DNA from: Vulcanimicrobiota bacterium
GTDB taxonomy: Bacteria; Vulcanimicrobiota; Xenobia; Xenobiales; JADMJV01
Length of the DNA: 64,000 nucleotides
Reading direction: 5' to 3'
Assembly (NCBI GenBank): GCA_017307785.1
Contig: JAFKGI010000028.1
Coordinates: 22,752 to 86,751, forward strand
Both the position numbers and the translations under genes were made by a program. Position 1 is the stretch's first letter. The number at the start of each line of letters is the position of its first letter. Shown one piece after another: positions 1 to 64,000 of the stretch. The notes beneath the pieces were generated by a model. The model ran no database searches. It worked only from the letters and a program-made list of their open reading frames with translations, and was not told where the DNA came from.

Positions 1-16
1 GATTTTCCTGGTCCAG

Positions 17-1855
17 ATGCCCTATGCCGCCATCGAAAGACCCTCTATTGGCCTTGGACTCATACATTCCGAACTGAGTCAAGCGGGCATCGCCTGTCGA
101 ACTCTCTATCCGAACCTGGACTGGTTCTCCCGCATCGGCCTGGAAAGCCATCAGGCCATCCTGGCCACCCTGACCGAAGATCTGGTGGGAGAGTGGACCT
201 TCGCGCGGGCCGCCTTCGGAGAAAAAACCCCTGGCGAGGAAGCCTATCTCGAAGAGGTCCTGAGCCGCGTCGCTCTGAGCCGCGAACAGTTGCTGGCCGT
301 TCGCGCGGCCGCCGAGTCCTTCGTGGAAGCACTGGCCGACCAGATCGTGGCCCAGAAACCCCGGGTGGTCGGCTGCAGCAGTTGCTTCCAGCAGAACTGT
401 GCTTCGCTGGCCCTGTTGCGCCGCATCAAAGAGAAAGACCCCACCATCCTGACCCTGATGGGTGGAGCCAACTGCGAAGGCACCATGGGAGTCACCCTGA
501 TGCGCAACTTCGAGTGGCTCGACTACATCGTCTCCGGCGACGCCGACAAACTGATCGCCGGGTTGATCCGCTCCCTTCTCGCCGGTCGACCCGAGATTGC
601 CTACGGCGTCTTCTCTCGAGACCCCAAAACCTGGACGGGGGTCCGTTCCAATTTTACGGCTATGGACCAGACGGCCGTTCCCCACTTCGACGACTACTTC
701 GAGGCCCTGGAAGAAAGTGGACTGGACTTACTGCCTGGTCTGGTGATGGAAACCTCGCGCGGCTGCTGGTGGGGCCAAAAGCACCACTGCACCTTTTGCG
801 GACTCAACGGCAGCGGCATGGGTTACCGCAGCAAATCCAAAGAGCGCGTTCTCGAGGAAATCGAGCAACTCTCGACCCGCTACGGGATCGAGCGCTTCTT
901 CGTGGTCGACAACATCCTCGACCACGCCCACCTGAAAAGCATCATGCCGGTCCTGGCCGGTCGCAGCCAGCCCTTCCAACTCTTCTACGAGACCAAGTCC
1001 AACCTCAAAAAAGAGCAGCTACAGTTGCTGAGCCGGGCGGGGGTGCGCTGGATCCAGCCGGGCATCGAAAGCCTGCACGACGAGGTTCTCAGCCTGATGG
1101 ACAAAGGCAGCACCGGCCTGATGAACGTCCAGTTGCTGCGCAACGCCCGCGAACTGGGCATGGTCGTCTACTGGAACTTCCTGGTCTGCTTCCCCAACGA
1201 ACAGGACTCCTGGTACGCCGAGATGAGCGAGTGGACTCCCTGGCTTTCCCATTTGCAGCCGGCCCCCGGCATGGCCAAGATTCGCTTCGACCGCTTCAGC
1301 CCATACCATACCAATCCGCAGCGCTACAACATCGAGATGCAGCCGGCCAGCGCCTACGGTCAGGTCTATCCGGTGGCCGCGGACCAGCTCCCCGACCTGG
1401 CTTACTTTTTCCACGACACCCCCGAACAGAGCCAGCGGGACGATCGATACCTTCCCCTGCCGGGACGGCGCTCGCTCTATCTGCAGCTCAAACAGTGGGT
1501 GGCGCTCTGGCAAAACGGCAAACCCCCTGTCCTGAGCATGCACGACGACGGCCAGCAGCTGGTGGTGCGCGACTCTCGGCCCGTAGCCACCGCGGCGGAA
1601 CATCGTCTTAGCGGCAGGGCTCGTGAGATTTTGCTGGAGGCTCGCACCCCCGGCCGCTATCCGCACGACGACGCGAACGTGGCCGAGTTGGTGTCCCGCA
1701 GGCTGCTTCTGAAAAATGGCGAGCGCTACCTGAGCCTCCCCACCGACGGGGACCCCACCCCCTACCCTGACCCCTGGCTGCAGCCCGGCGGCAGTTTGCG
1801 CCGCCCGGAGCACGTTCCGCGTTACACCTCCCGAGCCCGGGCCACCCATTCGTAG
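17..1855 (+). CDS. RiPP-maturation-type B12-binding radical SAM enzyme (C-methyltransferase-like)
   Basis: 612-aa ORF from ATG 17. The N-terminal B12-binding-like segment (ERPSIGLGLIHSELSQAGI) is followed by the cluster motif SRGCWWGQKHHCTFCGLNG, which I recognise from the TIGR03975-type RiPP maturation rSAM family. Overlapping ORFs in other frames are R/P-rich shadows. Confidence 0.8.
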   Translation: MPYAAIERPSIGLGLIHSELSQAGIACRTLYPNLDWFSRIGLESHQAILATLTEDLVGEWTFARAAFGEKTPGEEAYLEEVLSRVALSREQLLAVRAAAESFVEALADQIVAQKPRVVGCSSCFQQNCASLALLRRIKEKDPTILTLMGGANCEGTMGVTLMRNFEWLDYIVSGDADKLIAGLIRSLLAGRPEIAYGVFSRDPKTWTGVRSNFTAMDQTAVPHFDDYFEALEESGLDLLPGLVMETSRGCWWGQKHHCTFCGLNGSGMGYRSKSKERVLEEIEQLSTRYGIERFFVVDNILDHAHLKSIMPVLAGRSQPFQLFYETKSNLKKEQLQLLSRAGVRWIQPGIESLHDEVLSLMDKGSTGLMNVQLLRNARELGMVVYWNFLVCFPNEQDSWYAEMSEWTPWLSHLQPAPGMAKIRFDRFSPYHTNPQRYNIEMQPASAYGQVYPVAADQLPDLAYFFHDTPEQSQRDDRYLPLPGRRSLYLQLKQWVALWQNGKPPVLSMHDDGQQLVVRDSRPVATAAEHRLSGRAREILLEARTPGRYPHDDANVAELVSRRLLLKNGERYLSLPTDGDPTPYPDPWLQPGGSLRRPEHVPRYTSRARATHS

Positions 1856-1892
1856 GCAGGGACAGCGACACCGCTGCTGCGAACGACCCGCC

Positions 1893-4469
1893 ATGAAAAG
1901 ATGCCTGCTCGCTCTGGCCCTCACCGCCGTGGGGAACGCCCAGGAAGTCCCCCGTTTCGCGCTCCCTCAAAGTCCGCTCAAACTGGAGCGCGCCACCCAC
2001 GGCGGCGTCTTTTTCGATGTGGCCGGCCCTCGCTCGGCCTTCTTCGGACTGGAGAACGGGGCGATCGAAGGCTGGCTTTATCCACTCAAAGTCTTCCAGG
2101 ACTTTGAACTGGCCTTCCGCCTGGAGGGCTATCCGGTCGATATCCAGGGCCGCGACATCCAACGCCACATCGAGCTCCATCCGGAATATACGGTGTTGAC
2201 CTATTCCCACTCGGCTTTCACGGTGCGTCAGATCCTGCTGTGCCCGCGTTCCCAGCCGGCCCTGGTCAGCTTGCTGGACGTGGACAGCAGCCTGCCCATG
2301 ACGGTGACCGCCCAGATCCGTCCACGACTCCGCCTCATGTGGCCGGGTGCCCTCTCCACCCAGTACGTCTCCTGGGACGAAAAGAGCGGGACCTATCGAT
2401 TCAGCGAGGAGAGCGGCCAGGCCTCGGCCGTTTTTGGATCCCCGGGAGCTCGCGACCTTTCCACCATGCCCTATCAGGAAGAACCCAAAGACACCCTACT
2501 CAAGATGGAGATTCAGGTTCCCGTCGAGCGCGCCCAGGGGCAGTACATCCCCATCGTGGCCGCTCGCACTCCCGAAGCCTATCGGGCCACCTTGCAGACG
2601 CTGCCCGCCCTGACTCAAGAGTTGGCGTCCCATTACCGGGCCCAACGGGAAGGCAGTCTGCAGCTGGAGTTGCCCGACAAGCGCCTGGAGCAGGCCTACG
2701 ACTGGTCTCTGGTCGGAATGGACAAGGGAGTGGTGCACGACCCCCTCTTTAAGAGTCCCGGTCTGGTCGCCGGCTTCCGCACCTCCGGAGAAAGCGAACG
2801 CCCCGGATTCGCCTGGTTCTTCGGCCGCGATGCCATGTGGACGGCCATGGCCCTGCTGGCCCAGGGCGACCTGCAGACCACCCGCACCGCCCTGGACTTT
2901 CTGGCCCAGCATCAGCGCGAAGACGGCAAGATTCCCCACGAGATTTCGCAGAGCGCCCCTCTCGTGGATTGGTTCAAAAAATACGCTTATGCCTGGGCCT
3001 CCAGCGACGCCACTCCACTTTATCTGGTGGTTCAGGGCGAGCTCTTCGCGGCCAGCGGCGACCGTCAGTTCCTGGCCCGTCACTGGCCGGGCATCAAAAA
3101 GGCCTGGCAGTGGACGGCCGCCAGCGACACCGATGGCGACGGCCTCAAGGAAAACACCGGCCACGGTCACGCCTGGGTGGAGGGCGGCGCCCTCTATCCG
3201 GCCCACCAGGAACTCTACCTGCAGGGAGTCTTCCTGGAAGCCGCCCGCCACATGAAGGCCATGGCCGGCGAAATGGGCGACACCGCCCTGGCCCAGCAGG
3301 CTCAGGCCGAAATCGCCAAAGTCCAGGCCGCCAGCGAACGCACTTACTGGCTGGAGAAACAGGGCCACTACGCCTTTGCCACCTTCAAGCCACGCCAGGC
3401 GCAGGCCGAGCCAGGCCCCAACCGGGCCCGCCGCCAGCAGCGCCTGGACGAAATGGCCAGGGGCGGACTGGCGGAAGAAGATACGGTGCTGCCCGCCGTG
3501 CCCATGATGTGGGGCTGGCTGCAGGACGATCGGGCCCAGCGTCAGTTGGACCATATGATCGGGGCCAGCATGAGCACCGACTGGGGAGCGCGCATTCTCT
3601 CCAACCAGAGTCGTCTCTACGATCCGCTTGCCTATCACTACGGGTCGGTCTGGCCCTTGTTCACCGGCTGGCTGTCGCTGGCCGGCTACCGCTACGGCCG
3701 TCCTCTGGTCGGTTGGCAGGCGCTGGCCGCCAATGCCTCCCTCACCGAGTTCGACACGTTGGGCTATGTAACCGAGTTGCTCTCCGGCGATTACTGCTCG
3801 GCCTTCGGCCGCTCCAGCCATCATCAGATCTGGTCGGAAGCCATGATCACCCTGCCGCTGGTGCGCGGCCTGGTCGGCCTGGAAGTGCTGGATGAGGGCA
3901 AGACGGTCCGCTTCAGTCCGCAGCCTCCGGCCCACTGGCCCGGCTTTGGGGTGAGCCACGTCGAAACCGCCCTGGGCCCGGCCGAGTTACGCTACAGCCG
4001 CGAAGACGGCCGCCGCCGCATCAGCTGGAAAGGCCCGGCCGGCCTCAAGTATCAGTTCGTGGTCAACTTCCCGCTGGACGCCCAGGTGGAAGGAGCCAAA
4101 CCTCACGGCGAAGTGCAGCAAGTGCGCCTGCAAGGTCAGGGAGCCAGCGGCGAAGTGGTGGTCAACTGCCGCGAAGGCTGCGAGCTCAGCCTGCCCGAGC
4201 CGGTTCTGAGCAACGGCCAGAAAAGCCAGGGCCTGCGGGTCGTGCGTTTCCATCCCGAAGGTCAGGGTCTGCGTCTGCTGGCCGACGGCCGAGGAGGCCA
4301 GACCTATCGGTTAACGGTCAGCGGCCGCCAGCTGGGCAACGCCGAAAGTGAGGGAGTTCGGGCCGAAGGCGGCGAGAACTCGCTACGCCTGACGATGCCT
4401 CCAGGCAAAGACTACCGGCGTTTCAGCCTGCTCATCCCCTACCGGTCGACCCAGACTCCGTCCCGGTAG
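1893..4469 (+). CDS. secreted glycoside hydrolase, glycogen-debranching / amylo-alpha-1,6-glucosidase (GDE_C six-hairpin) family
   Basis: 858 aa with signal peptide MKRCLLALALTAVGNAQE. GFAWFFGRDAMWTAMALLAQGD and DATPLYLV-type motifs are typical of GDE_C (alpha/alpha)6 enzymes. Confidence 0.75.
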   Translation: MKRCLLALALTAVGNAQEVPRFALPQSPLKLERATHGGVFFDVAGPRSAFFGLENGAIEGWLYPLKVFQDFELAFRLEGYPVDIQGRDIQRHIELHPEYTVLTYSHSAFTVRQILLCPRSQPALVSLLDVDSSLPMTVTAQIRPRLRLMWPGALSTQYVSWDEKSGTYRFSEESGQASAVFGSPGARDLSTMPYQEEPKDTLLKMEIQVPVERAQGQYIPIVAARTPEAYRATLQTLPALTQELASHYRAQREGSLQLELPDKRLEQAYDWSLVGMDKGVVHDPLFKSPGLVAGFRTSGESERPGFAWFFGRDAMWTAMALLAQGDLQTTRTALDFLAQHQREDGKIPHEISQSAPLVDWFKKYAYAWASSDATPLYLVVQGELFAASGDRQFLARHWPGIKKAWQWTAASDTDGDGLKENTGHGHAWVEGGALYPAHQELYLQGVFLEAARHMKAMAGEMGDTALAQQAQAEIAKVQAASERTYWLEKQGHYAFATFKPRQAQAEPGPNRARRQQRLDEMARGGLAEEDTVLPAVPMMWGWLQDDRAQRQLDHMIGASMSTDWGARILSNQSRLYDPLAYHYGSVWPLFTGWLSLAGYRYGRPLVGWQALAANASLTEFDTLGYVTELLSGDYCSAFGRSSHHQIWSEAMITLPLVRGLVGLEVLDEGKTVRFSPQPPAHWPGFGVSHVETALGPAELRYSREDGRRRISWKGPAGLKYQFVVNFPLDAQVEGAKPHGEVQQVRLQGQGASGEVVVNCREGCELSLPEPVLSNGQKSQGLRVVRFHPEGQGLRLLADGRGGQTYRLTVSGRQLGNAESEGVRAEGGENSLRLTMPPGKDYRRFSLLIPYRSTQTPSR

Positions 4470-4795
4470 TCCTGGTCCAGACTGTTGGGTCCGCGCCGAA
4501 TGGTGCGATGGAAATACTCGTGCTTATCGTTGGGCGGGTAAGGACCGGCCAGAATCTCGAAATCATCGACCGGATAAATTACCACCACCGCATCGCTCTT
4601 CTTGAGCTCATCGGCCGAAACCGGCTGCCCGTTACGCAGGAAAGTGGAGTGACGCGGCGCCTTCACGGCATTGCCGGTGCTGTCCGTCACATAGACGGCC
4701 GTGCTCTCGACCGCCCAAACCTTCCCCTCCAACCGAGTCGGCTCCTGACCCCAGGCCAGCGCGGTCAATGCCAAAACACAAATCATCTTCTTCAT
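4439..4795 (-). CDS. small secreted protein of unknown function
   Basis: The internal ATG at 4795 gives 118 aa beginning MKKMICVLALTALAWGQEP (signal peptide). The longer ORF to 4954 runs into non-coding repeats. There is a 31-nt convergent overlap with the glycosidase gene. Confidence 0.55.
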   Translation of the reverse strand: MKKMICVLALTALAWGQEPTRLEGKVWAVESTAVYVTDSTGNAVKAPRHSTFLRNGQPVSADELKKSDAVVVIYPVDDFEILAGPYPPNDKHEYFHRTIRRGPNSLDQDYRDGVWVDR

Positions 4796-4848
4796 CTTGA
4801 GACCTTCTCTCCCACAAAACTCTTTCCTCGAGCCCGCCAACTCTCCGT

Positions 4849-4891
4849 CCGGAAAGGGGACCAGAGGGACGAGGAGATTTTGGAGACAGCC
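4849..4891. repeat. copy of the ~40-nt dispersed motif (CCGGAAGGGGACCAG..GGAGACRGC)
   Basis: ccggaaaggggaccagagggacgaggagattttggagacagcc resembles sequences at 30650-30692 and 32025-32066, and in reverse complement at 32184-32223, 43516-43556, 43776-43818 and 43996-44038. Confidence 0.6.
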
Positions 4892-4910
4892 GGACGACAA
4901 AAACAACTGG

Positions 4911-5120
4911 GGCCAAACCGCCTGCCACCACCTGAGGTAAGCAAACCACACCACCCGTGGTGGCCCCCCACCCGGCCCTGAGGGTCAGGCCACCCGCCAC
5001 CACCTGAGGTAAGCAACACACACCCCCTGTGGTGGCCCCCCACCCGGCCCAAAGGTCAAACCACCTGCCACCACCTGTGGTAAGCAACACACACCATCCG
5101 TGGTGGCATCCCCTCCGGCC
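4911..5120. repeat. three tandem ~71-bp repeats, each with an 8-bp GCCACCAC/GTGGTGGC hairpin
   Basis: Units lie at 4911-4981, 4982-5053 and 5054-5120. The GCCACCACCTG anchors at 4924, 4996 and 5067 give periods of 72 and 71 nt. Each unit contains GCCACCACCTGAGGTAAGCAA..CCGTGGTGGC followed by a C-rich tail. Confidence 0.85.
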
Positions 5121-5193
5121 GCGACACTCGGAAGCAAACGCCCTCCTCCAACCCCCCTCCCTCTCCCCAAACCTCCCCCTCTCCCCGCGGGAC

Positions 5194-5227
5194 GCAAAAA
5201 AAGGCCGGTGCGTGATGCACCGGCCTT
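5194..5227 (-). terminator. Rho-independent terminator of the 5255-5665 gene
   Basis: 11-bp perfect stem (AAGGCCGGTGC / GCACCGGCCTT, 5201-5227) with a 5-nt loop. On the minus strand it is followed by a run of 7 T (plus-strand A run 5196-5202). Confidence 0.75.
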
Positions 5228-5254
5228 GGTGTGTGTTGTTGGTATAACTTTTAC

Positions 5255-5665
5255 TTAGGCGCCGAAGAGGCTGCGCTGGCCGTATTGGCCATTGAGTCCC
5301 TGGAACATTCCGCTGCTCACGACCGAGCTGAGGGAGTTCAGGCCGGTGACGCCGGTGCCGTCGGCCGGGGCCTTGTAGCCACCGATTTCCTGCACGCCGC
5401 TCATCAACAGGCGGTCGGGAGAGTTGCGCACCGAGGGCTTCTCGCTGCGGGCGGCGACTTCGAAGCCGCCGGTGTTGACCGAGGCCGGGTCGGCCTGGAC
5501 GGAGCGGGTCTGCTTCTCGGCGACGGGAGCCTGGGGAGCGCTGAACTCGACCTGGTCGCCGACCGGAGCTGCTTCGTCCTGGGCGGGCTTGGCGCTGGTG
5601 TTGCGGTTGGGCTGAATCTTATTCTGGCCCGGGATATTGAAATTTCCACCGATAGAACTAGCCAT
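5255..5665 (-). CDS. small leaderless Gly/Ser/Ala/Gln/Pro-rich protein, unknown function
   Basis: 136 aa (MASSIGGNFNIPGQNKIQPN...). Strong SD AGGAGG lies 9 nt upstream of the ATG, and the gene has its own terminator. No signal peptide, no Cys, low-complexity composition. Confidence 0.7.
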   Translation of the reverse strand: MASSIGGNFNIPGQNKIQPNRNTSAKPAQDEAAPVGDQVEFSAPQAPVAEKQTRSVQADPASVNTGGFEVAARSEKPSVRNSPDRLLMSGVQEIGGYKAPADGTGVTGLNSLSSVVSSGMFQGLNGQYGQRSLFGA

Positions 5666-5804
5666 TTTTGTATGCCTCCTGGTTGGCGTTGTCTTGCTTC
5701 GTTGACAGTATGTTCCATGAGGACGCCGTCATTTGTTACCAAATTGTTAACACGCCGTCACGTCGACCCACTTTCGATAAATGTTTATTGACGTAACACA
5801 ACAT

Positions 5805-6866
5805 TCACTTTTGCCCGACCTCATCGCCCCCGTAGAAGACCTTCCAGGGCGGGGCCAGACAGCTCAGGTCGCGCAAAGGATCGCCGTTCACCAGAATCAG
5901 GTCGGCCCGCAGACCCACCCGGATGGCGCCACGGTCCTTCAATCCCATCCAGCGCGCCGGAACGCTCGTGGCCGAATCCAGAACCTGCCGAGGGGTCATT
6001 CCGGCGCGTTGCATCAACTGCAGCTCCTGAACGTCGATGCCGGGCGGCGGACCGTAGTTCCCCAGGTCGGTTCCATACAGCACCGTCCCACCGGCCTTCA
6101 CAAACCGCCCTAGATTGTCGAGGCGCTGCGCGCTGGCCCCGATGTGCAGGGTGGGACAAACCGCCACCTTGTGAGCCACCATCCACTGGATGCGATCCTC
6201 GGGCACCCGCACCGAGCTGAAGGTAAAGTGGGCCAGTTCATCCACACCCGCCGCCAGGGCCTGGTCCAGCTCCTCCAGACCACCCAGATGGGCCGTCACC
6301 TTCAGACCGCGCCGGTGAGCCTGTCTCACCACCTCGGGCAACTGGGGAAAGGGCAGGCTCACCTTAATTATGCTGGCCCCGCTCGCCTGCATGGCGGCCA
6401 CCGCCTGCTCGGCCTGAGCCGGCGTTCCCACCTGCACGGCCGTGTCCGCGGGACACCAGCCGGCTCGACTGGGATAGCCTCCCGGCGGACAAAGAATGCC
6501 TCCCGCGGCCAGCAAATCAGGCCCGCTAACCCGCAGAGCCGAACGGCGCCCCAGAATGACCCCGGGAGTCCAACCCAGGTCGCGCACGGTGGTCGTGCCT
6601 CCGCGCAGACATTGGCGGGCGTCACTCAGCTGCAGATGCACGTGGCTATCGATGAAGCCCGGCAAGAGCGTTCTGCCGCCCGCATCCAGACGAAGAGCGT
6701 CCTTAGGAATGGCAAAATGCCCGATGGCGGCAATCTGGCCGCCGCGAATCAAGATATCTTGAGGACTGGCATCCCCCACCAACCGTGCTCCCGACAGAAC
6801 CAGAGGTCGAGGAGCTGCCGGCCAACCGGCCAGCGTCAATAGAATCAGGAAAAGAAGTCGCCTCAG
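5805..6866 (-). CDS. amidohydrolase-family metallohydrolase (imidazolonepropionase/prolidase-like); start codon uncertain (CTG 6866 proposed)
   Basis: GFIDSHVHL metal motif and amidohydrolase-like body. The ORF extends to 7007, but that extension is R-rich and overlaps the upstream membrane-protein gene by 145 nt. A CTG at 6866 overlaps the upstream TGA (CTGA) and yields a clean signal peptide, RRLLFLILLTLAGWPAAP. Confidence 0.7.
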   Translation of the reverse strand: MRRLLFLILLTLAGWPAAPRPLVLSGARLVGDASPQDILIRGGQIAAIGHFAIPKDALRLDAGGRTLLPGFIDSHVHLQLSDARQCLRGGTTTVRDLGWTPGVILGRRSALRVSGPDLLAAGGILCPPGGYPSRAGWCPADTAVQVGTPAQAEQAVAAMQASGASIIKVSLPFPQLPEVVRQAHRRGLKVTAHLGGLEELDQALAAGVDELAHFTFSSVRVPEDRIQWMVAHKVAVCPTLHIGASAQRLDNLGRFVKAGGTVLYGTDLGNYGPPPGIDVQELQLMQRAGMTPRQVLDSATSVPARWMGLKDRGAIRVGLRADLILVNGDPLRDLSCLAPPWKVFYGGDEVGQK

Positions 6867-7129
6867 GGTAGCAAAACCGTGAGGATCAGGAATCCGCCGG
6901 CAAAAAAGGCCCAGTAAATCGGACCGTCCTGGGTCTCTTTCATTCCCCAGAAGGTCCCGTAGGAGACGGCAAAACCCAGGGCGCTTTTCCAGAGTGGACC
7001 CTGCCAATGACCGAGCATCAGGTCAAAAAGATGCTCCCCACCGATCAGGTAGAGCAAGTAGATAACGGCCCAGAATATGGGTTTTTGATAGCTCTGGACG
7101 CCCTTCATCATGGCAGCCAGCATAAACAT
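6863..7129 (-). CDS. small integral membrane protein
   Basis: 88 aa from ATG 7129 (MFMLAAMMKGVQSYQKPIFWAVIYLLYLIGG...). SD GAGGTG lies 9 nt upstream, and the protein has aromatic-rich TM helices. The TTG at 7177 is the longest possible start. Confidence 0.55.
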   Translation of the reverse strand: MFMLAAMMKGVQSYQKPIFWAVIYLLYLIGGEHLFDLMLGHWQGPLWKSALGFAVSYGTFWGMKETQDGPIYWAFFAGGFLILTVLLP

Positions 7130-7201
7130 GCGTCCGATCACCTCACTACCATAGCTCCCCAAATGTGAACGGCGCAAGATCTTTTTTTAACATCCAAATA
7201 G

Positions 7202-7230
7202 TTACAACCAGTTAAAAACTGCGTTAGACT
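7202..7230 (+). promoter_or_regulatory. putative sigma70-type promoter for the 7271 gene
   Basis: TTACAA (7202-7207), a 17-nt spacer, then TAGACT (7225-7230), in an AT-rich island about 40 nt upstream of the GTG start. Confidence 0.35.
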
Positions 7231-7270
7231 GAGGTATCGCGTTTCAAGAAAATTTTAGCGAGGTGCAACC

Positions 7271-7717
7271 GTGGCAACGATTCAACCGAACATCCCCAAT
7301 ATCTCCATCACGGCCCAACTGAACGGTTCCACGGGCGCCGCCGCGGCTCAACAGCAGGCCCAGGTCGCCGGAACCAACTTCGGCAGCATTCAGTCGACTC
7401 TGGACCAGTCCCAGCAAGCCCTGCAAGCGCTGGTGGCGATGTCCGCCGGCTGGACCGGTATCGGCAGCGGCTTCGGCATCGGCAACGGCACGCTGGATTC
7501 TCTGGGCGTGGGCCTCTCCACCCAGTATATGGGAATGACGATGGGCTCTCCGGGATTTGCCAACGACCTGAACTCTTTGGAATCCCCGCTGCGCTACATG
7601 TACACCGGCATCGCCGGCGGAGCCGCCGACGACTTCAACGCCATGGCTGCCCCCCTGGCCGGCAGCTACGCCGGCATGATGCAGATTCAGGGAATGCCGC
7701 CCACCCCTCCGCTGTAA
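7271..7717 (+). CDS. small leaderless Gly/Ala/Ser/Met-rich protein, unknown function
   Basis: 148 aa from GTG 7271 (MATIQPNIPNISITAQLNGS...). SD GAGGTG lies 5 nt upstream. Low-complexity composition with no signal peptide. Confidence 0.65.
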   Translation: MATIQPNIPNISITAQLNGSTGAAAAQQQAQVAGTNFGSIQSTLDQSQQALQALVAMSAGWTGIGSGFGIGNGTLDSLGVGLSTQYMGMTMGSPGFANDLNSLESPLRYMYTGIAGGAADDFNAMAAPLAGSYAGMMQIQGMPPTPPL

Positions 7718-8953
7718 CTACTTCTTCAGATACTGACCGGCACGAGCCGAATCCAGGGCACTCGCGGGCGAGTGCCCTTTTAGATCCAGCTGCCTGGCCG
7801 CCAGTTGGTCGGCCACGAAAGCTTCCACCTGGGCATTGGTCCAATCCGGCTGTTTCTCGTGGGTATCGGCCAGCACCGCGCCCAGCCGGGGCGCGGCAAA
7901 AGACGTGCCATAGTTGACCAGCTTCTCCGGATGATCGTGATCCACGTAGGCGTCGCCGTCCGCGTAAAAGTCGATGCCGCTGTCGTAGTTGGTGTATTCG
8001 GTCACCTGCCGCTGGCCGTCGCGCATACGGGTCGCGCCCACCGTCACCACACTGTCGCTGGCCAGCCGGTTGCGCCAGAAGTCGGGCGAGACCTGAACTC
8101 TGGCACCATCGGCATCGGCGGCAAAGTGGTCGAGCACCTCACCCGAATTGGCCGCGGCCACCACCACGCTCACTTTGCGTTCGGCCAGTTGGGCCACCAC
8201 CGACTCATAGTCGTCTTGGGCCTGGTGAACGGTCGGATGCGTGCGCACCGCCTCATCGACCAGATCGACCAGCTTCTGCTGCAGATGCAGGCGAGCGGGA
8301 CCGCGCACCGCCGGATCGGAGCTGGTCAGCTCTTCGACCTTCGAATCCAGTCCCGGCGCGATCTTGGCCAGACGCCTGCCGGCCAATCCAGAGGCCACCG
8401 GATCGCCCGCGCTGAAAGCCGGGCTGATTCGCGCGTAGATGGCTTCGGCCGCCTGGGCCGGACTGCAGCCGCGCGAAAGATTGATGGCCGAGTGATGGGC
8501 TCCTTCGTCCAGAAACTTGCGCAAATCCTGAGTGGCCGACTGGGTCTGTCCGGCTACGCACTGCATCGAATAGTCACTGAGAAACTGGCGCATTTCTTCC
8601 GGGCTGAATTGGCGCTGGTCCAAATGCGAATCGAGACGCCGAGACTTGCGCGTAAGAGGGTTCTCCGGCACTTCCGAGCGCACCACTTCTCCCTCGAAGC
8701 CCAGCTGTCGGGCTGAACGGTAGACGATTTCCCCGTGAGGAATGTCGCCTGGTCCATTGCTCTCGAAAAAGTCCGACAGATAGAGCGTGCCGGGCTGGGG
8801 CTGCTGAATTTGCACCTGGGCCTGTGCCGGGGCGGACGTCAGAGCCGCCAATCCGGAGCCGGCCACGAAGGCACCACCGGCCAGTTTGCGCAGCAAAGAC
8901 TCGTCTCGGCGCGGGGTCTGTTCGGCCCGGTCCAGGGAACTGGGGGGGCGCAT
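7718..8953 (-). CDS. subtilisin-like S8 serine peptidase (probably exported)
   Basis: Asp (YLSDFF), His (IPHGEIV), oxyanion Asn (SAINLS) and Ser (YGTSFAAP) motifs occur in S8 order. The N-terminus MRPPSSLDRAEQTPRRDESLLRKLAGGAFVAGSGLAALTSAPAQA looks signal/Tat-like. The first ATG (8977) lies inside the nadC terminator hairpin, so I prefer the second ATG (8953). Confidence 0.75.
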   Translation of the reverse strand: MRPPSSLDRAEQTPRRDESLLRKLAGGAFVAGSGLAALTSAPAQAQVQIQQPQPGTLYLSDFFESNGPGDIPHGEIVYRSARQLGFEGEVVRSEVPENPLTRKSRRLDSHLDQRQFSPEEMRQFLSDYSMQCVAGQTQSATQDLRKFLDEGAHHSAINLSRGCSPAQAAEAIYARISPAFSAGDPVASGLAGRRLAKIAPGLDSKVEELTSSDPAVRGPARLHLQQKLVDLVDEAVRTHPTVHQAQDDYESVVAQLAERKVSVVVAAANSGEVLDHFAADADGARVQVSPDFWRNRLASDSVVTVGATRMRDGQRQVTEYTNYDSGIDFYADGDAYVDHDHPEKLVNYGTSFAAPRLGAVLADTHEKQPDWTNAQVEAFVADQLAARQLDLKGHSPASALDSARAGQYLKK

Positions 8954-8956
8954 ACG

Positions 8957-8993
8957 AGAAAAAGGGCTAAGCTGCATACCGGCAGCTTAGCCC
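8957..8993 (-). terminator. Rho-independent terminator of the nadABC operon
   Basis: 12-bp perfect stem (GGGCTAAGCTGC 8964-8975 / GCAGCTTAGCCC 8982-8993) with a 6-nt loop. On the minus strand it is followed by TTTTTCT. Confidence 0.75.
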
Positions 8994-9016
8994 CAAAGAC
9001 TGAAAGAACGTTGAAT

Positions 9017-9904
<888 letters not shown>

Positions 9905-9909
9905 CGTTT

Positions 9910-11457
9910 TCAAAGGCTCCTTGCCAGAAGATCGGGGGTGGACAGGTTCGCCTGCAGAGTCTGCAGCTGAACGGCCTGTCCGGGGACGAGCAGAGTATGG
10001 CCGGCCCAGTGCGGGCTGGTCTGGGTGTAGTCGAGACGACGGTGGGCGCCGCGGCTTTCCCGGCGGAACAGGCCGGAGCTGACCATCAGCGAGGCCACCG
10101 TGTGGGCGGTGGAACCGCAGGCGGTCAGGCGGTCGCGCAGTCGCTCCAGAGCGGCCAGAGCCTTTTCCATTCCCTGCTGGGAACGAGCCAGGCCCAAACC
10201 GGACCAGAGAATTTCCCGCACGCGCGCCATCGCCAGCGGATCCTGACGAAGCTCTACTTGCGGCGCGGTCGGCAGGCAGGCGGCCTGGCGGAAGTCGGCG
10301 TCGGCCAGAGCCTGACCGACCCGATGTCCGAAGACCAGGCCTTCCAGCAGCGAGTTGGAGGCCAACCGATTGGCGCCGTGCACGCCCGTGCTCGACACCT
10401 CTCCGCAGGCCCACAGTCCCTGCACGCTGGTGCGTCCCCACAGGTCGACGGCCACGCCGCCCATGTGGTAATGCACCGCCGGAGTGACCGGCAGCGGCTG
10501 CACGGCCGGGTCAAATCCAGCCTTCAGACACAGCTCATGCACTTGGCCGAAGCGCTGGGCCACCGGCAGGGCACGGGCATCCAGCAGAGTCTGGTGACCG
10601 CGCTGGCGATGCTGCCACAGGGCAAAAGCCACCACGTCGCGCGGCGCCAGTTCGGCAGCCGGGTGATACTGAGCCATAAAAGCTTCGCCGGTTTCATCGA
10701 TAAGTCTGGCACCCTCGCCGCGCAAAGCTTCGGTAAGCAGCGGCAGATTGGCGCCGTGTCCCTGAACCGCCAGCGCGGTGGGATGAAACTGCACGAACTC
10801 CATGTCGCGTAGCTGGGCGCCGGCCTCGTAGGCCAGGGCCAGACCCTGACCTTCGGCACCGGCCGGGTTGGTGGTGGCCGCGAACAGCTGCCCGACCCCA
10901 CCGCTGGCCAGCACCACCTGCGGAGCGGCCAGACTGCGCTGACCGTCCAGCTGAACGCCCACGACCCGGGACCCCTGCACCAGGATGCGCGTCAGCTGAC
11001 CGTAGATGAGCTCGACCGATTCGGGCAGAGCGCGGGCCAGGGCCCGCGCCATCTCCCGGCCGCTGGCGTCACCGCAGTGCACCACCCGGCGGCGCTGGTG
11101 AGCGGCCTCGCGGGTCAGCTCCAGCGTGCCGTCGGCGTGCTTGTCAAAGTCGGCTCCCAGCTCAAGCAGTTCCTGGATGCGCAAAGGACCTTCGCTGGTC
11201 AGCGCGTCCACCGCGTCCTGGCGACACAGACCCGCGCCCGCCGCCAGGGTATCCTGCGTGTGCAGGGCCGGGCTGTCATCCTGACCCCAGGCCACGGCCA
11301 CGCCGCCCTGTGCCCAGGGAGTAGCGCCGGCCTGACCGGGAGCCTGCAAAGTCACCAGGCCAACCCGGAGCTGAGGAGCCTGCGCCTGCAGGCTGTGAAC
11401 GACCGACATACCGGCTACGCCGGCGCCGATCACGAGAACATCGAAACGGTCAGACAT
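9910..11457 (-). CDS. nadB: L-aspartate oxidase
   Basis: 515 aa from MSDRFDVLVIGAGVAGMS (FAD GxGxxG). It has HPTAL, RGEGA and HYHMGGV motifs. The start overlaps the nadA stop as TAATG. Confidence 0.9.
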   Translation of the reverse strand: MSDRFDVLVIGAGVAGMSVVHSLQAQAPQLRVGLVTLQAPGQAGATPWAQGGVAVAWGQDDSPALHTQDTLAAGAGLCRQDAVDALTSEGPLRIQELLELGADFDKHADGTLELTREAAHQRRRVVHCGDASGREMARALARALPESVELIYGQLTRILVQGSRVVGVQLDGQRSLAAPQVVLASGGVGQLFAATTNPAGAEGQGLALAYEAGAQLRDMEFVQFHPTALAVQGHGANLPLLTEALRGEGARLIDETGEAFMAQYHPAAELAPRDVVAFALWQHRQRGHQTLLDARALPVAQRFGQVHELCLKAGFDPAVQPLPVTPAVHYHMGGVAVDLWGRTSVQGLWACGEVSSTGVHGANRLASNSLLEGLVFGHRVGQALADADFRQAACLPTAPQVELRQDPLAMARVREILWSGLGLARSQQGMEKALAALERLRDRLTACGSTAHTVASLMVSSGLFRRESRGAHRRLDYTQTSPHWAGHTLLVPGQAVQLQTLQANLSTPDLLARSL

Positions 11458-12452
11458 TACTTGCCTTCCTGTCTGCCCACCGCCAGCATACGCTCGACGG
11501 CGGTGCGAGCGCGCTCGGCCAGGGCCGGGTCGATCTCGACCGGGACCTGCATCGTTTCCAGGCTGCGCACAATCTTCTGCAGGGTGATCCGCTTCATGTG
11601 CGGACACAGGTTGCAGGGACGAACGAATTCGGTCTCGGGAAACTGGGAGACCAGATTGTCGCTCATCGAACATTCGGTGATGAGAGCCACCTTGACGGGG
11701 CGCTCGCGTCGCAGGAAGTCGACCATCCCGGCGGTGGAGCCGGACATGTCGGCTTCATCGCAGACTTCCGGCGGGCACTCGGGGTGAGCCACCAGGGTGA
11801 CGCCCGGGTAGTTGGCGCGAATCTCGCGCAGGTCGTCGGGGGTGAACTGTTCGTGGACTTCGCAGCTGCCCGGGTGGGTGATGATCTCCACGCCCGTTTC
11901 GCGAGCCACGTTGGCGGCCAGGTACTGGTCGGGGATGAAGATGACGCGGGGCACGCCCAGCGACTCGACCACCTTGAGGGCATTGCCCGAAGTGCAGCAG
12001 ATGTCGCTTTCGGCCTTGACCTCGGCGCTGGTGTTGACGTAAGTCACCACCGGCACGCCCGGATACTGAGCGCGCAACTTGCGCACGTCGGCGCCGGTGA
12101 TGGACTCGGCCAGTGAACAGCCGGCGCGGATGTCGGGAATGAGCACCGTCGCCTGCGGGCAGAGCAGCTTGGTGGTCTCGGCCATAAAGTGGACGCCGGC
12201 CATCACGATGACTTCGGCCGAGCTCTGAGCCGCCTGTTGGGCCAGGGCCAGCGAGTCACCGGTGAAGTCGGCCACGCCGTAATAAATTTCGGGGGTCTGG
12301 TAATTGTGGGCCAGAATGACGGCCTTCTTCTCGGCCTTCAACTGCCAGATGCGCTCGATCAGGGGGACCATGGTTGCCCACTCGACCGCGGGGATCTGGT
12401 GCTTCACGCGATCGTAGATTTGTTCAAGGTTCGGAGTGGTGATGGTGGGCAT
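11457..12452 (-). CDS. nadA: quinolinate synthase
   Basis: 331 aa with AHNYQ, VHFMAET, YVNTSA and CPHM-type motifs. SD GAGGT lies 8 nt upstream of the ATG. Confidence 0.9.
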   Translation of the reverse strand: MPTITTPNLEQIYDRVKHQIPAVEWATMVPLIERIWQLKAEKKAVILAHNYQTPEIYYGVADFTGDSLALAQQAAQSSAEVIVMAGVHFMAETTKLLCPQATVLIPDIRAGCSLAESITGADVRKLRAQYPGVPVVTYVNTSAEVKAESDICCTSGNALKVVESLGVPRVIFIPDQYLAANVARETGVEIITHPGSCEVHEQFTPDDLREIRANYPGVTLVAHPECPPEVCDEADMSGSTAGMVDFLRRERPVKVALITECSMSDNLVSQFPETEFVRPCNLCPHMKRITLQKIVRSLETMQVPVEIDPALAERARTAVERMLAVGRQEGK

Positions 12453-12505
12453 ATCGGATTACCTCGGCTTCTTATACTCAATCAGAGCATATCTTCTACC
12501 CGGTT

Positions 12506-12550
12506 ATCCTAACTTTGAGCATAAGGACTTGTCAACACTTTGAGCATAAG
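12506..12550 (-). promoter_or_regulatory. nadA promoter with flanking 14-bp direct-repeat operator candidates
   Basis: On the minus strand: perfect -35 TTGACA (plus 12530-12535), an 18-nt spacer, then TAGGAT (plus 12506-12511). The 14-mer CTTATGCTCAAAGT occurs twice (plus 12512-12525 and 12537-12550), bracketing the -35. Confidence 0.5.
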
Positions 12551-12555
12551 TTGGA

Positions 12556-14388
12556 CTAAATCTTTAGATCGGAAAGCGCCAGACAAGTCTGAGAGTAGAT
12601 CAGAGCCAGCGGAGTCAATTCCAGCTCGGGGCACTTCTGAAAGTCCTCGATGGCCTCCCGATGCCGGCCCAACCGCTGGCGCAACAGGCCTCGATTGAGC
12701 AGGTCCAGACTGCGTCCATCGCCTAACTCCACTACCAGATCCAGAGCGGCCAGGGCCAGTTGTGAGTCTCGAACATAGATGGCCCCGGCCAGAGCGCGCA
12801 AATTGGCCAACCTCGTGGAAATCATAAAAAGCGGCCAGAATCGGCTCTCACGGCCCAATCCCGGGCGGAGCCGCTCGGCGTCGGCCAGTTCCGAACGCAA
12901 GCACTCCACCTCCGTCCTCCCGGAACGGTCTTGGGGAAGCCACTCCCAACCCAGACGTCGCGGACTGGTCTCTCCGGGGAGTTCGTTGCGCAGCGTCGTA
13001 AAAACCGGCAACCCTCCCTCGTGAAAAGCCCGCGCCAGGTCTTCCACCTTGGGCCGACCCGCCGCGTAAGGCTGCACCCAGGCCGGCAGCCCACGCTGAA
13101 ACCAGAGGGCGCTATACAGCCCTTTGCAGACCACCGGCACCTCGGTTCGGTAGCCCTCAACTTGCTGGACATAGGCCAGAGCTCCCACCGGCAGATCACC
13201 GGTCACCACCAACAGAGAGCCGGGCTTGCAGTTGTCCAGCAACTGGCGGCCGTAGCTGGCCACCAGCTCGCGCCCGTCCAGCCGGCAGGCCGGCAGATTG
13301 CTGCGAAACTGCCACCCCAGCAACAGCGCCGCCAACAACAGCGCCCTTCGGGCTCCGATCCGGCGTGCCAGTTCGGCTGTCCCCAGTCCGGCCAGCAAAG
13401 CCAGTCCCAGGTAAGAACTGGCGTAGAAACGCTCCAGCATATCCAGGTGGAAGGTGTCGAGCCGTTGCCGCCCGATCAGCGCGAAAAAGGGTCCGAAGGC
13501 GATCAGCCAGCCCCAACCTAACCTCCACAAGCCCGCCTGGCGGCGCCCGCCCAGCAAACCGCCCCAGATGGCCAGCAGCACCCAGACCAGCGGAGCCTGC
13601 CGAGCGTAGGTGAAAAGCACGTAGGCGGCTCCGTGCACGACGCCGTGTTCCAGCCCATCGGGCTTGTTGGTCAGCCGGAACGTCCCGTAAGACCTGCGCA
13701 GAAAATGTCCCAGCACGTCATCGAAGCTGCGTAAGCCTCCCCAGTTCAGCCCCGGTTCGCCTTGAGCCCGCCACCACATGTCGGTATACAGGACCAGCGC
13801 CACCAGCACGGTGGCCGCCCAGGCAGGGGTCAGCAGCACGCGTCGCCAGTGTGGCCAGGCCATCCACAACAAGCCCGGCAGCGCCAGCACGAAAGTGTGA
13901 TGATGAGCCAACCCCAGGCCCAAACAGGCGTAAAAGGCCCACAACCAGCGTTTCTCCTCGGGGTGCTCCAGCACTCGCCATCCCAGCCAGCCCAGGCCCA
14001 TGGTGATGGCAAAATGCAGTCCGAAAACTTCGGCAATCACCGCCTGTCCCCACACCGAGCCTAAAAAGGCGAAGCCCAGTCCGGCCACCAGCGTAGCCGC
14101 TGCCGAACCGGTGGCGCGCCGCACCAGATCGGCCAGCAATCCGGCCGCCAGGGCCGTGCAGAAACCGCTGAACAAGTTGATGCGCCAACCATAGTCCCCA
14201 CCCCAAAGCCCACCCCAGAGGTGGGCCAGACGCACAAACAGCGGATACCCGGGCGGATGCGCCACCCCCAGGCAATAGGCCGCCACCGTCAACTCCCCAC
14301 TATCATGCCCCGGCCCCACCGAAGGCGCCGCCGTCCACCCAAAAACCCCAAAAGCCAGCAGAAAAACCAACACCGGCATCACGGGCAT
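12556..14388 (-). CDS. DUF2723 / TMEM260-like GT-C fold glycosyltransferase with C-terminal TPR-like region
   Basis: 610 aa. The N-terminal signature GHDSGELTVAAYCLGVAHPPGYPLF and a polytopic membrane body are typical of DUF2723 proteins. Confidence 0.8.
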   Translation of the reverse strand: MPVMPVLVFLLAFGVFGWTAAPSVGPGHDSGELTVAAYCLGVAHPPGYPLFVRLAHLWGGLWGGDYGWRINLFSGFCTALAAGLLADLVRRATGSAAATLVAGLGFAFLGSVWGQAVIAEVFGLHFAITMGLGWLGWRVLEHPEEKRWLWAFYACLGLGLAHHHTFVLALPGLLWMAWPHWRRVLLTPAWAATVLVALVLYTDMWWRAQGEPGLNWGGLRSFDDVLGHFLRRSYGTFRLTNKPDGLEHGVVHGAAYVLFTYARQAPLVWVLLAIWGGLLGGRRQAGLWRLGWGWLIAFGPFFALIGRQRLDTFHLDMLERFYASSYLGLALLAGLGTAELARRIGARRALLLAALLLGWQFRSNLPACRLDGRELVASYGRQLLDNCKPGSLLVVTGDLPVGALAYVQQVEGYRTEVPVVCKGLYSALWFQRGLPAWVQPYAAGRPKVEDLARAFHEGGLPVFTTLRNELPGETSPRRLGWEWLPQDRSGRTEVECLRSELADAERLRPGLGRESRFWPLFMISTRLANLRALAGAIYVRDSQLALAALDLVVELGDGRSLDLLNRGLLRQRLGRHREAIEDFQKCPELELTPLALIYSQTCLALSDLKI

Positions 14389-14400
14389 TGGTTCGGCCTA

Positions 14401-14548
14401 GAAGGGAAAGCGGGAAAGAAGGGAGAGCTGGAAAGAGCCCGGCCCATCGCGTTTTTTACGAAATAGGGACCCGACCACCCCTCAAAAAGGCTTGAGAAAG
14501 ACCCTCTCCCGCTCTCCAACCTTCCCACCTTTCCCTTCGGCAACCAGT
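14401..14548. repeat. dispersed-repeat copy (purine-rich arm ... pyrimidine-rich T arm) abutting the kinase stop codon
   Basis: GAAGGGAAAG (14401-14410) pairs with CTTTCCCTTC (14529-14538). The segment 14501-14548 (ctctcccgctctccaaccttcccacctttcccttcggcaaccagtc) matches 43851-43900 and 44071-44120. Confidence 0.6.
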
Positions 14549-16864
14549 CTAGGCGTTCAGGGGGAGGGCGACGATGAAGTGGGTGCCCTGGCCGGGTTGG
14601 GATTTGCAGCTGAGGGTGCCGCCGTGCTGTTGCACCAGTTCCAGCGAGGTGGACAGGCCCAGGCCGGTGCCCTCGCCGATAGCTTTGGTCGTGTAAAACG
14701 GATCGAAGATGCGCTGGCGGGTTTCCTCGCTCATGCCGCAGCCGTAGTCTTTGACGTGGATCAGGGCTTGCTCGTTGCGCTTCTCCAACCACATCTCGAT
14801 GCGCTTGAGCTGGGCTCCCGGCGTGCCACAAGCGTCCTTGGCGTTGATCAGCAGATTGCTGAAAACCTGCTGCAGCTCATTGGAATTGGCCTCGATCACG
14901 ACGGTGGGCCCGGGCGCGACCTCCACTTCCACTCCGGTCAGCTTCAGGGTGTGGGCCACCAGCTGGAAACTGTCGTCCATGACCTTGTGCAGGTCCACCC
15001 GGGAACGCATGCCGCGGCTGTCGCGACTGTAAGACAGTAGCTTGGAAATAATACCGCGCATCTGGTCGATGGATTCCAGAGCTTTCTCCAAACGCTTGCG
15101 CGACTTCTCGGGATTGTCGGCCACCGTCTCAATCGACAGCTCGACGGCAATCGATACGGCTCCCAACGGAGTATTCAATTCGTGGGCCACGCCGGCCGCC
15201 AGTTGACCGATGGCCGCCAGCTTGGAAGACTGAACCACCTGAGCTTGCGAAGTCTTTACCTGCTCCAAAGCCACGACCAGGCGCTTGTTCAGCTCGGCCC
15301 CTTCCAACAAGCAGGCAAACTGCACCGAGAACAGGCGCAGCAACTCGGTATCCACCAGCAGCAGCGGTTTGGGCGCATCGCCCAGCAGCAGCAGCTGGCC
15401 CTCCCCCATCGTGCCGGCCTGCAATCGGAAGGTGTAGCGCGGCGGATCCATAGCCAGGGCCCCGGATTTATACAGCTGCTCGCGCCAACGCACCTCCACC
15501 TGGAAGCCGGGAACCAGCTCGGGCAGGCGGCGCTGGGCCGTCTCCACCAACTCTTCCACGCTGCGACAAGAAACCAGCTGTCCCAAAAGATCCAGAGTAG
15601 CCGTCAGCCGGGTTGCCAGTTGATCCAGCTCGTAGCGCCGGGTCTGTTCGTCAGCCAGCACTCGCGACTGCATCTCGCGATAGCGAACCGCATCCAGACA
15701 CATCGGCAGATGGTGAGCCAGACGCAGCAATAGATGATGATGCGAAGGCTCCCAGCGCATCTGGGTATCGCTAACCACCAGCAGTCCTCGCTCGGGAATG
15801 TGCGCGGCCAGATGAAAAACCCCGTTCGCTTTGACCTCTTGGGCCTTGAAACGTTCATGGGCCATCTGCTCGAGCGACTCGCGGCCGGGCTCCAATTCGT
15901 CGGCACCAAAGCCGGCGGTGGCGCGTAACGTGCCATTCTCCAGCTCATAGAGAGTGATGCGGGCACAGGGGATGGCCCGGCGCACAAAGCTCAACAAGGC
16001 CGGGCGCAGATCGGCGGGCGACTGGATCAGAGCCGTCTCCATAAACAATTCGCCCACCAGCGTCAGCACCCGATGCTGCAGTTCCACTTCCAGACGCTGC
16101 ATCTCCACCTGGCTCTGCAGCCGCTGAAGTTCGCGACCAGCCCTCTCCTGGCGCCGCTCGGTGCGCGCCTGTTTGCGTCCCTCGCTCTCGGCCGCCAGCA
16201 CCTGAATCTGCGCCGCCACCGTCACCGTGAGCAGAGGTAAGGTCGCCAACAGCACCCCTACCGCCTCCGGATTGCGGGCCACCAGAGTCGAGAGCACTCC
16301 CCCCAGCACGCACAGAAACATCACGGCCGTGACGCTACGCTCACGCGCCAGCGTCCATAGCGAAAGCTGGCGGGCAGGCACGGCCTGAGCGAAAAGACCC
16401 GGAAGGAACTGCCAGGAAAGAAAATAGACCAGGGTGCATGCAAACGGGCGAGCCGACTCGGGCGTATTCCAGGCGGCCAGTCCGGCCCACAGTTCCGGAA
16501 GCCCATCGGAGAGCAGGCTCAGAGAGGATTCCGAACGGGAGCGAGCACGGATGAATCGGATCAAAAGGCCCGCTCCGAGCAACAGCAACCAGGGAGCTCG
16601 TCCCAAACTTACGCAGCCCACCGTCACCAGCAACGCGCTGGCGGACAGCGGGAAGCGCCCAAATCCCGCCAGTCTGGGCGCCAACCCTTCCGCCAGCAGG
16701 TAGCCCAGCAAGGGGGCCGCCAGGGGGAGTCCGTCCGCCTGGTTAGGAGGGACCGGCCCCATCCGCGCCAGGGCCAGGATCAAAGTCAAAACCAGAGCCG
16801 CCAACGGCACCATCGGTGTCGTTAAAACCTGATCTTCGTCTTCTTCCAACTCCAGATTCTTCAA
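14549..16864 (-). CDS. polytopic sensor histidine kinase (GAF-like repeats, HisKA, HATPase_c)
   Basis: 771 aa with multiple N-terminal TM helices. H-box AAGVAHELNTPLG; N and G boxes SNLLINAKDA and GTGLGLSTS. The TTG start overlaps the upstream stop (TTGA). Confidence 0.85.
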   Translation of the reverse strand: MKNLELEEDEDQVLTTPMVPLAALVLTLILALARMGPVPPNQADGLPLAAPLLGYLLAEGLAPRLAGFGRFPLSASALLVTVGCVSLGRAPWLLLLGAGLLIRFIRARSRSESSLSLLSDGLPELWAGLAAWNTPESARPFACTLVYFLSWQFLPGLFAQAVPARQLSLWTLARERSVTAVMFLCVLGGVLSTLVARNPEAVGVLLATLPLLTVTVAAQIQVLAAESEGRKQARTERRQERAGRELQRLQSQVEMQRLEVELQHRVLTLVGELFMETALIQSPADLRPALLSFVRRAIPCARITLYELENGTLRATAGFGADELEPGRESLEQMAHERFKAQEVKANGVFHLAAHIPERGLLVVSDTQMRWEPSHHHLLLRLAHHLPMCLDAVRYREMQSRVLADEQTRRYELDQLATRLTATLDLLGQLVSCRSVEELVETAQRRLPELVPGFQVEVRWREQLYKSGALAMDPPRYTFRLQAGTMGEGQLLLLGDAPKPLLLVDTELLRLFSVQFACLLEGAELNKRLVVALEQVKTSQAQVVQSSKLAAIGQLAAGVAHELNTPLGAVSIAVELSIETVADNPEKSRKRLEKALESIDQMRGIISKLLSYSRDSRGMRSRVDLHKVMDDSFQLVAHTLKLTGVEVEVAPGPTVVIEANSNELQQVFSNLLINAKDACGTPGAQLKRIEMWLEKRNEQALIHVKDYGCGMSEETRQRIFDPFYTTKAIGEGTGLGLSTSLELVQQHGGTLSCKSQPGQGTHFIVALPLNA

Positions 16865-17568
16865 CGGGCCGTCCGTGAAGGAATGGTCAGCACGGTGAAA
16901 AGCCTCAAGCGGCGGGCTCTCTGTTGTACGGGGGCATTGGGGTCGAGCGAGCGGCGACCGTCGGTGACCTGCAATCCGCCCTGCAGCTCTCCATCTTTTT
17001 TGACGGTGGCGGTGGCCACATTCAGGTGAATCGTGTTGCCCACCGCGGCGAAAGTCACTCGGTCCAGGCCTTGGGCCAGAACCTGAGGCCTGGCGGTAGG
17101 GTCAACTTCGGGGAGGTCGGCCGGACTGCCCGGATTGAGGCGCTCGAGCAATAGCTGCTGCTTGGTCAGATCATAGCGAATCCGGTATCGGTAAGTTCCG
17201 CCGCCGCGCCGATTGAGGTAGTTGGTGGTCGCCTCGGGTTGGCTGCTGAAGCGCGGATCCAGGTAATCACAGCAGGAAGCAAAGTCGAGGCAGTAGATGT
17301 TGGGAAACTGCGTATCGTTCTCATAGCATTCCGGCACGGGAGAGTAGATCGATTGGGCGTTCACGATGACCGGACTGACGGCCGAGGCCGCGAAAGCCAG
17401 GCTGTCTTCGACCGCCATTCGACTGCTCTGCCCCAGAAACACCTGACTGCTGCTCAGCTCGAACTGCCGGGTGGACCCGCGCAGCAGCAAAAACAGCCCG
17501 GCCAGCACGATGACGCTCAGGCCCAGAGAGAAGAGAATTTCCACCAGAGAAAAGCCGCGACGCATCAT
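16861..17568 (-). CDS. pseudopilin with prepilin-type N-terminal cleavage/methylation signal
   Basis: 235 aa from the ATG at 17568 (MMRRGFSLVEILFSLGLSVIVLAG; G|FSLVE with Glu5). ATGA overlap with the upstream gene. Confidence 0.75.
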   Translation of the reverse strand: MMRRGFSLVEILFSLGLSVIVLAGLFLLLRGSTRQFELSSSQVFLGQSSRMAVEDSLAFAASAVSPVIVNAQSIYSPVPECYENDTQFPNIYCLDFASCCDYLDPRFSSQPEATTNYLNRRGGGTYRYRIRYDLTKQQLLLERLNPGSPADLPEVDPTARPQVLAQGLDRVTFAAVGNTIHLNVATATVKKDGELQGGLQVTDGRRSLDPNAPVQQRARRLRLFTVLTIPSRTAR

Positions 17569-18068
17569 TCCTGCCGATACAATCCAGGAAAAGAACCGAC
17601 GCGCAAACCCAGGCGGTCTCTCCAACGCAGCTGCACATCGACGCTGTAGAGGCCCTCCATCGGTGAAGGCGGCGGACCCGGGTCGATGTAGGGCTGCACC
17701 ACAAATTTCACTTCAAACTGACGAGCCGACTCGCGAAACTGGGACGCTTCGGCAGCATCGGTGGTGAGCGTGAAGTCCGCCTCTTCAAAAGGCTTGACGA
17801 CTCCGTCCGGACCGTAAAGCGGCTGAAAAACTCCCGAGGTGTAGGCCGGATTGACCGCCCCCGCCAGATAAGCCGATTTGGGTCCCCCTCCCAGCATCAA
17901 TTCCAGAATCTTGCGCGCATAGGAGGTCGCTTCGGTGGACTGGGTGGTTCCTGCGGTGGCTTTCGTCGCATACGAAATGGCGCTCAAGGCAAAGATCACG
18001 CCGGTGGCCAGCAGCACCATGGCCACCAGGATCTCCACCACACTCAGCCCCAGACGACGAGACCTCAC
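17565..18068 (-). CDS. pseudopilin with prepilin-type N-terminal cleavage/methylation signal
   Basis: 167 aa (MRSRRLGLSVVEILVAMVLLATG; G|LSVVE with Glu5). GTGA overlap with the upstream gene. Confidence 0.8.
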   Translation of the reverse strand: MRSRRLGLSVVEILVAMVLLATGVIFALSAISYATKATAGTTQSTEATSYARKILELMLGGGPKSAYLAGAVNPAYTSGVFQPLYGPDGVVKPFEEADFTLTTDAAEASQFRESARQFEVKFVVQPYIDPGPPPSPMEGLYSVDVQLRWRDRLGLRVGSFPGLYRQE

Positions 18069-20479
18069 GGAGCCGTAATCCTATAAAAGGTCACGTCGAA
18101 GCGGCCGTCCGGAGGAAAAATAGGCGGCGGGCTGATGCTCAAGAAGTTGTCGTAGAGATAGCCGCTCGACCAGCCGCGGCCGCCCGTGATCAAGGGACCG
18201 ATGATTTTCTGCACCACGCCGCCTACGATCCGCACTTCACCCAGCGGCGGCGGCGAGAGGTTGGTCACGGCAAAACTGCCCTGGGCGGCGAAAAGCGAGG
18301 CGTAGAGATAGAGCGGGTGATCCGGGTCGGTGTGGCGGCTGATCAGATCGGCCCGGGCATCCAGGCTGATATTCGCGCCGATGACGCCCAGAGCGTGATC
18401 GCCCGTGCTGGGCAGGGCTGGCGGCAAGTTCTTGAATTGCAGGAGCTGGTCGGTGACGGTGACGTTGGCCAGGGCCGTCGGCTTGAGCCGGACGGGCGTC
18501 TCTGCATCGGCCGCAAAAATCGTCTTGGAGTCTCGGTTCACTCCCCTCAAAGAGTCGACTCGACCGTAGACGCCGACCACGCCACCCGGCACTCCGTCCA
18601 CCAGCTTGTAACTGAAAGTCCGACCCGTTTCGCGATCCTGATTCACCACCAGCGACTTCCCGCGAGGAATGAGGACATCGAGCGTATCGGTAGTGCCGCT
18701 GAAAATCGGAAACTGGTCCTGGGACGGCTGGTCCGACTGGCGGCGCGCCAAGAAATAGTTGACCGGGAAGCGCACCGGGCCGTCCACAGCCGAGACCACC
18801 GCGTCCTGGGGAGCGTAATGATGGGTCACGTCCTCGATGCCGGAGGTCGAGGAAAGAACCGGGTGGGGGCCGTCGCCGTCCACGGTCGTCACTTGCACAT
18901 ACTGCGTGCGCACCTCGGTCTTGGGCACGTCGATGGTGACGGTGGTAGCCGCGTAGAGGGGGATGACCACCGCGCCGCCGCTGCCCGCGTTAGCCGGACC
19001 CGCTCCACCGCCGCCGGGAGGGTCCGAGATGGTGGTGGAGCCGGTCTGCACGTAACGCATGACCTCGGCCGGCTCCGTCCCTACTGTTACCGTGTACTGG
19101 CCGGGAGAATAGCCCGGTTGCGGGGTGTCGGAAACCAGCGTGGTCTCCATGGTGTAGGGTCCGGTCTCGATGTTGGTCACTTCCCGGGTCACCGACTCCT
19201 GGGTGATATAGGTGACCTCTTTGAGCTGCTGCATCTGAACGACCTGATGACCCTCAGCAGCGCTGCCGGTGACCTGCAGCGAATCGTTGAAAACAGTCGA
19301 CCTACCGGTTCCGTCCACGACATCCAGTCGCAGCTCTCGCAACGCGCCGGTGGAGACAATGCCCAGATCGGTGGTGTTCACGAAGACGACATTCTTGGGC
19401 GCCGATTCCACCTCGACCTCTCGGCCCGCTTCGGAGCCCCAGGCGGCCGCCGCCAACCGCGACCAATCGCTGGGCAGCTCCAGCCGGGACGTGCGCTGAA
19501 TAGCGCCCTGTCCCTGGCGAAAGAGCCGTTTGTAACGGCTTTCCACGCCTCGATAGGGCTGTTCACTGCCGGTGTAGGGCCGAAAGTCGGAGGAAGACCC
19601 CCGGAAGTTGCCCCCCAGGTAGGCGACCCCGTCGTGGCTGTCGGGCGCTTTGGGCGGCGGCAGCAGATCGCCCGCAAAGGAGAGTTCCGCCGCGAAGGGA
19701 GCCGGAAAGCCCGTCTGCTCCCAGAAAGACTGCCCGCCGGCGACCTCGATGACGGGTGTATCGTTGGAATGCACCGGGCCGGCAAAAATCGGCGTGGGCA
19801 GCGAGTTCTTCACGCGAAAAGCGGTGGTGTTGGCTCCCTCATCCTTCCAGCGGTCCACAAAGTAGGCATAGCGGGCATAGGTGCGTTCCACCATCGAGCT
19901 TTCCGCCCGCAGTACGTAATTCTCGCCGGAGGAAGTATCGCAAACGCCGTTGTCATTGATGTCTCGAAAGGCCACCGAAACGATGGTGTAGCAGGGAGGC
20001 AGACGACCCGCCTTGCCGCCTAAAAAGGGATGGGGACTGGTGTTCTTGTCAGGGAAAACCCAGACTTCCGCCTTCCAATCTTCGCCTAACCGAATTCGCC
20101 CGGGACGGCTGTGCAGGGCGGGAATATTGGCGGGAAAGTAGGTGTCGAGCTTCTGGCCGTTGTCGATGGCCGGAAGCAGCCGCAGGGGAGACTGGTCAGG
20201 CCGACTGACCTGGATCACTTCGTAGGGGTCGGCGGGGCCCGTTCTCAAGAAAGGATCGGTTTCCCCCGCGCCCCCGGTGCGCACTCGACGCAAGTAGGAG
20301 AGAGCGTGCTTGACCCCTCCGGTGCAGGCGTAATAAGCGAAGGTCTCGCGGCGATGGTCACCGGTCCAGCGAACTTCTTGAGGAACCAGGCGAAACAAGG
20401 AAGCGATCAGCAAAATGATCACCACCATGATGAAAAACACCGCCGCCAGAACAAATCCCCTGTATCGTCTAGGCTTCAT
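18065..20479 (-). CDS. large (804 aa) GspK/PilX-like minor-pilin/tip protein candidate
   Basis: The N-terminal anchor MKPRRYRGFVLAAVFFIMVVIILLIASLF resembles PilX_N/GspK and lacks Glu5. It sits between the platform protein and the pseudopilins. I could not assign the remainder of the protein. Confidence 0.6.
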   Translation of the reverse strand: MKPRRYRGFVLAAVFFIMVVIILLIASLFRLVPQEVRWTGDHRRETFAYYACTGGVKHALSYLRRVRTGGAGETDPFLRTGPADPYEVIQVSRPDQSPLRLLPAIDNGQKLDTYFPANIPALHSRPGRIRLGEDWKAEVWVFPDKNTSPHPFLGGKAGRLPPCYTIVSVAFRDINDNGVCDTSSGENYVLRAESSMVERTYARYAYFVDRWKDEGANTTAFRVKNSLPTPIFAGPVHSNDTPVIEVAGGQSFWEQTGFPAPFAAELSFAGDLLPPPKAPDSHDGVAYLGGNFRGSSSDFRPYTGSEQPYRGVESRYKRLFRQGQGAIQRTSRLELPSDWSRLAAAAWGSEAGREVEVESAPKNVVFVNTTDLGIVSTGALRELRLDVVDGTGRSTVFNDSLQVTGSAAEGHQVVQMQQLKEVTYITQESVTREVTNIETGPYTMETTLVSDTPQPGYSPGQYTVTVGTEPAEVMRYVQTGSTTISDPPGGGGAGPANAGSGGAVVIPLYAATTVTIDVPKTEVRTQYVQVTTVDGDGPHPVLSSTSGIEDVTHHYAPQDAVVSAVDGPVRFPVNYFLARRQSDQPSQDQFPIFSGTTDTLDVLIPRGKSLVVNQDRETGRTFSYKLVDGVPGGVVGVYGRVDSLRGVNRDSKTIFAADAETPVRLKPTALANVTVTDQLLQFKNLPPALPSTGDHALGVIGANISLDARADLISRHTDPDHPLYLYASLFAAQGSFAVTNLSPPPLGEVRIVGGVVQKIIGPLITGGRGWSSGYLYDNFLSISPPPIFPPDGRFDVTFYRITAP

Positions 20480-20482
20480 GGT

Positions 20483-21703
20483 TCACACCCCGTTCAGCAT
20501 CTGGTAGAGCGGCAGAAACATCGCGATCACAATGTAACCCACGATTCCTCCCATCACGCCGATCATCAACGGCTCCAACGCAGACATGAGAGTATTCAAG
20601 AGCAAATCAATCTCTTCCTCGAGCATCTCGGCCAGATGCTTATAGGACAGACTCAATTGCCCGGTTTCTTCTCCCAGTTCGGTAAAGCCGACCACGATGG
20701 CGGGAAAGGCCTCGCTGTGCCGCAAAAGGTCAGAAAAGGACTCCCCCTCCTCCACTCCGGCCACAATCTTGTCGATGGCTCGAGACATCTCGTAGTCGGC
20801 CAGCACCATATCGGTCAGCTCAAGGCTGTGGACCAGACCGATGCCACAAGCGCTGAGCGCCCCCATCGTGCGACTGAAGCGAGCCGCGCTGGCAGCCCGC
20901 AGCACCTGACTGACTCCGGGAATGCGCCGCAAAATCCACTGCAGCCGATAGCGTCCGCCCGCAGTCCGGAAATAGTGAGCAGAAAACAGCAGCGAGAGGA
21001 CCAGGGCGGGTAGCAAGATGTGGTAAAACCAGGCGGAATTCAGCAGATTGCCCACCAGCACGACGCTCTTGGTGATCCATGGCAGATCGGTGCCGGTTTC
21101 TTTGAAGACTCCGTTGATCAGCGTGGGCAGCACCTTTTGCGTCAGCAGCAACACCGCCAGACAGCAAATGAGAAACACGAAGGCGGGATACACCAGGGCC
21201 GAGCTCAGCTTCTGACGCAGGCGCAGCTCTCGTTCCAGATGGTCGGCCAGAGAATTGAGGTTGGCGACCAGGCCCCCGCTGCTCTCGCCCGCCTTGACCA
21301 GGCCGATAAAGACCGGCGAAAAAACGAGCGGATGGCGCCCCATGGCGCGGCTCAGAGAAAACCCCTTACTGACGCGATCGGACAAATCGGTCCAGGCCAG
21401 ATTGAGGCGCGGACCATAGTCGGCCATCTGCAGAACGTCCAACGAGCGCACCACATCGATGCCCGAATTCAGCATCACCGCCAATTGCCGGGTGGCCAGC
21501 GCCAGATCGAGCAGCCTGGGCGGGGCCAACAAGCGCAGCCGCGTCACCCAGGAGCTCAAATCGCGTTCCGGTCGTAATTGAGCCCATTCGAGACCGCGCT
21601 TGGACAGAATCAGGCGAGCGTCGTGTTCGTTGGCAGCTTCCACCGTACCGCTGACCAGCGACCCCCGCTCGACACTCTGAGCCGAATAAAAATACCGTTT
21701 CAA
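20483..21703 (-). CDS. type II secretion / type IV pilus platform protein (GspF/PilC family)
   Basis: 406 aa with two T2SSF-like repeats (LATRQLAVMLNSGIDVVRSL ...; FSRTMGALSACGIGLVHSL ...) and three TM segments. The TTG start overlaps the upstream stop (TTGA). Confidence 0.9.
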   Translation of the reverse strand: MKRYFYSAQSVERGSLVSGTVEAANEHDARLILSKRGLEWAQLRPERDLSSWVTRLRLLAPPRLLDLALATRQLAVMLNSGIDVVRSLDVLQMADYGPRLNLAWTDLSDRVSKGFSLSRAMGRHPLVFSPVFIGLVKAGESSGGLVANLNSLADHLERELRLRQKLSSALVYPAFVFLICCLAVLLLTQKVLPTLINGVFKETGTDLPWITKSVVLVGNLLNSAWFYHILLPALVLSLLFSAHYFRTAGGRYRLQWILRRIPGVSQVLRAASAARFSRTMGALSACGIGLVHSLELTDMVLADYEMSRAIDKIVAGVEEGESFSDLLRHSEAFPAIVVGFTELGEETGQLSLSYKHLAEMLEEEIDLLLNTLMSALEPLMIGVMGGIVGYIVIAMFLPLYQMLNGV

Positions 21704-22590
21704 CCAGTAAGCCCTCGGTAAAGCTCCTGCACTTTGACGCTCAACTCGGCCTGGCGCCTCGGCTCCGACCTCACCAGCAGCAACTGCACCAGCTCTTCCA
21801 GGCCAATCTCACCGGCCTGCACCTTGTCGACCACCGTGCCGAAGCCGGGCCTGGACACCTGGCCGGGTTGACGCGCGGCGGCACTGGCAACGTGTCCAGT
21901 CTTCTCGTAGTAACCGATGCGTTCGAAGATCTTGCGATAGGCGGCGCCCACCGACTGGACCGCCGCTTCGGTGGGCTGCTCGGTCAACCGAGCCGACATT
22001 TGCTCCAAACGCTCCAGCTGATCCCAGGTGTCCAGAGCCGCCGACTTGCTGATGGACTTGGAGCGCAAAGCCACAAAAAACCCCTGCAGCACCTTCTGCT
22101 TCTCCTGCTCGAGCAAGACCACCAACTGGGCCACTCGGCGGGTGTTGCTTTTTTCCATGAGACGCAACGGAGCCGACAGAAGATTGCGTAGCCCGAGCAG
22201 CGGAGCCAGAATGCCGTTGCGTCGATGAAGAGTGCGACGGACCACGTCCAGCATGGCCGGCACGCGGAAAGGCTTGTGCACATAGTCGTCCACCTGCAGT
22301 TCGATGGCCCGGCGCGGGCAGTCATCGCTGGCATAGCCCGTGATCATGACCACTTTGACCTTGGGCTGATACTTCTTGATGGCCGCAATGGCGCCTAATC
22401 CATCGGTGGGTCCGGCCATGCGAATGTCAGAAATCACCAGCTCGAAGGGAATCTTCGAGGACATTTCCACGGCCAATTCCGGCCGGCCGGCACCGCGCGC
22501 TTCATAGCCGGCGCCTTCCAACGCTTCGCACAGCAATTCCAGCATGATGGAATCGTCTTCCAAAACGAGAATGCGCGCAGCGGAACTCAT
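21700..22590 (-). CDS. response-regulator receiver protein with unassigned C-terminal domain
   Basis: 296 aa. REC signature: ILVLEDD, phospho-acceptor in ELVISDIRMAG, and VVMITGY...K. The ~170-aa C-terminal region has no motif I recognise. Confidence 0.85.
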   Translation of the reverse strand: MSSAARILVLEDDSIMLELLCEALEGAGYEARGAGRPELAVEMSSKIPFELVISDIRMAGPTDGLGAIAAIKKYQPKVKVVMITGYASDDCPRRAIELQVDDYVHKPFRVPAMLDVVRRTLHRRNGILAPLLGLRNLLSAPLRLMEKSNTRRVAQLVVLLEQEKQKVLQGFFVALRSKSISKSAALDTWDQLERLEQMSARLTEQPTEAAVQSVGAAYRKIFERIGYYEKTGHVASAAARQPGQVSRPGFGTVVDKVQAGEIGLEELVQLLLVRSEPRRQAELSVKVQELYRGLTG

Positions 22591-22628
22591 GGGCGGATGC
22601 TCTTCACCGCCCTTGTTCTACGAGCCTT

Positions 22629-24839
22629 TTAGATGGAGAGCTTGGCTCTGTGATAAAGCGACAACAATTCGATGCTGGGCTCCATCTCCAGTTCCGTCTT
22701 GAGCACGCGTTGACCGCGTTCGAAGAGGCGCACCGCCTGCTCGGGCCGGCCACTGGCCAGATAGGCCTGCATGCCCAGGCGGTAAGCCTCCTGGTTACAG
22801 CGATCCAGCTGCAGAATGCGAGTGGAGCACTCCAGCACCTGGTCGTGATTTTGACTCTCTTCCGCCAACTGGCAAAGCCGATTGAGCGACTCGAGCACCG
22901 ACTGCTCCAGGCCGCTGCGCGTGCTCACGGCCCATTCCAGATAGCAAGCTTCCAGGAAGGGCCCGGTGTAGAGCTCCACCACCTTGGTCAAATGCAGCCG
23001 CTCGAAAGGCTCCCCCTTGGACTGGCGAGCACGCTGCACGGCGTCCTGCAAATCGCGGGCATCCAGCACCACCTTGCACTCGGGATGAATGCGCGTGCCT
23101 TTGCCCTCGCGCACGATGTATTCAAAACCGTCACCGGCTTCGCCGCCGCGCAAGGCCGAGCGCAGAGTAGCGCGCAGGGCGTTCAGGTTGGCTTTGTTGG
23201 CGTGCTCCTGGCCGGGCCAGAGCTCCTCGATGAGAACTTCATCGGTGTAGCTGCGCTGCGGATCCAAGGCCAGGCGGAAGAGCAGCAGCTTGGCCTTCTG
23301 GTTGCGCTTCCAGGCCGGCTCGGCCAGGGGCCGTCCATCCACGAAGAACTCCATCTTACCCAGGCCGAACAGGCGCAGACTGTGACCGGTCGGCAAGGTG
23401 GCCAGCTCGGCCGCCGGCTCGCTGCCGGACTCCTGGTAGCCCATAGCTTTGAGAAACTCGGCGTCGCTGTTACGCTGACACAGTTCCTTGACCAACGGCT
23501 GCACCTTGGGATCACGTAGAAAGCGCTGGGCTCGTCCGGGCGAACTGGAGACCAGCGCGGTCAGCAGCGGATAAATTTCCTGGGCGCCGCGAGCGGCCTG
23601 GGAGTGCACCAGGGCCGGCAACAGCCAGTAGCCCTGTTCCACCAGATCACGCGGGGTCAAGGCCAGGTGAGCTTCGCGCAGGCTCGCTCCCAGCGGAACG
23701 GCTTCGAAGAATAAAGATTCGGCCAGGGCCGCCAGACTGACGCGGGTGGACATCCCCAGGCCGTCGCAAATTTTCTTGCCCTCGGCCAGCCAGCCGCGAG
23801 CTTCCTCGGCCTTGACGAGAGCCAGCAGAATACCGGCTTCCACCACCACTTCGGCCTGCGCCATGGGGCCCACCGAGCGAGCCAGGGTGTAGGCCTGACG
23901 GGCCAGATCGCGCGCCTGCTCGGCTTTGCCGGACTTCCAGGCCACCCGGCCCGCGCCCAGCGAAGCCAGCACGGCTTCGCGATTGACGCCCGACTGGGAA
24001 AGCTCGGCCAGAGCCACCGAAGCGTTCTCCCAGTCGCCGGCTGCCTCCAAAGAAAGCGCCACATGCAGCATGCCGCGACGCGAAGCGTAGTCATCCGAAG
24101 CTTCCCGTGCTTGTTCCGGAGCCACACTCGACTGAGCCAGCCGCTGGGCGGCCTCCATCACCTGACGGGCTTCAGGATTGACGTTGGCCTCGACGCCCAA
24201 CTCCAGCAGCGCCTTCACGGAATCCGGCAGGCTGGAGCTGACGAAAGCGGGGAGCGCGTCGGGAGCGGTTTTGTTCAGGGCGAACAAGATGGTGGCCAGA
24301 CTCAGCGACTCGACTTCTTCTTCGGGCAAGCCCAACTGGCGACCGAGCGTAATGGCCCACTTGCCCGACTCCTGCACCCAGGAGGCCCGCGTCAGGCGGC
24401 TTTCGCCCAAAAACATCTTGAGCGCCCACATCAAGGTGGCGCGTAGAGCGCGTTCGCGTGCGCGCTCGCGCTCGTCCACCTTGGTCCGTTCCAATTGGCG
24501 TTTGACCGCCTGGAGTAGCTCGGAAAGACGGAAAGGCTTCTTCAGATACTCGCCCACGCCGATTTGCATCGCCTTCAGCGTTTCCGCTTCCGAAGCGTAG
24601 CCGGTCACGACGATGCTCTTGGTATCGGGATTGAGGGCCTTGACTTCTTCCAGGGCCTGCAGACCGTCAGTGCCGGGCATGCGAATGTCGGTAACGACCA
24701 GATCGAACGACTGCTGACGAGCCTTCTGCAGTGCGTCCTCGCCGTTGCGGGCGGTGACCACTTCATACTCGTACTCGGTCAGTGCCTCACGGAACACCTC
24801 CAGAGCCGTTTCATCGTCTTCCACTAACAAGATTCGCAC
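22629..24839 (-). CDS. response regulator with central helical-repeat region and C-terminal SARP-type (winged-helix + BTAD) output
   Basis: 736 aa from GTG 24839, with SD GGAGGG 6 nt upstream. REC signature: ILLVEDDE, DLVVTDIRMPG, VVTGY. The C-terminus has an OmpR-like wHTH (LRLFGLGKMEFFVDGRPL...WKRNQKAKLLLFRLAL) followed by a BTAD-like helical domain (QEAYRLGMQAYLASGRPEQAVRLFERGQRVLKTELEMEPS). The 908-aa ORF extension is spurious. Confidence 0.8.
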   Translation of the reverse strand: MRILLVEDDETALEVFREALTEYEYEVVTARNGEDALQKARQQSFDLVVTDIRMPGTDGLQALEEVKALNPDTKSIVVTGYASEAETLKAMQIGVGEYLKKPFRLSELLQAVKRQLERTKVDERERARERALRATLMWALKMFLGESRLTRASWVQESGKWAITLGRQLGLPEEEVESLSLATILFALNKTAPDALPAFVSSSLPDSVKALLELGVEANVNPEARQVMEAAQRLAQSSVAPEQAREASDDYASRRGMLHVALSLEAAGDWENASVALAELSQSGVNREAVLASLGAGRVAWKSGKAEQARDLARQAYTLARSVGPMAQAEVVVEAGILLALVKAEEARGWLAEGKKICDGLGMSTRVSLAALAESLFFEAVPLGASLREAHLALTPRDLVEQGYWLLPALVHSQAARGAQEIYPLLTALVSSSPGRAQRFLRDPKVQPLVKELCQRNSDAEFLKAMGYQESGSEPAAELATLPTGHSLRLFGLGKMEFFVDGRPLAEPAWKRNQKAKLLLFRLALDPQRSYTDEVLIEELWPGQEHANKANLNALRATLRSALRGGEAGDGFEYIVREGKGTRIHPECKVVLDARDLQDAVQRARQSKGEPFERLHLTKVVELYTGPFLEACYLEWAVSTRSGLEQSVLESLNRLCQLAEESQNHDQVLECSTRILQLDRCNQEAYRLGMQAYLASGRPEQAVRLFERGQRVLKTELEMEPSIELLSLYHRAKLSI

Positions 24840-24923
24840 GACAGACCCTCCAAAGCAGTCCGCGTTCGCCCCTGCCCCCTTCGGCCCCTTGAGGGAGGCT
24901 GTGCAGGAGGGTGCTCCCCTGAC

Positions 24924-24952
24924 TTGAAAAAGTACCCCCGAATTCGTAAGTC
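24924..24952 (+). promoter_or_regulatory. putative sigma70-type promoter for the 24972 gene
   Basis: TTGAAA (24924-24929), a 17-nt spacer, then TAAGTC (24947-24952), in the divergent intergenic region. Confidence 0.3.
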
Positions 24953-24971
24953 TTGATTTTGTAGGAGTATC

Positions 24972-25418
24972 ATGAAAACTCGCTGGTTTCTCGCACTTTC
25001 GGCGGCCGCCGTGGCCTTGCTGATGAATCTGACGCCCGTCAACGCTCTCGGTGGCGCTGGCCAGGAACCGGACACCGCCGGTGAGACCGTGCGCAAAATC
25101 AAGATGCTGCCGCTCGAAGAAAAAGATACCCACACCTACGGTTGGGTTCGCATCAGCGCTGACGCGCTCACGCTGGGAGCCAACCACCTCTCGCCCGACA
25201 ACTTCTACACGGTGTACTTCGAGAACGGGGCCGACAAGCAGACTCTGGGCGAAGAACCGACCCTGCGCACCAGCGCCGTCGGCGAAGCCAAATACACCCT
25301 GCGTTTGACCGAGCCCCTGGGCGCCAAGTGGAGCAAAATCGTGCTCTACCAGCACACCGATGGCAAAGAGGACCTGAGCGGCGAAATGAAGCCGGTCATG
25401 GAGGCAAAATTACGCTAA
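24972..25418 (+). CDS. small secreted protein, unknown function
   Basis: 148 aa with signal peptide MKTRWFLALSAAAVALLMNLTPVNA. SD TAGGAG lies upstream. Confidence 0.7.
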   Translation: MKTRWFLALSAAAVALLMNLTPVNALGGAGQEPDTAGETVRKIKMLPLEEKDTHTYGWVRISADALTLGANHLSPDNFYTVYFENGADKQTLGEEPTLRTSAVGEAKYTLRLTEPLGAKWSKIVLYQHTDGKEDLSGEMKPVMEAKLR

Positions 25419-26269
25419 ACCCGGACTGGCAGACGGCACTCGACGAGGAAGAACGCAAAGAATACCAGCGCACCCAGGATTGGATCCAGGCTCCCGAAGG
25501 CTTGCTCGGTAAGAGCATGGGTCTGCTGGGCAAACCCGTGGACCTTGCCTACAAGCTCGTTCCCGAGGCCCTCAAAGAGCGCATCAGCCAGGCTCTTTAC
25601 CAGGTGCTTCTGCAAGTGCGCGATCATTCGCGCGACACGGTCCGCCGCCAGGCCCTCTACGACAGCATTTCGCAGAAAGTCGGTATCGACGTCAGCGACA
25701 GTCGGAACCTGGCCCGTCAGCCTCTGAAAGTGCTGGACCGGGCCGCTAACAAAGTGCTCTCGGCCCACCGCCAGCTGGCCGTGGTGCAGGGCGGTGTCAC
25801 CGGCGCCGCCGGCCTGCCCGGACTGGTGGCTGACGTCCCCTCTCTCTACTTCCTGGTCTTCCGTTGCGTCGAAGAGATCGCTTGCTGCTACGGCTTCCCG
25901 GCCGATTCCGAAGAGGAGCGAGACCTGGTACTCAAGGTCGTCGACATCGGTCACTTCCTGGAAAGCGGCAACAAGCGCAAAGGGATGCTGGAAATCGAGT
26001 CCATGGACGACATGCTGCGGCGTGGCGCTCCCGTGAAGGACCTGGAGCGCACGGTGGTGGCCAAGAGCCTGCAGACCCTATCGCGCCAGCTCAGCAGCCG
26101 CCTGGTGCAACGCAAGCTGGCTCAGACCTTGATGATCGTAGGAGCCGTGATCGGTGCCGGCGTCAATGCCGCGCTGGTCTCCGATGTCGGCACGACCGCC
26201 TTCCACGCTTACCGTCTGCGCCGCCTGCGCCAGACCGCCGAGCAGCGCCAGGAGCGTCAGACTCCCTGA
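25409..26269 (+). CDS. EcsC-family protein (start codon uncertain)
   Basis: EcsC-like body (...GKPVDLAYKLVPEALKERI..., GLPGLVADVPSLYFLVFRCVEEIACCYG, C-terminal TM). The longest ORF starts at GTG 25328, but its first 27 codons are R-rich and overlap the upstream gene by 91 nt. An in-frame ATT at 25409 follows a GGAGG (25400-25404). Confidence 0.65.
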   Translation: MTLNPDWQTALDEEERKEYQRTQDWIQAPEGLLGKSMGLLGKPVDLAYKLVPEALKERISQALYQVLLQVRDHSRDTVRRQALYDSISQKVGIDVSDSRNLARQPLKVLDRAANKVLSAHRQLAVVQGGVTGAAGLPGLVADVPSLYFLVFRCVEEIACCYGFPADSEEERDLVLKVVDIGHFLESGNKRKGMLEIESMDDMLRRGAPVKDLERTVVAKSLQTLSRQLSSRLVQRKLAQTLMIVGAVIGAGVNAALVSDVGTTAFHAYRLRRLRQTAEQRQERQTP

Positions 26270-26736
26270 AGATCGGGCTGCTCTCGGACACTCACGGTCA
26301 TTTCGATCCCGCCTGGCACGAAGTATTGGGCGATTGCGATGAAATCTGGCACGCCGGTGACATTGGCAGTCTCGAGGTGAGCGACGGCCTCAAAGCCTGG
26401 GCTCCGCTGGTAGCCTGTTACGGCAACATCGACGATGCGGCCGTGCGCGCCCAGTATCCCGAACACGTCCACTTCGAGCGCGAGGGAGTGAAGATCTGGC
26501 TGACCCACATCCTCACTCCCCAGGTCAAAAAGCAGCTCAAAAGCGTGCAACCCGATCTCCTGATCTTCGGCCATTCCCACATTGTCAAAGCCGACCGCGA
26601 CAAGTTGGGCGTCTTCCATCTCAACCCCGGCGCTTGCGGCCGCCAGGGAATCCACCTGGTGAAAACCATGGTGACCTTCGAAGTTCAAGATCGGCGAATC
26701 AGCGCGATGCGAATCCACAACCTGGGAGCCAGGTAA
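26266..26736 (+). CDS. YfcE/MJ0936-type metallophosphoesterase (CTG start proposed)
   Basis: The sequence LKIGLLSDTHGHFD...HAGD...GNID...GHSH carries the full metallophosphoesterase motif set. There is no ATG, GTG or TTG between the motif-I region and the upstream gene. The CTG at 26266 overlaps the EcsC stop as CTGA. Confidence 0.7.
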   Translation: MKIGLLSDTHGHFDPAWHEVLGDCDEIWHAGDIGSLEVSDGLKAWAPLVACYGNIDDAAVRAQYPEHVHFEREGVKIWLTHILTPQVKKQLKSVQPDLLIFGHSHIVKADRDKLGVFHLNPGACGRQGIHLVKTMVTFEVQDRRISAMRIHNLGAR

Positions 26737-26765
26737 GCCTCCCGCCCGAACCGAACCCAGCACCC

Positions 26766-26933
26766 ATGCTGGACGCCCCCAAGCTCCGAGACTTACTGGC
26801 CGACTTCCAAAAGTTGATCGGCGAACAGGAACCTCCCACCCGCCGCACCCCCGCCCAACAACGCGAAAAGGTCCGCAAGTTGGTGGACGAGTGGCTGAAT
26901 CAGCTGGTCGGAATGGAAGTGGACGTACCGTGA
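26766..26933 (+). CDS. small hypothetical protein (55 aa)
   Basis: MLDAPKLRDLLADFQKLIGEQEPP... from the internal ATG. Its stop overlaps the next start as GTGA. Confidence 0.4.
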   Translation: MLDAPKLRDLLADFQKLIGEQEPPTRRTPAQQREKVRKLVDEWLNQLVGMEVDVP

Positions 26934-27442
26934 TCTGTCTGCAATGCGGTCGAGAGCAAAAAGGCGAAGTGGAGCAATGCTCCGACTGCCACCACAGCTT
27001 CGAAGTCTTTCCCCCCTACGTGCGCTGCAACCACGTAGCCCAACTGCAGCAAGCCCTGCGCCAGTGCAAATCGGGCGCTATCAGCCTGGAGCAGTTCGCC
27101 GAAATTTACGGGCGCTTCGCGGAGCTGGGCCTGGACTTTCAGCAGCGATGGCGAGCGGACGCCCAGACCAGTCTGGTGGACGGTCTGCCACCAGAACTGA
27201 AAGCCCGTTACCAGGCGGGAGTTGCCGAACTAGACCAGGCGCTCAACCTGCTGGAGGAGGCCCTGCAGTGCCTGGACCAGTGCTTGGAGTCGGGATCCGA
27301 CACCGACTTCGCCAAGGCCGACGAACTGCTGACCGATTTTTTCAAGGTCGGATGCGGCGGCTGCGCCATCCTGATGGAGGAGCTGGACAAAACGGAAACC
27401 AGCGATTCCGCGGGCACGTTTCTGGACGTTCGCGGACTTTAG
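26930..27442 (+). CDS. zinc-ribbon-containing hypothetical protein
   Basis: 170 aa from GTG 26930 (VICLQCGREQKGEVEQCSDCHH: CxxC...CxxC), followed by a helical Cys-containing region. Confidence 0.6.
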   Translation: MICLQCGREQKGEVEQCSDCHHSFEVFPPYVRCNHVAQLQQALRQCKSGAISLEQFAEIYGRFAELGLDFQQRWRADAQTSLVDGLPPELKARYQAGVAELDQALNLLEEALQCLDQCLESGSDTDFAKADELLTDFFKVGCGGCAILMEELDKTETSDSAGTFLDVRGL

Positions 27443-27534
27443 AAAACTTGTTATGAAAACATCTTTTTTGTTCAGACCCGTTTAAGGGCGACCCTGTAAA
27501 TTCTCCTCAAGGCCAGCTTACAAACACACATCGA

Positions 27535-28671
27535 ATGGGGCTGAGTCTTCTAGGAGGGCAATTGAATACCATCGCGTTCGCACCCCAGCAAGAAGTTGCT
27601 GGCGGTAACCTTAGAGTTCAACAACCCGCGGCTCGTGCAGCCGCTCCCGTGGCCCAACCGGCCGCGACTCCCCGCGCCGACCAGGCCCAGGTGACCGACG
27701 TAAACCCCTTCGAGGGTTTCGCTCCCGACTTCACCCGCGTGACCGTCGACCGCTGGCGCAAAGGACCGAATGACTCCATCGAGCACATCCTGCGCAACCA
27801 GGGATACACTTCCAACGATATCTATAAGAAAGACAAGAACGGCCAGAGCTTGATTCAGCGCGTGGCCACCGCCAACGGTCTGAAAGACCCCAACCTGATC
27901 CGCCCCGGCCAGAAGGGCCTGAAGGTTCCGGTCAAAGACAAGCCCGAGGCTCCCCAGACCGAAGCTCCCAAGCCGGTGGTCGAAAAGCCCGAAGCCCCCA
28001 AGCCTCCTGTCGCCGAGCAGCCCGAAGCCCCGAAGCCCCCGGTCGCCGAAGAGCCGCAGCAGCCGGAAGCCCCCAAAACCGAGGAGCAACCCGCCGCCAA
28101 GCCCAAAAAGCGTCACGGCTTCCTCTGGTTCGGCCGCAAGGAAAAGCCGGAAGCGACCCCTCCCGCCCCGCCTGCTCCGCCTGCTCCTCCCGCCCCTCCC
28201 GCTCCGCCGGTGGTGGACAACGCCCAGCCGCCGGCCCAGCCCCCCGCCGCCGACCAGGGCACCGACCCCGCCAGCATCGCGGCCGCCGAAGCTTCCGAAG
28301 TCAACTTGCTGATGAAGGGCGTCACCGACGGCAAGTTCACCCGCAACGAATTCATGGCCCTCAACGCCACCGCCAATCAATACACCGAGCTGCGCGCCCA
28401 GTATGCCAAAGATGGCTTCAAACCCGAGCAGACGGTGGAACTTTCCCAGGTCCAGGCCCAGTATGGCGCGATGTATGGCCGTTTCCTGGCCGACGACAAA
28501 GCCAAAGTCACCTTCTCGGGTGGCGACTCGCAGGACCCCGCCGCCCGCTTCCGGGCTCAACAGAACGAACAGGGTGGTCAGTTCTATGACCAGTTCGTCA
28601 ACAAGCAGATGGACGAAGCCACCATCAAGGCTCGTCTGCTGGCCCAGCGCCAGGCTGCCGGCGCCCAGTAA
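27535..28671 (+). CDS. LysM-domain protein with proline-rich tandem repeats
   Basis: 378 aa. LysM-like segment DSIEHILRNQGYTSNDIYKKDKNGQSLIQRVATANGLKDPNLIRPGQKGLKVP. PEAPKPPVAE-type repeats lie at about 27937-28105 and a (PPA)n run at about 28158-28210. No signal peptide. Confidence 0.8.
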   Translation: MGLSLLGGQLNTIAFAPQQEVAGGNLRVQQPAARAAAPVAQPAATPRADQAQVTDVNPFEGFAPDFTRVTVDRWRKGPNDSIEHILRNQGYTSNDIYKKDKNGQSLIQRVATANGLKDPNLIRPGQKGLKVPVKDKPEAPQTEAPKPVVEKPEAPKPPVAEQPEAPKPPVAEEPQQPEAPKTEEQPAAKPKKRHGFLWFGRKEKPEATPPAPPAPPAPPAPPAPPVVDNAQPPAQPPAADQGTDPASIAAAEASEVNLLMKGVTDGKFTRNEFMALNATANQYTELRAQYAKDGFKPEQTVELSQVQAQYGAMYGRFLADDKAKVTFSGGDSQDPAARFRAQQNEQGGQFYDQFVNKQMDEATIKARLLAQRQAAGAQ

Positions 28672-28707
28672 CCCTCCCCCTCTTCACACACAAAGGAGTT
28701 TAGAACC

Positions 28708-30624
28708 ATGATGCTCTCTTCCGTAAACGAAGGCCGCGCCTTCAGCCGCCTTTCCCCCGTCAACCGCCCCCCCGCCAGCAAGGAAAGCCAACCCCAGGAC
28801 GGTTTCACCCCCTCGGGTGACACCCAGGAAGTGCAGGCCAGCAAGCCCACCCGTCAAGCCGGCACCAGCGCTCTCACCAAGGCCGTCATCGGCACCAGCC
28901 TGGCCGTCTCGGCCTTCACCGGCCTGGCTCCCTCAGCCCACGCAGCCGTGTCCGCAATGGTGCAGATGCAGCCCAAGCCGACCAACGGGCTGAACGTCAT
29001 CGTCCTCCCCAACAACACGCCCCGCCTGGACATCTTCAGCGCCGGCAAACACGGCATCGACCGCGACGTCAACCCGCGCGACTACACGCAGGTCGGCCTC
29101 GACCTGGGCAACGGACTCTTCCAGGACACCCACGGCAACCTCTCGGTGGTGCCCTACCTGGCCTACGACTGGAACGTGCAGGCCAGCGACTTCCAGCGCG
29201 TCGACATGGGCGTCAAAGGCCAGTCGATCGAGCGCTTCGGCGGCACCGTTCAGTTCTCCGAATCCTCCACCAAGCGGGAAATCTACTCCGAGTCGGGAGC
29301 CAAGACCACTCTCACCGGCCACAACGGCAAAACCGTCTTCGAGCGCAAGAACGACGGCAGCATCTCGGTCACCACCGAGAAAGACCACTACACCATCCGC
29401 CAGGACGGCATGTTCACCCGCATTCAGCGCGAAGGCCAGCCCGACATCAACGTGATGCGTTCCGGTGGCGAAATTCGCATCATCGAGAACAACCGCGCCT
29501 TTGCCGGTTCCTCTTTGAAAACCGACGGTTCCGTAACCACCATCAGCTCGGCTGGCGAAACCACCAGCACCCGCTCCGAGAGTGGCACCATCATCAATAT
29601 CGACGGCAAAAAGGGCCTCCGCGACGCCACCATCATCCGCGACGGCCAGACCTTCCTGGGCGGCAAAGACCGCGACCGCATGAACGTCAATGACCAGAAG
29701 TTGCTGGACGAAGCCAAAGCTCGCTATGACGACGTGATGGCGCAGCTCGAGCAAGTGGAACCCGGTTTCGCCCAAAAGCACCCGGTCGTGGCTGAAGTTC
29801 TTCAATACGCGGCGGCCAATCCGGCCCTGCTGATGGAGAAAGGCCAGAACACCGGATTCGTGCAGGCCGGCACCCTGCTGGCCACCACCAGCGCCGGAGC
29901 CAAGACGATTGGAGCGATGGGACTGGAAGCCGCCGCCATCAATATGGCCAACAGCGCTCGCGCTCTGGGCGCCGCCGCGCTGGCCGCCAAGGCCGCCGCT
30001 CAAGCCCAGGCCGCGGCCGGCAATCTGGCCCAGGCCGCTTCGCTGGCCAAAGACGCACAAGCCTTCGCCAGCCAGGCCAACGCCGCCAAAGACAACGCCA
30101 TCGCCACCGGCGGCAAGGCGATGAAAACCGCCAACCTGGCCCGCGTGCTGGCCGGCGTCGGTGGTGCCCTGGAAATCGTCAACGGCATTATGAACATCAA
30201 AGACGGCAAGACCGACCGGGCCCTCATCCAGGGCGCCCGCGCCGTCACCGAAAACAGCATGGAGCGCTGGTCGCAGGTGATGACCGGAGCCGACCGCGTG
30301 GCCGTCCAGGACGACTACGACAAAGTCATCAAGGTGATGGATCAGCTCGACAAACAAGCCGACAAGAAAGTGCGCGTGGGCGCGATGAAAATCGGCCTGG
30401 GTGGCCTGATGGTGGTCAGCGCTCTACTCGGACCGGAAGCCCCGCCCATCCTGGGCGCCATCGGCGTGGCCGGCGGCGTAGGCGTCGCCGTCTACGAGCA
30501 CTGGGGACCGATCAAGAGCTTCCTCACCGGCGAGTCCAACAAGGTCCCCACCTTCCTGGACATCCTGCCCAACAAAGACGAAGTCATCATCCACCTCGAC
30601 GGCAAGCAGCCCATCAAAAAATAA
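28708..30624 (+). CDS. large Ala-rich protein with C-terminal hydrophobic helical hairpin, unknown function
   Basis: 638 aa; SD AAGGAG lies 9 nt upstream. A long N-terminal extension precedes a signal-like H-region (TSALTKAVIGTSLAVSAFTGLAPSAHA). It also has an Ala-rich coiled segment and the hairpin MKIGLGGLMVVSALLGPEAPPILGAIGVAGGVGVAVY. Confidence 0.75.
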   Translation: MMLSSVNEGRAFSRLSPVNRPPASKESQPQDGFTPSGDTQEVQASKPTRQAGTSALTKAVIGTSLAVSAFTGLAPSAHAAVSAMVQMQPKPTNGLNVIVLPNNTPRLDIFSAGKHGIDRDVNPRDYTQVGLDLGNGLFQDTHGNLSVVPYLAYDWNVQASDFQRVDMGVKGQSIERFGGTVQFSESSTKREIYSESGAKTTLTGHNGKTVFERKNDGSISVTTEKDHYTIRQDGMFTRIQREGQPDINVMRSGGEIRIIENNRAFAGSSLKTDGSVTTISSAGETTSTRSESGTIINIDGKKGLRDATIIRDGQTFLGGKDRDRMNVNDQKLLDEAKARYDDVMAQLEQVEPGFAQKHPVVAEVLQYAAANPALLMEKGQNTGFVQAGTLLATTSAGAKTIGAMGLEAAAINMANSARALGAAALAAKAAAQAQAAAGNLAQAASLAKDAQAFASQANAAKDNAIATGGKAMKTANLARVLAGVGGALEIVNGIMNIKDGKTDRALIQGARAVTENSMERWSQVMTGADRVAVQDDYDKVIKVMDQLDKQADKKVRVGAMKIGLGGLMVVSALLGPEAPPILGAIGVAGGVGVAVYEHWGPIKSFLTGESNKVPTFLDILPNKDEVIIHLDGKQPIKK

Positions 30625-30636
30625 CGCCTTGACCGT

Positions 30637-30925
30637 CCTGCCTGGTCCCCGTCAAGAAGGGGGACCAGGGGGATGGGGGGACTCTGGAGACCGCAACGCT
30701 CAAGATTCCGGCAACCCCTCCTGGACGGAGCAGGCGCAGAATGGATGGGTCGCGGTAAGGCCGACTTTTGCTTGTGATGGTTTCTAGAGTCAGGTCGATC
30801 ATGAGCCAGGCCTAACCCTAAAAATCAACATGCGCAATAGCTGAGCCGAGGCACCGAAAGCAAGCGCCCATTGCTGAGCTCTTTCCATCTCCCCCTGGTT
30901 CCCTTCTTCCCCTTTCAAAAGAAGC
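30637..30925. repeat. full-length dispersed-repeat copy, inverted relative to the 43.4-44.1 kb copies
   Basis: The reverse complement of 30735-30835 aligns with the core ttgcgcatattgatttttaaggttaggcctggctcatgatcgacccaactctaaaaccatcacaagcaagaactcggccttgcc. The region 30838-30925 matches the purine-rich P module in reverse complement. Confidence 0.75.
30641..30669 (+). terminator. GC-rich hairpin just downstream of the 638-aa gene (possible terminator; part of the dispersed repeat)
   Basis: 10-bp stem CCTGGTCCCC / GGGGACCAGG with a 9-nt loop, 17 nt after the stop. No U-tract follows. Confidence 0.35.
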
Positions 30926-31223
30926 AGGGGCCTGGCATTCCCCCCTCGTCGGGTTGGCAACATGTTGGCCATAACGCGGCTACGCCCAAAGAGTAAAACC
31001 ATGGAAACGAGGCCCACATAGCGGGTCCAACAGGGGGAAACTTCCATGCTCAACGCTCAAATTCGCCGCAATCTGCAGCAAAATCAACCATCTCAGACCC
31101 TGACCGTACGGCCCGAGCTGTTTATCGCTCAGGCCGATCTCAGCAACGCCTCTCACGAACCTCAGGACGTCTTCGTGCCGCGCGATCCGTGCCTGGAACA
31201 GCCCGCAACCCCGGCTTTCCGAG

Positions 31224-31721
31224 TTACGGCCCAAGCCTGAGGCTTTTGCGCAAACCCTCGCTGACCTCGATGCGACGCTTGTCGTCCATCGACTCGTAGC
31301 TTCGCAGGGCCACCGCAAAGTAGCGGCCGTCTTTGAGGTCGCGCTCAAAAATATCGATACGGCAAGGGCGGTTCAGCTGGCTGTGATAGACCAGATGCCG
31401 TCCACCGACATCGCCAATCACCGCCTTGTTGATCTGCTCAGGAGTTCCGCTCAGCCCCAGGTAGGTGCTGAGGAAGTAGCGATGCACGCTCTGACCGGCT
31501 TCGGCCAGACTGCGGACCTGCTCTCCCGAAGCCACGAAAGTCAGAATCTCGGCCTCCGGGGTCCCTTCGGCGGGAAAATGCAGTTCCTGAGCATCCACCC
31601 CGGCCCGCGCCGGCTGACTGAACTCCAGCGGTAGCTCAAAGCTCAATCCTTGACTCTGATATCTTTGTTCAGCTCCCACCAGACCGGCCAGCGCCAGCAT
31701 CATCACAAGTCTCTTGAACAT
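31224..31721 (-). CDS. secreted hypothetical protein
   Basis: 165 aa with signal peptide MFKRLVMMLALAGLVGA. SD GGGGAG lies 8 nt upstream. Confidence 0.65.
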   Translation of the reverse strand: MFKRLVMMLALAGLVGAEQRYQSQGLSFELPLEFSQPARAGVDAQELHFPAEGTPEAEILTFVASGEQVRSLAEAGQSVHRYFLSTYLGLSGTPEQINKAVIGDVGGRHLVYHSQLNRPCRIDIFERDLKDGRYFAVALRSYESMDDKRRIEVSEGLRKSLRLGP

Positions 31722-32024
31722 GAAAAAAGCTCCCCTTCACGGAGAGCCTTCTCAGAAACTTTAGAATTGCTTGCTTAGCGCTCGGACTGGGCCAGCAACA
31801 ACATCAACAGCTCACGGGCCAGCTGGGTTTGGGGTTGGCAGGAGTCCTGAAAATTCTGGTGATTCATACGCCCTCCGAGACTTTTTCTTTATTTTGTGAA
31901 CTGATTGTAACCCGCCGCCCCTGTCCATGAGTTTGCCAAACGGCACCAATTCCGATCCAATCCGTCAACAACCCTCACTCCCGTTTCACTCCTGTTTAAC
32001 CAAGGCGTGCTGCCAACTATCCGT

Positions 32025-32223
32025 CGGGAAGGGGGACCGGGGGGATGATGGAGATGGGGAGACGGCTGAGCGGCAAGGCCGACCCGATCAGAGGTTGCTT
32101 TTAGGACGTTGGGTCAGTCGTACGCTTCGCCACTTTTCAAGAACGCCCGGCACCCGGTCGGCTAGTAGGAGTGCGGCAACGAAGCGTCTCCTGGTCTCCC
32201 ATTCACCCTGGTCCCCCTTCCGG
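32025..32223. repeat. two ~40-nt dispersed-motif copies in inverted orientation (long imperfect palindrome)
   Basis: 32025-32066 (cgggaagggggaccggggggatgatggagatggggagacggc) versus the reverse complement of 32184-32223 (ccggaagggggaccagggtgaatgggagaccaggagacgc). The partial core continues at 32060-32115. Confidence 0.65.
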
Positions 32224-32271
32224 ACACAAGTCGGCAGAACGGTAGCGGAGCCCCCCTCAGAACGGCAACTT

Positions 32272-33276
32272 CTAACGAGCGTCGTATTGGAGGAGAGGTT
32301 CGAGGCGGCCGCTGGAGCCGAATTCGGCCAGCACTTTGACTTCCCCGGACGAGATCGGGACCAGCGAGCGGAACTGTCCCATCTTACCGGGCACCCCGAC
32401 CAGCGCGTAGGAAGTACCGCCGGTGGTGACCAGTACGCGATCGGCCATGGGGACCTCCAGATGGAATTCCACGTTGCCGCTGCGCAGGGTGCCCTCGCTG
32501 GGCTTCATCAGCCGGGTGCTGCGATAGTTGAAAGAGACGAATTTGCGGGGAACGGCCAGCGGAGCGCTGGAGACGACCGGCGCGGTGGCGGGTCCGGCCG
32601 GACCAGGCCCCGCCGTCCCCGAATAATCCTGAATGGGGATGATGGTTCCCATCCCATTGTGCGGCTCCTTGACGGGAACCAGAGCGTCGAAGTCGGTCCG
32701 AGCGATGGGACTGTCCACCAGTTGCCACTTGCTATCGTCGGGGAAATGACTGGTCAAGAATTCCTTGGGGTCGGAGCAGAAGTAGAAGTCGGTGGGACTG
32801 CGGTGAAAATCGTTGCCGCTCACAAATCCCGCTCCCCAGGTGCAGTCCAGCAGCTTCCACTCGCCGTCCAGCATCACCGCGTTCCAGGCGTGCGACTCGG
32901 CCTTGCCGCCGTCCATACTGCGTCCGATGCCAACCACGATCTCCGTCTTCAAGCCAGCCCGTCTGGCCATTGCGTCAAAGAGAGTCGCATAGCCCTGACA
33001 AACCGATTGGCGCCGCTGTAGAACGGTGGGCGGCGAGCAATCGCGGGGAGCGCTCTTGGGAGCGCGCAGCATGTAGATATCGTAATTAATATTGGCCGCG
33101 ATCCAGCGATAGATGCGTTCCGCTTTGAGTCGCGGGGTGTTGGCCGTGCCGGTCAGGTAGTCGGCCAGCCGATTGTAGTCTTGTTGATACTGCTGAGGGA
33201 CCTCCAGGGCCGTTTCCGGACCCTTGGCCCAGGCCAGAGAGCAAAGCAGCAAACAAACGATCCATAGCACCCGCAT
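32272..33276 (-). CDS. secreted transglutaminase-like cysteine peptidase-fold protein
   Basis: 334 aa from ATG 33276, with SD AGGAG 5 nt upstream. Signal peptide MRVLWIVCLLLCSLAWA. Cys-His-Asp core: SVCQGYATLF, HAWNAV, LLDCTWG. Confidence 0.8.
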   Translation of the reverse strand: MRVLWIVCLLLCSLAWAKGPETALEVPQQYQQDYNRLADYLTGTANTPRLKAERIYRWIAANINYDIYMLRAPKSAPRDCSPPTVLQRRQSVCQGYATLFDAMARRAGLKTEIVVGIGRSMDGGKAESHAWNAVMLDGEWKLLDCTWGAGFVSGNDFHRSPTDFYFCSDPKEFLTSHFPDDSKWQLVDSPIARTDFDALVPVKEPHNGMGTIIPIQDYSGTAGPGPAGPATAPVVSSAPLAVPRKFVSFNYRSTRLMKPSEGTLRSGNVEFHLEVPMADRVLVTTGGTSYALVGVPGKMGQFRSLVPISSGEVKVLAEFGSSGRLEPLLQYDAR

Positions 33277-33313
33277 GCCGACTCCTGTTCGACCGACCCG
33301 AACCAATTTCCCA

Positions 33314-35203
33314 TCAAGGCAAGGCGAAGGCCACTACCGCCTCGCCCAGAGGCGTTCCCGCCTTGCCGTGACCACCCGCGCAGATCACCACATACTGCTT
33401 GCCGTCCAGTTCGTAGGTCATGGGAGCGGCGTGAGCCGAAACGGGCAACTGGGACTTCCACAGCAGCTTCCCGCTGGCGCTCTCGAAAGCCCGCAGATGA
33501 CCATCCATCGTGGCCGCCACAAAAGTCACCCCACCCGCCGTACAGGAAGGGCCACCCAGCGAAATCGAACCCCACTTCTCCGCCTCGGGATATTTGACCG
33601 GGTCCACCATGCTGCCCAGAGGAACCTCCCAGGCCAGCTCCCCTTTGACCAGATCGACGGCGGCCAGGGTCCCCCACGGAGGTTTGGTCATAGGGCGCAG
33701 GTGATCTTTGGAATCCATGAGATACTCTCGCTTGACGATGTAAGGCGTGCCCTTCATCATCCCAACTTCGCTTTCCAGACGTCGGTCGGGCTGCGGCTGA
33801 GTCTCGTCGAACTGCGCTCGCGGCACCAGGGTGACCACCGCCGCCACGCGATTCGTGGCTCCGATCAGAAGACCCCGCTCGGCGTCGTAGGTTAGACCCC
33901 CCCAGTTAAAACCACCGATGTTACTGGGAGCCAGCACGCTGCCACGCAAACTCGGAGGAGTGAAAATACCGGCGCTACGCAAGCGCGCAATCCACTCCCG
34001 GGCGGCTTGCAAACTGGTCTCGTCGGGTCCCCAGGCTTCCTCCACGTCCACCTTGCGCAGACCGAAAACCGGTAGCTTGGTTGGGAACGGCTGGGTAGCC
34101 GAGCTTTCTTCCCCCTCCACGTCGCTGCGCAATACGGGGCGCTCTTCCACCGGGAACACCGGTAAGCCGGTGTCTCGATCCAACACAAAGAGGTGGCCCA
34201 TCTTGGTGCCCACCGCCACCGCTTCCCGTCCGCCCGGAACGGTCAAAAGCACCGGCTGCATCGGAACATCATAATCCCACAAATCGTGATGAACGACCTG
34301 ATAGTGCCAGCGCGGCTGCCCGTCCAGCGCCCGCAAGGCCACCACCGAATTGGCCATGGCGTTGGCGCCACGGCGCTCGCCGCCATAATAATCGGGACTG
34401 GGGCTGGTAGTGGAAACGAATATGAGATTGCGCTTGGGATCCACCGAAATCGGGGGCCAGGCGTTGGCGGCACCGGTCTGATGGGCTTTGGGACCCTTCC
34501 AGGTGTCGTAGCCTTCGTCACCGGCGCGGCGCGGCACCGGATCCCAGGTCCAGCTCAAAGTGCCGCTCTTGCGGTCGAAAGCGCGCACGATTCCGCGCGC
34601 TTCTTCGCTGGCCAGATTGTCTCCGATAGCCGACCCCACCACCACAAGATCTCCCAACACCGCCGGCGGCGAGGTCACCTGATAGTTGCCGGGGACGGTG
34701 GCGCCGGCCTCCGGTCCTTTCAAATTGATCTCGCCGGCCTTGCCAAAATCGGCACAGGGTTTGCCGGTCTGAGCATCCAGAGCGATCAAGCGGGCATCCA
34801 GAGTGGCCAGATAGATCCGACCCTGGCTGTAGGCCAGGCCGCGACAAGTCACTTCCGAAAAAGGCTGCGTGCGATCCAGTTGAGGATCGTAAACCCAGAG
34901 TCGGGTTCCATTGGCGGCGTCCAGGGCCAAGACCCGATTGGTGGGCGTCACCACGAAAAGCGTGCGACCCACCTTGAGCGGCGTGCACTCAAAGGCCGCC
35001 TTCTCGCCGAGGCGAGTGCCGGCATAGGTCTTGAGTTCTTCGGTGGGCACGCTCCAGGCCAGCCGCAACCCGGCCACATTGGCCGCGGAAATCTGGGAAA
35101 GGGGAGAAAAACGGGTGCCTCCGTCGTCACCCCCATAGGCGGGCCAATCCTGAGCGTGGCTCCAACTCGCCAACAGCAAAACCAAACAAATCGCCTTTTT
35201 CAT
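33314..35203 (-). CDS. PQQ-dependent dehydrogenase (quinoprotein beta-propeller, glucose/quinate type), secreted
   Basis: 629 aa from the internal ATG (MKKAICLVLLLASWSHAQDWPAYGGDDGGTRFSP). It has repeated W-containing propeller blades and a typical quinoprotein N-terminus. Confidence 0.85.
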   Translation of the reverse strand: MKKAICLVLLLASWSHAQDWPAYGGDDGGTRFSPLSQISAANVAGLRLAWSVPTEELKTYAGTRLGEKAAFECTPLKVGRTLFVVTPTNRVLALDAANGTRLWVYDPQLDRTQPFSEVTCRGLAYSQGRIYLATLDARLIALDAQTGKPCADFGKAGEINLKGPEAGATVPGNYQVTSPPAVLGDLVVVGSAIGDNLASEEARGIVRAFDRKSGTLSWTWDPVPRRAGDEGYDTWKGPKAHQTGAANAWPPISVDPKRNLIFVSTTSPSPDYYGGERRGANAMANSVVALRALDGQPRWHYQVVHHDLWDYDVPMQPVLLTVPGGREAVAVGTKMGHLFVLDRDTGLPVFPVEERPVLRSDVEGEESSATQPFPTKLPVFGLRKVDVEEAWGPDETSLQAAREWIARLRSAGIFTPPSLRGSVLAPSNIGGFNWGGLTYDAERGLLIGATNRVAAVVTLVPRAQFDETQPQPDRRLESEVGMMKGTPYIVKREYLMDSKDHLRPMTKPPWGTLAAVDLVKGELAWEVPLGSMVDPVKYPEAEKWGSISLGGPSCTAGGVTFVAATMDGHLRAFESASGKLLWKSQLPVSAHAAPMTYELDGKQYVVICAGGHGKAGTPLGEAVVAFALP

Positions 35204-35243
35204 GCGCAGGGAATTTGCTGGCCCGACTTGCATTCCCTGGCTT

Positions 35244-36188
35244 ATGAAAAAGTGGTTGGCATTTAGTCTCATGGCTCTCTGGGCCTGTCAGCAAACGGCT
35301 TCGGCCCAACAACCTTACGCGCTGGTCGTACACGGTGGAGCCGGCGCCGACCCGGCTCAGATGGAGCCCGAGGAAATCGAAGGGGTCAAGGCGCGCATCA
35401 GCGAGGTCCTGACCCGGGGCCTGGAAGAACTCAAGGGCGGTAAATCCGCTCTGCGGGTGGTCGAACAGGCGGTGCGCGCGCTGGAGGACGACCCCTGGTT
35501 CAATGCCGGTCGTGGAGCGGCTCTCAATTCCGACGGCGAAGCCGAACTGGACGCCGCCATCATGGACGGCTCCAACCTCCACTGTGGTGGCGTGGCCGAC
35601 GTGCGCCGCGTGAAGAACCCCATCACCCTGGCTCGCTGGGTCATGGAGAAAACTCCCCACGTGCTGCTGGTCGGCCTGGGCGCCGATCGCTTCGGAGAAG
35701 AAAGCGGTCTGGAAATCGTCAACCCGGAATACTTCATCACCGAACGCGCTCGCCGAGCCCTGCGCAAGAAACAAGGGACGGTCGGCTGCGTAGCTCTGGA
35801 CCGCCAGGGACATCTGGCCGCAGCCACTTCGACGGGCGGCCTGACCAACAAGCGGCCCGGCCGCGTCGGCGACAGCCCCATCATCGGCGCCGGCACCTTC
35901 GCCGACGACCGCAGTTGCGCCGTTTCCGGCACCGGCGTGGGCGAAGAATTCATTCGCCATCAGGTAGCCGGACAGATTTCCCAGCGCATCCGTCTGACCG
36001 GCGTGACCCTGCCGGAATCGGTCCGCCAGACCTTCGCCGATGGCCTTCCCGACGATGTGGGCGGCGTCATTGCCGTCAATCGCAAGGGCGAATGGGTGAT
36101 GCATTTCAATACCGCCGGGATGTCCCGCGGCGTAGCCACTTCTAAAGGCGAATTTAAAGTTGCCATCGGTAAAGAGGGAACTGAATGA
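35244..36188 (+). CDS. isoaspartyl peptidase / L-asparaginase (Ntn hydrolase)
   Basis: 314 aa from the internal ATG, with signal peptide MKKWLAFSLMALWACQQTASA. It has VVHGGAG, the autoprocessing site GTVGCVALD and the GTGVGEEFIR motif. Confidence 0.9.
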   Translation: MKKWLAFSLMALWACQQTASAQQPYALVVHGGAGADPAQMEPEEIEGVKARISEVLTRGLEELKGGKSALRVVEQAVRALEDDPWFNAGRGAALNSDGEAELDAAIMDGSNLHCGGVADVRRVKNPITLARWVMEKTPHVLLVGLGADRFGEESGLEIVNPEYFITERARRALRKKQGTVGCVALDRQGHLAAATSTGGLTNKRPGRVGDSPIIGAGTFADDRSCAVSGTGVGEEFIRHQVAGQISQRIRLTGVTLPESVRQTFADGLPDDVGGVIAVNRKGEWVMHFNTAGMSRGVATSKGEFKVAIGKEGTE

Positions 36189-36236
36189 CCCTCTAGTTCA
36201 TTTGGCCTACGGGGTCAAAATCTAGGAGGTATTCCC

Positions 36237-36620
36237 ATGAAGAAAATGATTGCGGCGGCCGCCGCTCTTGTCCTGAGCGCGGGCCTCGCCCTGGCCGACA
36301 ACTTTCCCGACATCTCTCAGTCGGATTTGCAGACCGCCATCAAGGATAAGAAAGTCGTTTTGCTCGACTGCAACGGCAGTGATAGTTACAAGAAGGGCCA
36401 CATTCCCGGAGCCATTGATTTCAACGCCAAAGAAGGCGAAATCGCTCAGGTCCTGCCCAAAGACAAGGACACCATGATCGTCGCCTATTGCGGTGGACCC
36501 AAGTGCCACGCTTACGAGCAGGGTGCCAAAGCCGTGTCCAAGCTAGGCTACACCAATGTCCGTCACTTCAGCGCGGGCATTTCCGGTTGGCAAGAAGCCA
36601 AACTGCCGGTCGAAAAGTAA
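36237..36620 (+). CDS. rhodanese-like domain protein, secreted
   Basis: 127 aa; SD AGGAGG and a signal peptide MKKMIAAAAALVLSAGLALA. HIPGAI and the active-site-loop region IVAYCGGPKCHA are present. Confidence 0.75.
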   Translation: MKKMIAAAAALVLSAGLALADNFPDISQSDLQTAIKDKKVVLLDCNGSDSYKKGHIPGAIDFNAKEGEIAQVLPKDKDTMIVAYCGGPKCHAYEQGAKAVSKLGYTNVRHFSAGISGWQEAKLPVEK

Positions 36621-36626
36621 CCGGCC

Positions 36627-36660
36627 GGGGACCCCTGGGAATCGGGGGTCCCCTGTTTCT
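36627..36660 (+). terminator. Rho-independent terminator after the rhodanese gene
   Basis: 9-bp stem GGGGACCCC / GGGGTCCCC (36627-36653) followed by TGTTTCT. Confidence 0.55.
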
Positions 36661-36734
36661 GGGACCGAAAAAGTGGTCCAAAGTCGTAACGAAACTGTAA
36701 TGACGCCTCGAGGCAGATTTGTTAAACTGAGCTT

Positions 36735-37214
36735 ATGAAGAAGACCTTGATCGCTCTGGTTCTGACCACCGCCGCCGTCTGGGCCGCCCCCGAAGGCAAC
36801 GTCTATCACACCATCGACGACCCCACCTGGCACGTGACCAAGATTGGCTCCCGCTGGGTCATCGAAGACTCCAAGGGTTTCTTCGTGGGCTACTACGTCC
36901 CTCAGCCCACTCCCCCGGTCGCCGCCCCGGTCGTCAAGGCCGCCGAACCCGCTCCCACCGCCAGCGCTCCCTCGGCCGCCTCTCAAAATAGTTCAGCCGG
37001 CCCCAACAACAACTACGGATACGGGTACAGCAACGGCGGCTACGGTTACTACAGCAACTACGGCTACAACAATGGTTTCTATGGTCGTTCCCGCTACAAC
37101 AACGGCGGATACTATAATCCCAACTACAACCCCAACGCCTGGCAATGCCGGCCCCAGCCACAGCCTCAGCCCCAACCGGCGCCCAAGCCCGCCAAGGTCA
37201 ATCCGGTCTACTAG
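36735..37214 (+). CDS. secreted protein with Gly/Tyr/Asn-rich low-complexity C-terminal half
   Basis: 159 aa with signal peptide MKKTLIALVLTTAAVWA. The C-terminal half reads NNNYGYGYSNGGYGYYSNYGYNNGFYGRSRYNNGGYYNPNYNPN, then QPQPQPQPAPKP. Confidence 0.7.
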   Translation: MKKTLIALVLTTAAVWAAPEGNVYHTIDDPTWHVTKIGSRWVIEDSKGFFVGYYVPQPTPPVAAPVVKAAEPAPTASAPSAASQNSSAGPNNNYGYGYSNGGYGYYSNYGYNNGFYGRSRYNNGGYYNPNYNPNAWQCRPQPQPQPQPAPKPAKVNPVY

Positions 37215-37225
37215 TTACCGGCTCG

Positions 37226-37256
37226 AAAAATCGGTTCAGCGCGAACCGATTTTTTG
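37226..37256. terminator. bidirectional Rho-independent terminator between convergent genes
   Basis: AAAAATCGGTTC-agcgc-GAACCGATTTTT: a perfect stem flanked by an A run on one side and a T run on the other. The stop codon of the minus-strand gene (37236-37238) lies inside the hairpin. Confidence 0.65.
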
Positions 37257-38477
37257 CTTTATATGGGGTTTTTGCTCGTGCGGCGGGTGATGTCTCACGG
37301 AACTCCGCACCTCGGACCCGGCCACGGGCGCTGCTCCCCGACCGGCGCCCGTCAGTCCCAGCACCTTGAAGGCTCCCTGCTGCCGTAGTTGCTCCACCGC
37401 CTGACGACTGGTCGAGAAAATATCGCAGTTAAAGGGCTCGGAATGCATCAGGTCGGCCGCGTCGTCCATGAAGACCCGGCAAACGATCCGGCACTTGTGA
37501 TTCAAACCGCGCACGCGGTCGATGGTGGCCATCGCCAGACTGAAGTCATCCTCGGTAAAGAGCACTAGTTGCGCGTCGACCACGCCCGCCTGCTCCAGAA
37601 TTCGGTCATCGGTAAAACGACCCACGATATAGTGGCTCTTGTCCAGCAAATCCGACACGTCGTGATCGTGGGCCGCCACCACCGAAAACTCGTGCTCGAG
37701 TTCTTCCACAATGGGAATCATGCGACGCCCGAGCTGGCCGCCGCCAATCAAAACACAGCGTTCCACTTTGTTCTTGGTTAGATATTCGCGGAGAAACTGC
37801 GAGGCAACCCGACTGGTGGACACCACCGTGGCCTGATAGCGCTTGGACAGCACTTCACCAATATCATCATCGGCGCAGCGAGCCACCAGGTCGCATTTGG
37901 GATTGCGCTGGCGCACCAGACTGCAGATCACGGCGGCGCTTTCCAGATGGTCGCTGCAAATCATCACGAAGCGAGCATCTTTGACGTTGACCGCGTCCAG
38001 ATCGGCGGCGGTGCGCCCGCTGCCGACCAGACATGGATAGCCGTCACGAATCAACTCCTCCAGATTGGCCGGGTCAGGATCGACTACGGTCACCGGAATG
38101 TCGTGGTCAACCAACAACTGCCAGGTGCGTCGGCCCAGATTGGTAAAATGAAAGATGATGGCGTGTCGATGCAACTCTTCCGCCATCACCCGGCAGGTGG
38201 CTTCGGGACGAACCTGGCGCTGCATGTCCACCAGCAAGACCGAAATGACCAGTCCAAAGATCACGATGTCGGTCATGCTCGCGTAGAAGTAGCCCAGGTG
38301 GGAGTGGTCTTCCTGTAAGAAAGCCAGAATGGCCAGAGATTCTCCCGGACTATGACCGGTCATCACCAGTCCCACAAAGAAAAAGAGCAGCCAGGCCAGG
38401 AGCAAATTGAGCAACCAGCGATTCTGGCGATAGAGAAGTCGCACCTGAATCTGGCGACGACTGGCTTTCCAACCCAT
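37236..38477 (-). CDS. membrane protein with two RCK/TrkA-N NAD-binding-like domains (ion-channel related)
   Basis: 413 aa with an N-terminal TM pair and two Rossmann-like TrkA-N repeats (AIIFHFTNLGRRT..., VLIGGGQLGRRM...). I saw no canonical TVGYG selectivity filter. Confidence 0.7.
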   Translation of the reverse strand: MGWKASRRQIQVRLLYRQNRWLLNLLLAWLLFFFVGLVMTGHSPGESLAILAFLQEDHSHLGYFYASMTDIVIFGLVISVLLVDMQRQVRPEATCRVMAEELHRHAIIFHFTNLGRRTWQLLVDHDIPVTVVDPDPANLEELIRDGYPCLVGSGRTAADLDAVNVKDARFVMICSDHLESAAVICSLVRQRNPKCDLVARCADDDIGEVLSKRYQATVVSTSRVASQFLREYLTKNKVERCVLIGGGQLGRRMIPIVEELEHEFSVVAAHDHDVSDLLDKSHYIVGRFTDDRILEQAGVVDAQLVLFTEDDFSLAMATIDRVRGLNHKCRIVCRVFMDDAADLMHSEPFNCDIFSTSRQAVEQLRQQGAFKVLGLTGAGRGAAPVAGSEVRSSVRHHPPHEQKPHIKQKIGSR

Positions 38478-38503
38478 GTTTCTAGACCCCCAGGAAGTTC
38501 ATT

Positions 38504-39484
38504 TTAATAGGTGAGAACGACTTGCAGCGCTTCCGACGGCTCCCGGTCCAGCAAATCGAAGGCCTCGGCCGCCGCCGAGGCGGGGAAGCGATGCGTGATC
38601 AAGGCCTGCGGCCGAACTGACTCCAGCAAGCCGGTGGCCACCAGCATGCGGCGCTCTTTGGTCCAGGCGCCGGAGAGCGGCGCGTCCAGACTGGAGACCT
38701 GACTGCTGAGGATGTGAACGCGGCTGCGTTGGAAGCTCCCACCCAGTTCTGCCTCGGCCCGCTTGGTCCCGTACCAGGAGCCGATGACCACGCGTCCACT
38801 GAAACCGGTCGCCTGAATGGCCATCGTCAAGGTGCCGGGCTGTCCGCTGAGTTCATAAGTCAAATCGCAATTTCGCAACTCGGCCGCATCCTCGGGATGG
38901 AGGCTGTGCTCGGCTCCCCACTCCAGCGAAAGCTGCCGACGGAACTCGATCGGGTCACAGGTCACCAATTCCGCCAAAGGAAAGCGTCTTAGCAGCGCGA
39001 CCGTCAGCAGTCCCACCGTGCCCTGGCCGTAAACCGCCACGCGCTCCCCAATCATGGGTCGCCCATCTTGCAACAGGCCGACGGCCGTCTCCAGGTTGGG
39101 CAAAAAGACGCCGCTCTCGGGCTCGACCTCATCCGGCAGCAGCAGCAGATCTTTGGGACTGGCCAGAAAGTGGCTTTCGTGGGGATGGAAAGCAAAAACC
39201 CGCTTGCCTTTCCAGGTGGAAGATACGCCCGACCCGGTCTCCAAAACCCTTCCCACCATAGAATAGCCGAATTTGGTCGGAAAGCCGAAAATGGCGTCCA
39301 CTTCCGAGCCCATCTCTTCGTTTACCTGGCCACGATAGACCAACAATTCGGTGCCGGCGCTGATGGCCGACATTTCCGCCTGCACCAACACCTGCCCGGA
39401 ACCCGGGGCGACCAGGGTGTCTTTCTGGATCTCGATGGTGCGGGGCGAAGCGAAGACCACGGACTGACGAGTGAGGGTGGACAC
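38504..39484 (-). CDS. medium-chain dehydrogenase/reductase (zinc-type alcohol dehydrogenase superfamily)
   Basis: 326 aa with an MDR-like layout (GQVLVQAEMSAISAGTELLVYRG; Rossmann VAVYGQGTVGLL). Confidence 0.75.
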   Translation of the reverse strand: MSTLTRQSVVFASPRTIEIQKDTLVAPGSGQVLVQAEMSAISAGTELLVYRGQVNEEMGSEVDAIFGFPTKFGYSMVGRVLETGSGVSSTWKGKRVFAFHPHESHFLASPKDLLLLPDEVEPESGVFLPNLETAVGLLQDGRPMIGERVAVYGQGTVGLLTVALLRRFPLAELVTCDPIEFRRQLSLEWGAEHSLHPEDAAELRNCDLTYELSGQPGTLTMAIQATGFSGRVVIGSWYGTKRAEAELGGSFQRSRVHILSSQVSSLDAPLSGAWTKERRMLVATGLLESVRPQALITHRFPASAAAEAFDLLDREPSEALQVVLTY

Positions 39485-39493
39485 GAACGGATC

Positions 39494-40510
39494 TTATGCG
39501 AAAGCGGGTCCCCAGTCCTGCAATACCAGCTTATCGAAAGCCACCTCTCGCAGCGGAGCATTCAATTGTGTCAGAAAATAGAAAGAAGATTCGCGCAACA
39601 GCCGATTGGCCGGGTGTTGCAGCTGATTAGCCTGGCCGCCGCTACTGACGACGGCCGCTTGAGCCGCCTGCAAGGCCAGCAGATTAGCCCCGGCGCGAAC
39701 TTCCAGAGCTTCCGATGGATCGTCGGTCCAATCCAGAGCGCGCCGGCGCAGCCGGTCGGCTCGTTCGGCCAGACAGCGGCGAACCGTCTCACTGCTGATC
39801 CAACGAGCGGCCTCCCGGACCAACCCGAGCGGCAGCGCCGTATAGCCGAGCTGCGAGCGGAAGTCGCGGCGAGCCATTTCCTCGAGAGTCTGAGTAAGAA
39901 CCAGAGCGGCGCGAGGAACGACCAGGTCGTGCAAACGCAGAGATACCGTGGCCGAGGCCTGAATGGCGGACAAAGGCGGAGACTGGATACCCTCGATCCC
40001 CGAGTGCAGCGGGACCAGAGCGTAGATATCCACGCCCCGCTCGTCACGTCCGGCCAGCACCACTTCATCCATCAAGCCCCAGCCGCTAAACCAGGGCGCC
40101 TCTCCGCGGAATATCCAGCCGGTCGGAGTCGTTTCCACCGTAACCGGCGACTGCGGACGGCGCAGATGGGCGAAAGCGACGCCGCACAGGCGCCGGCCGG
40201 CCAGGTGGTCCTCGTGCAGCAAACCAGCATTGCCGCGCAGCAGAAACCCCAGTCCGCCCTGATGCTGGGCTTGCACGAAATGGGTCGACCCACAGGCGGC
40301 GGCCAGACTCTCGTTGACCTCCCAGAGCACCTCGGGAGGCGCCGCCAGGCCCCCGCGTTCCTGGGGCATAGCCAGCCGATAGACGCCGGCTTCTCCCAGG
40401 GCGCGCAGGTGCTCTAACGGCAAACGGCCACTGCGGTCAGTTTCCACAGCGGCCGTTCGGAACCGGTCGAGCAAAGGCTGCAGCTCCTGCAGCACGCTCT
40501 CGACGCGCAT
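39494..40510 (-). CDS. acyl-CoA dehydrogenase-fold flavoprotein
   Basis: 338 aa from the internal ATG (MRVESVLQELQPLLDRFRTAAVETDRSGRLPLEHLRALGEAGVYRL...), an ACAD-like N-terminal and middle-domain pattern. The upstream ORF extension is R-rich and overlaps the preceding gene. Confidence 0.65.
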   Translation of the reverse strand: MRVESVLQELQPLLDRFRTAAVETDRSGRLPLEHLRALGEAGVYRLAMPQERGGLAAPPEVLWEVNESLAAACGSTHFVQAQHQGGLGFLLRGNAGLLHEDHLAGRRLCGVAFAHLRRPQSPVTVETTPTGWIFRGEAPWFSGWGLMDEVVLAGRDERGVDIYALVPLHSGIEGIQSPPLSAIQASATVSLRLHDLVVPRAALVLTQTLEEMARRDFRSQLGYTALPLGLVREAARWISSETVRRCLAERADRLRRRALDWTDDPSEALEVRAGANLLALQAAQAAVVSSGGQANQLQHPANRLLRESSFYFLTQLNAPLREVAFDKLVLQDWGPAFA

Positions 40511-40512
40511 AC

Positions 40513-41376
40513 CTACACCATCAGAAGAGCGGGCGGGTTGGCCGGCGGATTCTCCGGGGGCTTGGGCTTGGCCGGATGCACTTCGGGTTTGTCGCGCGTG
40601 ATCAGACCGTGGGCGGCGAAGTTGTTCGGACAGAAAATCGGCACCACCGCGGCCGGGTCGGGCGAGCCATCGGGCTGCGTCTTGGGAATTTGCTGGGACT
40701 CGGGCACCTGCTTGTTGACGCCGTCGATCAGATTGGACAGGCACGAATTGTTGACGGCGTCATACATCGAGCCCTGGTGATCCTTGACGGCTTCGGCCAC
40801 GCGGTCGTTCAGCAAGGCAACCTGCTGATCGTGGTTGAGCAAAAGTTTGTAGACCTGCAGCGGATAGTGATCGTTGACGTTGGCCTTCTCCAGAGCGTCG
40901 GTCCAGGTGCCGAGCTGGTGGATGGTCGGATTCTTGGCGTTGGGGTCGTAGGCTTCGCCCTGGTGAAAGTGCTGCTCAACCGAGATAGCCAGGCCCGGGT
41001 CGGTTTGACCCTGGCTGTTGCGCACCGGAGAGTCGGCTTCGAATTCAAACTTCAGCAAGGCGTGACCGGGGACGTTCATCGGCTGATCGGTAAAGGGCTT
41101 GATGCACAAGAAAACGTCTTTGACTTTCTTGGGGTCGAAGATCGCGTCCGAGAAGACACCCTTTTCGATACACTCGCCGTTGGGCTGGTTCTCGATGTCC
41201 CAACGAACGCCGTCCAGGTGAGTCAGGCCGTCCTGCGTCGGACCCAGGTCGGTGGCCGCGTGCTGCAAGGCCGACCAGGGCTGTTGCGCCGGGGGCGCGG
41301 GCTGCGCCGGCGGTTGGGCGGGCGGGTTGGCCGGGGGCTGATTGGGGCGGTTGAAGGTTCTCTGTGTAATCATCAT
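40513..41376 (-). CDS. hypothetical protein, possibly DUF4105-like, with Pro-rich termini
   Basis: 287 aa with an N-terminal NRPNQPPANPPAQPPAQPAPPAQQP and a C-terminal PAKPKPPENPPANPP. The central HALLKFEF and YDAVNNSCLSNL resemble DUF4105 motifs, but this assignment is tentative. Confidence 0.5.
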   Translation of the reverse strand: MMITQRTFNRPNQPPANPPAQPPAQPAPPAQQPWSALQHAATDLGPTQDGLTHLDGVRWDIENQPNGECIEKGVFSDAIFDPKKVKDVFLCIKPFTDQPMNVPGHALLKFEFEADSPVRNSQGQTDPGLAISVEQHFHQGEAYDPNAKNPTIHQLGTWTDALEKANVNDHYPLQVYKLLLNHDQQVALLNDRVAEAVKDHQGSMYDAVNNSCLSNLIDGVNKQVPESQQIPKTQPDGSPDPAAVVPIFCPNNFAAHGLITRDKPEVHPAKPKPPENPPANPPALLMV

Positions 41377-41431
41377 AACGAGGTCATCTTAACCGCCTCG
41401 CCTCGGCCAGTTGTTTACCGGGTTGTGTCCT

Positions 41432-43327
41432 TTAGGACAACCAGGCCTGTCGCAAGCGGACCGCCCCCTCCGAAGCCCCGGGCAACTCTTCCAGAAAGGC
41501 CTGAGAGGGCGGACGAGCCGGGACCTCCAGTTCGCGCTTCTCCAGCTGACCGGTAAAAGGATCACTCCCCTGCACCTCGAGCTTGAGTGCGGCGCGATCT
41601 GCTTCCAACAGGCGAGCCGGCTGGCCGACGTAGGCGCTCAGTCCTTCGGCGGCACCGCTGCCGCCGGCACTGACGCCGGCCAACTTGAGAACTCCCTTGT
41701 CGTCCTGGGCCAGCGTGACGCCGAAAGCGGGCAAGGCCAAACTGCCGGCGGCCGGAGCCAGTCCCGAACCCGGTCCGTAGTCGACCTGGCCCTGAGGATC
41801 ACTGCTCAACAGGCCTCCGCTCAACGCCAGCTGACCGGCCGCAAAGCGGTCACCCCGTTCCGCCCACTGCATTCCGACCTGGCTCAGGATGCCGTCAAAA
41901 TCAAAGGGCTTGTGATCGTGCAGATAGTCCTGAAAGAACCGACTCACGCGCTGGTTTCCTCCGGCGGTGGCCAGAGCCAGGCGCTCCACATCTTCGACGC
42001 TCCAGAAGTGGTCCTGGCCGCCGAACTCGCTCTTGAGGGAGCGAAAGACATCGAACATGCCGCGCTCTCCGCCGGTAGCCGCCTTGATCTCCAGGTCCAG
42101 CAGGGCGCACGTGACGGCCCCCTTGTTGTAGAAACCGCTGTTACCCAGGTGGGCGTCAAAACTATTCTCGCGCGCGTTGCTGGGGTCCTGAGCGTAGGCC
42201 GCTTCGTAACCCCGGAACTGATCCTGGAGCATTTTCACGTACTGGCCTTCGCTCATCTGGCCACTCTTGCGCTGGAGCTCCATGGCGGCCCATTCCACGC
42301 CGCCTTCGCTCAGCCACAGGCCATCGCTGCAATGCACGTGAGCAAGGTCGGCGGAATCGATGCCTTCGTGACGCACGAACTTGGCCATCAGCTTGTGCAT
42401 CAACTCGTGAGCCATGATGTGACGCTCGTGAGCGCGTCCATCGCCGTCAAAGCGCCGCTCGATACCCGCCTGAGCAGCTTTGTGCAGCAGCAACTCGTGA
42501 CCGTGGTAGTGCTCGTAGCCGCCCGCGTTGGGGCCCTGGGCATGCAAATAATGCTTGGTGACCACGTACTTGTCGTCTTGACCGGCCAGGGCTTCGGGTA
42601 GCTGACGCGCATCATCGCGGCGCTGGCGGGGAAACTCGCCAAATTCTTTGGTGAAGGTGGCGTAAAGCTGCTGAAGGTCTTCGAGACTCTCCTCGGGAGT
42701 GGCTCCGTTGACTTTGATTCCGCTCCAGGGGGGCGTGCCGTTCTGGTTGATCTGAAGCAAGGTCTTGCCCTGACGGGCGCTGACCTGTTGGAACTGACCG
42801 GCCAGCACGTTGCTGTCGGCGATATCGTCATAGTTGGAAGCGTAAAACAACTCGGGGTGACCGGGCACGCTCTCCAGGGTGGAACTGGTTTTCCAATCGG
42901 CGGAGGGAAAGTTCTTGAGCTCGATCAGGCTGGGCTCATGTTCGCGGCCTTCCACGAACATCAGAGCGGAAGGACCGTTGACGTAGCTGAGCTTGTCGGT
43001 CAGATAGCTGCGCACGTGCGAGAATTCATCGGCTTTGACCCGGTATCTGAGGGTCAGTGGACCCGGAGCCTCGGCCTGCAAACGCCAGTGCCCGGCCGCC
43101 GTCTTCTCCAACTCGACCGGCTGGCCGGCCGCGTCGCAAGCGCTGAAACTGTTCAGCCGCAATGGTTGATTCAAGCTGTTGGTGGGAGAACCGGGGGAAA
43201 GCTGGGGCATCACCACATCCAGCGGTTCACTCCCCCGCCGTTCGACCTGCATTTCCACGCCAATCTGGCGCGTCTTGGTGTCGCTCAAGTCCAGTCGATA
43301 ACGAATCCCGGTCTTTATCTGATCCAT
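41432..43327 (-). CDS. M61-family glycyl aminopeptidase-like metallopeptidase with C-terminal PDZ-like domain
   Basis: 631 aa. The HExxH site (IMAHELMHKLMAKF) has a downstream Glu (WLSEGGVEW). The C-terminal GVTLAQDDKGVLKLAGVSAGGSGAAEGL is PDZ-like. Confidence 0.75.
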   Translation of the reverse strand: MDQIKTGIRYRLDLSDTKTRQIGVEMQVERRGSEPLDVVMPQLSPGSPTNSLNQPLRLNSFSACDAAGQPVELEKTAAGHWRLQAEAPGPLTLRYRVKADEFSHVRSYLTDKLSYVNGPSALMFVEGREHEPSLIELKNFPSADWKTSSTLESVPGHPELFYASNYDDIADSNVLAGQFQQVSARQGKTLLQINQNGTPPWSGIKVNGATPEESLEDLQQLYATFTKEFGEFPRQRRDDARQLPEALAGQDDKYVVTKHYLHAQGPNAGGYEHYHGHELLLHKAAQAGIERRFDGDGRAHERHIMAHELMHKLMAKFVRHEGIDSADLAHVHCSDGLWLSEGGVEWAAMELQRKSGQMSEGQYVKMLQDQFRGYEAAYAQDPSNARENSFDAHLGNSGFYNKGAVTCALLDLEIKAATGGERGMFDVFRSLKSEFGGQDHFWSVEDVERLALATAGGNQRVSRFFQDYLHDHKPFDFDGILSQVGMQWAERGDRFAAGQLALSGGLLSSDPQGQVDYGPGSGLAPAAGSLALPAFGVTLAQDDKGVLKLAGVSAGGSGAAEGLSAYVGQPARLLEADRAALKLEVQGSDPFTGQLEKRELEVPARPPSQAFLEELPGASEGAVRLRQAWLS

Positions 43328-43386
43328 AGGCGATCAGACTACTCGAAACTCGTGAAGAGAACCTTAAAACTCGGTGCTAGCTTCGT

Positions 43387-44126
43387 CTTGAAAAGGAGAG
43401 AAGGGGAACGAGGGACGGTGGATTCTGCGCATGTCGATTTTTAAGGTTAGGCCTGGCTCATGATCGACCCAACTCTAAAACCATCACAAGCAAGAACTCG
43501 GCCTTGCCGTGCAAGCCGTCTCCTGGTCCCCACTTCTCCCTGGTCACCCTTCCGGGACCAGCAAGCGCAGAACGCGTAGACTTCGTTCTGCGATTGTTTC
43601 CGTCGGAAAAGGAGAGAAGGGGAACGGGGGAAGGTGGAGAGATCGCAGCGACAGGCGCCTGCTTTTAGGTGCCTCGCCTCAGCTTTTGCGCATATTGATT
43701 TTTAAGGTTAGGCCTGGCTCATGATCGACCCAACTCTAAAACCATCACAAGCAAGAACTCGGCCTTGCCGTGCAAGCCGTCTCCTGATCCCCACTTCCCC
43801 CTGGTCACCTTTCCGGGACCAGCAAGCGCAGAACGGAAGGGTTAAGCGAAGACTCTCTCCCGCTTTCCCGGCTTCCCACCTTTCCTTTCGGGACCAGTCT
43901 TTCAGCTGGATGTTGATTTTTGAGGTTGGTTCCCGCTCAGGATCAATCCAGCTCTAAAAAACCATCACAAGCACGAACTCGGCCTTGCCGTGCGAGCCGT
44001 CTCCTGATCCCCACTTCTCCCTGGTCACCCTTCCGGGACCAGCAAGCGCAGAACGGAAGGGATGAGCGAAGGCTCTCTCCCGCTTTCCCGGCTTCCCACC
44101 TTCCCTTTCGGGACCAGTCTTTCAGC
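43387..44126. repeat. tandem array of three dispersed-repeat cores with P and T flanking modules
   Basis: Cores lie at 43436-43573, 43697-43834 (3 mismatches against copy 1) and 43915-44053 (5' third diverged, 3' two-thirds near-identical). Purine-rich P modules lie at 43387-43435 and 43592-43696. Pyrimidine-rich T modules lie at 43835-43914 and 44054-44126. A 9-bp hairpin CGCAGAACG/CGTTCTGCG lies at 43565-43591. Confidence 0.9.
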
Positions 44127-45422
44127 TCAGGGGGGAGAGTCGAAGAGGATGCGCAGCCAGTCGTCGGCCTGCATGCGCGGTTGCAGGCCGTGGTCGGGAG
44201 ACTCAAGGATCAGCCACTGGATGAAGCTGGCCAGTAGATGGCGCAGTTCGTCGCTCATCGATTCGATTCGATGCAGTTTGACCTTGGGGCCATAGCCGTG
44301 GACCAGGGCCGAGCGAGCGGCGTAGGCCGAGCGGAACAGATGGTAACTGGGTTGGCGCGGCGCTTTGTGAATCCAGTGCGAGAGCGACGAGCCATTGAGA
44401 GAAAAGCGATGGCTCAACTCATTTTGCAGACCCTGGAGCAAGACCGCTTCAAAGCCGATCACCAGATCGACCAGTCGATCCTCATGACGCAGCCGCGAGC
44501 CGGCCAGAGCGTAGCGATGTAGCGCGGAGCGCAGAGCCGGATGGTCCTGGGCTTTCTGGGCCACAGAAAAACTGCGGCGCAGGTCCGCCAGTTCGCCGGG
44601 GTGGATCAGGGTAGGCGGAAAGATGGCCGGCCCGGAGGAGCGCGGCAGACGCGAAGCGGCGCAGCGCCCCAGGTTAGGGCGGGCGACTAGAAAGAAAGGC
44701 GTACCCAGCTCCGCCTGAGCTTCCGGCTTGAGCAGCAGCACCGCTTCCTGCACCCGCTCGGTCTCCCGAAGATAACTCCGCCATCGCTCCGGGCCCTTGA
44801 AGAGATGGTCGAACTCGCGCAGTCGCTCCTGGCGGGTCACGCGCACCTCGACCCGCTGCAAAGTGGCCACGTCCGAACTGATCAAGCCGTATTGCAGCGT
44901 ATCCAGTGAGGGCATCCGGGCCGTCAGTTCTTCATCGTTCAGACTGTGCAGACCCACCCGATAGTTGGCTTCGGGCTCGCTCAAGTCCACGCTATCTCCC
45001 AGCAGTTCCACGCCCAGCAGCCGGCGGCACAGCACAAAAGTAGCTTCCGCTCGCTGACTGGCTTCCACCAGCTCCAGTAGATACTGGGAAAATTGAGAGC
45101 GCCGCAGCGTGGTGCCCTGGGTGGCGTGAGCCAGAGCCGAGTGTACCACCGCTTCCGCATGCGTCTCCGCGGAGCGGGACAGGCGTAGGGGGGAACTGGC
45201 AAACCATTCGCACAAAAGTGCGCTCAGATTGCGGAACGAAGCCAGGCCGTGCACGAACTCCCCCGACCAGCTGGCGAACTCGGCGTGCGGATCCACATGC
45301 AACGAACCGCTCCAGGCTTTCAGGGTCGCTCCCGGAGAAATCGAGAACTTGTCCTGACTGGGATGAGCCAGCATCTCCGCAATCAATTCCTCGGCGGCCT
45401 GGGCCAGGCGGGTCAAAGGCAT
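44127..45422 (-). CDS. HEPN-like (Rx4H) domain protein, candidate defence/abortive-infection RNase
   Basis: 431 aa. The C-terminal ~130 aa read FEAVLLQGLQNELSHRFSLNGSSL...FRSAYAARSALVHGYG. This matches the acidic-helix plus R-x4-H-G pattern (YxxRSxxVHG) that I associate with Apea/MAE-type HEPN domains. The N-terminal 300 aa are unassigned. Confidence 0.55.
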   Translation of the reverse strand: MPLTRLAQAAEELIAEMLAHPSQDKFSISPGATLKAWSGSLHVDPHAEFASWSGEFVHGLASFRNLSALLCEWFASSPLRLSRSAETHAEAVVHSALAHATQGTTLRRSQFSQYLLELVEASQRAEATFVLCRRLLGVELLGDSVDLSEPEANYRVGLHSLNDEELTARMPSLDTLQYGLISSDVATLQRVEVRVTRQERLREFDHLFKGPERWRSYLRETERVQEAVLLLKPEAQAELGTPFFLVARPNLGRCAASRLPRSSGPAIFPPTLIHPGELADLRRSFSVAQKAQDHPALRSALHRYALAGSRLRHEDRLVDLVIGFEAVLLQGLQNELSHRFSLNGSSLSHWIHKAPRQPSYHLFRSAYAARSALVHGYGPKVKLHRIESMSDELRHLLASFIQWLILESPDHGLQPRMQADDWLRILFDSPP

Positions 45423-45556
45423 TCCGCCCGATTCGGCGTCGAGCGGTCACGCCCCTTATTCGGGATCCGGGTACTTGTCACGGGTATGTGCATCCGTGGC
45501 AATCCTCTGCACAGAGGCCTAAGGTAGACTCAGAAGCTTGAAAGGAATTCAATCCT

Positions 45557-45730
45557 ATGAATAGCAAGTGGATCCTCACTCTTTTCTGGTTGACCGTTCT
45601 CACCGGGCTGCTGGCCCAGGCTGGAAGCGGCGCCGCTCTGGTCGGTCTGTCTCGCCTGCTGGTGCTCGTGTTCGCCTCGCTGGCCGCTATCTCGCTGGCT
45701 CTACACGAAGGCCGCAAGACTCTGGCCTGA
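45557..45730 (+). CDS. possible small two-TM membrane protein (57 aa)
   Basis: MNSKWILTLFWLTVLTGLLAQAGSGAALVGLSRLLVLVFASLAAISLALHEGRKTLA. It falls below the ORF-track size cut-off and has a weak SD. It is followed by a short hairpin and a T7 run (45709-45739). Confidence 0.35.
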   Translation: MNSKWILTLFWLTVLTGLLAQAGSGAALVGLSRLLVLVFASLAAISLALHEGRKTLA

Positions 45731-45915
45731 TCTTTTTTTCCGCAGCCTAAAACTTTTCCGCCCCTCCCCCGCTCTTCCCCACCATAGACCAAACGATCGA
45801 TCGGTTTGAGTTCAGGGGAAGAGAGGGAGACCCATTGTCGGCAGCATTATCAGCCACCTGGGTTCAATGAGGGGGGTCCAAGGGAGAGGCGCAGCCCCCC
45901 CTTGAACATCCGGTC

Positions 45916-46488
45916 ATGACGCAGGTGAGCTCAGACCCAGACCGCTCCGCGTCCGACCAGCCGGAAATCAAACCGCTGGAAACCTGGATCCGTCAATTGC
46001 AATCCGGTCAGTCCGATGCCCTGGAGCCGCTGATCGAGCACACCCAAGGACGCGCCTGGCAAATCGCCTATGCCATCCTGCAAAATCGCCAGGAGGTCGA
46101 GGACGCGCTCCAAGACGCCTACCTGCTGGTCTACCAGAACATTGCCCAACTGCGCGAACCCAAAGCCTTCTGGGGGTGGTTCAAGCGCATCCTGGTAAAT
46201 CGCTGCCTGCGCCTGCACAAACGTGCCGCCACCGCCGAGTTACCAGAAGAAGCCTCGGTCCCACCCGAGGCCAGCGAAGTTCGCCTCGACATTCACGACG
46301 CCTTCGCCAAACTCTCCCTCAGCGACCGCACCGTGCTCGGTCTGCGCGAGGTGCTCGATTACACCTACGAAGAAATCTCCCAGTTGCTGGAAGTGCCGCT
46401 CACTACCGTAAAGATGCGCCTCTACAATGCCCGCAACCGCTTCTGCAAGTTCTTTGCCCGGGACATCAAAGGAGACAACAAGCGATGA
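45916..46488 (+). CDS. ECF (group 4) sigma-70 family RNA polymerase sigma factor
   Basis: 190 aa with region 2 (DALQDAYLLVYQNIAQLREPKAFWGWFKRILVNRC) and region 4 (LREVLDYTYEEISQLLEVPLTTVKMRLYNAR). Confidence 0.9.
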   Translation: MTQVSSDPDRSASDQPEIKPLETWIRQLQSGQSDALEPLIEHTQGRAWQIAYAILQNRQEVEDALQDAYLLVYQNIAQLREPKAFWGWFKRILVNRCLRLHKRAATAELPEEASVPPEASEVRLDIHDAFAKLSLSDRTVLGLREVLDYTYEEISQLLEVPLTTVKMRLYNARNRFCKFFARDIKGDNKR

Positions 46489-49478
46489 ACTGCCAACTCA
46501 ACGATAGCCAAATTCAAAGCTGGCTCGACGGCGACAGCGACGAAAGCCAGCATCTGAGCGAATGCCCCGAGTGCCAGCAGCGTCTGCTCGCCGTTCAGAA
46601 GTTGCGCAGTCGGATGGCTCCGCCTCCCAGCCCGCTGGGCCGTGACTTTGCCCGCCGCACCGCCCAACACGTGTTGCGCGTCAGCGATGTGGTCAAACCC
46701 CAGAAGCCTTCGAGCGGCGGTTGGCTGAGCAAGCTTCGAGACAACCCGCTGGTCCACGTGGTTCAGCGGGAGCGCGCCCGCCGCTTTCTGAAGCTGCCCT
46801 CGCTGGCCGTCATCTTATTGCTCTACATGCTGCCCGGCGGCTATTTCTTCCAGTCCGGGGAAGCCGACGCCATCTGGGCCTATTTCGGAATGGTCCGAAT
46901 CGGCTTGACGCTGCTGTTACCGCTCTTCTTGCTCAGCCTGGAGTGGACCACCCTGTCCTCGCTGGTGCGCGGGCGCTGTCTGGAAGAGATGTTGCAAACC
47001 GGCCTGGAACCCAGGCTGGTCAGCGAGACTCTAGCTCTGAGCGGCTTGCGCAGCCTGGTTCCGGCTCTGCTGATGATCGGGGTGGCGCTGGTGCCGGTGC
47101 ATCCCCAATCCCTGCTGCTCTGGCTGCCCTTGACCACACTGGCTTTCAGCGCCGCCGGCTACCTTTACCAGGCCCACCTGCTGGCCTTCGGCTGGCCTCG
47201 CTGGCTCAGCTTTCTGGGAGCGGGAGCGGTGGCCGGCAGCCTGGCCGCCCCGGCACCCTGGAACGCGGTCAGCGCCGCCGTGTTGGCCGGCCTGGGCTAC
47301 GCGGCTCGACGCCACGCCATCAGTAGCCTGACCTTACAACAACAGGGTCGCACTCCGACTCCCCGCCGCCAGCGCGGCTCGGCCTGGCAACTCTGGCTGG
47401 CTCGCCGACTGCCCGACCTGGCTCTGCTGCAGCGGGAAATGCGCCGGCGCAAACTTTTTACTCTGTCGATTCTGGCCGGGAACGCCGGGGTCTGTCTGGC
47501 CTCCTACACGGTTTTCGGCGGCGGCTCTTTCGGCTGGCCGTTGTTGGCCGGCATGGCCGGGCTATTGGCTGCTTTCAGCCTGGTGCAACGCGAAAAGGAC
47601 AGTGGATCCTATGAAGTCTTGCTCCACAGCGGGCTACGTCCGGCCGACTTCTGGGCCAGCGCCGTCTGGATCGCCGGACTGCAGGCTCTGCCGGCCTGCC
47701 TGTTCGGCGCTGGCTGCAGTGCCTATCGACTCTGGGACATTAGCCCCCTGAGCGCGGCGGCAGCCGCATTGGGGACCGCCATCTCCCTGTTCGTGAGCCT
47801 GCGGGCCGGAGCGGTGATCGGCGCCAGTATCGGGGCCAGCTCCCAGAACACCCGTCAAGCTTCCACGCGCTGCATTCAGGAAGCAGCTCTGCTCTGCGTG
47901 CTGTCGATTGTCGTCCTCGGCCTGGTTGCGCCCCTCGTGGGCGAAGGCAGTCCTCTGGCAGCCACCCTGGAAATGCTCGGATTGAGCCTGGCCGATGCGC
48001 TGGACGGAGTCGCCATTCTGCCAGTGATGTTGGCCCTGCATCTGCGAGCTCGCTCCCTGGCCGGGTCGGGATTCGGTTTCAACCCCTGGACCTATTCCCT
48101 GGCCCTGCTGGTCCCGCTCTGTCTGTGGCTGCAAATTGTGAATGTCCAGTTCTATCGCTACGTCGACCGCTCCGCCAATTCGTGCACCGGTCTGGCCATT
48201 GTGATCGGTCTGGTCTGGGCCTGGTGGGCTTCCCCGTTGGCTCGTTCCGGTGGCAAGCGCCGCTGGGCCCTGCTCAGTCTGAGCTACGCTCTGACCTTGC
48301 TGGTCGGTCTGCCGGTCACGGCCTGGTCGCTGGTACTGATCCACAACGACTCCTCGAGAGCCATTGCTACCAATCTGAACGATGTCGACTCCAGCTCGAC
48401 TCTGGTGCTGGTAGCCCTGGTAGCCTGGCTGGTTTATCTGCTGGCTCAACGCTTCTCGTGGCGGACTCCCGGCCCCAGCGACCTGAGACGCCGTAGCCTC
48501 TGGGCAGGCGGGGCGGCCCTGGCCGTCACCACCGTTTTCGCCCTGGGCATGGCCCGGCTGGCCAACGCTCCCCGTCCCCACGAGGCGGAGTTTGACGCTT
48601 TCCTGGCCAAAAACACCTATCCTCGCGAAGCTCGGTCGGAGATGCAGCGACTCGTAACCTCCATCTCCGGAGAAGGCTCGCAGCTGAAAAACCCGGTCCG
48701 CGACGAGGCTAAATTCCAGGGCCTGCTGCGTAACCTGCTGGCCGACGCCGCCCACGGAACTTGTCGAGACCGACTGGACGCATTCTGGGTGCTTTCTCCG
48801 CGGGCCCTGGCTGCTCTGGATCAGCATCAAACGGCCAGAGCCCTCGAGTTACTGGAACAGATGGGCCTTCTGTGCCGACAGGTCGAAATGATACGGCCGG
48901 GGCTGCCCTGGAGGCTCTGTCGTCAAATCCGCGTGCGAGTGATGATGGCGGTGCGAACTCAGGTCTTGACCGGCTCTCAGTTAGACCGTCTCGATCAACT
49001 GCAAGCCAAGTTGCCGGACGGCCCCGCGCAAATCCGGGCCAGCCTGGACTTTGAAGCCGCCCGCCACTACGACGGACTCTTCTACGATCGCTACGCAAAC
49101 TACGACCGCCAGAACGCGGTGACCAGATTCGTCAGTCAGCATCAGGCGAAGATCTTCCTCAACGGGTATCTGGACGGAAACAAAGAGATGATGTCCGGCA
49201 TCCCCTACCCCTTTTCCAGCTATCAGGAAGAGGGCGTCAACACCGAACGGAAAATCCTCGCCTCGGCCAATCGGGCGGTCATCGACATCGAACGCTGGAA
49301 GCTCGAACACGGCAGGTACCCGTCGGTCTGGACCCGACAGCCGAAGGCGGCTCACCTGGCCTACCAACCAACCGAAGACGGTTACTACCTGAAAATCTGG
49401 GCCGCCCGAGCCGAGCGTTCCCCCCTCGTCTTGATGCTACAGGGCTCCCACTACAACCTCAACGGCTCCTACTACTGA
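46485..49478 (+). CDS. giant polytopic anti-sigma factor candidate (N-terminal zf-HC2)
   Basis: 997 aa from the ATG at 46485 (ATGA overlap with the sigma gene). N-terminus MNCQLNDSQIQSWLDGDSDESQHLSECPECQQRL (HxxxCxxC), then a dozen or more TM helices and a ~300-aa soluble C-terminal region. Confidence 0.7.
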   Translation: MNCQLNDSQIQSWLDGDSDESQHLSECPECQQRLLAVQKLRSRMAPPPSPLGRDFARRTAQHVLRVSDVVKPQKPSSGGWLSKLRDNPLVHVVQRERARRFLKLPSLAVILLLYMLPGGYFFQSGEADAIWAYFGMVRIGLTLLLPLFLLSLEWTTLSSLVRGRCLEEMLQTGLEPRLVSETLALSGLRSLVPALLMIGVALVPVHPQSLLLWLPLTTLAFSAAGYLYQAHLLAFGWPRWLSFLGAGAVAGSLAAPAPWNAVSAAVLAGLGYAARRHAISSLTLQQQGRTPTPRRQRGSAWQLWLARRLPDLALLQREMRRRKLFTLSILAGNAGVCLASYTVFGGGSFGWPLLAGMAGLLAAFSLVQREKDSGSYEVLLHSGLRPADFWASAVWIAGLQALPACLFGAGCSAYRLWDISPLSAAAAALGTAISLFVSLRAGAVIGASIGASSQNTRQASTRCIQEAALLCVLSIVVLGLVAPLVGEGSPLAATLEMLGLSLADALDGVAILPVMLALHLRARSLAGSGFGFNPWTYSLALLVPLCLWLQIVNVQFYRYVDRSANSCTGLAIVIGLVWAWWASPLARSGGKRRWALLSLSYALTLLVGLPVTAWSLVLIHNDSSRAIATNLNDVDSSSTLVLVALVAWLVYLLAQRFSWRTPGPSDLRRRSLWAGGAALAVTTVFALGMARLANAPRPHEAEFDAFLAKNTYPREARSEMQRLVTSISGEGSQLKNPVRDEAKFQGLLRNLLADAAHGTCRDRLDAFWVLSPRALAALDQHQTARALELLEQMGLLCRQVEMIRPGLPWRLCRQIRVRVMMAVRTQVLTGSQLDRLDQLQAKLPDGPAQIRASLDFEAARHYDGLFYDRYANYDRQNAVTRFVSQHQAKIFLNGYLDGNKEMMSGIPYPFSSYQEEGVNTERKILASANRAVIDIERWKLEHGRYPSVWTRQPKAAHLAYQPTEDGYYLKIWAARAERSPLVLMLQGSHYNLNGSYY

Positions 49479-50654
49479 TCAAAGCAACGGCAATCGAAAA
49501 ACCAACAAGGTTCCCTCGCCTGATTCTGGTACGGACAAAGCGAGGGAACCGCCGTGCAGCTCCACTCGCTCACGAATGCCCACCAGACCCAGGGAGCCTT
49601 CGCGAGGTCGTTGCAAACCAAGCCCGTCGTCCCGCACCTCGGTCACCACCCAGTCGTCCTCCCGGCGGATGTGCACCGATGCATTGCGCGCCTGAGAGTG
49701 GCGCACGATGTTGGTGAGCGCCTCCTGACAGGCCCGGTAGATGGTGGTATTCAGGTCCGGGGCCAGTCGCCGGTTCAGGCGAAACTCCAGGCGTACCTGC
49801 AGGCCGGCTCGACCGCAAATCTCCTGAAGCAGCCAGTCGATAGCCGCCTGCAGTCCCAGGTCGTCCAGGATTTGCGGCCGCAGGGCGGTGGCCACCCGGC
49901 GCACCGTGGCCAGCGCCGAGTTGACCAGCGTTTGTGCCTGCTCCAGATGGCTGACCAGTGCCACCTGTTCCTCGGGAAGGCGCTTCTCCATCCAGGACAG
50001 TTCGATGCGCACCCCGGTCAGAACCTGACCCAACTCATCGTGCAATTCGCGAGCCAGTCGTTGCCGCTCATCCTCTTGAACCTGCTGCAGTTGCGCGGAT
50101 AATTTGCGCAACTGCTTCTGCGAGCGCGCCACCTCGGCCTGAGCCTGAACGAACTCGGTAATGTCTCGGGAGACGCCGACCAGGTAGCGTGGCGTTCCAT
50201 CCTCGTCGCACAGGGGAATCTTCTGGGTGTGCAGAGAGCGCGTCCCGGAACGCGTCATCACCTGCTCCTGGGGGATGTCCAGCGGTTGACCGGAGTCCAA
50301 CACCTGCCGGTCCTTCTCCTGAAAATAGACGGCTTCGTGCGACGGAAAGAGGTCAAAGTCGGTCTTGCCCAGCATCTCCAGACGCGGAAACCCGAGCACT
50401 TCCTCAGCGGCCCGATTCACCAGCACGAACCGCAGCTCGCTCGCTTCCTTGACGAAGATCATGTCCGGGATCCGCTCCAACAGCGCCGCCAGCAGGGAGT
50501 GCTGCTCGAGGCGATCGGAATCCCCACGCAGCTGCTGGCGAATGGCCGGCTCGAGCAACTCGGGGAAACGTGCCGCAAAGTCCAAACCCTCGTATCCTTC
50601 CGCCAACAAACGCAAGAGTCGCACGCCGAGATTCGAATCATTCCCCCTGGACAC
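49479..50654 (-). CDS. PAS-domain sensor histidine kinase (HisKA_3 / NarL-partner type)
   Basis: 391 aa with a PAS region (IFVKEASELRFVLVNRAAEEVLG...), H-box RLARELHDELGQVLTG and an HATPase_c domain (DDGLGL...GLVGIRERV). Confidence 0.85.
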   Translation of the reverse strand: MSRGNDSNLGVRLLRLLAEGYEGLDFAARFPELLEPAIRQQLRGDSDRLEQHSLLAALLERIPDMIFVKEASELRFVLVNRAAEEVLGFPRLEMLGKTDFDLFPSHEAVYFQEKDRQVLDSGQPLDIPQEQVMTRSGTRSLHTQKIPLCDEDGTPRYLVGVSRDITEFVQAQAEVARSQKQLRKLSAQLQQVQEDERQRLARELHDELGQVLTGVRIELSWMEKRLPEEQVALVSHLEQAQTLVNSALATVRRVATALRPQILDDLGLQAAIDWLLQEICGRAGLQVRLEFRLNRRLAPDLNTTIYRACQEALTNIVRHSQARNASVHIRREDDWVVTEVRDDGLGLQRPREGSLGLVGIRERVELHGGSLALSVPESGEGTLLVFRLPLL

Positions 50655-50723
50655 CCTGCTTGATTCGCTCAGCCGGTACTACCACCCCTGCGAATTTCAT
50701 GGGCCGACTGCTACAATCGAACG

Positions 50724-51443
50724 ATGAGGTTGGAGACCTGTTTGCTGGCGTCCGCCGTGCTCCATGCCGTTCTTTTCGTGCCAGGATGGGCGGGTTGGTT
50801 TGCACCTCTGCGGATCGAGCCGGTGCCACCCGTGCGAGCCGTGAAGATCCACCTGACCCCTCCGGCCGCTCGCCTGGCTCGCTCCCAAAGCACTTCCGTG
50901 ACTCCCCCACTGCCCGGTCAAAGGCAAGCCCGAGCTGAAACAAAGCGACCGGTCTCCGCTCCCGTTGTGCCCGCTCGAGTCGGGACGGCGGCCCCCATGG
51001 TCCGTCCGAGTCTGCCCGACCCTTCCCCACCTAAACCACAAAAAGGCTACCCGCTCAGCCATCCGACTCGGGTGCGCCCGCAGGCCTCCACGCCCGCCAG
51101 CAGCGAGGGACCGGGAGAAATTCCCCTCGATCCGCCCGTGATGATCAAAGGCCCGATGCGCATCCCGGTGCCCGCCTTTCTGCGCAATCGGGACGGCCAC
51201 TTTCTCATGAGCCTGCGCTGTCGCGTAGAAAAGGATGGTTCGACCCGAGTCGAGGTCATGGACAGCAGCGGAGCCCCGACTCTTGACGACGCTGTGCGCG
51301 AGAGCTTTTCCGGGCTGCCCTGGTACCGCGCGGAAGTGGCCGGTCAACCGATCGCTGTCACCGTGAGGCTGACCGTCGAGGCCAGTTGGGAAGCCGGCCA
51401 GGAAAGCATCGATTGGGGCGGGCGCATTCCACCGATGGAATGA
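50724..51443 (+). CDS. TonB-like energy-transducer family protein
   Basis: 239 aa with an N-terminal TM anchor, a Pro-rich spacer and a C-terminal TonB_C-like fold segment (MSLRCRVEKDGSTRVEVMDSSGAPTLDDAVRESFSGLPW). Confidence 0.6.
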   Translation: MRLETCLLASAVLHAVLFVPGWAGWFAPLRIEPVPPVRAVKIHLTPPAARLARSQSTSVTPPLPGQRQARAETKRPVSAPVVPARVGTAAPMVRPSLPDPSPPKPQKGYPLSHPTRVRPQASTPASSEGPGEIPLDPPVMIKGPMRIPVPAFLRNRDGHFLMSLRCRVEKDGSTRVEVMDSSGAPTLDDAVRESFSGLPWYRAEVAGQPIAVTVRLTVEASWEAGQESIDWGGRIPPME

Positions 51444-51448
51444 AGCCC

Positions 51449-52318
51449 CTAGTGGCTTTCCTCAGGCACCGGTTCGGGATTGACGTCTTCTTCCGGGGAG
51501 GGAATCTCGGGAGTTCCGACCGCGGAAGGCGTTTCCACCAAGGGAACGCGCACATTGGGCAGGTGAGAGTCAGCTCGGGGCCCGCCGGTGATGGTCAGCG
51601 AGCCGGCTCCCAGGAACCACTCGTCGCCGATTTTTTCCACCAGATAGGATCCGGTGTAGGGAACCGCCAGAGTTCCCTCCAGCGCTTTCATGGCGACATC
51701 CACTTGAAAACGCCCGTCTCCCATGGGAATGACCTGACGAATCTCGGTGCTCAGACTGTTGGTCCGCGAGTAACCTTCCACGAAGTCTGCAAAACTGAGT
51801 TGCGCTTTCCAGGGCGCGGCCAGGTACGAATAGGCGGCCGCATAGTCTTTGCGCACCACCGCCTCATAGAAAGCCATCACCGTGACCTCGGCGGCATTGG
51901 GCTTGTTCAAATCGGCCGGCTTGGCAAAGACCAGAAACTTACTCTGCACCCAGACAATGGAAGAATCAGCCAGACGCACCTTATCCCAGTTGTCTTGCTG
52001 CTCCAGGTGATAGACTTCTTCCCAACGGGCCAGCTTCTTGAGGACCGGCTGGTTCAGGCCGGGCTCCGCATACACCGGCGTCTCTACTTCCGAGACCCAG
52101 GCTGAACGAGCCTGGCGCAGGTCGGGCTTTTCACCCGTCATGGTGGGAACGTCTGGAGTCGAGGCCGGCTCGGGTGTGCGGTTGATGGTCTTGATAGGCC
52201 GGTGGGGCCCGGCCGTGGACCAAATGCCCACCCCCAGACAACCCACAAAGAGCAACGCCGTCATGAGAATGGGGCGGGCCCGCGGATTGTCCTGAAACCA
52301 TTCCTGCAGCTGGGACAT
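51449..52318 (-). CDS. membrane-anchored SH3-domain protein
   Basis: 289 aa with a TM segment (ILMTALLFVGCLGVGIW) and an SH3_3-like segment (AWVSEVETPVYAEPGLNQPVLKKLARWEEVYHLEQQDNWDKVRL). Confidence 0.6.
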   Translation of the reverse strand: MSQLQEWFQDNPRARPILMTALLFVGCLGVGIWSTAGPHRPIKTINRTPEPASTPDVPTMTGEKPDLRQARSAWVSEVETPVYAEPGLNQPVLKKLARWEEVYHLEQQDNWDKVRLADSSIVWVQSKFLVFAKPADLNKPNAAEVTVMAFYEAVVRKDYAAAYSYLAAPWKAQLSFADFVEGYSRTNSLSTEIRQVIPMGDGRFQVDVAMKALEGTLAVPYTGSYLVEKIGDEWFLGAGSLTITGGPRADSHLPNVRVPLVETPSAVGTPEIPSPEEDVNPEPVPEESH

Positions 52319-52950
52319 CAGGCCGGCACCAGACTCAGTAGTTGGTCAAAGGACGACAGAACGGGTGCGGCCGGCGAAGCCTGACCAAATCCATAGGCGG
52401 CAAAGAGAAAGTCGCAACCGGCTTCCTGAGCAGCTTTCTCGTCGCCGGCGGTATCGCCGACGTAGAGGGCTTCCGTCCAGTTCTGGCGACCACAGAGCAG
52501 CTTCAGGTTCTCGCCCTTGCTCAGGCCGGTCTGGCCGTGGCACTCCCAGTCACAAAAAAGCGACCGCAAGCCGGTCCAATCCAAAAACACCTCAATATAG
52601 CCTTTCTGGCAGTTGCTCACGATCGCCAGCGGATGGCTTTGCGCCAACCGGGTCAGGCCCTCGGCCACACCGGCGTAGAGCACGGCGCCTTCACGCCGCA
52701 GGAATTCCTCCTCGCGAAGGTAGGCCAGGTCGGAAAACCGCTCCCAGCTATCGCTGGCCAGTTCCGAGAAGAGACGCTCGCGAATCTGTTCGTGGGTCAA
52801 ACCCATGATGGAAGCGATATCGGCTGCCGTCAAAGGTCCAAACTGCAATCCGACTTGTCGAAGAGCGGCGTTCCAGGCCCGGGCCACCACTTCCGTGGAG
52901 TCCCACAGGGTCCCGTCCAAATCAAAAACCAGCGGCCGACCCGGCTGCAC
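52318..52950 (-). CDS. HAD-superfamily hydrolase (phosphoglycolate phosphatase-like)
   Basis: 210 aa with motif I LVFDLDGTLWDS, motif II IVSNC and motif III/IV K...YVGDTAGD. Confidence 0.85.
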   Translation of the reverse strand: MQPGRPLVFDLDGTLWDSTEVVARAWNAALRQVGLQFGPLTAADIASIMGLTHEQIRERLFSELASDSWERFSDLAYLREEEFLRREGAVLYAGVAEGLTRLAQSHPLAIVSNCQKGYIEVFLDWTGLRSLFCDWECHGQTGLSKGENLKLLCGRQNWTEALYVGDTAGDEKAAQEAGCDFLFAAYGFGQASPAAPVLSSFDQLLSLVPA

Positions 52951-53801
52951 TAGCTCTGACCGAAACGGGAGCGGAGCTTGCGGTAATCTTCCTCGGAAAG
53001 ATGCTCGCGAAGGTGGTCCATGCTTTCACCGGCCTTCTTGACGTCGCTGGCCTTGAAACCTCGAGTGGCATCCTTGGAGACCTGCTTGAAGAGACTTTTC
53101 ATCTCGTCCGTGCCGATCTGTCCCTGGCTCTCAAAGTAGCGAATCGCTACTTCTCCCAGCCCATAGGTCCAACCATAGACGAAGGGGGCGCTCACCAGTT
53201 TACCGATGATGGGGATCAGGTTGCTTACAAACAGAGTGGTGATCTGTCCAAACACGGACGCACCGCAAGCGGCCGCGATATGAGCCAGGGTTTTCTCTGG
53301 CGGATCCTTCACTCCATAGGCTTTGCCGATAGAAATCACCATGGCCGTCTGGATCGGCATCAGCAGAACCAGATCGGAGAACGGAATCGGGAAAAGCACG
53401 ATACCCGCGGCCCACAAGGAGAAGCTTCGCGCGATATCGCGAGCCTTGTCTCGAGGGGAGCCGGCGCCGGCGCTGGGCGCATCGAACGACAGGGGCGGCA
53501 GAGGCCGACTGGCGTCCGCGCGCATGGAAGGCTCGTAGGTAGGAACCGAATAGTTGGATGCGGGCGGCGTGTAGCTGCCCGAAGGGGTCGAGGGATAATC
53601 ATAAGATTCCCAGTGCTGCGGGGGAGCGTAGCCGCCGGTGCCTGGCTGCTGCTCCTGAGAATCGAAATTACTCCATCCCTGACTCTGGGCTGGCGATGTG
53701 GGGTTGGAGGGCGGCGCGGCGGGAAACGAGCCGCCGCAGCCACTGCAAAACTTGGCGCTATCTTTGGCCTGGTGACCGCAATTGGGACAGAACTTGGGCA
53801 T
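52950..53801 (-). CDS. zinc-ribbon protein with C-terminal DUF697-like membrane domain
   Basis: 283 aa with MPKFCPNCGHQAKDSAKFCSGCGG, a Pro/Ser/Tyr-rich linker and a DUF697-like region (AAGIVLFPIPFSDLVLLMPIQTAMVISIGKAYG). Confidence 0.65.
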   Translation of the reverse strand: MPKFCPNCGHQAKDSAKFCSGCGGSFPAAPPSNPTSPAQSQGWSNFDSQEQQPGTGGYAPPQHWESYDYPSTPSGSYTPPASNYSVPTYEPSMRADASRPLPPLSFDAPSAGAGSPRDKARDIARSFSLWAAGIVLFPIPFSDLVLLMPIQTAMVISIGKAYGVKDPPEKTLAHIAAACGASVFGQITTLFVSNLIPIIGKLVSAPFVYGWTYGLGEVAIRYFESQGQIGTDEMKSLFKQVSKDATRGFKASDVKKAGESMDHLREHLSEEDYRKLRSRFGQS

Positions 53802-53868
53802 TCTTAACCCGCTTTCTAGAACTACAATCAGAAACTTCCGGTTGGGCGCGGATGGCTCCTGCTGGCCT

Positions 53869-55344
53869 CTAAAGGCCGCCCAGCAACCCCTGCATCCAAT
53901 CCAGAACCGGACCAGCCCACAGCGACAGGGCGAAAACTCCCGCCACGGCCGTCGCGATGACGGCCCAGAAGGTGGGTGGCAACTGTTTCTGGGGCTCGGG
54001 AGCAGGACCCAGGCTGTAGGCCTGGACTACGAAGCGCAGATAGTAAGCAGCCGAGAGCAACGAGCCGACCAGCGCGGCCGCCACCAGGTATTTGGGCAGC
54101 GGTCCACCGGGAGCGGCCATCAGGCTGCTGAAGAGGTGGTATTTGGCCACAAAGCCGGCCGTGGGCGGAAGGCCCGTCAGACTGAACAAGCAGGCCGCCA
54201 GAGCCGCCGCCAAATAAGGTTGACGCATGCTGAGACCGGCCATCGAGGACAGTTCCGTCGACTCGCCCGTTTCTTCCAGAGCCGCCACCACGGCGAAAGC
54301 CCCGAAGTTCATGCAGAGGTAGACGAGCAGGTAGAAAAACAGGCTGACGCGTGCCCCCGGGGTGCCCACGAATATGGCGCTCAGCAGATAGCCGGCCTGC
54401 GCGATGCCGGAGTAAGCCAGCAAACGCTTCAGGTTGGTCTGCGAGAGGGCCATCAAGTTGCCGAAGATCATCGAGAGAATCGACAGCGACCAGAGAATCA
54501 CCCACCACTGAATGCGGGCAGTGTCGGCCGCGGCACCGGCCAGGCCGAGCGTCATCGGGAAGAATCGTAGAAGAGCGATGAGAGCAGCCGTCTTGGTGGC
54601 CACCGACATGAAGGCGGCCACCGGGGTGGGAGCGCCCTGATACACGTCGGGAGTCCAGAGATGGAACGGCACGGCCGAGACCTTGAAGGCCAGACCGGCT
54701 GCCAGCAGAGCACTGCCGACCATCAGCAGCACGCCGCCCTGGTCGACGCGAGCGCCGATCTCGTGCAGCCAGGTGCTGCCGGTGGCACCATAAATCAGCG
54801 CCATGCCGTAGAGAATGACGGCCGAGGCCAGGGAGCTCAGGATGAAATACTTGAGTCCGGATTCCTGACAGGCCGGCTTTTCCGGCTGGAAGATGCACAA
54901 CAGATAGAGCGCCAACGAAAACAGTTCCAGGGCCAGGAAGCTCACCAGCAGCGAGTTGCTGCCCATCAGCATGACCATACCCAGAGCCGAACCAGTCAAG
55001 AGCGCGTAGAACTCGCCCAGATGGCCGGTTTCCTCAATCGCCTTGGGAACCAACAGAGTCACCGCGGCCAGGCTCAGGAAGATGATCAACGAGCCGAGGC
55101 GCGTGACTCCATCGTAGATCCACATCTTGTGGACTACGGCTTCGCTTGCCTGTTCCGGGCAACAAGCCAGATAGAGCACTCCCACCAGGCTGACCAGCAG
55201 CGTCCAAAATCCACCGGTGGTCCGGCTCTTGGGTGCGCGCAAAATTTCCAACAGGAAGTGAAAGACGAACAGACCGCCCAGCATGAGCAAGGGGACCATG
55301 CCCTGCCAGGCCAGCGCGGGCTTCAAAATCGGCATCGGGTTCAT
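53869..55344 (-). CDS. nuoN: NADH-quinone oxidoreductase subunit N
   Basis: 491 aa from the internal ATG (MNPMPILKPALAWQG...). ATGA overlap with nuoM. Polytopic antiporter-like subunit at the last position of the nuo order. Confidence 0.9.
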   Translation of the reverse strand: MNPMPILKPALAWQGMVPLLMLGGLFVFHFLLEILRAPKSRTTGGFWTLLVSLVGVLYLACCPEQASEAVVHKMWIYDGVTRLGSLIIFLSLAAVTLLVPKAIEETGHLGEFYALLTGSALGMVMLMGSNSLLVSFLALELFSLALYLLCIFQPEKPACQESGLKYFILSSLASAVILYGMALIYGATGSTWLHEIGARVDQGGVLLMVGSALLAAGLAFKVSAVPFHLWTPDVYQGAPTPVAAFMSVATKTAALIALLRFFPMTLGLAGAAADTARIQWWVILWSLSILSMIFGNLMALSQTNLKRLLAYSGIAQAGYLLSAIFVGTPGARVSLFFYLLVYLCMNFGAFAVVAALEETGESTELSSMAGLSMRQPYLAAALAACLFSLTGLPPTAGFVAKYHLFSSLMAAPGGPLPKYLVAAALVGSLLSAAYYLRFVVQAYSLGPAPEPQKQLPPTFWAVIATAVAGVFALSLWAGPVLDWMQGLLGGL

Positions 55345-56738
55345 AGCAGGGCCCTCGTCCACTGAAGAATGGTCAGGTCGGGGAAGAATCCGACGGCAAA
55401 GCAGAGCAGAACCAACGGGAGCAAGGACACCCACTCGTTCTCGTTGAGGTCTGTGTGCAACGGACCGTCCTGAACGGGTCCGTTGAAAGTGCCCTGGTAG
55501 AAGCGCAAGCCATACCAGGCCGCCAGCACCACGCCGGAAGAGGCCAGCAGAGCCAGCAGCGGGCTGACCTGGAAGATACCGGTCAGCATCGAAAGTTCAG
55601 CCGGGAAGGAGCACAGACCTGGACATCCCAGCGAGCCCATCGCCAGCACCAGAGCCAGGGCGGCCAGTTGCGGAGTGGAGCGGGACAAACCACCGAGATG
55701 TTTCACCTCGGACGAAAGGCCGCGGTTCTCCAGCGAAGCCACCACCAGGAAGAGGCCGCCGGTGCAGACACCGTGAGCGAACATCTGCAGGATGGCGCCA
55801 CTCTGACCGGCAGCCGTGGAACTCACCACCGCCAACGTCAGCAGACCCAGATGGGAAAGACTGGAGTAGGCCAGGATGCTGCGCAGGCAGCCGGCGCCCA
55901 AAGCGCTGACGCCGCCGTGCAGCACGCTCACCAGGGCCAGACCGGCCAACACCGAGGCGTAGTGACTGGTGGCGTCGGGAAAGATTCCCAACAGCACTCG
56001 CAGCAGTCCGAAGGCTCCCGCCTTGGACATCGCGCCGGCCACCACCGCCACCACCGGCGCGGGGGCCGAACGGTAGAGGTCCAGCTGCCAGCCGTGCAGA
56101 GGGAAGACCGGCAGCTTGACCAGGAAGGCCAGAGCGAACAGCCAGAACAAAGACAGTTGCAGTTCTTCGGGCAGATGGGCCAGTTGCGAGAAGCCCAGGC
56201 CGGCACCGGCGGTCTGGAAGCCCAGCGCCAGAATACCCAGCAGCATCGGCAAGCTGCCCATCAAGGTGTAGAGAAAGAATTTCAGCGAGGCAGCCCGGCC
56301 GCGGTCGCCTCCCCAGCGAGAGACGAGCAACAGCGTGGGCAGCAGCATCAGCTCGAAGAAGACGTAGAAGAGACCGAGATTGTCGGCCAGGAACAGACCT
56401 TGCAGACCGGCCAACAGCATGAGCAGGTGACCGCAGTATTCGCTGCGGCGCTCCAAACCGGGTCGGGTCAGACCGAGGGCGCAAAAGGTGAGCAGCGGAG
56501 TCAACACCAGCATGGTCAGGCCGGCCGGGTTCAAGGCCAGATCAAAGTTGATGCCCAGCTGGGGCAACCAGGGGCGAGAAAAGACTTGCTGACCGCCGTC
56601 GACCATGGCCCACAATCCCTGGAACAAGGAGAGCAGGGCGACCAACCGAGCCGTGGCCACCGCATTGCGGTCGCGCGTCTGATAACAGAAAAGAGCTCCC
56701 AACAAGGGCAGCAGAATGAGGCCGGGCAAAGAAATCAC
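55341..56738 (-). CDS. nuoM: NADH-quinone oxidoreductase subunit M
   Basis: 465 aa antiporter-like subunit. GTGA overlap with nuoL. Confidence 0.9.
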   Translation of the reverse strand: MISLPGLILLPLLGALFCYQTRDRNAVATARLVALLSLFQGLWAMVDGGQQVFSRPWLPQLGINFDLALNPAGLTMLVLTPLLTFCALGLTRPGLERRSEYCGHLLMLLAGLQGLFLADNLGLFYVFFELMLLPTLLLVSRWGGDRGRAASLKFFLYTLMGSLPMLLGILALGFQTAGAGLGFSQLAHLPEELQLSLFWLFALAFLVKLPVFPLHGWQLDLYRSAPAPVVAVVAGAMSKAGAFGLLRVLLGIFPDATSHYASVLAGLALVSVLHGGVSALGAGCLRSILAYSSLSHLGLLTLAVVSSTAAGQSGAILQMFAHGVCTGGLFLVVASLENRGLSSEVKHLGGLSRSTPQLAALALVLAMGSLGCPGLCSFPAELSMLTGIFQVSPLLALLASSGVVLAAWYGLRFYQGTFNGPVQDGPLHTDLNENEWVSLLPLVLLCFAVGFFPDLTILQWTRALL

Positions 56739-58612
56739 TGGCCACCACCTCCAACCGCTAGACTAAAGAGAGCGTAAACAAAGACCGCCAGCAGAGTGCT
56801 GGAGGCCAGCACGGCCACCGCATACAACCGCAGGCTGCCTCCCTGTAACTGACAGAGCAGAGCTGACGTGCCCAGCATGCTGCGCTGGATCAAATTGGGT
56901 GCCTGTTGCGAAATCACCGGGTCCACCTTGATGGCGACCATATCGGCGAAGCGCCGGAAGGAAGCCGCGATGCTGAGGCTCAGCGAATCGATGGCCTCCG
57001 GTCCCCGCAGCAAAGGCTCGGCACTGTCAGGCACCAGAGCCGGGCGGCCGGTCTTATGAGACGAGTAGGCCGTAGCCAGACCCACTAACCCCACCAGGAT
57101 GGCGGTGATTTGCAGAGCTCCGAAAGTCTCATGCACTTCGGGAACAGGCGCTTGCGTGGCCAATCCCTGAACTTCGGTGACCAGTTCGTGTCCGCCCAGG
57201 CCGGCGACCACGGTGGCCAGGCTCAAGACGGCCAGCGGCCAGGTCATAGAAGAACCGGGGAGATGAAGCTTGCCGTCGTGTTGGGCCGGGGCCCAGAAAG
57301 TGAGCACGTAAGCTCGGCCGGTGTAGTAGGCGGTCAGCAGAGCCGTCACAATTCCCACACCCCAGAGGATCTGATTCTCCAGACCACCCTCTTTGTAGGT
57401 CCCCAGAAGAATCGCCTCCTTCGACCAGAAGCCCACCAGCGGCGGGATACCGGCCAGCGCCAGAGCGCCAATCAGGAACGCGAGATGGACGCCGGGCATC
57501 TTCTTGCCCAGGCCACCCATTTTGCGAATGTCCTGCTCTCCGTGCAAGGCGTGAATCACCACGCCCGCGGTCAGGAACAGCAAGGCCTTGAAGAAAGCGT
57601 GACTGACCAGATGGAAGATGGCGGCTCCGTAGACCCCCATGCCGGCCGCCATGAACATGTAGCCCAACTGCGACATCGTGGAATAGGCCAGAATTCGCTT
57701 CAGGTCGTTCTGCACGACGGCGCACAGGGCCGCCACCAGGGCGGTGATCGCTCCCAGACGCGCCATGATGACCATCAGGTCGGCCGCGCCGGGGTGCATA
57801 TAAAGCGGGGCGCAGCGCACCATCAAATAGACGCCGGCCGTCACCATGGTGGCGGCGTGGATGAGGGCCGAGACCGGAGTCGGGCCTTCCATCGCGTCCG
57901 GCAGCCAGGTGTGCAGCGGCAATTGGGCCGACTTGGCGTAGGCCGCAATCATCAAACAGATACCCGCCAGCAGCAGCATATCGCCGCTCAGGGTGTCCAG
58001 GACATCCTTGCTCAGAAAGTCGCCGAAGGCGACGCTTCCCGTGCGAGTGCCGATAATGAAGATGGCAAACATCATGGCCACGTCGCCGACCACGTTGATG
58101 AGAAAAGCTTTGCGGGCGGCCGATACAGCCGAGGGCTTGTTGCGATAGAACCCGATCAGGGAGTAGGAGGCGAAGCCGACGCCTCCCCAACCGACCAGCA
58201 ACAGGGCCAGATTGTTGGCCATCACCAGCACCACCATCGTGGCCACGAACAGGTTGAGACAGGCGAAAAAGCGCCCGTAGTCTTCCTCGTCACTCATGTA
58301 GCCCATCGAGAAGCAGTGGATGAGAAAGGCGACACCGGTCACGGTGCACAACATCGTGGTGCTCAGGGGATCGGCCAGGGCGGCCAGATCCACGCCGGAC
58401 ACACCGGGAATCTGCAACCAGGTGCCGATTCGAGAGGTGAACTCTCCGTGCTCGTGCACTCGCAGCCAGGTGAGCGCGGCCGCCGAGAACGAGCCCAACA
58501 TAGCCAGACTGGCCACCATACCGGTGGCAGCCTTGCCGAGGGTGCGGAAATGAGTGGCGCACAGCAGCGAGCCGAGCAGCGGAAACAGTAATATCAGCCA
58601 GATGACGACCAT
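56735..58612 (-). CDS. nuoL: NADH-quinone oxidoreductase subunit L
   Basis: 625 aa antiporter-like subunit with a C-terminal lateral-helix extension. Confidence 0.9.
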   Translation of the reverse strand: MVVIWLILLFPLLGSLLCATHFRTLGKAATGMVASLAMLGSFSAAALTWLRVHEHGEFTSRIGTWLQIPGVSGVDLAALADPLSTTMLCTVTGVAFLIHCFSMGYMSDEEDYGRFFACLNLFVATMVVLVMANNLALLLVGWGGVGFASYSLIGFYRNKPSAVSAARKAFLINVVGDVAMMFAIFIIGTRTGSVAFGDFLSKDVLDTLSGDMLLLAGICLMIAAYAKSAQLPLHTWLPDAMEGPTPVSALIHAATMVTAGVYLMVRCAPLYMHPGAADLMVIMARLGAITALVAALCAVVQNDLKRILAYSTMSQLGYMFMAAGMGVYGAAIFHLVSHAFFKALLFLTAGVVIHALHGEQDIRKMGGLGKKMPGVHLAFLIGALALAGIPPLVGFWSKEAILLGTYKEGGLENQILWGVGIVTALLTAYYTGRAYVLTFWAPAQHDGKLHLPGSSMTWPLAVLSLATVVAGLGGHELVTEVQGLATQAPVPEVHETFGALQITAILVGLVGLATAYSSHKTGRPALVPDSAEPLLRGPEAIDSLSLSIAASFRRFADMVAIKVDPVISQQAPNLIQRSMLGTSALLCQLQGGSLRLYAVAVLASSTLLAVFVYALFSLAVGGGGQ

Positions 58613-58615
58613 GGC

Positions 58616-58978
58616 TTAACCCTTTAACTCCGAAAGCTCGTCGGCGTCGACTTGCTTGCGGGTGCGGAAGATAGCGATGATGATGGCCAGCCCGACAACC
58701 GCTTCCGCGGCCGCGATGGTCATCACCAGAAAGACGAAAATCGAGCCGTCGGCGGCCGAACCCAGGTCGTTGTTGGCAACCAGTTCGACGCCACCCGGCA
58801 GGGTCTCGGGAATTCGCGAGTAGTAGCGGGAAAAAGTCGCCAGGGCCAGGTTGGCCGAGTTCAGCATCAGTTCGATGCACATGAACATGATCAGCGGATT
58901 GCGGCGGATAGCCACGCCGATGGAGCCGATGGCAAACAGGGCGGCGCTCAAGAAAAGCGTGATCATTCCGTCAGTCAC
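58616..58978 (-). CDS. nuoK: NADH-quinone oxidoreductase subunit K (with ~20-aa loop insertion)
   Basis: 120 aa. It has a NuoK-like TM1-TM2 (LFLSAALFAIGSIGVAIRRNPLIMFMCIELMLNSANLA) and TM3 (VFLVMTIAAAEAVVGLAIIIAIF). An alternative ATG lies at 58966. Confidence 0.85.
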   Translation of the reverse strand: MTDGMITLFLSAALFAIGSIGVAIRRNPLIMFMCIELMLNSANLALATFSRYYSRIPETLPGGVELVANNDLGSAADGSIFVFLVMTIAAAEAVVGLAIIIAIFRTRKQVDADELSELKG

Positions 58979-59489
58979 GGGACGGTCCCCCTCGATCCAG
59001 GTCGCGCAGACGGCGATGTCCCAGCAGGACCACGCCGATCAGGGCGACCAACAAGACGAAGGCTGTGCCTTCGAAAGGAAAGACATATTTGCCGAACAGG
59101 TTGGTGGCGAAGTCCTTCAGGCTGCCCTGGTCGGGAGGCGCCAGGTCGGTGAGCACCGCCCGCGAGTTGACCACAATCAGGCAGCCGCCCAGCAGGGCGG
59201 CCACGCCGACGCCGGTCAACTTATAGGAATCATTCCATTTGCCCAACATCTCGTCTTCCGGGGCCAGCACCGTAACGGCGAAGAGAAACACAACCATGAT
59301 GGCGCCGGCATAAACCAGCAACTGAGCGGCTCCCAGGAAGTGCAGAGACATCAACAAGTAAAGCACGGCCACGCAGAGTAGATTGCAGGTAAGGAAAAGC
59401 GCGGAATGGACGGCCTGGCGACTGAAGGCCACGCCGAAGGCGCTGATCAGAGCCAGCACCGCCATCACGCACTTCGCGATCATGACCAT
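58971..59489 (-). CDS. nuoJ: NADH-quinone oxidoreductase subunit J
   Basis: 172 aa membrane subunit, placed between nuoI and nuoK. Confidence 0.85.
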   Translation of the reverse strand: MVMIAKCVMAVLALISAFGVAFSRQAVHSALFLTCNLLCVAVLYLLMSLHFLGAAQLLVYAGAIMVVFLFAVTVLAPEDEMLGKWNDSYKLTGVGVAALLGGCLIVVNSRAVLTDLAPPDQGSLKDFATNLFGKYVFPFEGTAFVLLVALIGVVLLGHRRLRDLDRGGPSRD

Positions 59490-60067
59490 CAGTGGCCCGC
59501 TCCCGGTTTGCGGGACGGCCGGTTGCCCTGGCCCACGGCGGCCGAAGAGGTCTCCGAGCCATCGAACTCTCCCGCGTTGGGAGTCGGCGGCTTGGGATCC
59601 CAGGCCTGAGTGGAGCCGAGCGTGGCGGTCCCCTTCGGCTCAAGCAATTCTTCCTTGTGGATCAGCAGCGACTGGCGCGTGTAGCCGGCGATGGCCGTGT
59701 TGTTCTCGAGCGTGATGGCATTGGTGGGGCAGGCCAGTTCGCAGTGGCCGCAATAGATGCAGCGCAGCAAATCGACGTCGAAAACCTTGGCGTGACGTTC
59801 GCCCGCCGAGACCTGATTGTCGGCGGTGTTCTCGGCGGGTTCGATGTAAATCGCGCCAGCCGGGCAAGTTCCCTGACAGAGTAGACAGCCGACACAGCGT
59901 TCGCGGCCGTCCTCATAACGATGTAATACGTGTCGGCCGCGGGTGCGGGCGGGAAACTTGCGCTTGTTCTCGGGGTAGGTGATCGTCACCGGTTTCTGCA
60001 GCATGTTGCGAAAAGTGATGCTCAGGCCTTTGCCGAGCGCGATCAAATCTTTGATTACTTCATCCAC
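59489..60067 (-). CDS. nuoI: NADH-quinone oxidoreductase subunit I (2x[4Fe-4S] ferredoxin)
   Basis: 192 aa from GTG, with CVGCLLCQGTCP and CIYCGHCELACP cluster motifs and a ~45-aa Pro/Gly-rich C-terminal tail. Confidence 0.9.
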   Translation of the reverse strand: MDEVIKDLIALGKGLSITFRNMLQKPVTITYPENKRKFPARTRGRHVLHRYEDGRERCVGCLLCQGTCPAGAIYIEPAENTADNQVSAGERHAKVFDVDLLRCIYCGHCELACPTNAITLENNTAIAGYTRQSLLIHKEELLEPKGTATLGSTQAWDPKPPTPNAGEFDGSETSSAAVGQGNRPSRKPGAGH

Positions 60068-60109
60068 GGTTTGCGCAGTTCTCCTTTCTCTTTTTCACTC
60101 CGGCCAGCT

Positions 60110-60125
60110 CGTGAAATTTTTCACA
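60110..60125. promoter_or_regulatory. CRP/FNR-family-like palindrome in the nuoH-nuoI gap
   Basis: The minus strand reads TGTGA-aaaatt-TCACg, a 9/10 match to TGTGA-N6-TCACA. It is centred about 50 nt upstream of the nuoI start, in the only long (103 nt) gap of the operon. Confidence 0.3.
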
Positions 60126-60170
60126 TAGCCTGAGGTAATCTATGGCAGATGGTTCTGGTTGTAAAGGGCT

Positions 60171-61331
60171 TTAGTGGTGGTGAGCGTCCTGATGCTGAGG
60201 CTTACGATTCAGCATCGAAAGGGCAATCAGCGTCACCATCATCGAGGCGATAGCCAGGGTAAATTGGTAAGACTTCCAGCGCAGGGCCACGCCCAAAGCC
60301 GTCACGCCCAGGTTGATGAGACCCAGCGGCAGCAAGAACTGCCAGCCAATGCGCATCAACTGGTCGAAGCGGAAGCGCGGGAAGGTGGCGCGCAGCCAGA
60401 TAAAGACGAACATGAAGAAGTAGACTTTGAGCAAGAACCAGTGCGGGCCGTAGGCCAGCAAGCGGTTGAACACGCTGCCCGAGGGGTCGACCGGCAAGCC
60501 GCCGGGGCCGCCCAGAAAGACGGTGGTGGCCACCGAACTGACGGTGAACATATTGACGTATTCCGCCATAAAGAACATGGCGAACTTCATGCCGCTGTAC
60601 TCGGTGTGGTAACCGGCGCCCAGCTCTTGTTCGGCTTCGGGCAGGTCGAAGGGCGCGCGGTTGACCTCGGCCACGGCCGCCGTCCAGTAAAGGAAAAAGG
60701 CCACCGGCTGGGCCAGAATCAACCAGCCGCCGTCTCCGTGAAGGTAGGAGCCGTCGATCTGCTGATTGATGACGTCGCGGAACGAAAGGCTGCCCACCAT
60801 CATCAGCGGACTGACCAGGGCGGTGCCCAGCGCCAGTTCGTAGGAAATGACCTGAGCACTGGAACGGATCGCTCCCAGCAACGCGTATTTGTTGTTGCTG
60901 GCCCAGCCGCCCAAGATAATGCCGTAGACGCCCAGCGAGCTGATACCCAAAAGGTACAAAACGCCGATGCTGGGGTCGGACACCCAGGGCTCGATGGTGT
61001 AGCCGTAGACGGTGAGCGGGTCTTTGTCGATGGGAATGACGGCATAGGCCGACAGAGCCACCACCAGCGAAATCATCGGTGCCAGCACGAAGAGAAAAGT
61101 CTTGGCTTCTTTCGGCTGCAGCTGCTCCTTGAAAAGGAGCTTGATGCCGTCGGCGGCCGGCTGTAGCAGACCCCACGGGCCCACCTTGTTGGGGCCCACG
61201 CGCCACTGCATACGCGCCACGATGCGGCGCTCGCCCCAGGTCATGTAGGCAAAGCCGGTGAGCAGCGCTACGCTAAAAATGACCGCCTTGATGACGACGG
61301 CCACGAAAAATCCTAGAGCCTCCATGCTCAT
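60171..61331 (-). CDS. nuoH: NADH-quinone oxidoreductase subunit H
   Basis: 386 aa. NuoH/ND1-like features: WGERRIVARMQWRVGPNKVGPWGLLQP, EYSGMKFAMFFMAEY. ATGA overlap with nuoG. Confidence 0.9.
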   Translation of the reverse strand: MSMEALGFFVAVVIKAVIFSVALLTGFAYMTWGERRIVARMQWRVGPNKVGPWGLLQPAADGIKLLFKEQLQPKEAKTFLFVLAPMISLVVALSAYAVIPIDKDPLTVYGYTIEPWVSDPSIGVLYLLGISSLGVYGIILGGWASNNKYALLGAIRSSAQVISYELALGTALVSPLMMVGSLSFRDVINQQIDGSYLHGDGGWLILAQPVAFFLYWTAAVAEVNRAPFDLPEAEQELGAGYHTEYSGMKFAMFFMAEYVNMFTVSSVATTVFLGGPGGLPVDPSGSVFNRLLAYGPHWFLLKVYFFMFVFIWLRATFPRFRFDQLMRIGWQFLLPLGLINLGVTALGVALRWKSYQFTLAIASMMVTLIALSMLNRKPQHQDAHHH

Positions 61332-63754
61332 GCTTCGGTCACCTCTTGCACGGGCTGCTCGGCCTCGGTCTGCTTGATCTGCACGGCCGGCAGAGGCAGC
61401 TCACGAGCGCCGCCACCGATGGCGTGATAACGATTGGCCGGGCTGGGTCCCGGAGCCTGAGGCCCGGTGCCGGCCACGATGCGTCCGCCCAAGACGGGAG
61501 GCGAATCCTGGATCACGGGTAGCACCAGACTCAGCCGACTGGCCATTTGGCGGGGATCCAGCTGACCCACCACCGCGGGGGGCTGATCTCCAGCCAGTAG
61601 ACGCGAGACCCGCTCCACTCGCGAGCCGGTGTCGACGGCCGGTTGCCAGGGAGCGGCATCGGCGCGCTTGACCGGGATACCCGAAAGGTCCGCGCGCGGA
61701 GTGCCGATTTTGCCCTGCTGGGGATACGACCAGTGCACGGCCGCGTCGGTCTGGAAGTCGTTGTAGGAGGCCGCCGTATAAAGCGGGTTCAACCGACCGA
61801 TCTGCGAGAAAATCTTGCTGGTCGTATCGGTGTCCCATTTCTGGCCCAGCGCTTCGGCCAGCTTGTGGAGAATCTGCCAGTCCGGCAAACTCTCGTGCTG
61901 GGGCGGCAGGGCTTGGCGGCACAACTGCACGGTGCCGTCCAGATTGGTCATCGTCATGGCCTGCTCCACGAAAGAGCTTGCCGGCAAGACCACGTCGGCC
62001 TGTTCGGCGGCGGCGCTGCGGAACAGATCCACCACCACCAGGAAATCCGGCTTCTTCTCGAGCCTGTCTTCAGCGATTAACAGCATCGCCTGCAGCGGGT
62101 TGCTCGAGCCGGTCATGGAGGCGTAATCGGCGCCTTCGCCGGTGGCAAACGAGCCCCAGGCGGCGCTGTAAGCCTCCTTGGCCTCGGCCAACTTCTGCCA
62201 GCCCGGAGCAAAAACGGGCAGTACGCCCATCTCTCGCAGACCGACCGAATTAGCGCCGGCCACCAGCATCAGCAAGCCGTGCGGGGCCTCCACGCCCAGC
62301 TTTTCAGCCAGCGCTTCCAGACCTTCGACCGGGTGGTCTTCGGAAAAGACGAACACCACGCGATTGGACTTTTTCAAGACTTTCGCGGCCTTGGTCAGGT
62401 CGCTGCTGGTGGAACCACCGGGCTCCCAGGGTCGGGGGCGCGGATGGGTGATGGCGGCTTTTTCTTCTTCGGGCAGTCCGTCGAAGGCCTCGCTCAGCTC
62501 CGCCAGCGAACCAACGTGATAATCTGCGTAGCCGGAAAGGCCATTCTCACCGACACAAATCAACTCGGCGTGACGACGCAGGCCTTTTTTGATGCGCAGG
62601 TCGATGCCCGGATTGGTCTTGGTGGGATCGCAGCCGACCACCACGATGGCCGTGGCCGTGTCCAATCCCTCGATCTTGGCCGTCAATTTGAGCGGCGAAC
62701 CTTCCCGGAAGGCCAGACCGCGGCGATGATCCAGGTTGGGGCTGCCCAACAGGCCGCGCATCAAGCGGGTCAACAGCCAGCCGCCCTCGTTGGAGAGCTT
62801 GGGACCGGCCACGGCGCCAACCTTGTCGGCACCGAACTTCTTCAGCCCCTCGGCGGCGGCCTGAAGGGCCTCGCTCCAACTGGCTTCGACCAGCTGTCCG
62901 TTCTTGCGAACCAGCGGTTTCTTCAGGCGGTCCGGACTGGAGATAAACTTGTAGCCGTAGCGACCCTTGTCGCACAGCCAGCCATCGTCGATGGCATCGT
63001 TGCAGCGCGAACGGTAACGGGCCACCTCGTAGTAGCGCACGTCCACCGTCAGGTTACAGCCGGTCGCGCAGCCGTTGCATACGCTGGCATAGTTCTGCAG
63101 TTCCCAGGGACGCGACTTGAAGCGATAAGAACGGCTGGTCAAAGCTCCGACCGGACAAATCTCCACGGTATTGCCGGAAAACTGCGAGTCGAAGCTGCGA
63201 CCGGGGAAGGGTCCGATCTCGGCCTTGGTGCCGCGCTCGATGATCGTCAGGCCTTCTTCCATAGCCACTTCATCGCAGAAACGCACGCAGCGCATGCACA
63301 TGATGCAGCGCTCGCGGTCCAGAATCACTTCGTTCCCGACCTGCTTGGATTTTTCGAAATGGCGCTTGGTTTCTTCGAAGCGCGACTTACCGTGGCCATA
63401 GCGCAGGGTGAAGTCCTGCAAATCACACTCACCGCCGCGGTCACACACCGGACAGTCGAGCGGATGGTTGATGAGCAAAAGCTCGATAACGCCTTCGCGG
63501 GCTCGGGTGGCGGCGGCGTTGCGGGTGTGCACCACCATGCCTTCCATCACTTCGGTGGCGCAGGCCGGCATGATCGGGCGGCGTTGATTCTCCACGTCCA
63601 CCACGCACACGCGGCAAGCACCAACGGGAGCCAGCTTGGGGTGATAGCAGTAGACGGGAATCTCGATGTTCAGCTTGCGAGCCGCTTCGACAATCAGGGT
63701 GCCTTTGGGCACGGAGACGGACTGGCCGTCTATGGTCAAGGTAACTTCAGACAT
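61328..63754 (-). CDS. nuoG: NADH-quinone oxidoreductase subunit G
   Basis: 808 aa from the internal ATG (MSEVTLTIDGQSVSVPKGT...). It has 2Fe-2S and 4Fe-4S Cys motifs (CYHPKLAPVGACRVC, HPLDCPVCDRGGEC, CIMCMRCVRFC) and a molybdopterin-oxidoreductase-like body. TAATG overlap with nuoF. Confidence 0.9.
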   Translation of the reverse strand: MSEVTLTIDGQSVSVPKGTLIVEAARKLNIEIPVYCYHPKLAPVGACRVCVVDVENQRRPIMPACATEVMEGMVVHTRNAAATRAREGVIELLLINHPLDCPVCDRGGECDLQDFTLRYGHGKSRFEETKRHFEKSKQVGNEVILDRERCIMCMRCVRFCDEVAMEEGLTIIERGTKAEIGPFPGRSFDSQFSGNTVEICPVGALTSRSYRFKSRPWELQNYASVCNGCATGCNLTVDVRYYEVARYRSRCNDAIDDGWLCDKGRYGYKFISSPDRLKKPLVRKNGQLVEASWSEALQAAAEGLKKFGADKVGAVAGPKLSNEGGWLLTRLMRGLLGSPNLDHRRGLAFREGSPLKLTAKIEGLDTATAIVVVGCDPTKTNPGIDLRIKKGLRRHAELICVGENGLSGYADYHVGSLAELSEAFDGLPEEEKAAITHPRPRPWEPGGSTSSDLTKAAKVLKKSNRVVFVFSEDHPVEGLEALAEKLGVEAPHGLLMLVAGANSVGLREMGVLPVFAPGWQKLAEAKEAYSAAWGSFATGEGADYASMTGSSNPLQAMLLIAEDRLEKKPDFLVVVDLFRSAAAEQADVVLPASSFVEQAMTMTNLDGTVQLCRQALPPQHESLPDWQILHKLAEALGQKWDTDTTSKIFSQIGRLNPLYTAASYNDFQTDAAVHWSYPQQGKIGTPRADLSGIPVKRADAAPWQPAVDTGSRVERVSRLLAGDQPPAVVGQLDPRQMASRLSLVLPVIQDSPPVLGGRIVAGTGPQAPGPSPANRYHAIGGGARELPLPAVQIKQTEAEQPVQEVTEA

Positions 63755-64000
63755 TACACACTCGCCGCTTTCTTGGCGCCGTGGCCCACTTTGCAGCATT
63801 TCTCTTTGATATGATGTTCATACTCGTCCCGGAAATACTTCATGCTGCTGGCCACCGGCACCGTGGCCGAATCACCCAGCGGACAGAAAGTCTTGCCCAG
63901 CATGCTTTCACAAACTTCGTCGAGCAGTTTGAGGTCTTCCATCTTGCCGTGACCATGCTCGATGCGATGCAGTATCTGTACCAGCCACTGAGTTCCCTCT
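63754..64000 (-). CDS. nuoF: NADH-quinone oxidoreductase subunit F (3' part; 5' end beyond the window)
   Basis: The C-terminal sequence ...ESMLGKTFCPLGDSATVPVASSMKYFRDEYEHHI... is typical of NuoF. The reading frame stays open to the window edge. Confidence 0.85.
   Translation of the reverse strand, partial: EGTQWLVQILHRIEHGHGKMEDLKLLDEVCESMLGKTFCPLGDSATVPVASSMKYFRDEYEHHIKEKCCKVGHGAKKAASV

Follow-up and report, generated by a model that had tools for sequence, protein, structure and literature searches.

In poor soils and cold deserts, Eremiobacterota reach high abundance; the one cultured strain shows light-directed movement via type IV pili. The 64-kb stretch of DNA analysed here (the window), which comes from an uncultured soil-type bacterium of this phylum, carries genes for a platform protein and pilin-like proteins together with genes for two receiver proteins and a sensor kinase. 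What does such a block encode when no motor gene accompanies it? The initial annotation saw in it an ATPase-less machine with a layout without precedent. This view is not upheld, since pilus genes are dispersed over the genome in this phylum and pilus-linked two-component systems are well established. On balance we consider it probable that the block encodes a type IV pilus module that is peculiar to Eremiobacterota and controlled by a two-component system; it would supply the platform and a priming/tip complex, with the motor and the outer parts encoded elsewhere.

An operon-like unit and its conservation

The unit consists of eight co-oriented genes on the minus strand with mostly overlapping stop and start codons (Table 1). 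Seven of them had been annotated as a row, and all seven were recovered as ORFs at the annotated coordinates; the row is a real operon-like unit kept in the lineage, but the eighth gene, that of the GT-C glycosyltransferase, had been omitted. The junctions were re-read exactly as annotated: a TTGA overlap between the genes for REC-X and the platform, a 3-nt gap between those for the platform and the 804-aa protein, a GTGA overlap from there to the 167-aa pseudopilin gene, an ATGA overlap between the two pseudopilin genes and a TTGA overlap between the 235-aa pseudopilin and kinase genes. In the relative L001, the glycosyltransferase and kinase genes share 4 nt. Because of the ATGA junction, and of an identical length in the orthologues, the medium pseudopilin is taken to start at 17568 and thus to have 235 rather than the 254 residues first given; the class III signals of both pseudopilins were found as described. 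The GTG start of REC-SARP at 24839 fits the orthologue calls of 735–736 aa. Promoter and terminator scans of positions 12000–26500 returned results at chance level.

Table 1. Features of the block and its conserved neighbour, with positions in the window.
Feature	Position	Strand	Evidence
REC-SARP response regulator, 736 aa	22629..24839	-	Pfam Response_reg 1.8e-29, BTAD 1.2e-15
REC-X, 296 aa, CheY-like receiver and helical C-domain	21700..22590	-	Pfam Response_reg 2.3e-19, no other Pfam match
PilC/GspF-family inner-membrane platform, 406 aa	20483..21703	-	Pfam T2SSF 2.2e-49, two stretches
Pilin-like protein, 804 aa	18065..20479	-	Anchor RG|FVLAA; no Pfam/NCBIfam family
Pseudopilin, 167 aa	17565..18068	-	Class III signal RLG|LSVVE (motif scan)
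Pseudopilin, 235 aa	16861..17568	-	Class III signal MMRRG|FSLVE; Pfam N_methyl 9e-4
Polytopic sensor histidine kinase, 771 aa	14549..16864	-	Pfam HisKA 1.6e-13, HATPase_c 2e-24
GT-C glycosyltransferase (TMEM260-like/PMT_2) with C-terminal TPR	12556..14388	-	Pfam TMEM260-like 3.8e-25, PMT_2 9.9e-7
Protein with signal peptide, 148 aa, divergently transcribed	24972..25418	+	Conserved neighbour

All eight genes follow each other in the same order in no fewer than eight loci of Eremiobacterota (Vulcanimicrobiota), namely L001–L003 and L014–L018, with protein identities of 51–96%, and the block can therefore not be a chance assembly. REC-SARP is the best-conserved product (74–96% identity among orthologous loci). 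In L017, for example, the regulator shows the highest identity (74%) and the glycosyltransferase the lowest (51%), with the 804-aa protein, also among the fastest evolving, at 52%. More distant, rearranged relatives (platform identity 34–51%) retain a core of REC-X, PilC and the polytopic GAF kinase: it is complete in L004 and L008, reduced to T2SSF and GAF kinase in L007 and L019, and to REC-X and T2SSF in L098 and L099. The block has conserved neighbours without pil genes, nadABC at one end and EcsC with a metallophosphatase gene at the other, and the idea that it was split off from a standard gsp/pil cluster is therefore rejected. The gene of the 148-aa protein, separated from the REC-SARP start by 132 nt, keeps its position in all eight orthologous loci (62–96% identity); its link to the system is uncertain.

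The products of the block

The platform protein was rightly assigned to the GspF/PilC family. It is of full length with two T2SSF domains, as is characteristic of type IVa pilus (T4aP) platforms. It scores 274.9 bits against the GspF equivalog TIGR02120 (cutoff 424) and 243 bits against the Thermus PilC model (cutoff 700); all NCBIfam equivalog cutoffs exceed its scores, that for GspF being slightly above those for the PilC models. Orthologues (60–96% identity) are confined to Eremiobacterota-type MAGs, and the closest platforms from outside the phylum are annotated as PilC. Orphan T2SSF genes are present in other Eremiobacterota MAGs; one of these, P0056/P0314, had first been taken for a canonical PilC of the phylum encoded together with PilB.

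Three pilin-like proteins are encoded next to each other. Two have class III signals (G|F/L-x-x-x-E), as expected of T4aP pilins, and the third lacks Glu5. The small pseudopilin (orthologues 59–90% identical) shows weak N-terminal NCBIfam matches to PilV (5e-7) and XpsI (2e-5); it is GspI/PilV-like by position and size, and could alternatively be the main filament subunit. The medium pseudopilin is GspJ/PilW-like in position, and its profile gives a weak match to the N-terminal part of TTHA1219, a pilin-like protein of Thermus (E 0.018).

The 804-aa protein had been described as having a GspK/PilX-like anchor. A hydrophobic N-terminal anchor without Glu5 is indeed present, followed by a second helix and large beta-rich domains, but the N-terminus matches neither PilX_N (PF14341) nor T2SSK/GspK. 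No match was found in Pfam, in NCBIfam or among PDB sequences, the profile search of the PDB being empty. Its orthologues form 24 clusters (49–100% identity), and a profile search added about 366 remote, unannotated relatives with a common anchor and two modules. An AF2 model (pLDDT 72; helices at residues 3–31 and 40–67) gave no Foldseek match at E<=1e-3 in PDB and BFVD. Its long beta-hairpins recall the stems of pore-forming toxins, but with TM <0.1 such a fold was discarded. The central region contains 23–26% Ser/Thr versus 15% overall, too mild an enrichment to be an argument for glycosylation on its own. We propose that the protein is a tip subunit in the position of PilX or GspK, or an adhesin. 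The triplet of PilX-like, small and medium pilin recurs in the relative L004, where the proteins in PilX position show matches to PilX_N that are sub-threshold but of full length (E 0.0017 and 0.017). A 653-aa gene product in L005, considered as a further PilX-like homologue, was ruled out as a polytopic membrane protein.

The two receiver proteins differ in their outputs, a BTAD domain in REC-SARP and an unclassified domain in REC-X. Neither has an AAA+ domain or an NtrC-type output, NtrC-family models aligning over the receiver only. In REC-SARP the receiver is followed by a helical/TPR-like region of about 370 aa and a SARP-type output with a weak OmpR-like winged helix-turn-helix and BTAD. 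BTAD (PF03704) reaches 58.6 bits versus a cutoff of 22.1, which identifies a SARP-type regulator as annotated, and Trans_reg_C (residues 517–566) remains with 16.5 bits under its Pfam cutoff of 26.2. REC-SARP is probably the transcriptional activator of the operon. In REC-X, the C-terminal domain (about 170 aa, helical) is as unassignable as first noted, without a match in Pfam or PDB; neither it nor the 804-aa protein, for which Foldseek was used as well, could be placed in any characterised family. An alignment of six homologues shows invariant residues in the receiver (D12, D13, D55, T84, K106) and in the C-terminal domain (Q169, V173, R176, S177). A single-sequence structure model of REC-X (pLDDT 45) was unusable and discarded. 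Every full-length REC-X homologue with enough flanking sequence has a T2SSF gene within 6 kb.

The kinase begins with approximately 7–8 hydrophobic segments (residues 1–225), which are followed by a coiled coil, two divergent GAF-like domains, HisKA and HATPase_c. By hydropathy and Pfam it is a polytopic kinase encoded together with pil genes, as are kinases of the PilS type. H561 and the N and G boxes are invariant in the alignment, and the NCBIfam model 'T2SS_HK' is partially matched (150 bits, cutoff 450). Of the GAF-containing polytopic kinase that had been annotated, the polytopic HisKA/HATPase_c part stands; GAF is not assigned by Pfam in the window's own sequence, where only GAF_3 appears weakly at E=0.055, but is recognised in homologues. 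Four of the five aligned members carry Pfam GAF domains (up to 2.3e-14) in tandem, and the family profile matches GAF chains in the PDB. We therefore infer GAF domains also in the window's kinase.

The glycosyltransferase lies above both family cutoffs (PF11028 89.1 bits versus 24.2; PMT_2 29.5 versus 26.1). Its gene is colinear in all orthologous loci and still adjoins the T2SSF gene in the rearranged relative L005, the platform of which is only 51% identical. From this linkage we propose that the enzyme may catalyse a periplasmic O-glycosylation of pilin-like proteins.

Missing machinery and the possible readings

The annotated absence of ATPase, secretin, prepilin peptidase and PilMNO genes was borne out for the 64 kb. 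Among 48 ORFs of the window, including 39 besides those described above, no Pfam match to T2SSE ATPase, secretin, prepilin peptidase or PilMNO was found; a motif scan of the 64 kb detected no class III signals beyond those of the two pseudopilins; and the T2SSE HMM gave 0 matches in the window versus 77, as positive control, in other loci. Likewise, the 10-kb flanks of the block contain no ATPase, secretin or peptidase gene at any of the orthologous loci. It should be noted, however, that Vulcanimicrobium alpinus, the cultured member of the phylum, produces type IV pili although its pilB-pilT-pilC and pilM/pilD/pilQ genes are located apart from each other (PMC9758169).

We prefer the reading as a type IV pilus module because of the domain content, the overlapping junctions and the colinearity of the eight genes; because the 64 kb contain no T2SSE and no class III signals but those two; because the triplet recurs in L004, the core is kept in rearranged relatives and the glycosyltransferase gene stays beside T2SSF in L005; and because the 804-aa protein and the glycosyltransferase are the least and the regulator the most conserved products. 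The dispersed pilBTC and pilMDQ genes of the piliated V. alpinus (PMC9758169) and the known cases of kinases responding to the level of pilins (PMC6058289, PMC5979040) point in the same direction. Several observations count against it. The 804-aa protein has no PilX_N/GspK match and a fold without a match, and its centre is only mildly rich in Ser/Thr; the GspF score of the platform is slightly higher than the PilC-model scores; the roles of REC-X and the glycosyltransferase are derived from linkage; and the genome was read over the 64-kb window, with 10-kb flanks in the relatives, where there is no ATPase, peptidase, secretin or assured major pilin.

The platform score and the pilin triplet also suit a T2SS-like pseudopilus, in which the platform and three pseudopilins with a GspK-I-J-like tip would, with GspE and GspD encoded elsewhere, export substrates over the outer membrane under two-component control. 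GspF gives the platform's top NCBIfam score (275 bits), the small pseudopilin weakly matches XpsI/GspI, a large E5-less subunit followed by two small ones recalls the GspK-I-J set, and the kinase partially matches 'T2SS_HK'. We nevertheless regard this as unlikely: the GspF score falls far short of the 424 bits set for the equivalog, the nearest platforms from other phyla carry PilC annotations, GspC/L/M, GspD, GspE and GspG are all absent from the 64 kb, and for the cultured relative type IV pili were reported and a T2SS is not listed.

A second possibility, to which we give similarly little weight, is a type IV filament subtype of the Eremiobacterota's own, in which REC-X would bind the platform and make priming dependent on phosphorylation, a giant glycosylated PilX-like protein would form the tip, and in some lineages the motor would be modulated or supplanted by a cyclic-nucleotide-binding T2SSE-like protein that has lost the lysine of Walker A. 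Such a protein, with cNMP_binding, MshEN and T2SSE domains, adjoins the related cluster in L004. Its family is tiny (18 clusters, 17 of which are without the Walker A lysine) and was found only in lower-GC relatives, with none from the window's lineage; elsewhere its genes lie apart from T2SSF and beside cyclic-nucleotide signalling genes. As motor for the window's lineage the L004 protein was therefore rejected.

Taken further, the block could represent a self-contained new class of filament, in which phosphorylated REC-X gates the platform and a non-canonical partner, for example this T2SSE-like protein with its degenerate Walker A motif, takes the place of PilB. The novel domain of REC-X and its constant proximity to T2SSF, the lack of an ATPase near any orthologous block, and the L004 neighbour from a family in which 17 of 18 clusters lack the lysine would fit. 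The finding of that family only in lower-GC relatives, and outside L004 away from T2SSF, does not; the missing genes could simply lie elsewhere in the genome, and every type IV filament known to us needs an active hexameric ATPase, which makes such a class improbable.

We are equally doubtful that the block is a sensing device without a distinct filament, in which platform-like and pilin-like membrane proteins feed the polytopic kinase and the output is regulation via REC-SARP. The regulators are the most conserved genes, the kinase is co-translated with the pilins, and a control of kinases by pilins within the membrane has precedents (PMC6058289, PMC5979040, PMC7196804), as in signalling through PilS, FimS or PleC; but a structural product is suggested by the conserved platform, which is of full length with its two T2SSF domains, by the 804-aa protein, large and of a secreted type, and by the glycosyltransferase. 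A competence (DNA-uptake) pilus module like Thermus pilA1-3/comZ/pilA4 or the Com set, in which the 804-aa protein would be the DNA receptor at the tip, would agree with the weak TTHA1219 match (E 0.018), the 243 bits on the Thermus PilC model and the presence of a large pilin-like protein among small ones, which recalls ComZ, but is just as improbable in view of the low ComGB and ComGE scores (NCBIfam), of a Foldseek search that returned neither ComZ nor any DNA receptor, and of a window in which no comEA/comEC-type genes were seen.

Relation to known pilus systems and proposed function

We regard the operon as this lineage's own version of regulated type IV pilus modules that are already known, and not as a machine of a new type. 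In Pseudomonas aeruginosa, fimS-algR adjoins the minor-pilin operon fimU-pilVWXY1Y2E, which is under its control (PMC5979040). As there, two-component genes stand beside a minor-pilin/tip operon, and the set includes a PilX-type subunit without Glu5 as well as a large protein for the tip; in P. aeruginosa, and presumably here, the pilins feed back on the kinase. The block differs in having REC-SARP and REC-X where AlgR is a LytTR protein, in a kinase with inferred GAF domains and full ATP-binding boxes, and in containing a PilC-type platform and a GT-C enzyme, with no PilY1-type propeller detected. Polytopic kinase and response regulator genes next to platform and pilin genes are also a feature of PilS-PilR, in Myxococcus and Geobacter with the gene order pilB-pilT-pilC-pilS-pilR-pilA. 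In Pseudomonas this two-component system is tied to pilA and pilBCD (PMC6058289). PilR is an NtrC-type sigma-54 activator, whereas the regulators of the block are without AAA+; the block has no adjacent ATPase genes, and a second receiver protein is coupled to its platform gene.

With GspK-I-J of the T2SS and PilX-V-W of the T4aP the block shares the co-encoding of a large E5-less subunit and two small class III subunits, but its 804-aa protein is several times larger and without a T2SSK/PilX_N or structural match, and there is no evident fourth subunit of the GspH/FimU type or major subunit. CheY-like regulators that act on the pilus motor are known in the cyanobacterial PATAN-REC proteins, which bind PilB1/PilC, and in PilG/PilH. 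Here too the gene of a protein with a single receiver is linked to that of the pilus base, and a post-translational control may be proposed; the C-terminal domain of REC-X is, however, unrelated to PATAN and placed after instead of before the receiver, and the link is one between genes. Finally, pilins are glycosylated by GT-C enzymes such as TfpW and PglL/TfpO, the polytopic glycosyltransferase genes of which are similarly linked to pilin genes, but the enzyme of the block is from the TMEM260/PMT-like family and its pilin-like targets are putative. Accessory pilin-modifying proteins have been reviewed (PMC11841053).

For the pilus module we envisage the following mode of action. The pilin-like trio (large E5-less, small and medium) would act like GspK-I-J or PilX-V-W, priming filament assembly on the platform and finishing at the tip, where the large, fast-evolving 804-aa protein may be an exposed adhesin or receptor-binding subunit; the glycosyltransferase would glycosylate the pilin-like proteins from the periplasmic side. 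The signal for the kinase may be the pilin pool of the membrane, as it is for PilS and FimS, or else a ligand of GAF, and phosphate would pass from it to the two receivers. Transcription of the operon would be switched on by REC-SARP, and REC-X, made in step with the platform, could act directly on the platform or the motor and turn assembly on or off, a role suggested by gene linkage. Other genomic loci would have to provide the extension ATPase, the prepilin peptidase, the secretin and the alignment proteins, and probably the major pilin too.

The operon is thus a conserved candidate for the regulation and specialisation of pili in Eremiobacterota, and its analysis defines three unannotated protein families: REC-X, the giant PilX-like protein and the pilin-linked TMEM260-like glycosyltransferase. 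A filament subtype of the phylum's own would, if real, mean a two-component control of pilus assembly directly at the platform, beyond transcription. And if the platform is indeed the target of REC-X, filament assembly would here be gated by phosphorylation in a simple way.

Gene content and conservation of the block

The window has a G+C content of about 62%, and its nearest protein relatives are found in MAGs labelled Candidatus Eremiobacteraeota or Vulcanimicrobiota. ORF and profile searches (Pfam and NCBIfam) recovered all seven minus-strand genes named in the initial annotation, with the same coordinates and junctions. The unit has one more gene than was proposed there: a glycosyltransferase gene, separated from the kinase gene by 160 nt in the window and overlapping it by 4 nt in the orthologous locus L001, is colinear in all orthologous loci. 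In the rearranged locus L005, whose platform is 51% identical, it still adjoins the T2SSF gene, with the kinase and two pseudopilin homologues close by.

Features of the window and of related loci (window coordinates unless a locus is named)
Feature	Position	Strand	Remarks
REC-SARP regulator	22629-24839	-	receiver domain; BTAD above cutoff; weak OmpR-type winged helix ahead of BTAD
Spacer	22591-22628	-	38 nt, REC-SARP stop to REC-X start
REC-X	21700-22590	-	receiver domain, then ~170 residues without any match
PilC/GspF platform	20483-21703	-	two T2SSF domains
804-aa protein	18065-20479	-	no match in profile searches
Pseudopilin 1	17565-18068	-	class III signal
Pseudopilin 2	16861-17568	-	class III signal
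Histidine kinase	14549-16864	-	HisKA and HATPase_c after polytopic N-terminus
Glycosyltransferase	12556-14388	-	TMEM260-like/PMT_2 GT-C with TPR repeats (Pfam); directly downstream of kinase
nadC, nadB, nadA	9017-12452	-	quinolinate phosphoribosyltransferase, L-aspartate oxidase, quinolinate synthase; directly downstream of glycosyltransferase gene
148-aa ORF	24972-25418	+	signal peptide; divergent, 132 nt from REC-SARP start
ORFs of 378-1100 aa	27535-28671, 28708-30624, 39068-40417, 44127-45422, 46176-49478		coding-like GC3
Partial complex I (nuo) operon	53869-63799	-	NuoG, NuoH, NuoI, NuoL, NuoM/N-type genes
cNMP_binding/MshEN/T2SSE proteins	L004 16403-18301; L009 10001-11953; L010 10001-11878; L174 5713-7653, 10001-11914		
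Orphan T2SSF genes	L011 1540-2808; L012 10001-11281; L013 8147-9427		other Eremiobacterota MAGs

The platform reaches none of the NCBIfam equivalog cutoffs (GspF, 275 versus 424; Thermus PilC, 243 versus 700). The start of the second pseudopilin had to be corrected to 17568 because of the ATGA junction, which gives a protein of 235 aa, as in the orthologues. The kinase is polytopic as described, but the GAF domain also ascribed to it is not detected by Pfam in the window's own protein (E 0.055), tandem GAF domains being present in aligned relatives. The spacer ahead of the REC-X gene holds a GGGCGG...CCGCCC hairpin ending at the ATG; as it lacks a T-run, it resembles an element of translation or processing, not a terminator.

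All eight genes occur in identical order in the loci of eight relatives (L001-L003 and five GTDB species representatives, L014-L018, retrieved with the platform alignment), which answers the question of conservation raised in the initial annotation. In L017, the most distant locus, the identities are 74% (regulator), 67% (REC-X), 64% (platform), 59% and 62% (pseudopilins), 57% (kinase), 52% (804-aa protein) and 51% (glycosyltransferase). The flanks are also constant: on one side nadA-nadB-nadC keep their position in all orthologous loci, and the other side has EcsC, a metallophosphatase and the 148-aa secreted protein, which is divergently transcribed. From the shared gene order and constant flanks it follows that the block is a stable unit and not a piece of a larger gsp/pil cluster, and a fragment of a standard cluster of this kind is thus ruled out. 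The 148-aa protein, which holds this position in 8/8 orthologous loci at 62-96% identity, may belong to the system. The 354-kb contig of L017 (CAZYPN010000001.1, ~62% GC) is labelled 'uncultured Burkholderiales', which is probably wrong.

The 804-aa protein, REC-X and the rearranged relatives

Orthologues of the 804-aa protein form 24 clusters (49-100% identity), every one from Eremiobacteraeota/Vulcanimicrobiota-type MAGs. Among 1.8 billion representatives, a profile search picked out 366 relatives of 500-1050 aa; Pfam annotation was absent from all ten that were scanned. The six that were read all have an N-terminal 'RG[SA]-hydrophobic' anchor and, after it, an 'AYYAA-AG' helix, one module in the middle and another at the C-terminus. 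The anchor of the family resembles PilX_N: this model matches the positional analogues in L004 over its full length, though below threshold, and does not match the window's protein. In the AF2 model (pLDDT 72) two helices at the N-terminus precede beta-rich domains whose long hairpins are of low confidence, and Foldseek, the structural check proposed initially, found no significant match to it in PDB or BFVD.

The receiver domain of REC-X has kept all phospho-acceptor residues. Its C-domain contains invariant positions and has no relative in Pfam or PDB, so that 'unassignable', the term first given to it, is apt; the single-sequence structure model was unreliable. Scanning metagenomes with the REC-X alignment brought up few full-length homologues, and every one with enough flank has a T2SSF gene within 6 kb. 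This makes the pairing of REC-X with T2SSF the system's most robust signature.

Rearranged clusters were reached via platform homologues of 34-51% identity and appear to be from the same phylum, because the L004 platform is 57% identical to that of an NCBI Eremiobacteraeota MAG. The order in L008 is REC-X, T2SSF, GAF kinase and REC-BTAD, after which come another REC-X and pilin-like genes. The cluster of L004 comprises a 642-aa PilX-like protein with two pseudopilins, then PilZ, REC-X and a second triplet, followed by T2SSF, a polytopic GAF kinase, a further PilX-like protein and a T2SSE-like gene. In L007 and L019, T2SSF is paired with a convergent GAF kinase.

The search for a motor

The reported absence of an ATPase, secretin, peptidase and PilMNO from the 64 kb was borne out: Pfam scans of the 39 further window ORFs gave no hit to T2SSE, secretin, A24 peptidase or PilMNO, and a motif scan found no class III signal in the 64 kb besides those of the two pseudopilins. 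A T2SSE HMM built here had no match in the window, L001-L003, L005-L008 or L011-L019; the 77 ORFs that it did match elsewhere, for the most part PilB beside PilC in other phyla, serve as positive control. The window's nuo genes are ordinary housekeeping genes. Its five ORFs with coding-like GC3 match no Pfam family, even with the limit relaxed to E<=1; in L001 the first two of them are conserved beside the block.

The product of the T2SSE-like gene beside the L004 cluster also has cNMP-binding and MshEN domains. This family comprises only 18 clusters, in 17 of which Arg or Leu stands in place of the Walker A lysine, and in other genomes its genes lie beside a CHASE2 cyclase, a CRP-like regulator, PilZ or REC-BTAD, distant from T2SSF. 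Its members are probably pseudo-ATPases acting as regulators; none was seen in the window's lineage. The orphan T2SSF genes of L011-L013 have a peptidase M14 gene on one side and secA on the other, and no pilus genes lie close to them. Vulcanimicrobium alpinus, the only cultured member of the phylum, shows pili and phototaxis, and has pilB-pilT-pilC at one locus, pilM, pilD and pilQ at another, and a Tad locus (PMC9758169). Its split pil loci and the orphan T2SSF genes indicate that dispersed pilus genes are normal in the phylum.

Known systems and a proposed mechanism

The layout had been noted as unfamiliar from described T2SS, T4aP, T4bP, Tad or Com systems, but it has precedents. FimS-AlgR adjoins and controls a minor-pilin operon, PilS-PilR adjoins pilA and pilBCD, and the pilB-pilT-pilC-pilS-pilR-pilA order of Myxococcus and Geobacter places the platform beside the kinase. 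The regulators of the block differ, however, from the NtrC (PilR) and LytTR (AlgR) types. New are the SARP-type regulator, the novel receiver protein, the GAF kinase, the TMEM260-like glycosyltransferase, the giant PilX-like family without known fold, and a platform inside a minor-pilin operon with no ATPase gene adjoining. The original observation thus stands, with one gene added and one start corrected, and its interpretation is supported in part.

GspK-I-J and PilX-V-W are priming complexes of a large E5-less subunit with a small and a medium pilin. The triplet of the block would fit this logic, an assignment we infer by analogy. We lean towards reading the block as a regulated priming/tip module with motor and outer parts in trans. 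The triplet would assemble on the co-encoded platform and then cap a filament, with the 804-aa protein, among the two least conserved block products, as the exposed tip. Gene linkage suggests that the glycosyltransferase may modify the triplet proteins; the Ser/Thr content of the central region of the 804-aa protein is mildly raised, no more. The kinase could detect membrane-embedded pilins, like PilS and FimS (PMC6058289, PMC5979040), or else a GAF ligand. Of the two receiver proteins, REC-SARP would activate transcription and REC-X, whose gene overlaps that of the platform, would act on platform or motor; other loci would provide the ATPase, peptidase and secretin, and probably the major pilin as well.

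The block does not qualify as a complete T4aP locus, as a complete T2SS locus or as PilSR proper. A T2SS-like pseudopilus is unlikely, and still less is to be said for an autonomous new filament class, a mainly sensory device or a competence pilus, each of which we consider improbable to the same degree. By analogy, the block would work most like a regulated minor-pilin module, and it is restricted to an under-studied phylum.

Follow-up and report, generated by a model that had tools for sequence, protein, structure and literature searches.

Tandem foldback repeats in an intergenic spacer of a Vulcanimicrobiota bacterium

In the 64-kb stretch of Vulcanimicrobiota DNA analyzed here (64,000 nt, referred to below as the window), the gene of a conserved 431-aa protein (g431) and that of an M61 glycyl aminopeptidase are separated by 799 nt, almost wholly occupied by repeat modules (43379-44126). 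The question raised by this locus is what kind of element fills such a spacer; an earlier note on the same DNA had offered a MITE-like element family or an unclassified structured ncRNA family. We conclude that the array is an ordinary miniature repeat element and not a demonstrable new RNA gene, and that copies of a lineage-specific foldback repeat, non-coding and either selfish or neutral, have probably piled up in the spacer. On sequence comparison, the foldback family is dispersed at six intergenic loci, is missing from relatives, including two orthologous empty sites, and has spread in this lineage only. It would represent a new lineage-restricted member of the REPIN/MITE/BOX-like class of miniature interspersed palindromic repeats, an assignment that is made for the class and stops short of established sequence membership of any one family. 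Only two of its traits are mildly unusual, namely, the purine/pyrimidine arms and the placement beside stop codons.

Modular structure of the array

The earlier description of the whole gap as repeat modules holds for positions 43379-44126 and fails for the 51 nt beside the M61 start codon (43328-43378), which are the only unique DNA in the spacer. The three copies of a core of ~139 nt that it had recognized were located at about 43431-43574, 43692-43835, and 43910-44055. Cores 1 and 2 share 96% identity over 152 nt, and the 3 differences counted between them inside the 139-nt core were found again; core 3 is, as described, diverged at its 5' end (78% identity in the 5' 50 nt) and near-identical further on (~97% in the 3' half). 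Purine-rich P modules (43390-43422 and 43606-43646) and pyrimidine-rich T modules (43837-43909 and 44057-44126) are interleaved with the cores, in agreement with the reported alternation. The two T modules, T1 and T2, are ~95% identical and lie inside a tandem period of 220 nt (TRF: 2.0 copies, 90% matches, 43695-44127). The features of the array, its flanking genes, and the dispersed copies are collected in Table 1.

Table 1. Positions of the flanking genes, array modules, and dispersed family members in the window.
Feature	Position	Strand	Remarks
M61 glycyl aminopeptidase, downstream flank	41432..43327	-	Pfam PF17899 (1.6e-28), PF05299 (3.1e-10)
Arm P1, left arm of unit E1	43379..43428	+	Purine-rich; reverse complement of Y/T arm consensus; nhmmer 13-arm profile E=7.9e-7
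Central module of E1 (5' part of core 1)	43431..43512	+	Holds conserved hairpin 43432-43450 / 43469-43486
Arm Y1 (3' part of core 1)	43513..43565	+	Pyrimidine-rich, with CTGGTC..GACCAG hairpin; nhmmer E=1.1e-10
Local hairpin GCAGAACG..CGTTCTGC	43566..43594	+	Inverted copy of CAGAACG tail motif; between E1 and E2
Arm P2, purine arm of unit E2	43595..43644	+	nhmmer E=7.5e-8; best partner T1
Linker hairpin AGGCGCC..GGTGCCT	43649..43690	+	Common only to unit E2 and 30.85-kb copy
Core 2: central module and arm Y2 (43774-43826)	43692..43836	+	Repeat alignment, arm profile
T1 module: pyrimidine arm 43850-43898 and tail ..GGGACCAGTCTTTCAGCT	43837..43909	+	nhmmer E=1.2e-7
Core 3: diverged central module and arm Y3 (43994-44046)	43910..44056	+	Without purine arm of its own
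T2 module (arm 44070-44118)	44057..44126	+	0 nt from stop codon of 431-aa gene (44127-44129)
Conserved 431-aa protein (g431), upstream flank, no family assigned	44127..45422	-	22 homologues
Purine-type arm	4842..4890	+	nhmmer E=1.4e-5; adjoins 3 x 72-nt tandem repeat (4911-5120) and pyrimidine-rich tract (5130-5190)
Short member	14389..14552	+	Purine arm, ~50-nt insert, T-type arm
Oppositely oriented member	30639..30930	-	Purine arm, linker hairpin, central module, extra segment, Y arm
Member with different insert	31994..32271	+	Begins directly after stop codon of transglutaminase-like gene

A joint alignment demonstrated that P, T, and the pyrimidine tract within the cores belong to one family of ~50-nt arms in two orientations, P aligning with T/Y after reverse complementation (19-38 Watson-Crick positions in each arm pair). 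The earlier treatment of P and T as separate modules that could pair is thus retained for the pairing (they are complementary, and P2 and T1 are paired in RNAfold) and abandoned for the separateness. An arm profile built from 13 arms (P reverse-complemented) and searched with nhmmer finds seven arms in the array and seven elsewhere in the window (4842-4890, 14389-14440, 14500-14550, 30645-30694, 30876-30928, 32018-32067, and 32182-32231), 14 in all, at E-values between 5.8e-11 and 1.4e-5. Two arm subtypes can be distinguished, the CTGGTCCCC type and the CTCTCCCGCTTTCC type, and the CTGGTC..GACCAG hairpin, the presence of which had been pointed out before, is confined to the type-I pyrimidine arm. 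The arms are not self-complementary as a whole.

As read from the alignments, the basic unit of the family is a foldback formed by a ~50-nt purine arm, an insert, and a ~50-nt reverse-complementary pyrimidine arm. The unit length varies between 170 and 300 nt, and that of the variable insert between 50 and 250 nt; the insert usually includes a central module carrying a long-range hairpin of its own (GATTTTT...AAAA[C/T]C). Eight units align over their full length with one architecture. In the array, the predicted RNAfold structure pairs P1 (purine fraction 0.68) with Y1, the pyrimidine tract of core 1, and P2 with T1. The order of modules reads as unit 1 (P1 and core 1), the inverted CAGAACG hairpin, unit 2 (P2, linker, core 2, and T1), and finally core 3 with T2; the last two can be read as repeating the right-hand portion of unit 2 (core 2 and T1) in tandem over 220 nt. 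Since P2 pairs best with T1 (duplex energy of -50.1 kcal/mol, versus -42.9 for P2-Y2), unit 2 looks like a type-II arm pair around a central module and a type-I arm. The linker helix AGGCGCC/GGTGCCT reported by the earlier note is present and has its counterpart at 30.85 kb, but the G-U-compatible change ascribed to it is a single A-to-G between two copies. The T1 module is 85% identical to the T module at 14498-14550.

Most copies have a GC content of 56-58%, versus 62% in the genome, and translated frames (one of 78 aa, and all six frames of the array joined together) have no database relatives in a set of 5.8 billion proteins. The element-end sequence that may serve as a reference for the ends of a parent IS is TYCGTCSGRAARGG.

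The composition of the arms suggests a further reading, in which they act at the DNA level, by binding proteins or by forming structures, and are kept for a chromosomal role; examples would be the nucleoid or gyrase sites suggested for BIMEs and triplex-prone purine/pyrimidine tracts. Such a role would fit the strong purine/pyrimidine strand asymmetry (purine fraction of 0.68-0.76 in the purine arms versus 0.27-0.36 in the pyrimidine arms) and the enrichment of the motif GGGACCAG, which has 13 occurrences versus ~2 expected, mostly within elements. However, no binding protein and no short conserved core emerged, arm identity falls to ~60% from one locus to another, and the relatives are entirely devoid of arms, so we regard a chromosomal role as very unlikely.

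An assembly artefact, that is, a collapsed or mis-joined repeat, is exceedingly improbable. Most short-read contigs do break within the array, 17 of the 42 termini fall at elements, and contigs L020 and L027 contain a shorter, apparently collapsed version of it. Nonetheless, the independent NCBI contig MEEQ01000351.1 (GCA_001724515.1) includes both flanking genes and is identical to the array at 741/741 nt, and two other assemblies agree with it over 657 nt (100%) and 608 nt (98.8%). The contig breaks are mostly due to the local tandem copies and are no proof of a high genome-wide copy number.

Dispersed copies and empty sites

The foldback family, with about 10 units comprising 17 arms, occupies 6 intergenic loci and constitutes 2.8% of ~79 kb of sequence, which includes the 64-kb window, 8.1 kb past its left edge, and 7.3 kb past its right edge (both reached via exact protein matches). 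Apart from the array, copies in the window are situated at 14.4, 30.6-30.9, and 32.0-32.25 kb, with an additional arm at 4.85 kb; their nhmmer E-values, between 1e-5 and 1e-42, are far beyond chance, and nearly all dispersed repeats of the window belong to this family. The 14.4-kb member occupies the entire spacer between two minus-strand genes, with its T end overlapping the stop codon, and ~8 nt separate the Y end of the 30-kb member from the stop codon of the gene at 28708-30624. The arm at 4842-4890, for which the arm profile detects no right-hand partner, could be one more member, carrying a different cargo.

Copies were also sought outside the window, as had been proposed, and a second tandem pair was found 8 kb beyond its edge, in the left extension (L015:3343-3551 and L015:3552-3760). 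The pair consists of complete units with a period of 209 nt and an identity of 78-88%, and the duplicated segment takes in the stop codon of the neighboring gene and ~8 nt of the gene itself. Therefore, the L015 pair arose by local tandem duplication rather than by repeated insertion; the boundaries of the duplicated segments show that arrays of this family expand by tandem duplication carrying flanking sequence along. The identity between loci is 60-90%, and the ~79 kb contain no near-identical copies at different loci and hence no sign of recent mobility.

Relatives with 86-89% identity in the 431-aa protein keep the synteny around the array. Compared with 799 nt here, the g431 and M61 genes are separated by 41 nt in both L006 and L033 and by 141 nt in L032; the 141-nt spacer of L032 holds a different small GC-rich palindromic repeat, and the L028-L031 lineage is devoid of the M61 gene itself. 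The second empty site is that of the 32-kb copy: L028, an 89% relative, aligns on both sides of it and lacks the 278 nt inserted here. The ~105 kb of unique DNA from relatives contains no arm or unit at E<=1. Exact-pattern scans of the core and arm motifs gave 0 matches in GTDB species genomes, JGI metagenomes (two patterns), and IMG/VR, collections from which the source genome is absent, and BLAST against plasmids and phages gave no match to the element. One unexplained oddity is the 12-mer TTTCAGCTTCGT in the L006 spacer, which equals the T-end and the P-start of the array joined together, on the opposite strand. The organism occurs in thiocyanate-bioreactor and related metagenomes, and its nearest genome matches are labeled as Vulcanimicrobiota/Eremiobacterota MAGs. 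A full-text literature search found no paper describing repeats in this phylum.

The MITE-like reading of the earlier note is borne out at the level of the class, since the family is dispersed and non-coding, has inverted arms and two empty sites, and is accompanied by no transposase nearby; it does not extend to strict MITE membership, for which the duplications are candidates of 3-4 nt and the termini are unconserved. The candidate flanking repeats are AGCT at the array, CTAG at 14.4 kb, and TAA(C) at 32 kb, that is, they differ in sequence and have boundaries picked post hoc; no flanking direct repeats were found at the remaining loci. The termini of the array are unlike those of the 32-kb insertion, and the outermost tips are poorly conserved between loci. 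With respect to mobility genes, the observation that no transposase is present agrees with domain searches and gene tables, which reveal no transposase domain, RAYT included, in the genes of the window or of the ~79 kb. The label "HEPN-like" previously given to the 431-aa gene finds no support, as the protein has no match in Pfam, NCBIfam, or PDB sequences.

Several other systems were considered and dropped. Among the genes scanned and those in the gene tables, there is no reverse transcriptase or Cas-type domain that would indicate a DGR, a retron, or CRISPR, nor are the differences between copies limited to adenines. A type III toxin-antitoxin locus was likewise rejected: the units exceed 200 nt and are thus far longer than ToxI-type repeats, and the copies are located beside unrelated genes.

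Folding, transcription signals, and placement beside stop codons

The proposal of an unclassified structured ncRNA family gained no support from Rfam matches, covariation, strand-consistent folding, own-partner pairing, or per-unit promoters and terminators. The Rfam scan suggested earlier yielded 0 hits at the gathering threshold in 64 kb, and at E<=10 the array has only noise (E = 5.5-8). A scan for the sigma-70-type consensus detected 0 promoter-like sites in the region; terminator-like sites are 4, all weak, versus 1.1 +/- 1.1 expected, and none of them closes each unit on one strand. These results also bear on the possibility that each core is an independent sRNA gene and the array a tandem sRNA cluster upstream of the M61 gene. 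The three near-identical ~140-nt tandem units, each with a terminal hairpin, speak for such a cluster. However, besides the results on promoters, terminators, and Rfam families, partial copies and arm-only modules occur beside unrelated genes in both orientations, and close relatives are devoid of the whole segment, which makes an sRNA cluster highly improbable.

The folding of the units varies between copies. The consensus fold of the three cores has an energy of -47.5 kcal/mol on the minus (transcribed) strand, versus -28.3 on the plus strand, and unit 1 has z-scores of -4.6 and -2.7, respectively. The antisense strand folds better for the array, the 14-kb copy (MFE z-scores of -2.6 for sense and -4.7 for antisense), the 4.8-kb copy, and the L015 pair, and the sense strand for the copies at 30 and 32 kb. 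For one copy, L15a, the fold is not stronger than that of shuffled sequences (z of +1.5 and -0.1). In the arm pairings, G.U-compatible and A.C mismatches are balanced between the strands. An RNA-level structure in one orientation, at which the earlier note had hinted, is therefore disfavored by the change of the better-folding strand from locus to locus and by this symmetry. The pairing of an arm with its own partner is no stronger than its pairing with arms from other units, which gives no hint of compensatory co-evolution. The central hairpin is paired in 91% of cells across 6 copies, versus 33-62% in slid controls, and 3 of its pairs are changed on both sides; covariation on the aligned copies, which had been put forward as a test, is nonetheless marginal, as 27 of 500 shuffles were as good, and lies within the range of related sequences without structure.

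At five loci (the array, the 14.4-kb, 30-kb, and 32-kb copies, and L015b), the pyrimidine-arm end is located 0-8 nt from the stop codon of a gene transcribed towards the element. For elements between co-directional genes, the polarity is the same at 4/4 loci, so that transcripts read one element strand; with a two-sided p of 0.125, this shared polarity is suggestive only. The absolute orientation is shared by 5 of the 6 loci, and GC skew is negative throughout the window; an orientation arising from a replication-linked bias is equally possible. The simplest reading of the stop-end placement is purifying selection, since in a 41-nt spacer only an insertion far from the start signals of the next gene would be harmless. 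A YTAR or TA target preference was also tried as an explanation of the stop-codon adjacency and, judged by eye, fits only 2 of the 5 sites, for which reason it was dropped.

The shared polarity and the proximity to stop codons could be taken as a counterpoint to the repeat reading, pointing to a selected role at the RNA level. In that case, the units would be cis-acting structured RNA modules in 3' UTRs and intercistronic spacers, kept by selection, and their rod-like hairpins after stop codons would stabilize the upstream mRNA, attenuate read-through, or direct processing. Comparable cis-acting roles have been proposed for some REP/BIME, ERIC, and BOX elements. The stronger fold of the three-core consensus and of unit 1 on the transcribed strand, together with the retention of the central hairpin in 6 copies, would be consistent with such modules. 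Set against this are the marginal covariation, the 30-kb and 32-kb copies that fold better on the opposite strand, the even mismatch counts, the arms without own-partner advantage, the copy devoid of folding advantage, the relatives without the element at the same two sites, and a polarity derived from four informative loci. We consider cis-acting modules kept by selection unlikely. Quite unlikely is also the stricter version in which the units are domesticated, polarity-locked 3'-end or intercistronic modules of this Vulcanimicrobiota/Eremiobacterota lineage, with ~100-bp rods 0-8 nt past the stops acting as terminators, attenuators, or mRNA stabilizers, or else have been spread by a mechanism that targets stop ends.

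Proposed origin and comparison with known repeat classes

Under the preferred reading, that of a non-coding foldback repeat, the copies would owe their spread to an enzyme acting in trans from a gene elsewhere in the genome; the candidates are a single-strand transposase of the RAYT/IS200-IS605 type, like that of REPINs, and a DDE transposase, like those that move MITEs. The insertions that survived selection would be those at the stop-codon end of a spacer, far from the next start signals, with local tandem duplication enlarging some of them into arrays. The copies are presumably decaying now, because the identity between loci is 60-90%, L15a is without a folding advantage, and the arms have no own-partner pairing advantage. 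In the transcript of the g431-M61 operon, the insert would fold into long hairpins and may thereby affect read-through or mRNA stability, as a by-product rather than a selected RNA function.

The analysis adds a repeat family for a poorly studied and largely uncultivated phylum. It explains the fragmentation of short-read assemblies at these spacers and warns against calling ORFs or RNA genes there. A 799-nt hairpin-rich insert between genes that are 41 nt apart in relatives provides a natural test case for operon expression, and the stop-codon placement and polarity, if they hold, bear on the question of parasite versus co-opted RNA element.

REPINs are doublets of REP sequences that form hairpins and are mobilized by RAYT transposases in Pseudomonas fluorescens, and their clusters have been described as "tandem repeats ... 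including the flanking sequences" (PMC3116915). The foldback units are similar in having two inverted arms and a spacer that together are predicted to form a long hairpin, in their strictly extragenic and non-coding character, in the solo arms that appear to be remnants, and in the restriction to one lineage. Their ordered clusters, too, are tandem repeats that include flanking sequence (the L015 pair and the 220-nt unit of the array, 90%). On the other hand, REPs are imperfect self-palindromes of ~20-40 nt, whereas the arms here are ~50-nt purine/pyrimidine tracts, and the units of 170-300 nt have variable, partly modular inserts and copies that are much more diverged (60-90%). A cognate RAYT (Y1 HUH transposase) was not found in the ~79 kb examined.

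The general features of MITEs, such as Correia elements and Nezha (PMC3049150, PMC3184786), are shared more broadly: the copies are small, non-coding, dispersed, and intergenic (about 10 units at 6 loci), with a highly paired predicted fold and a lower GC content than the genome. The terminal inverted repeats are present as imperfect arms of ~50 nt, which are unusually long and compositionally skewed. The differences are that the family has candidate duplications only, that its outermost termini are unconserved between loci, and that no IS with matching ends is known.

The pneumococcal BOX elements (boxA-(boxB)n-boxC) and the E. coli BIMEs are mosaic intergenic repeats (PMC3049150). The array is built on a comparable modular principle, with end modules that pair, internal modules that are absent, swapped, or in tandem, and extensive predicted folding; in place of boxA, boxB, and boxC, its set comprises two arm subtypes, the central hairpin, the linker hairpin, and the CAGAACG tail. 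Putative co-transcription with neighboring genes is a further likeness. The host belongs to a different phylum, the element has no Rfam match, and the likeness to BOX and BIMEs is one of architecture, by analogy.

REP and MIRU-type repeats are intercistronic and have orientation-dependent effects on mRNA, and MIRUs occur in tandem arrays. The foldback units resemble REP, ERIC, and MIRU sequences in their location between the cistrons of operons, near stop codons, and in their preferred polarity (four informative loci here), but, unlike MIRUs, they contain no small overlapping ORFs. Orientation-dependent effects on mRNA are documented for ERIC and BIME as well (PMC3049150). By analogy with all these systems, the foldback family would be closest to REPINs in architecture and cluster behavior, while its modular build is like that of BOX and BIMEs and its general features fit MITEs.

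Array edges and the homologous spacer in relatives

The array of foldback repeats lies between the gene of the M61 peptidase and that of a 431-aa protein. In the relative L006, the spacer between these two genes carries TTTCAGCTTCGT (L006:4958-4969), which equals the right edge of the array, TTTCAGCT, joined to its left edge, AGCTTCGT, on the opposite strand. This opposite-strand match is accounted for by none of the models considered, namely simple insertion, inversion and tandem junction.

The same spacer in the sister lineage L032 (L032:3169-3309; 431-aa protein 87% identical to that of the window) contains two copies of a different, GC-rich palindromic unit, GCGCCTCCCCCTRGGACCCCCYGCTTTT..., and was independently colonised by another repeat type. 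In the closest relative lineage (L028-L031; 431-aa protein 89% identical) the M61 peptidase gene is absent, and 119 nt (L028:11297-11415) separate the 431-aa gene from the next gene, a homologue of window gene 40513-41376.

Related metagenomic lineages encode 22 homologues of the 431-aa protein (41-100% identity), whereas Pfam, NCBIfam and PDB sequences contain no match to it; its gene adjoins an ECF sigma factor region. By sequence comparison, it represents a conserved family to which such searches assign no function.

Features at the array edges and at other repeat loci of the window
Feature	Position	Strand	Remark
Left array edge, AGCTTCGT	43381-43388		matched in L006 spacer
Right array edge, TTTCAGCT	44119-44126		matched in L006 spacer
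431-aa gene	44127-45422	-	
30-aa ORF, MNHQNFQDSCQPQTQLARELLMLLLAQSER	31775-31867	-	just downstream of 32-kb repeat copy
84-aa ORF	30799-31053	-	overlaps 30.8-kb repeat copy
Tandem repeat, 3 x 72 nt	4911-5120		units are CCACCAC..GTGGTGG hairpins
Strong hairpin with T-run	5196-5228	read on -	follows pyrimidine-rich tract beginning at 5130

Small ORFs and a tandem-repeat locus

The 30-aa ORF and approximately 120 nt upstream of it (to ~31993) are conserved at the nucleotide level in L028, where the counterpart is a called 30-aa gene (21192-21284). This ORF is likely a real small gene preceded by a putative conserved leader or promoter. The 84-aa ORF, for which Pfam gives no match, is probably a spurious product of repeat sequence.

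The tandem repeat is flanked by a purine-type arm of the foldback family (4842-4890) on one side and by the pyrimidine-rich tract on the other; five short-read contigs end at this locus.

A contig with a NuoL-like fusion

Positions 3018-6288 of contig L011 (MEEQ01000281.1) hold a 780-aa call, in which a NuoL-like proton-antiporter domain is fused to FlgK-like domains. The contig is probably chimeric within its MAG; flagellin follows next after this call, an arrangement different from that of the nuo operon in the window.
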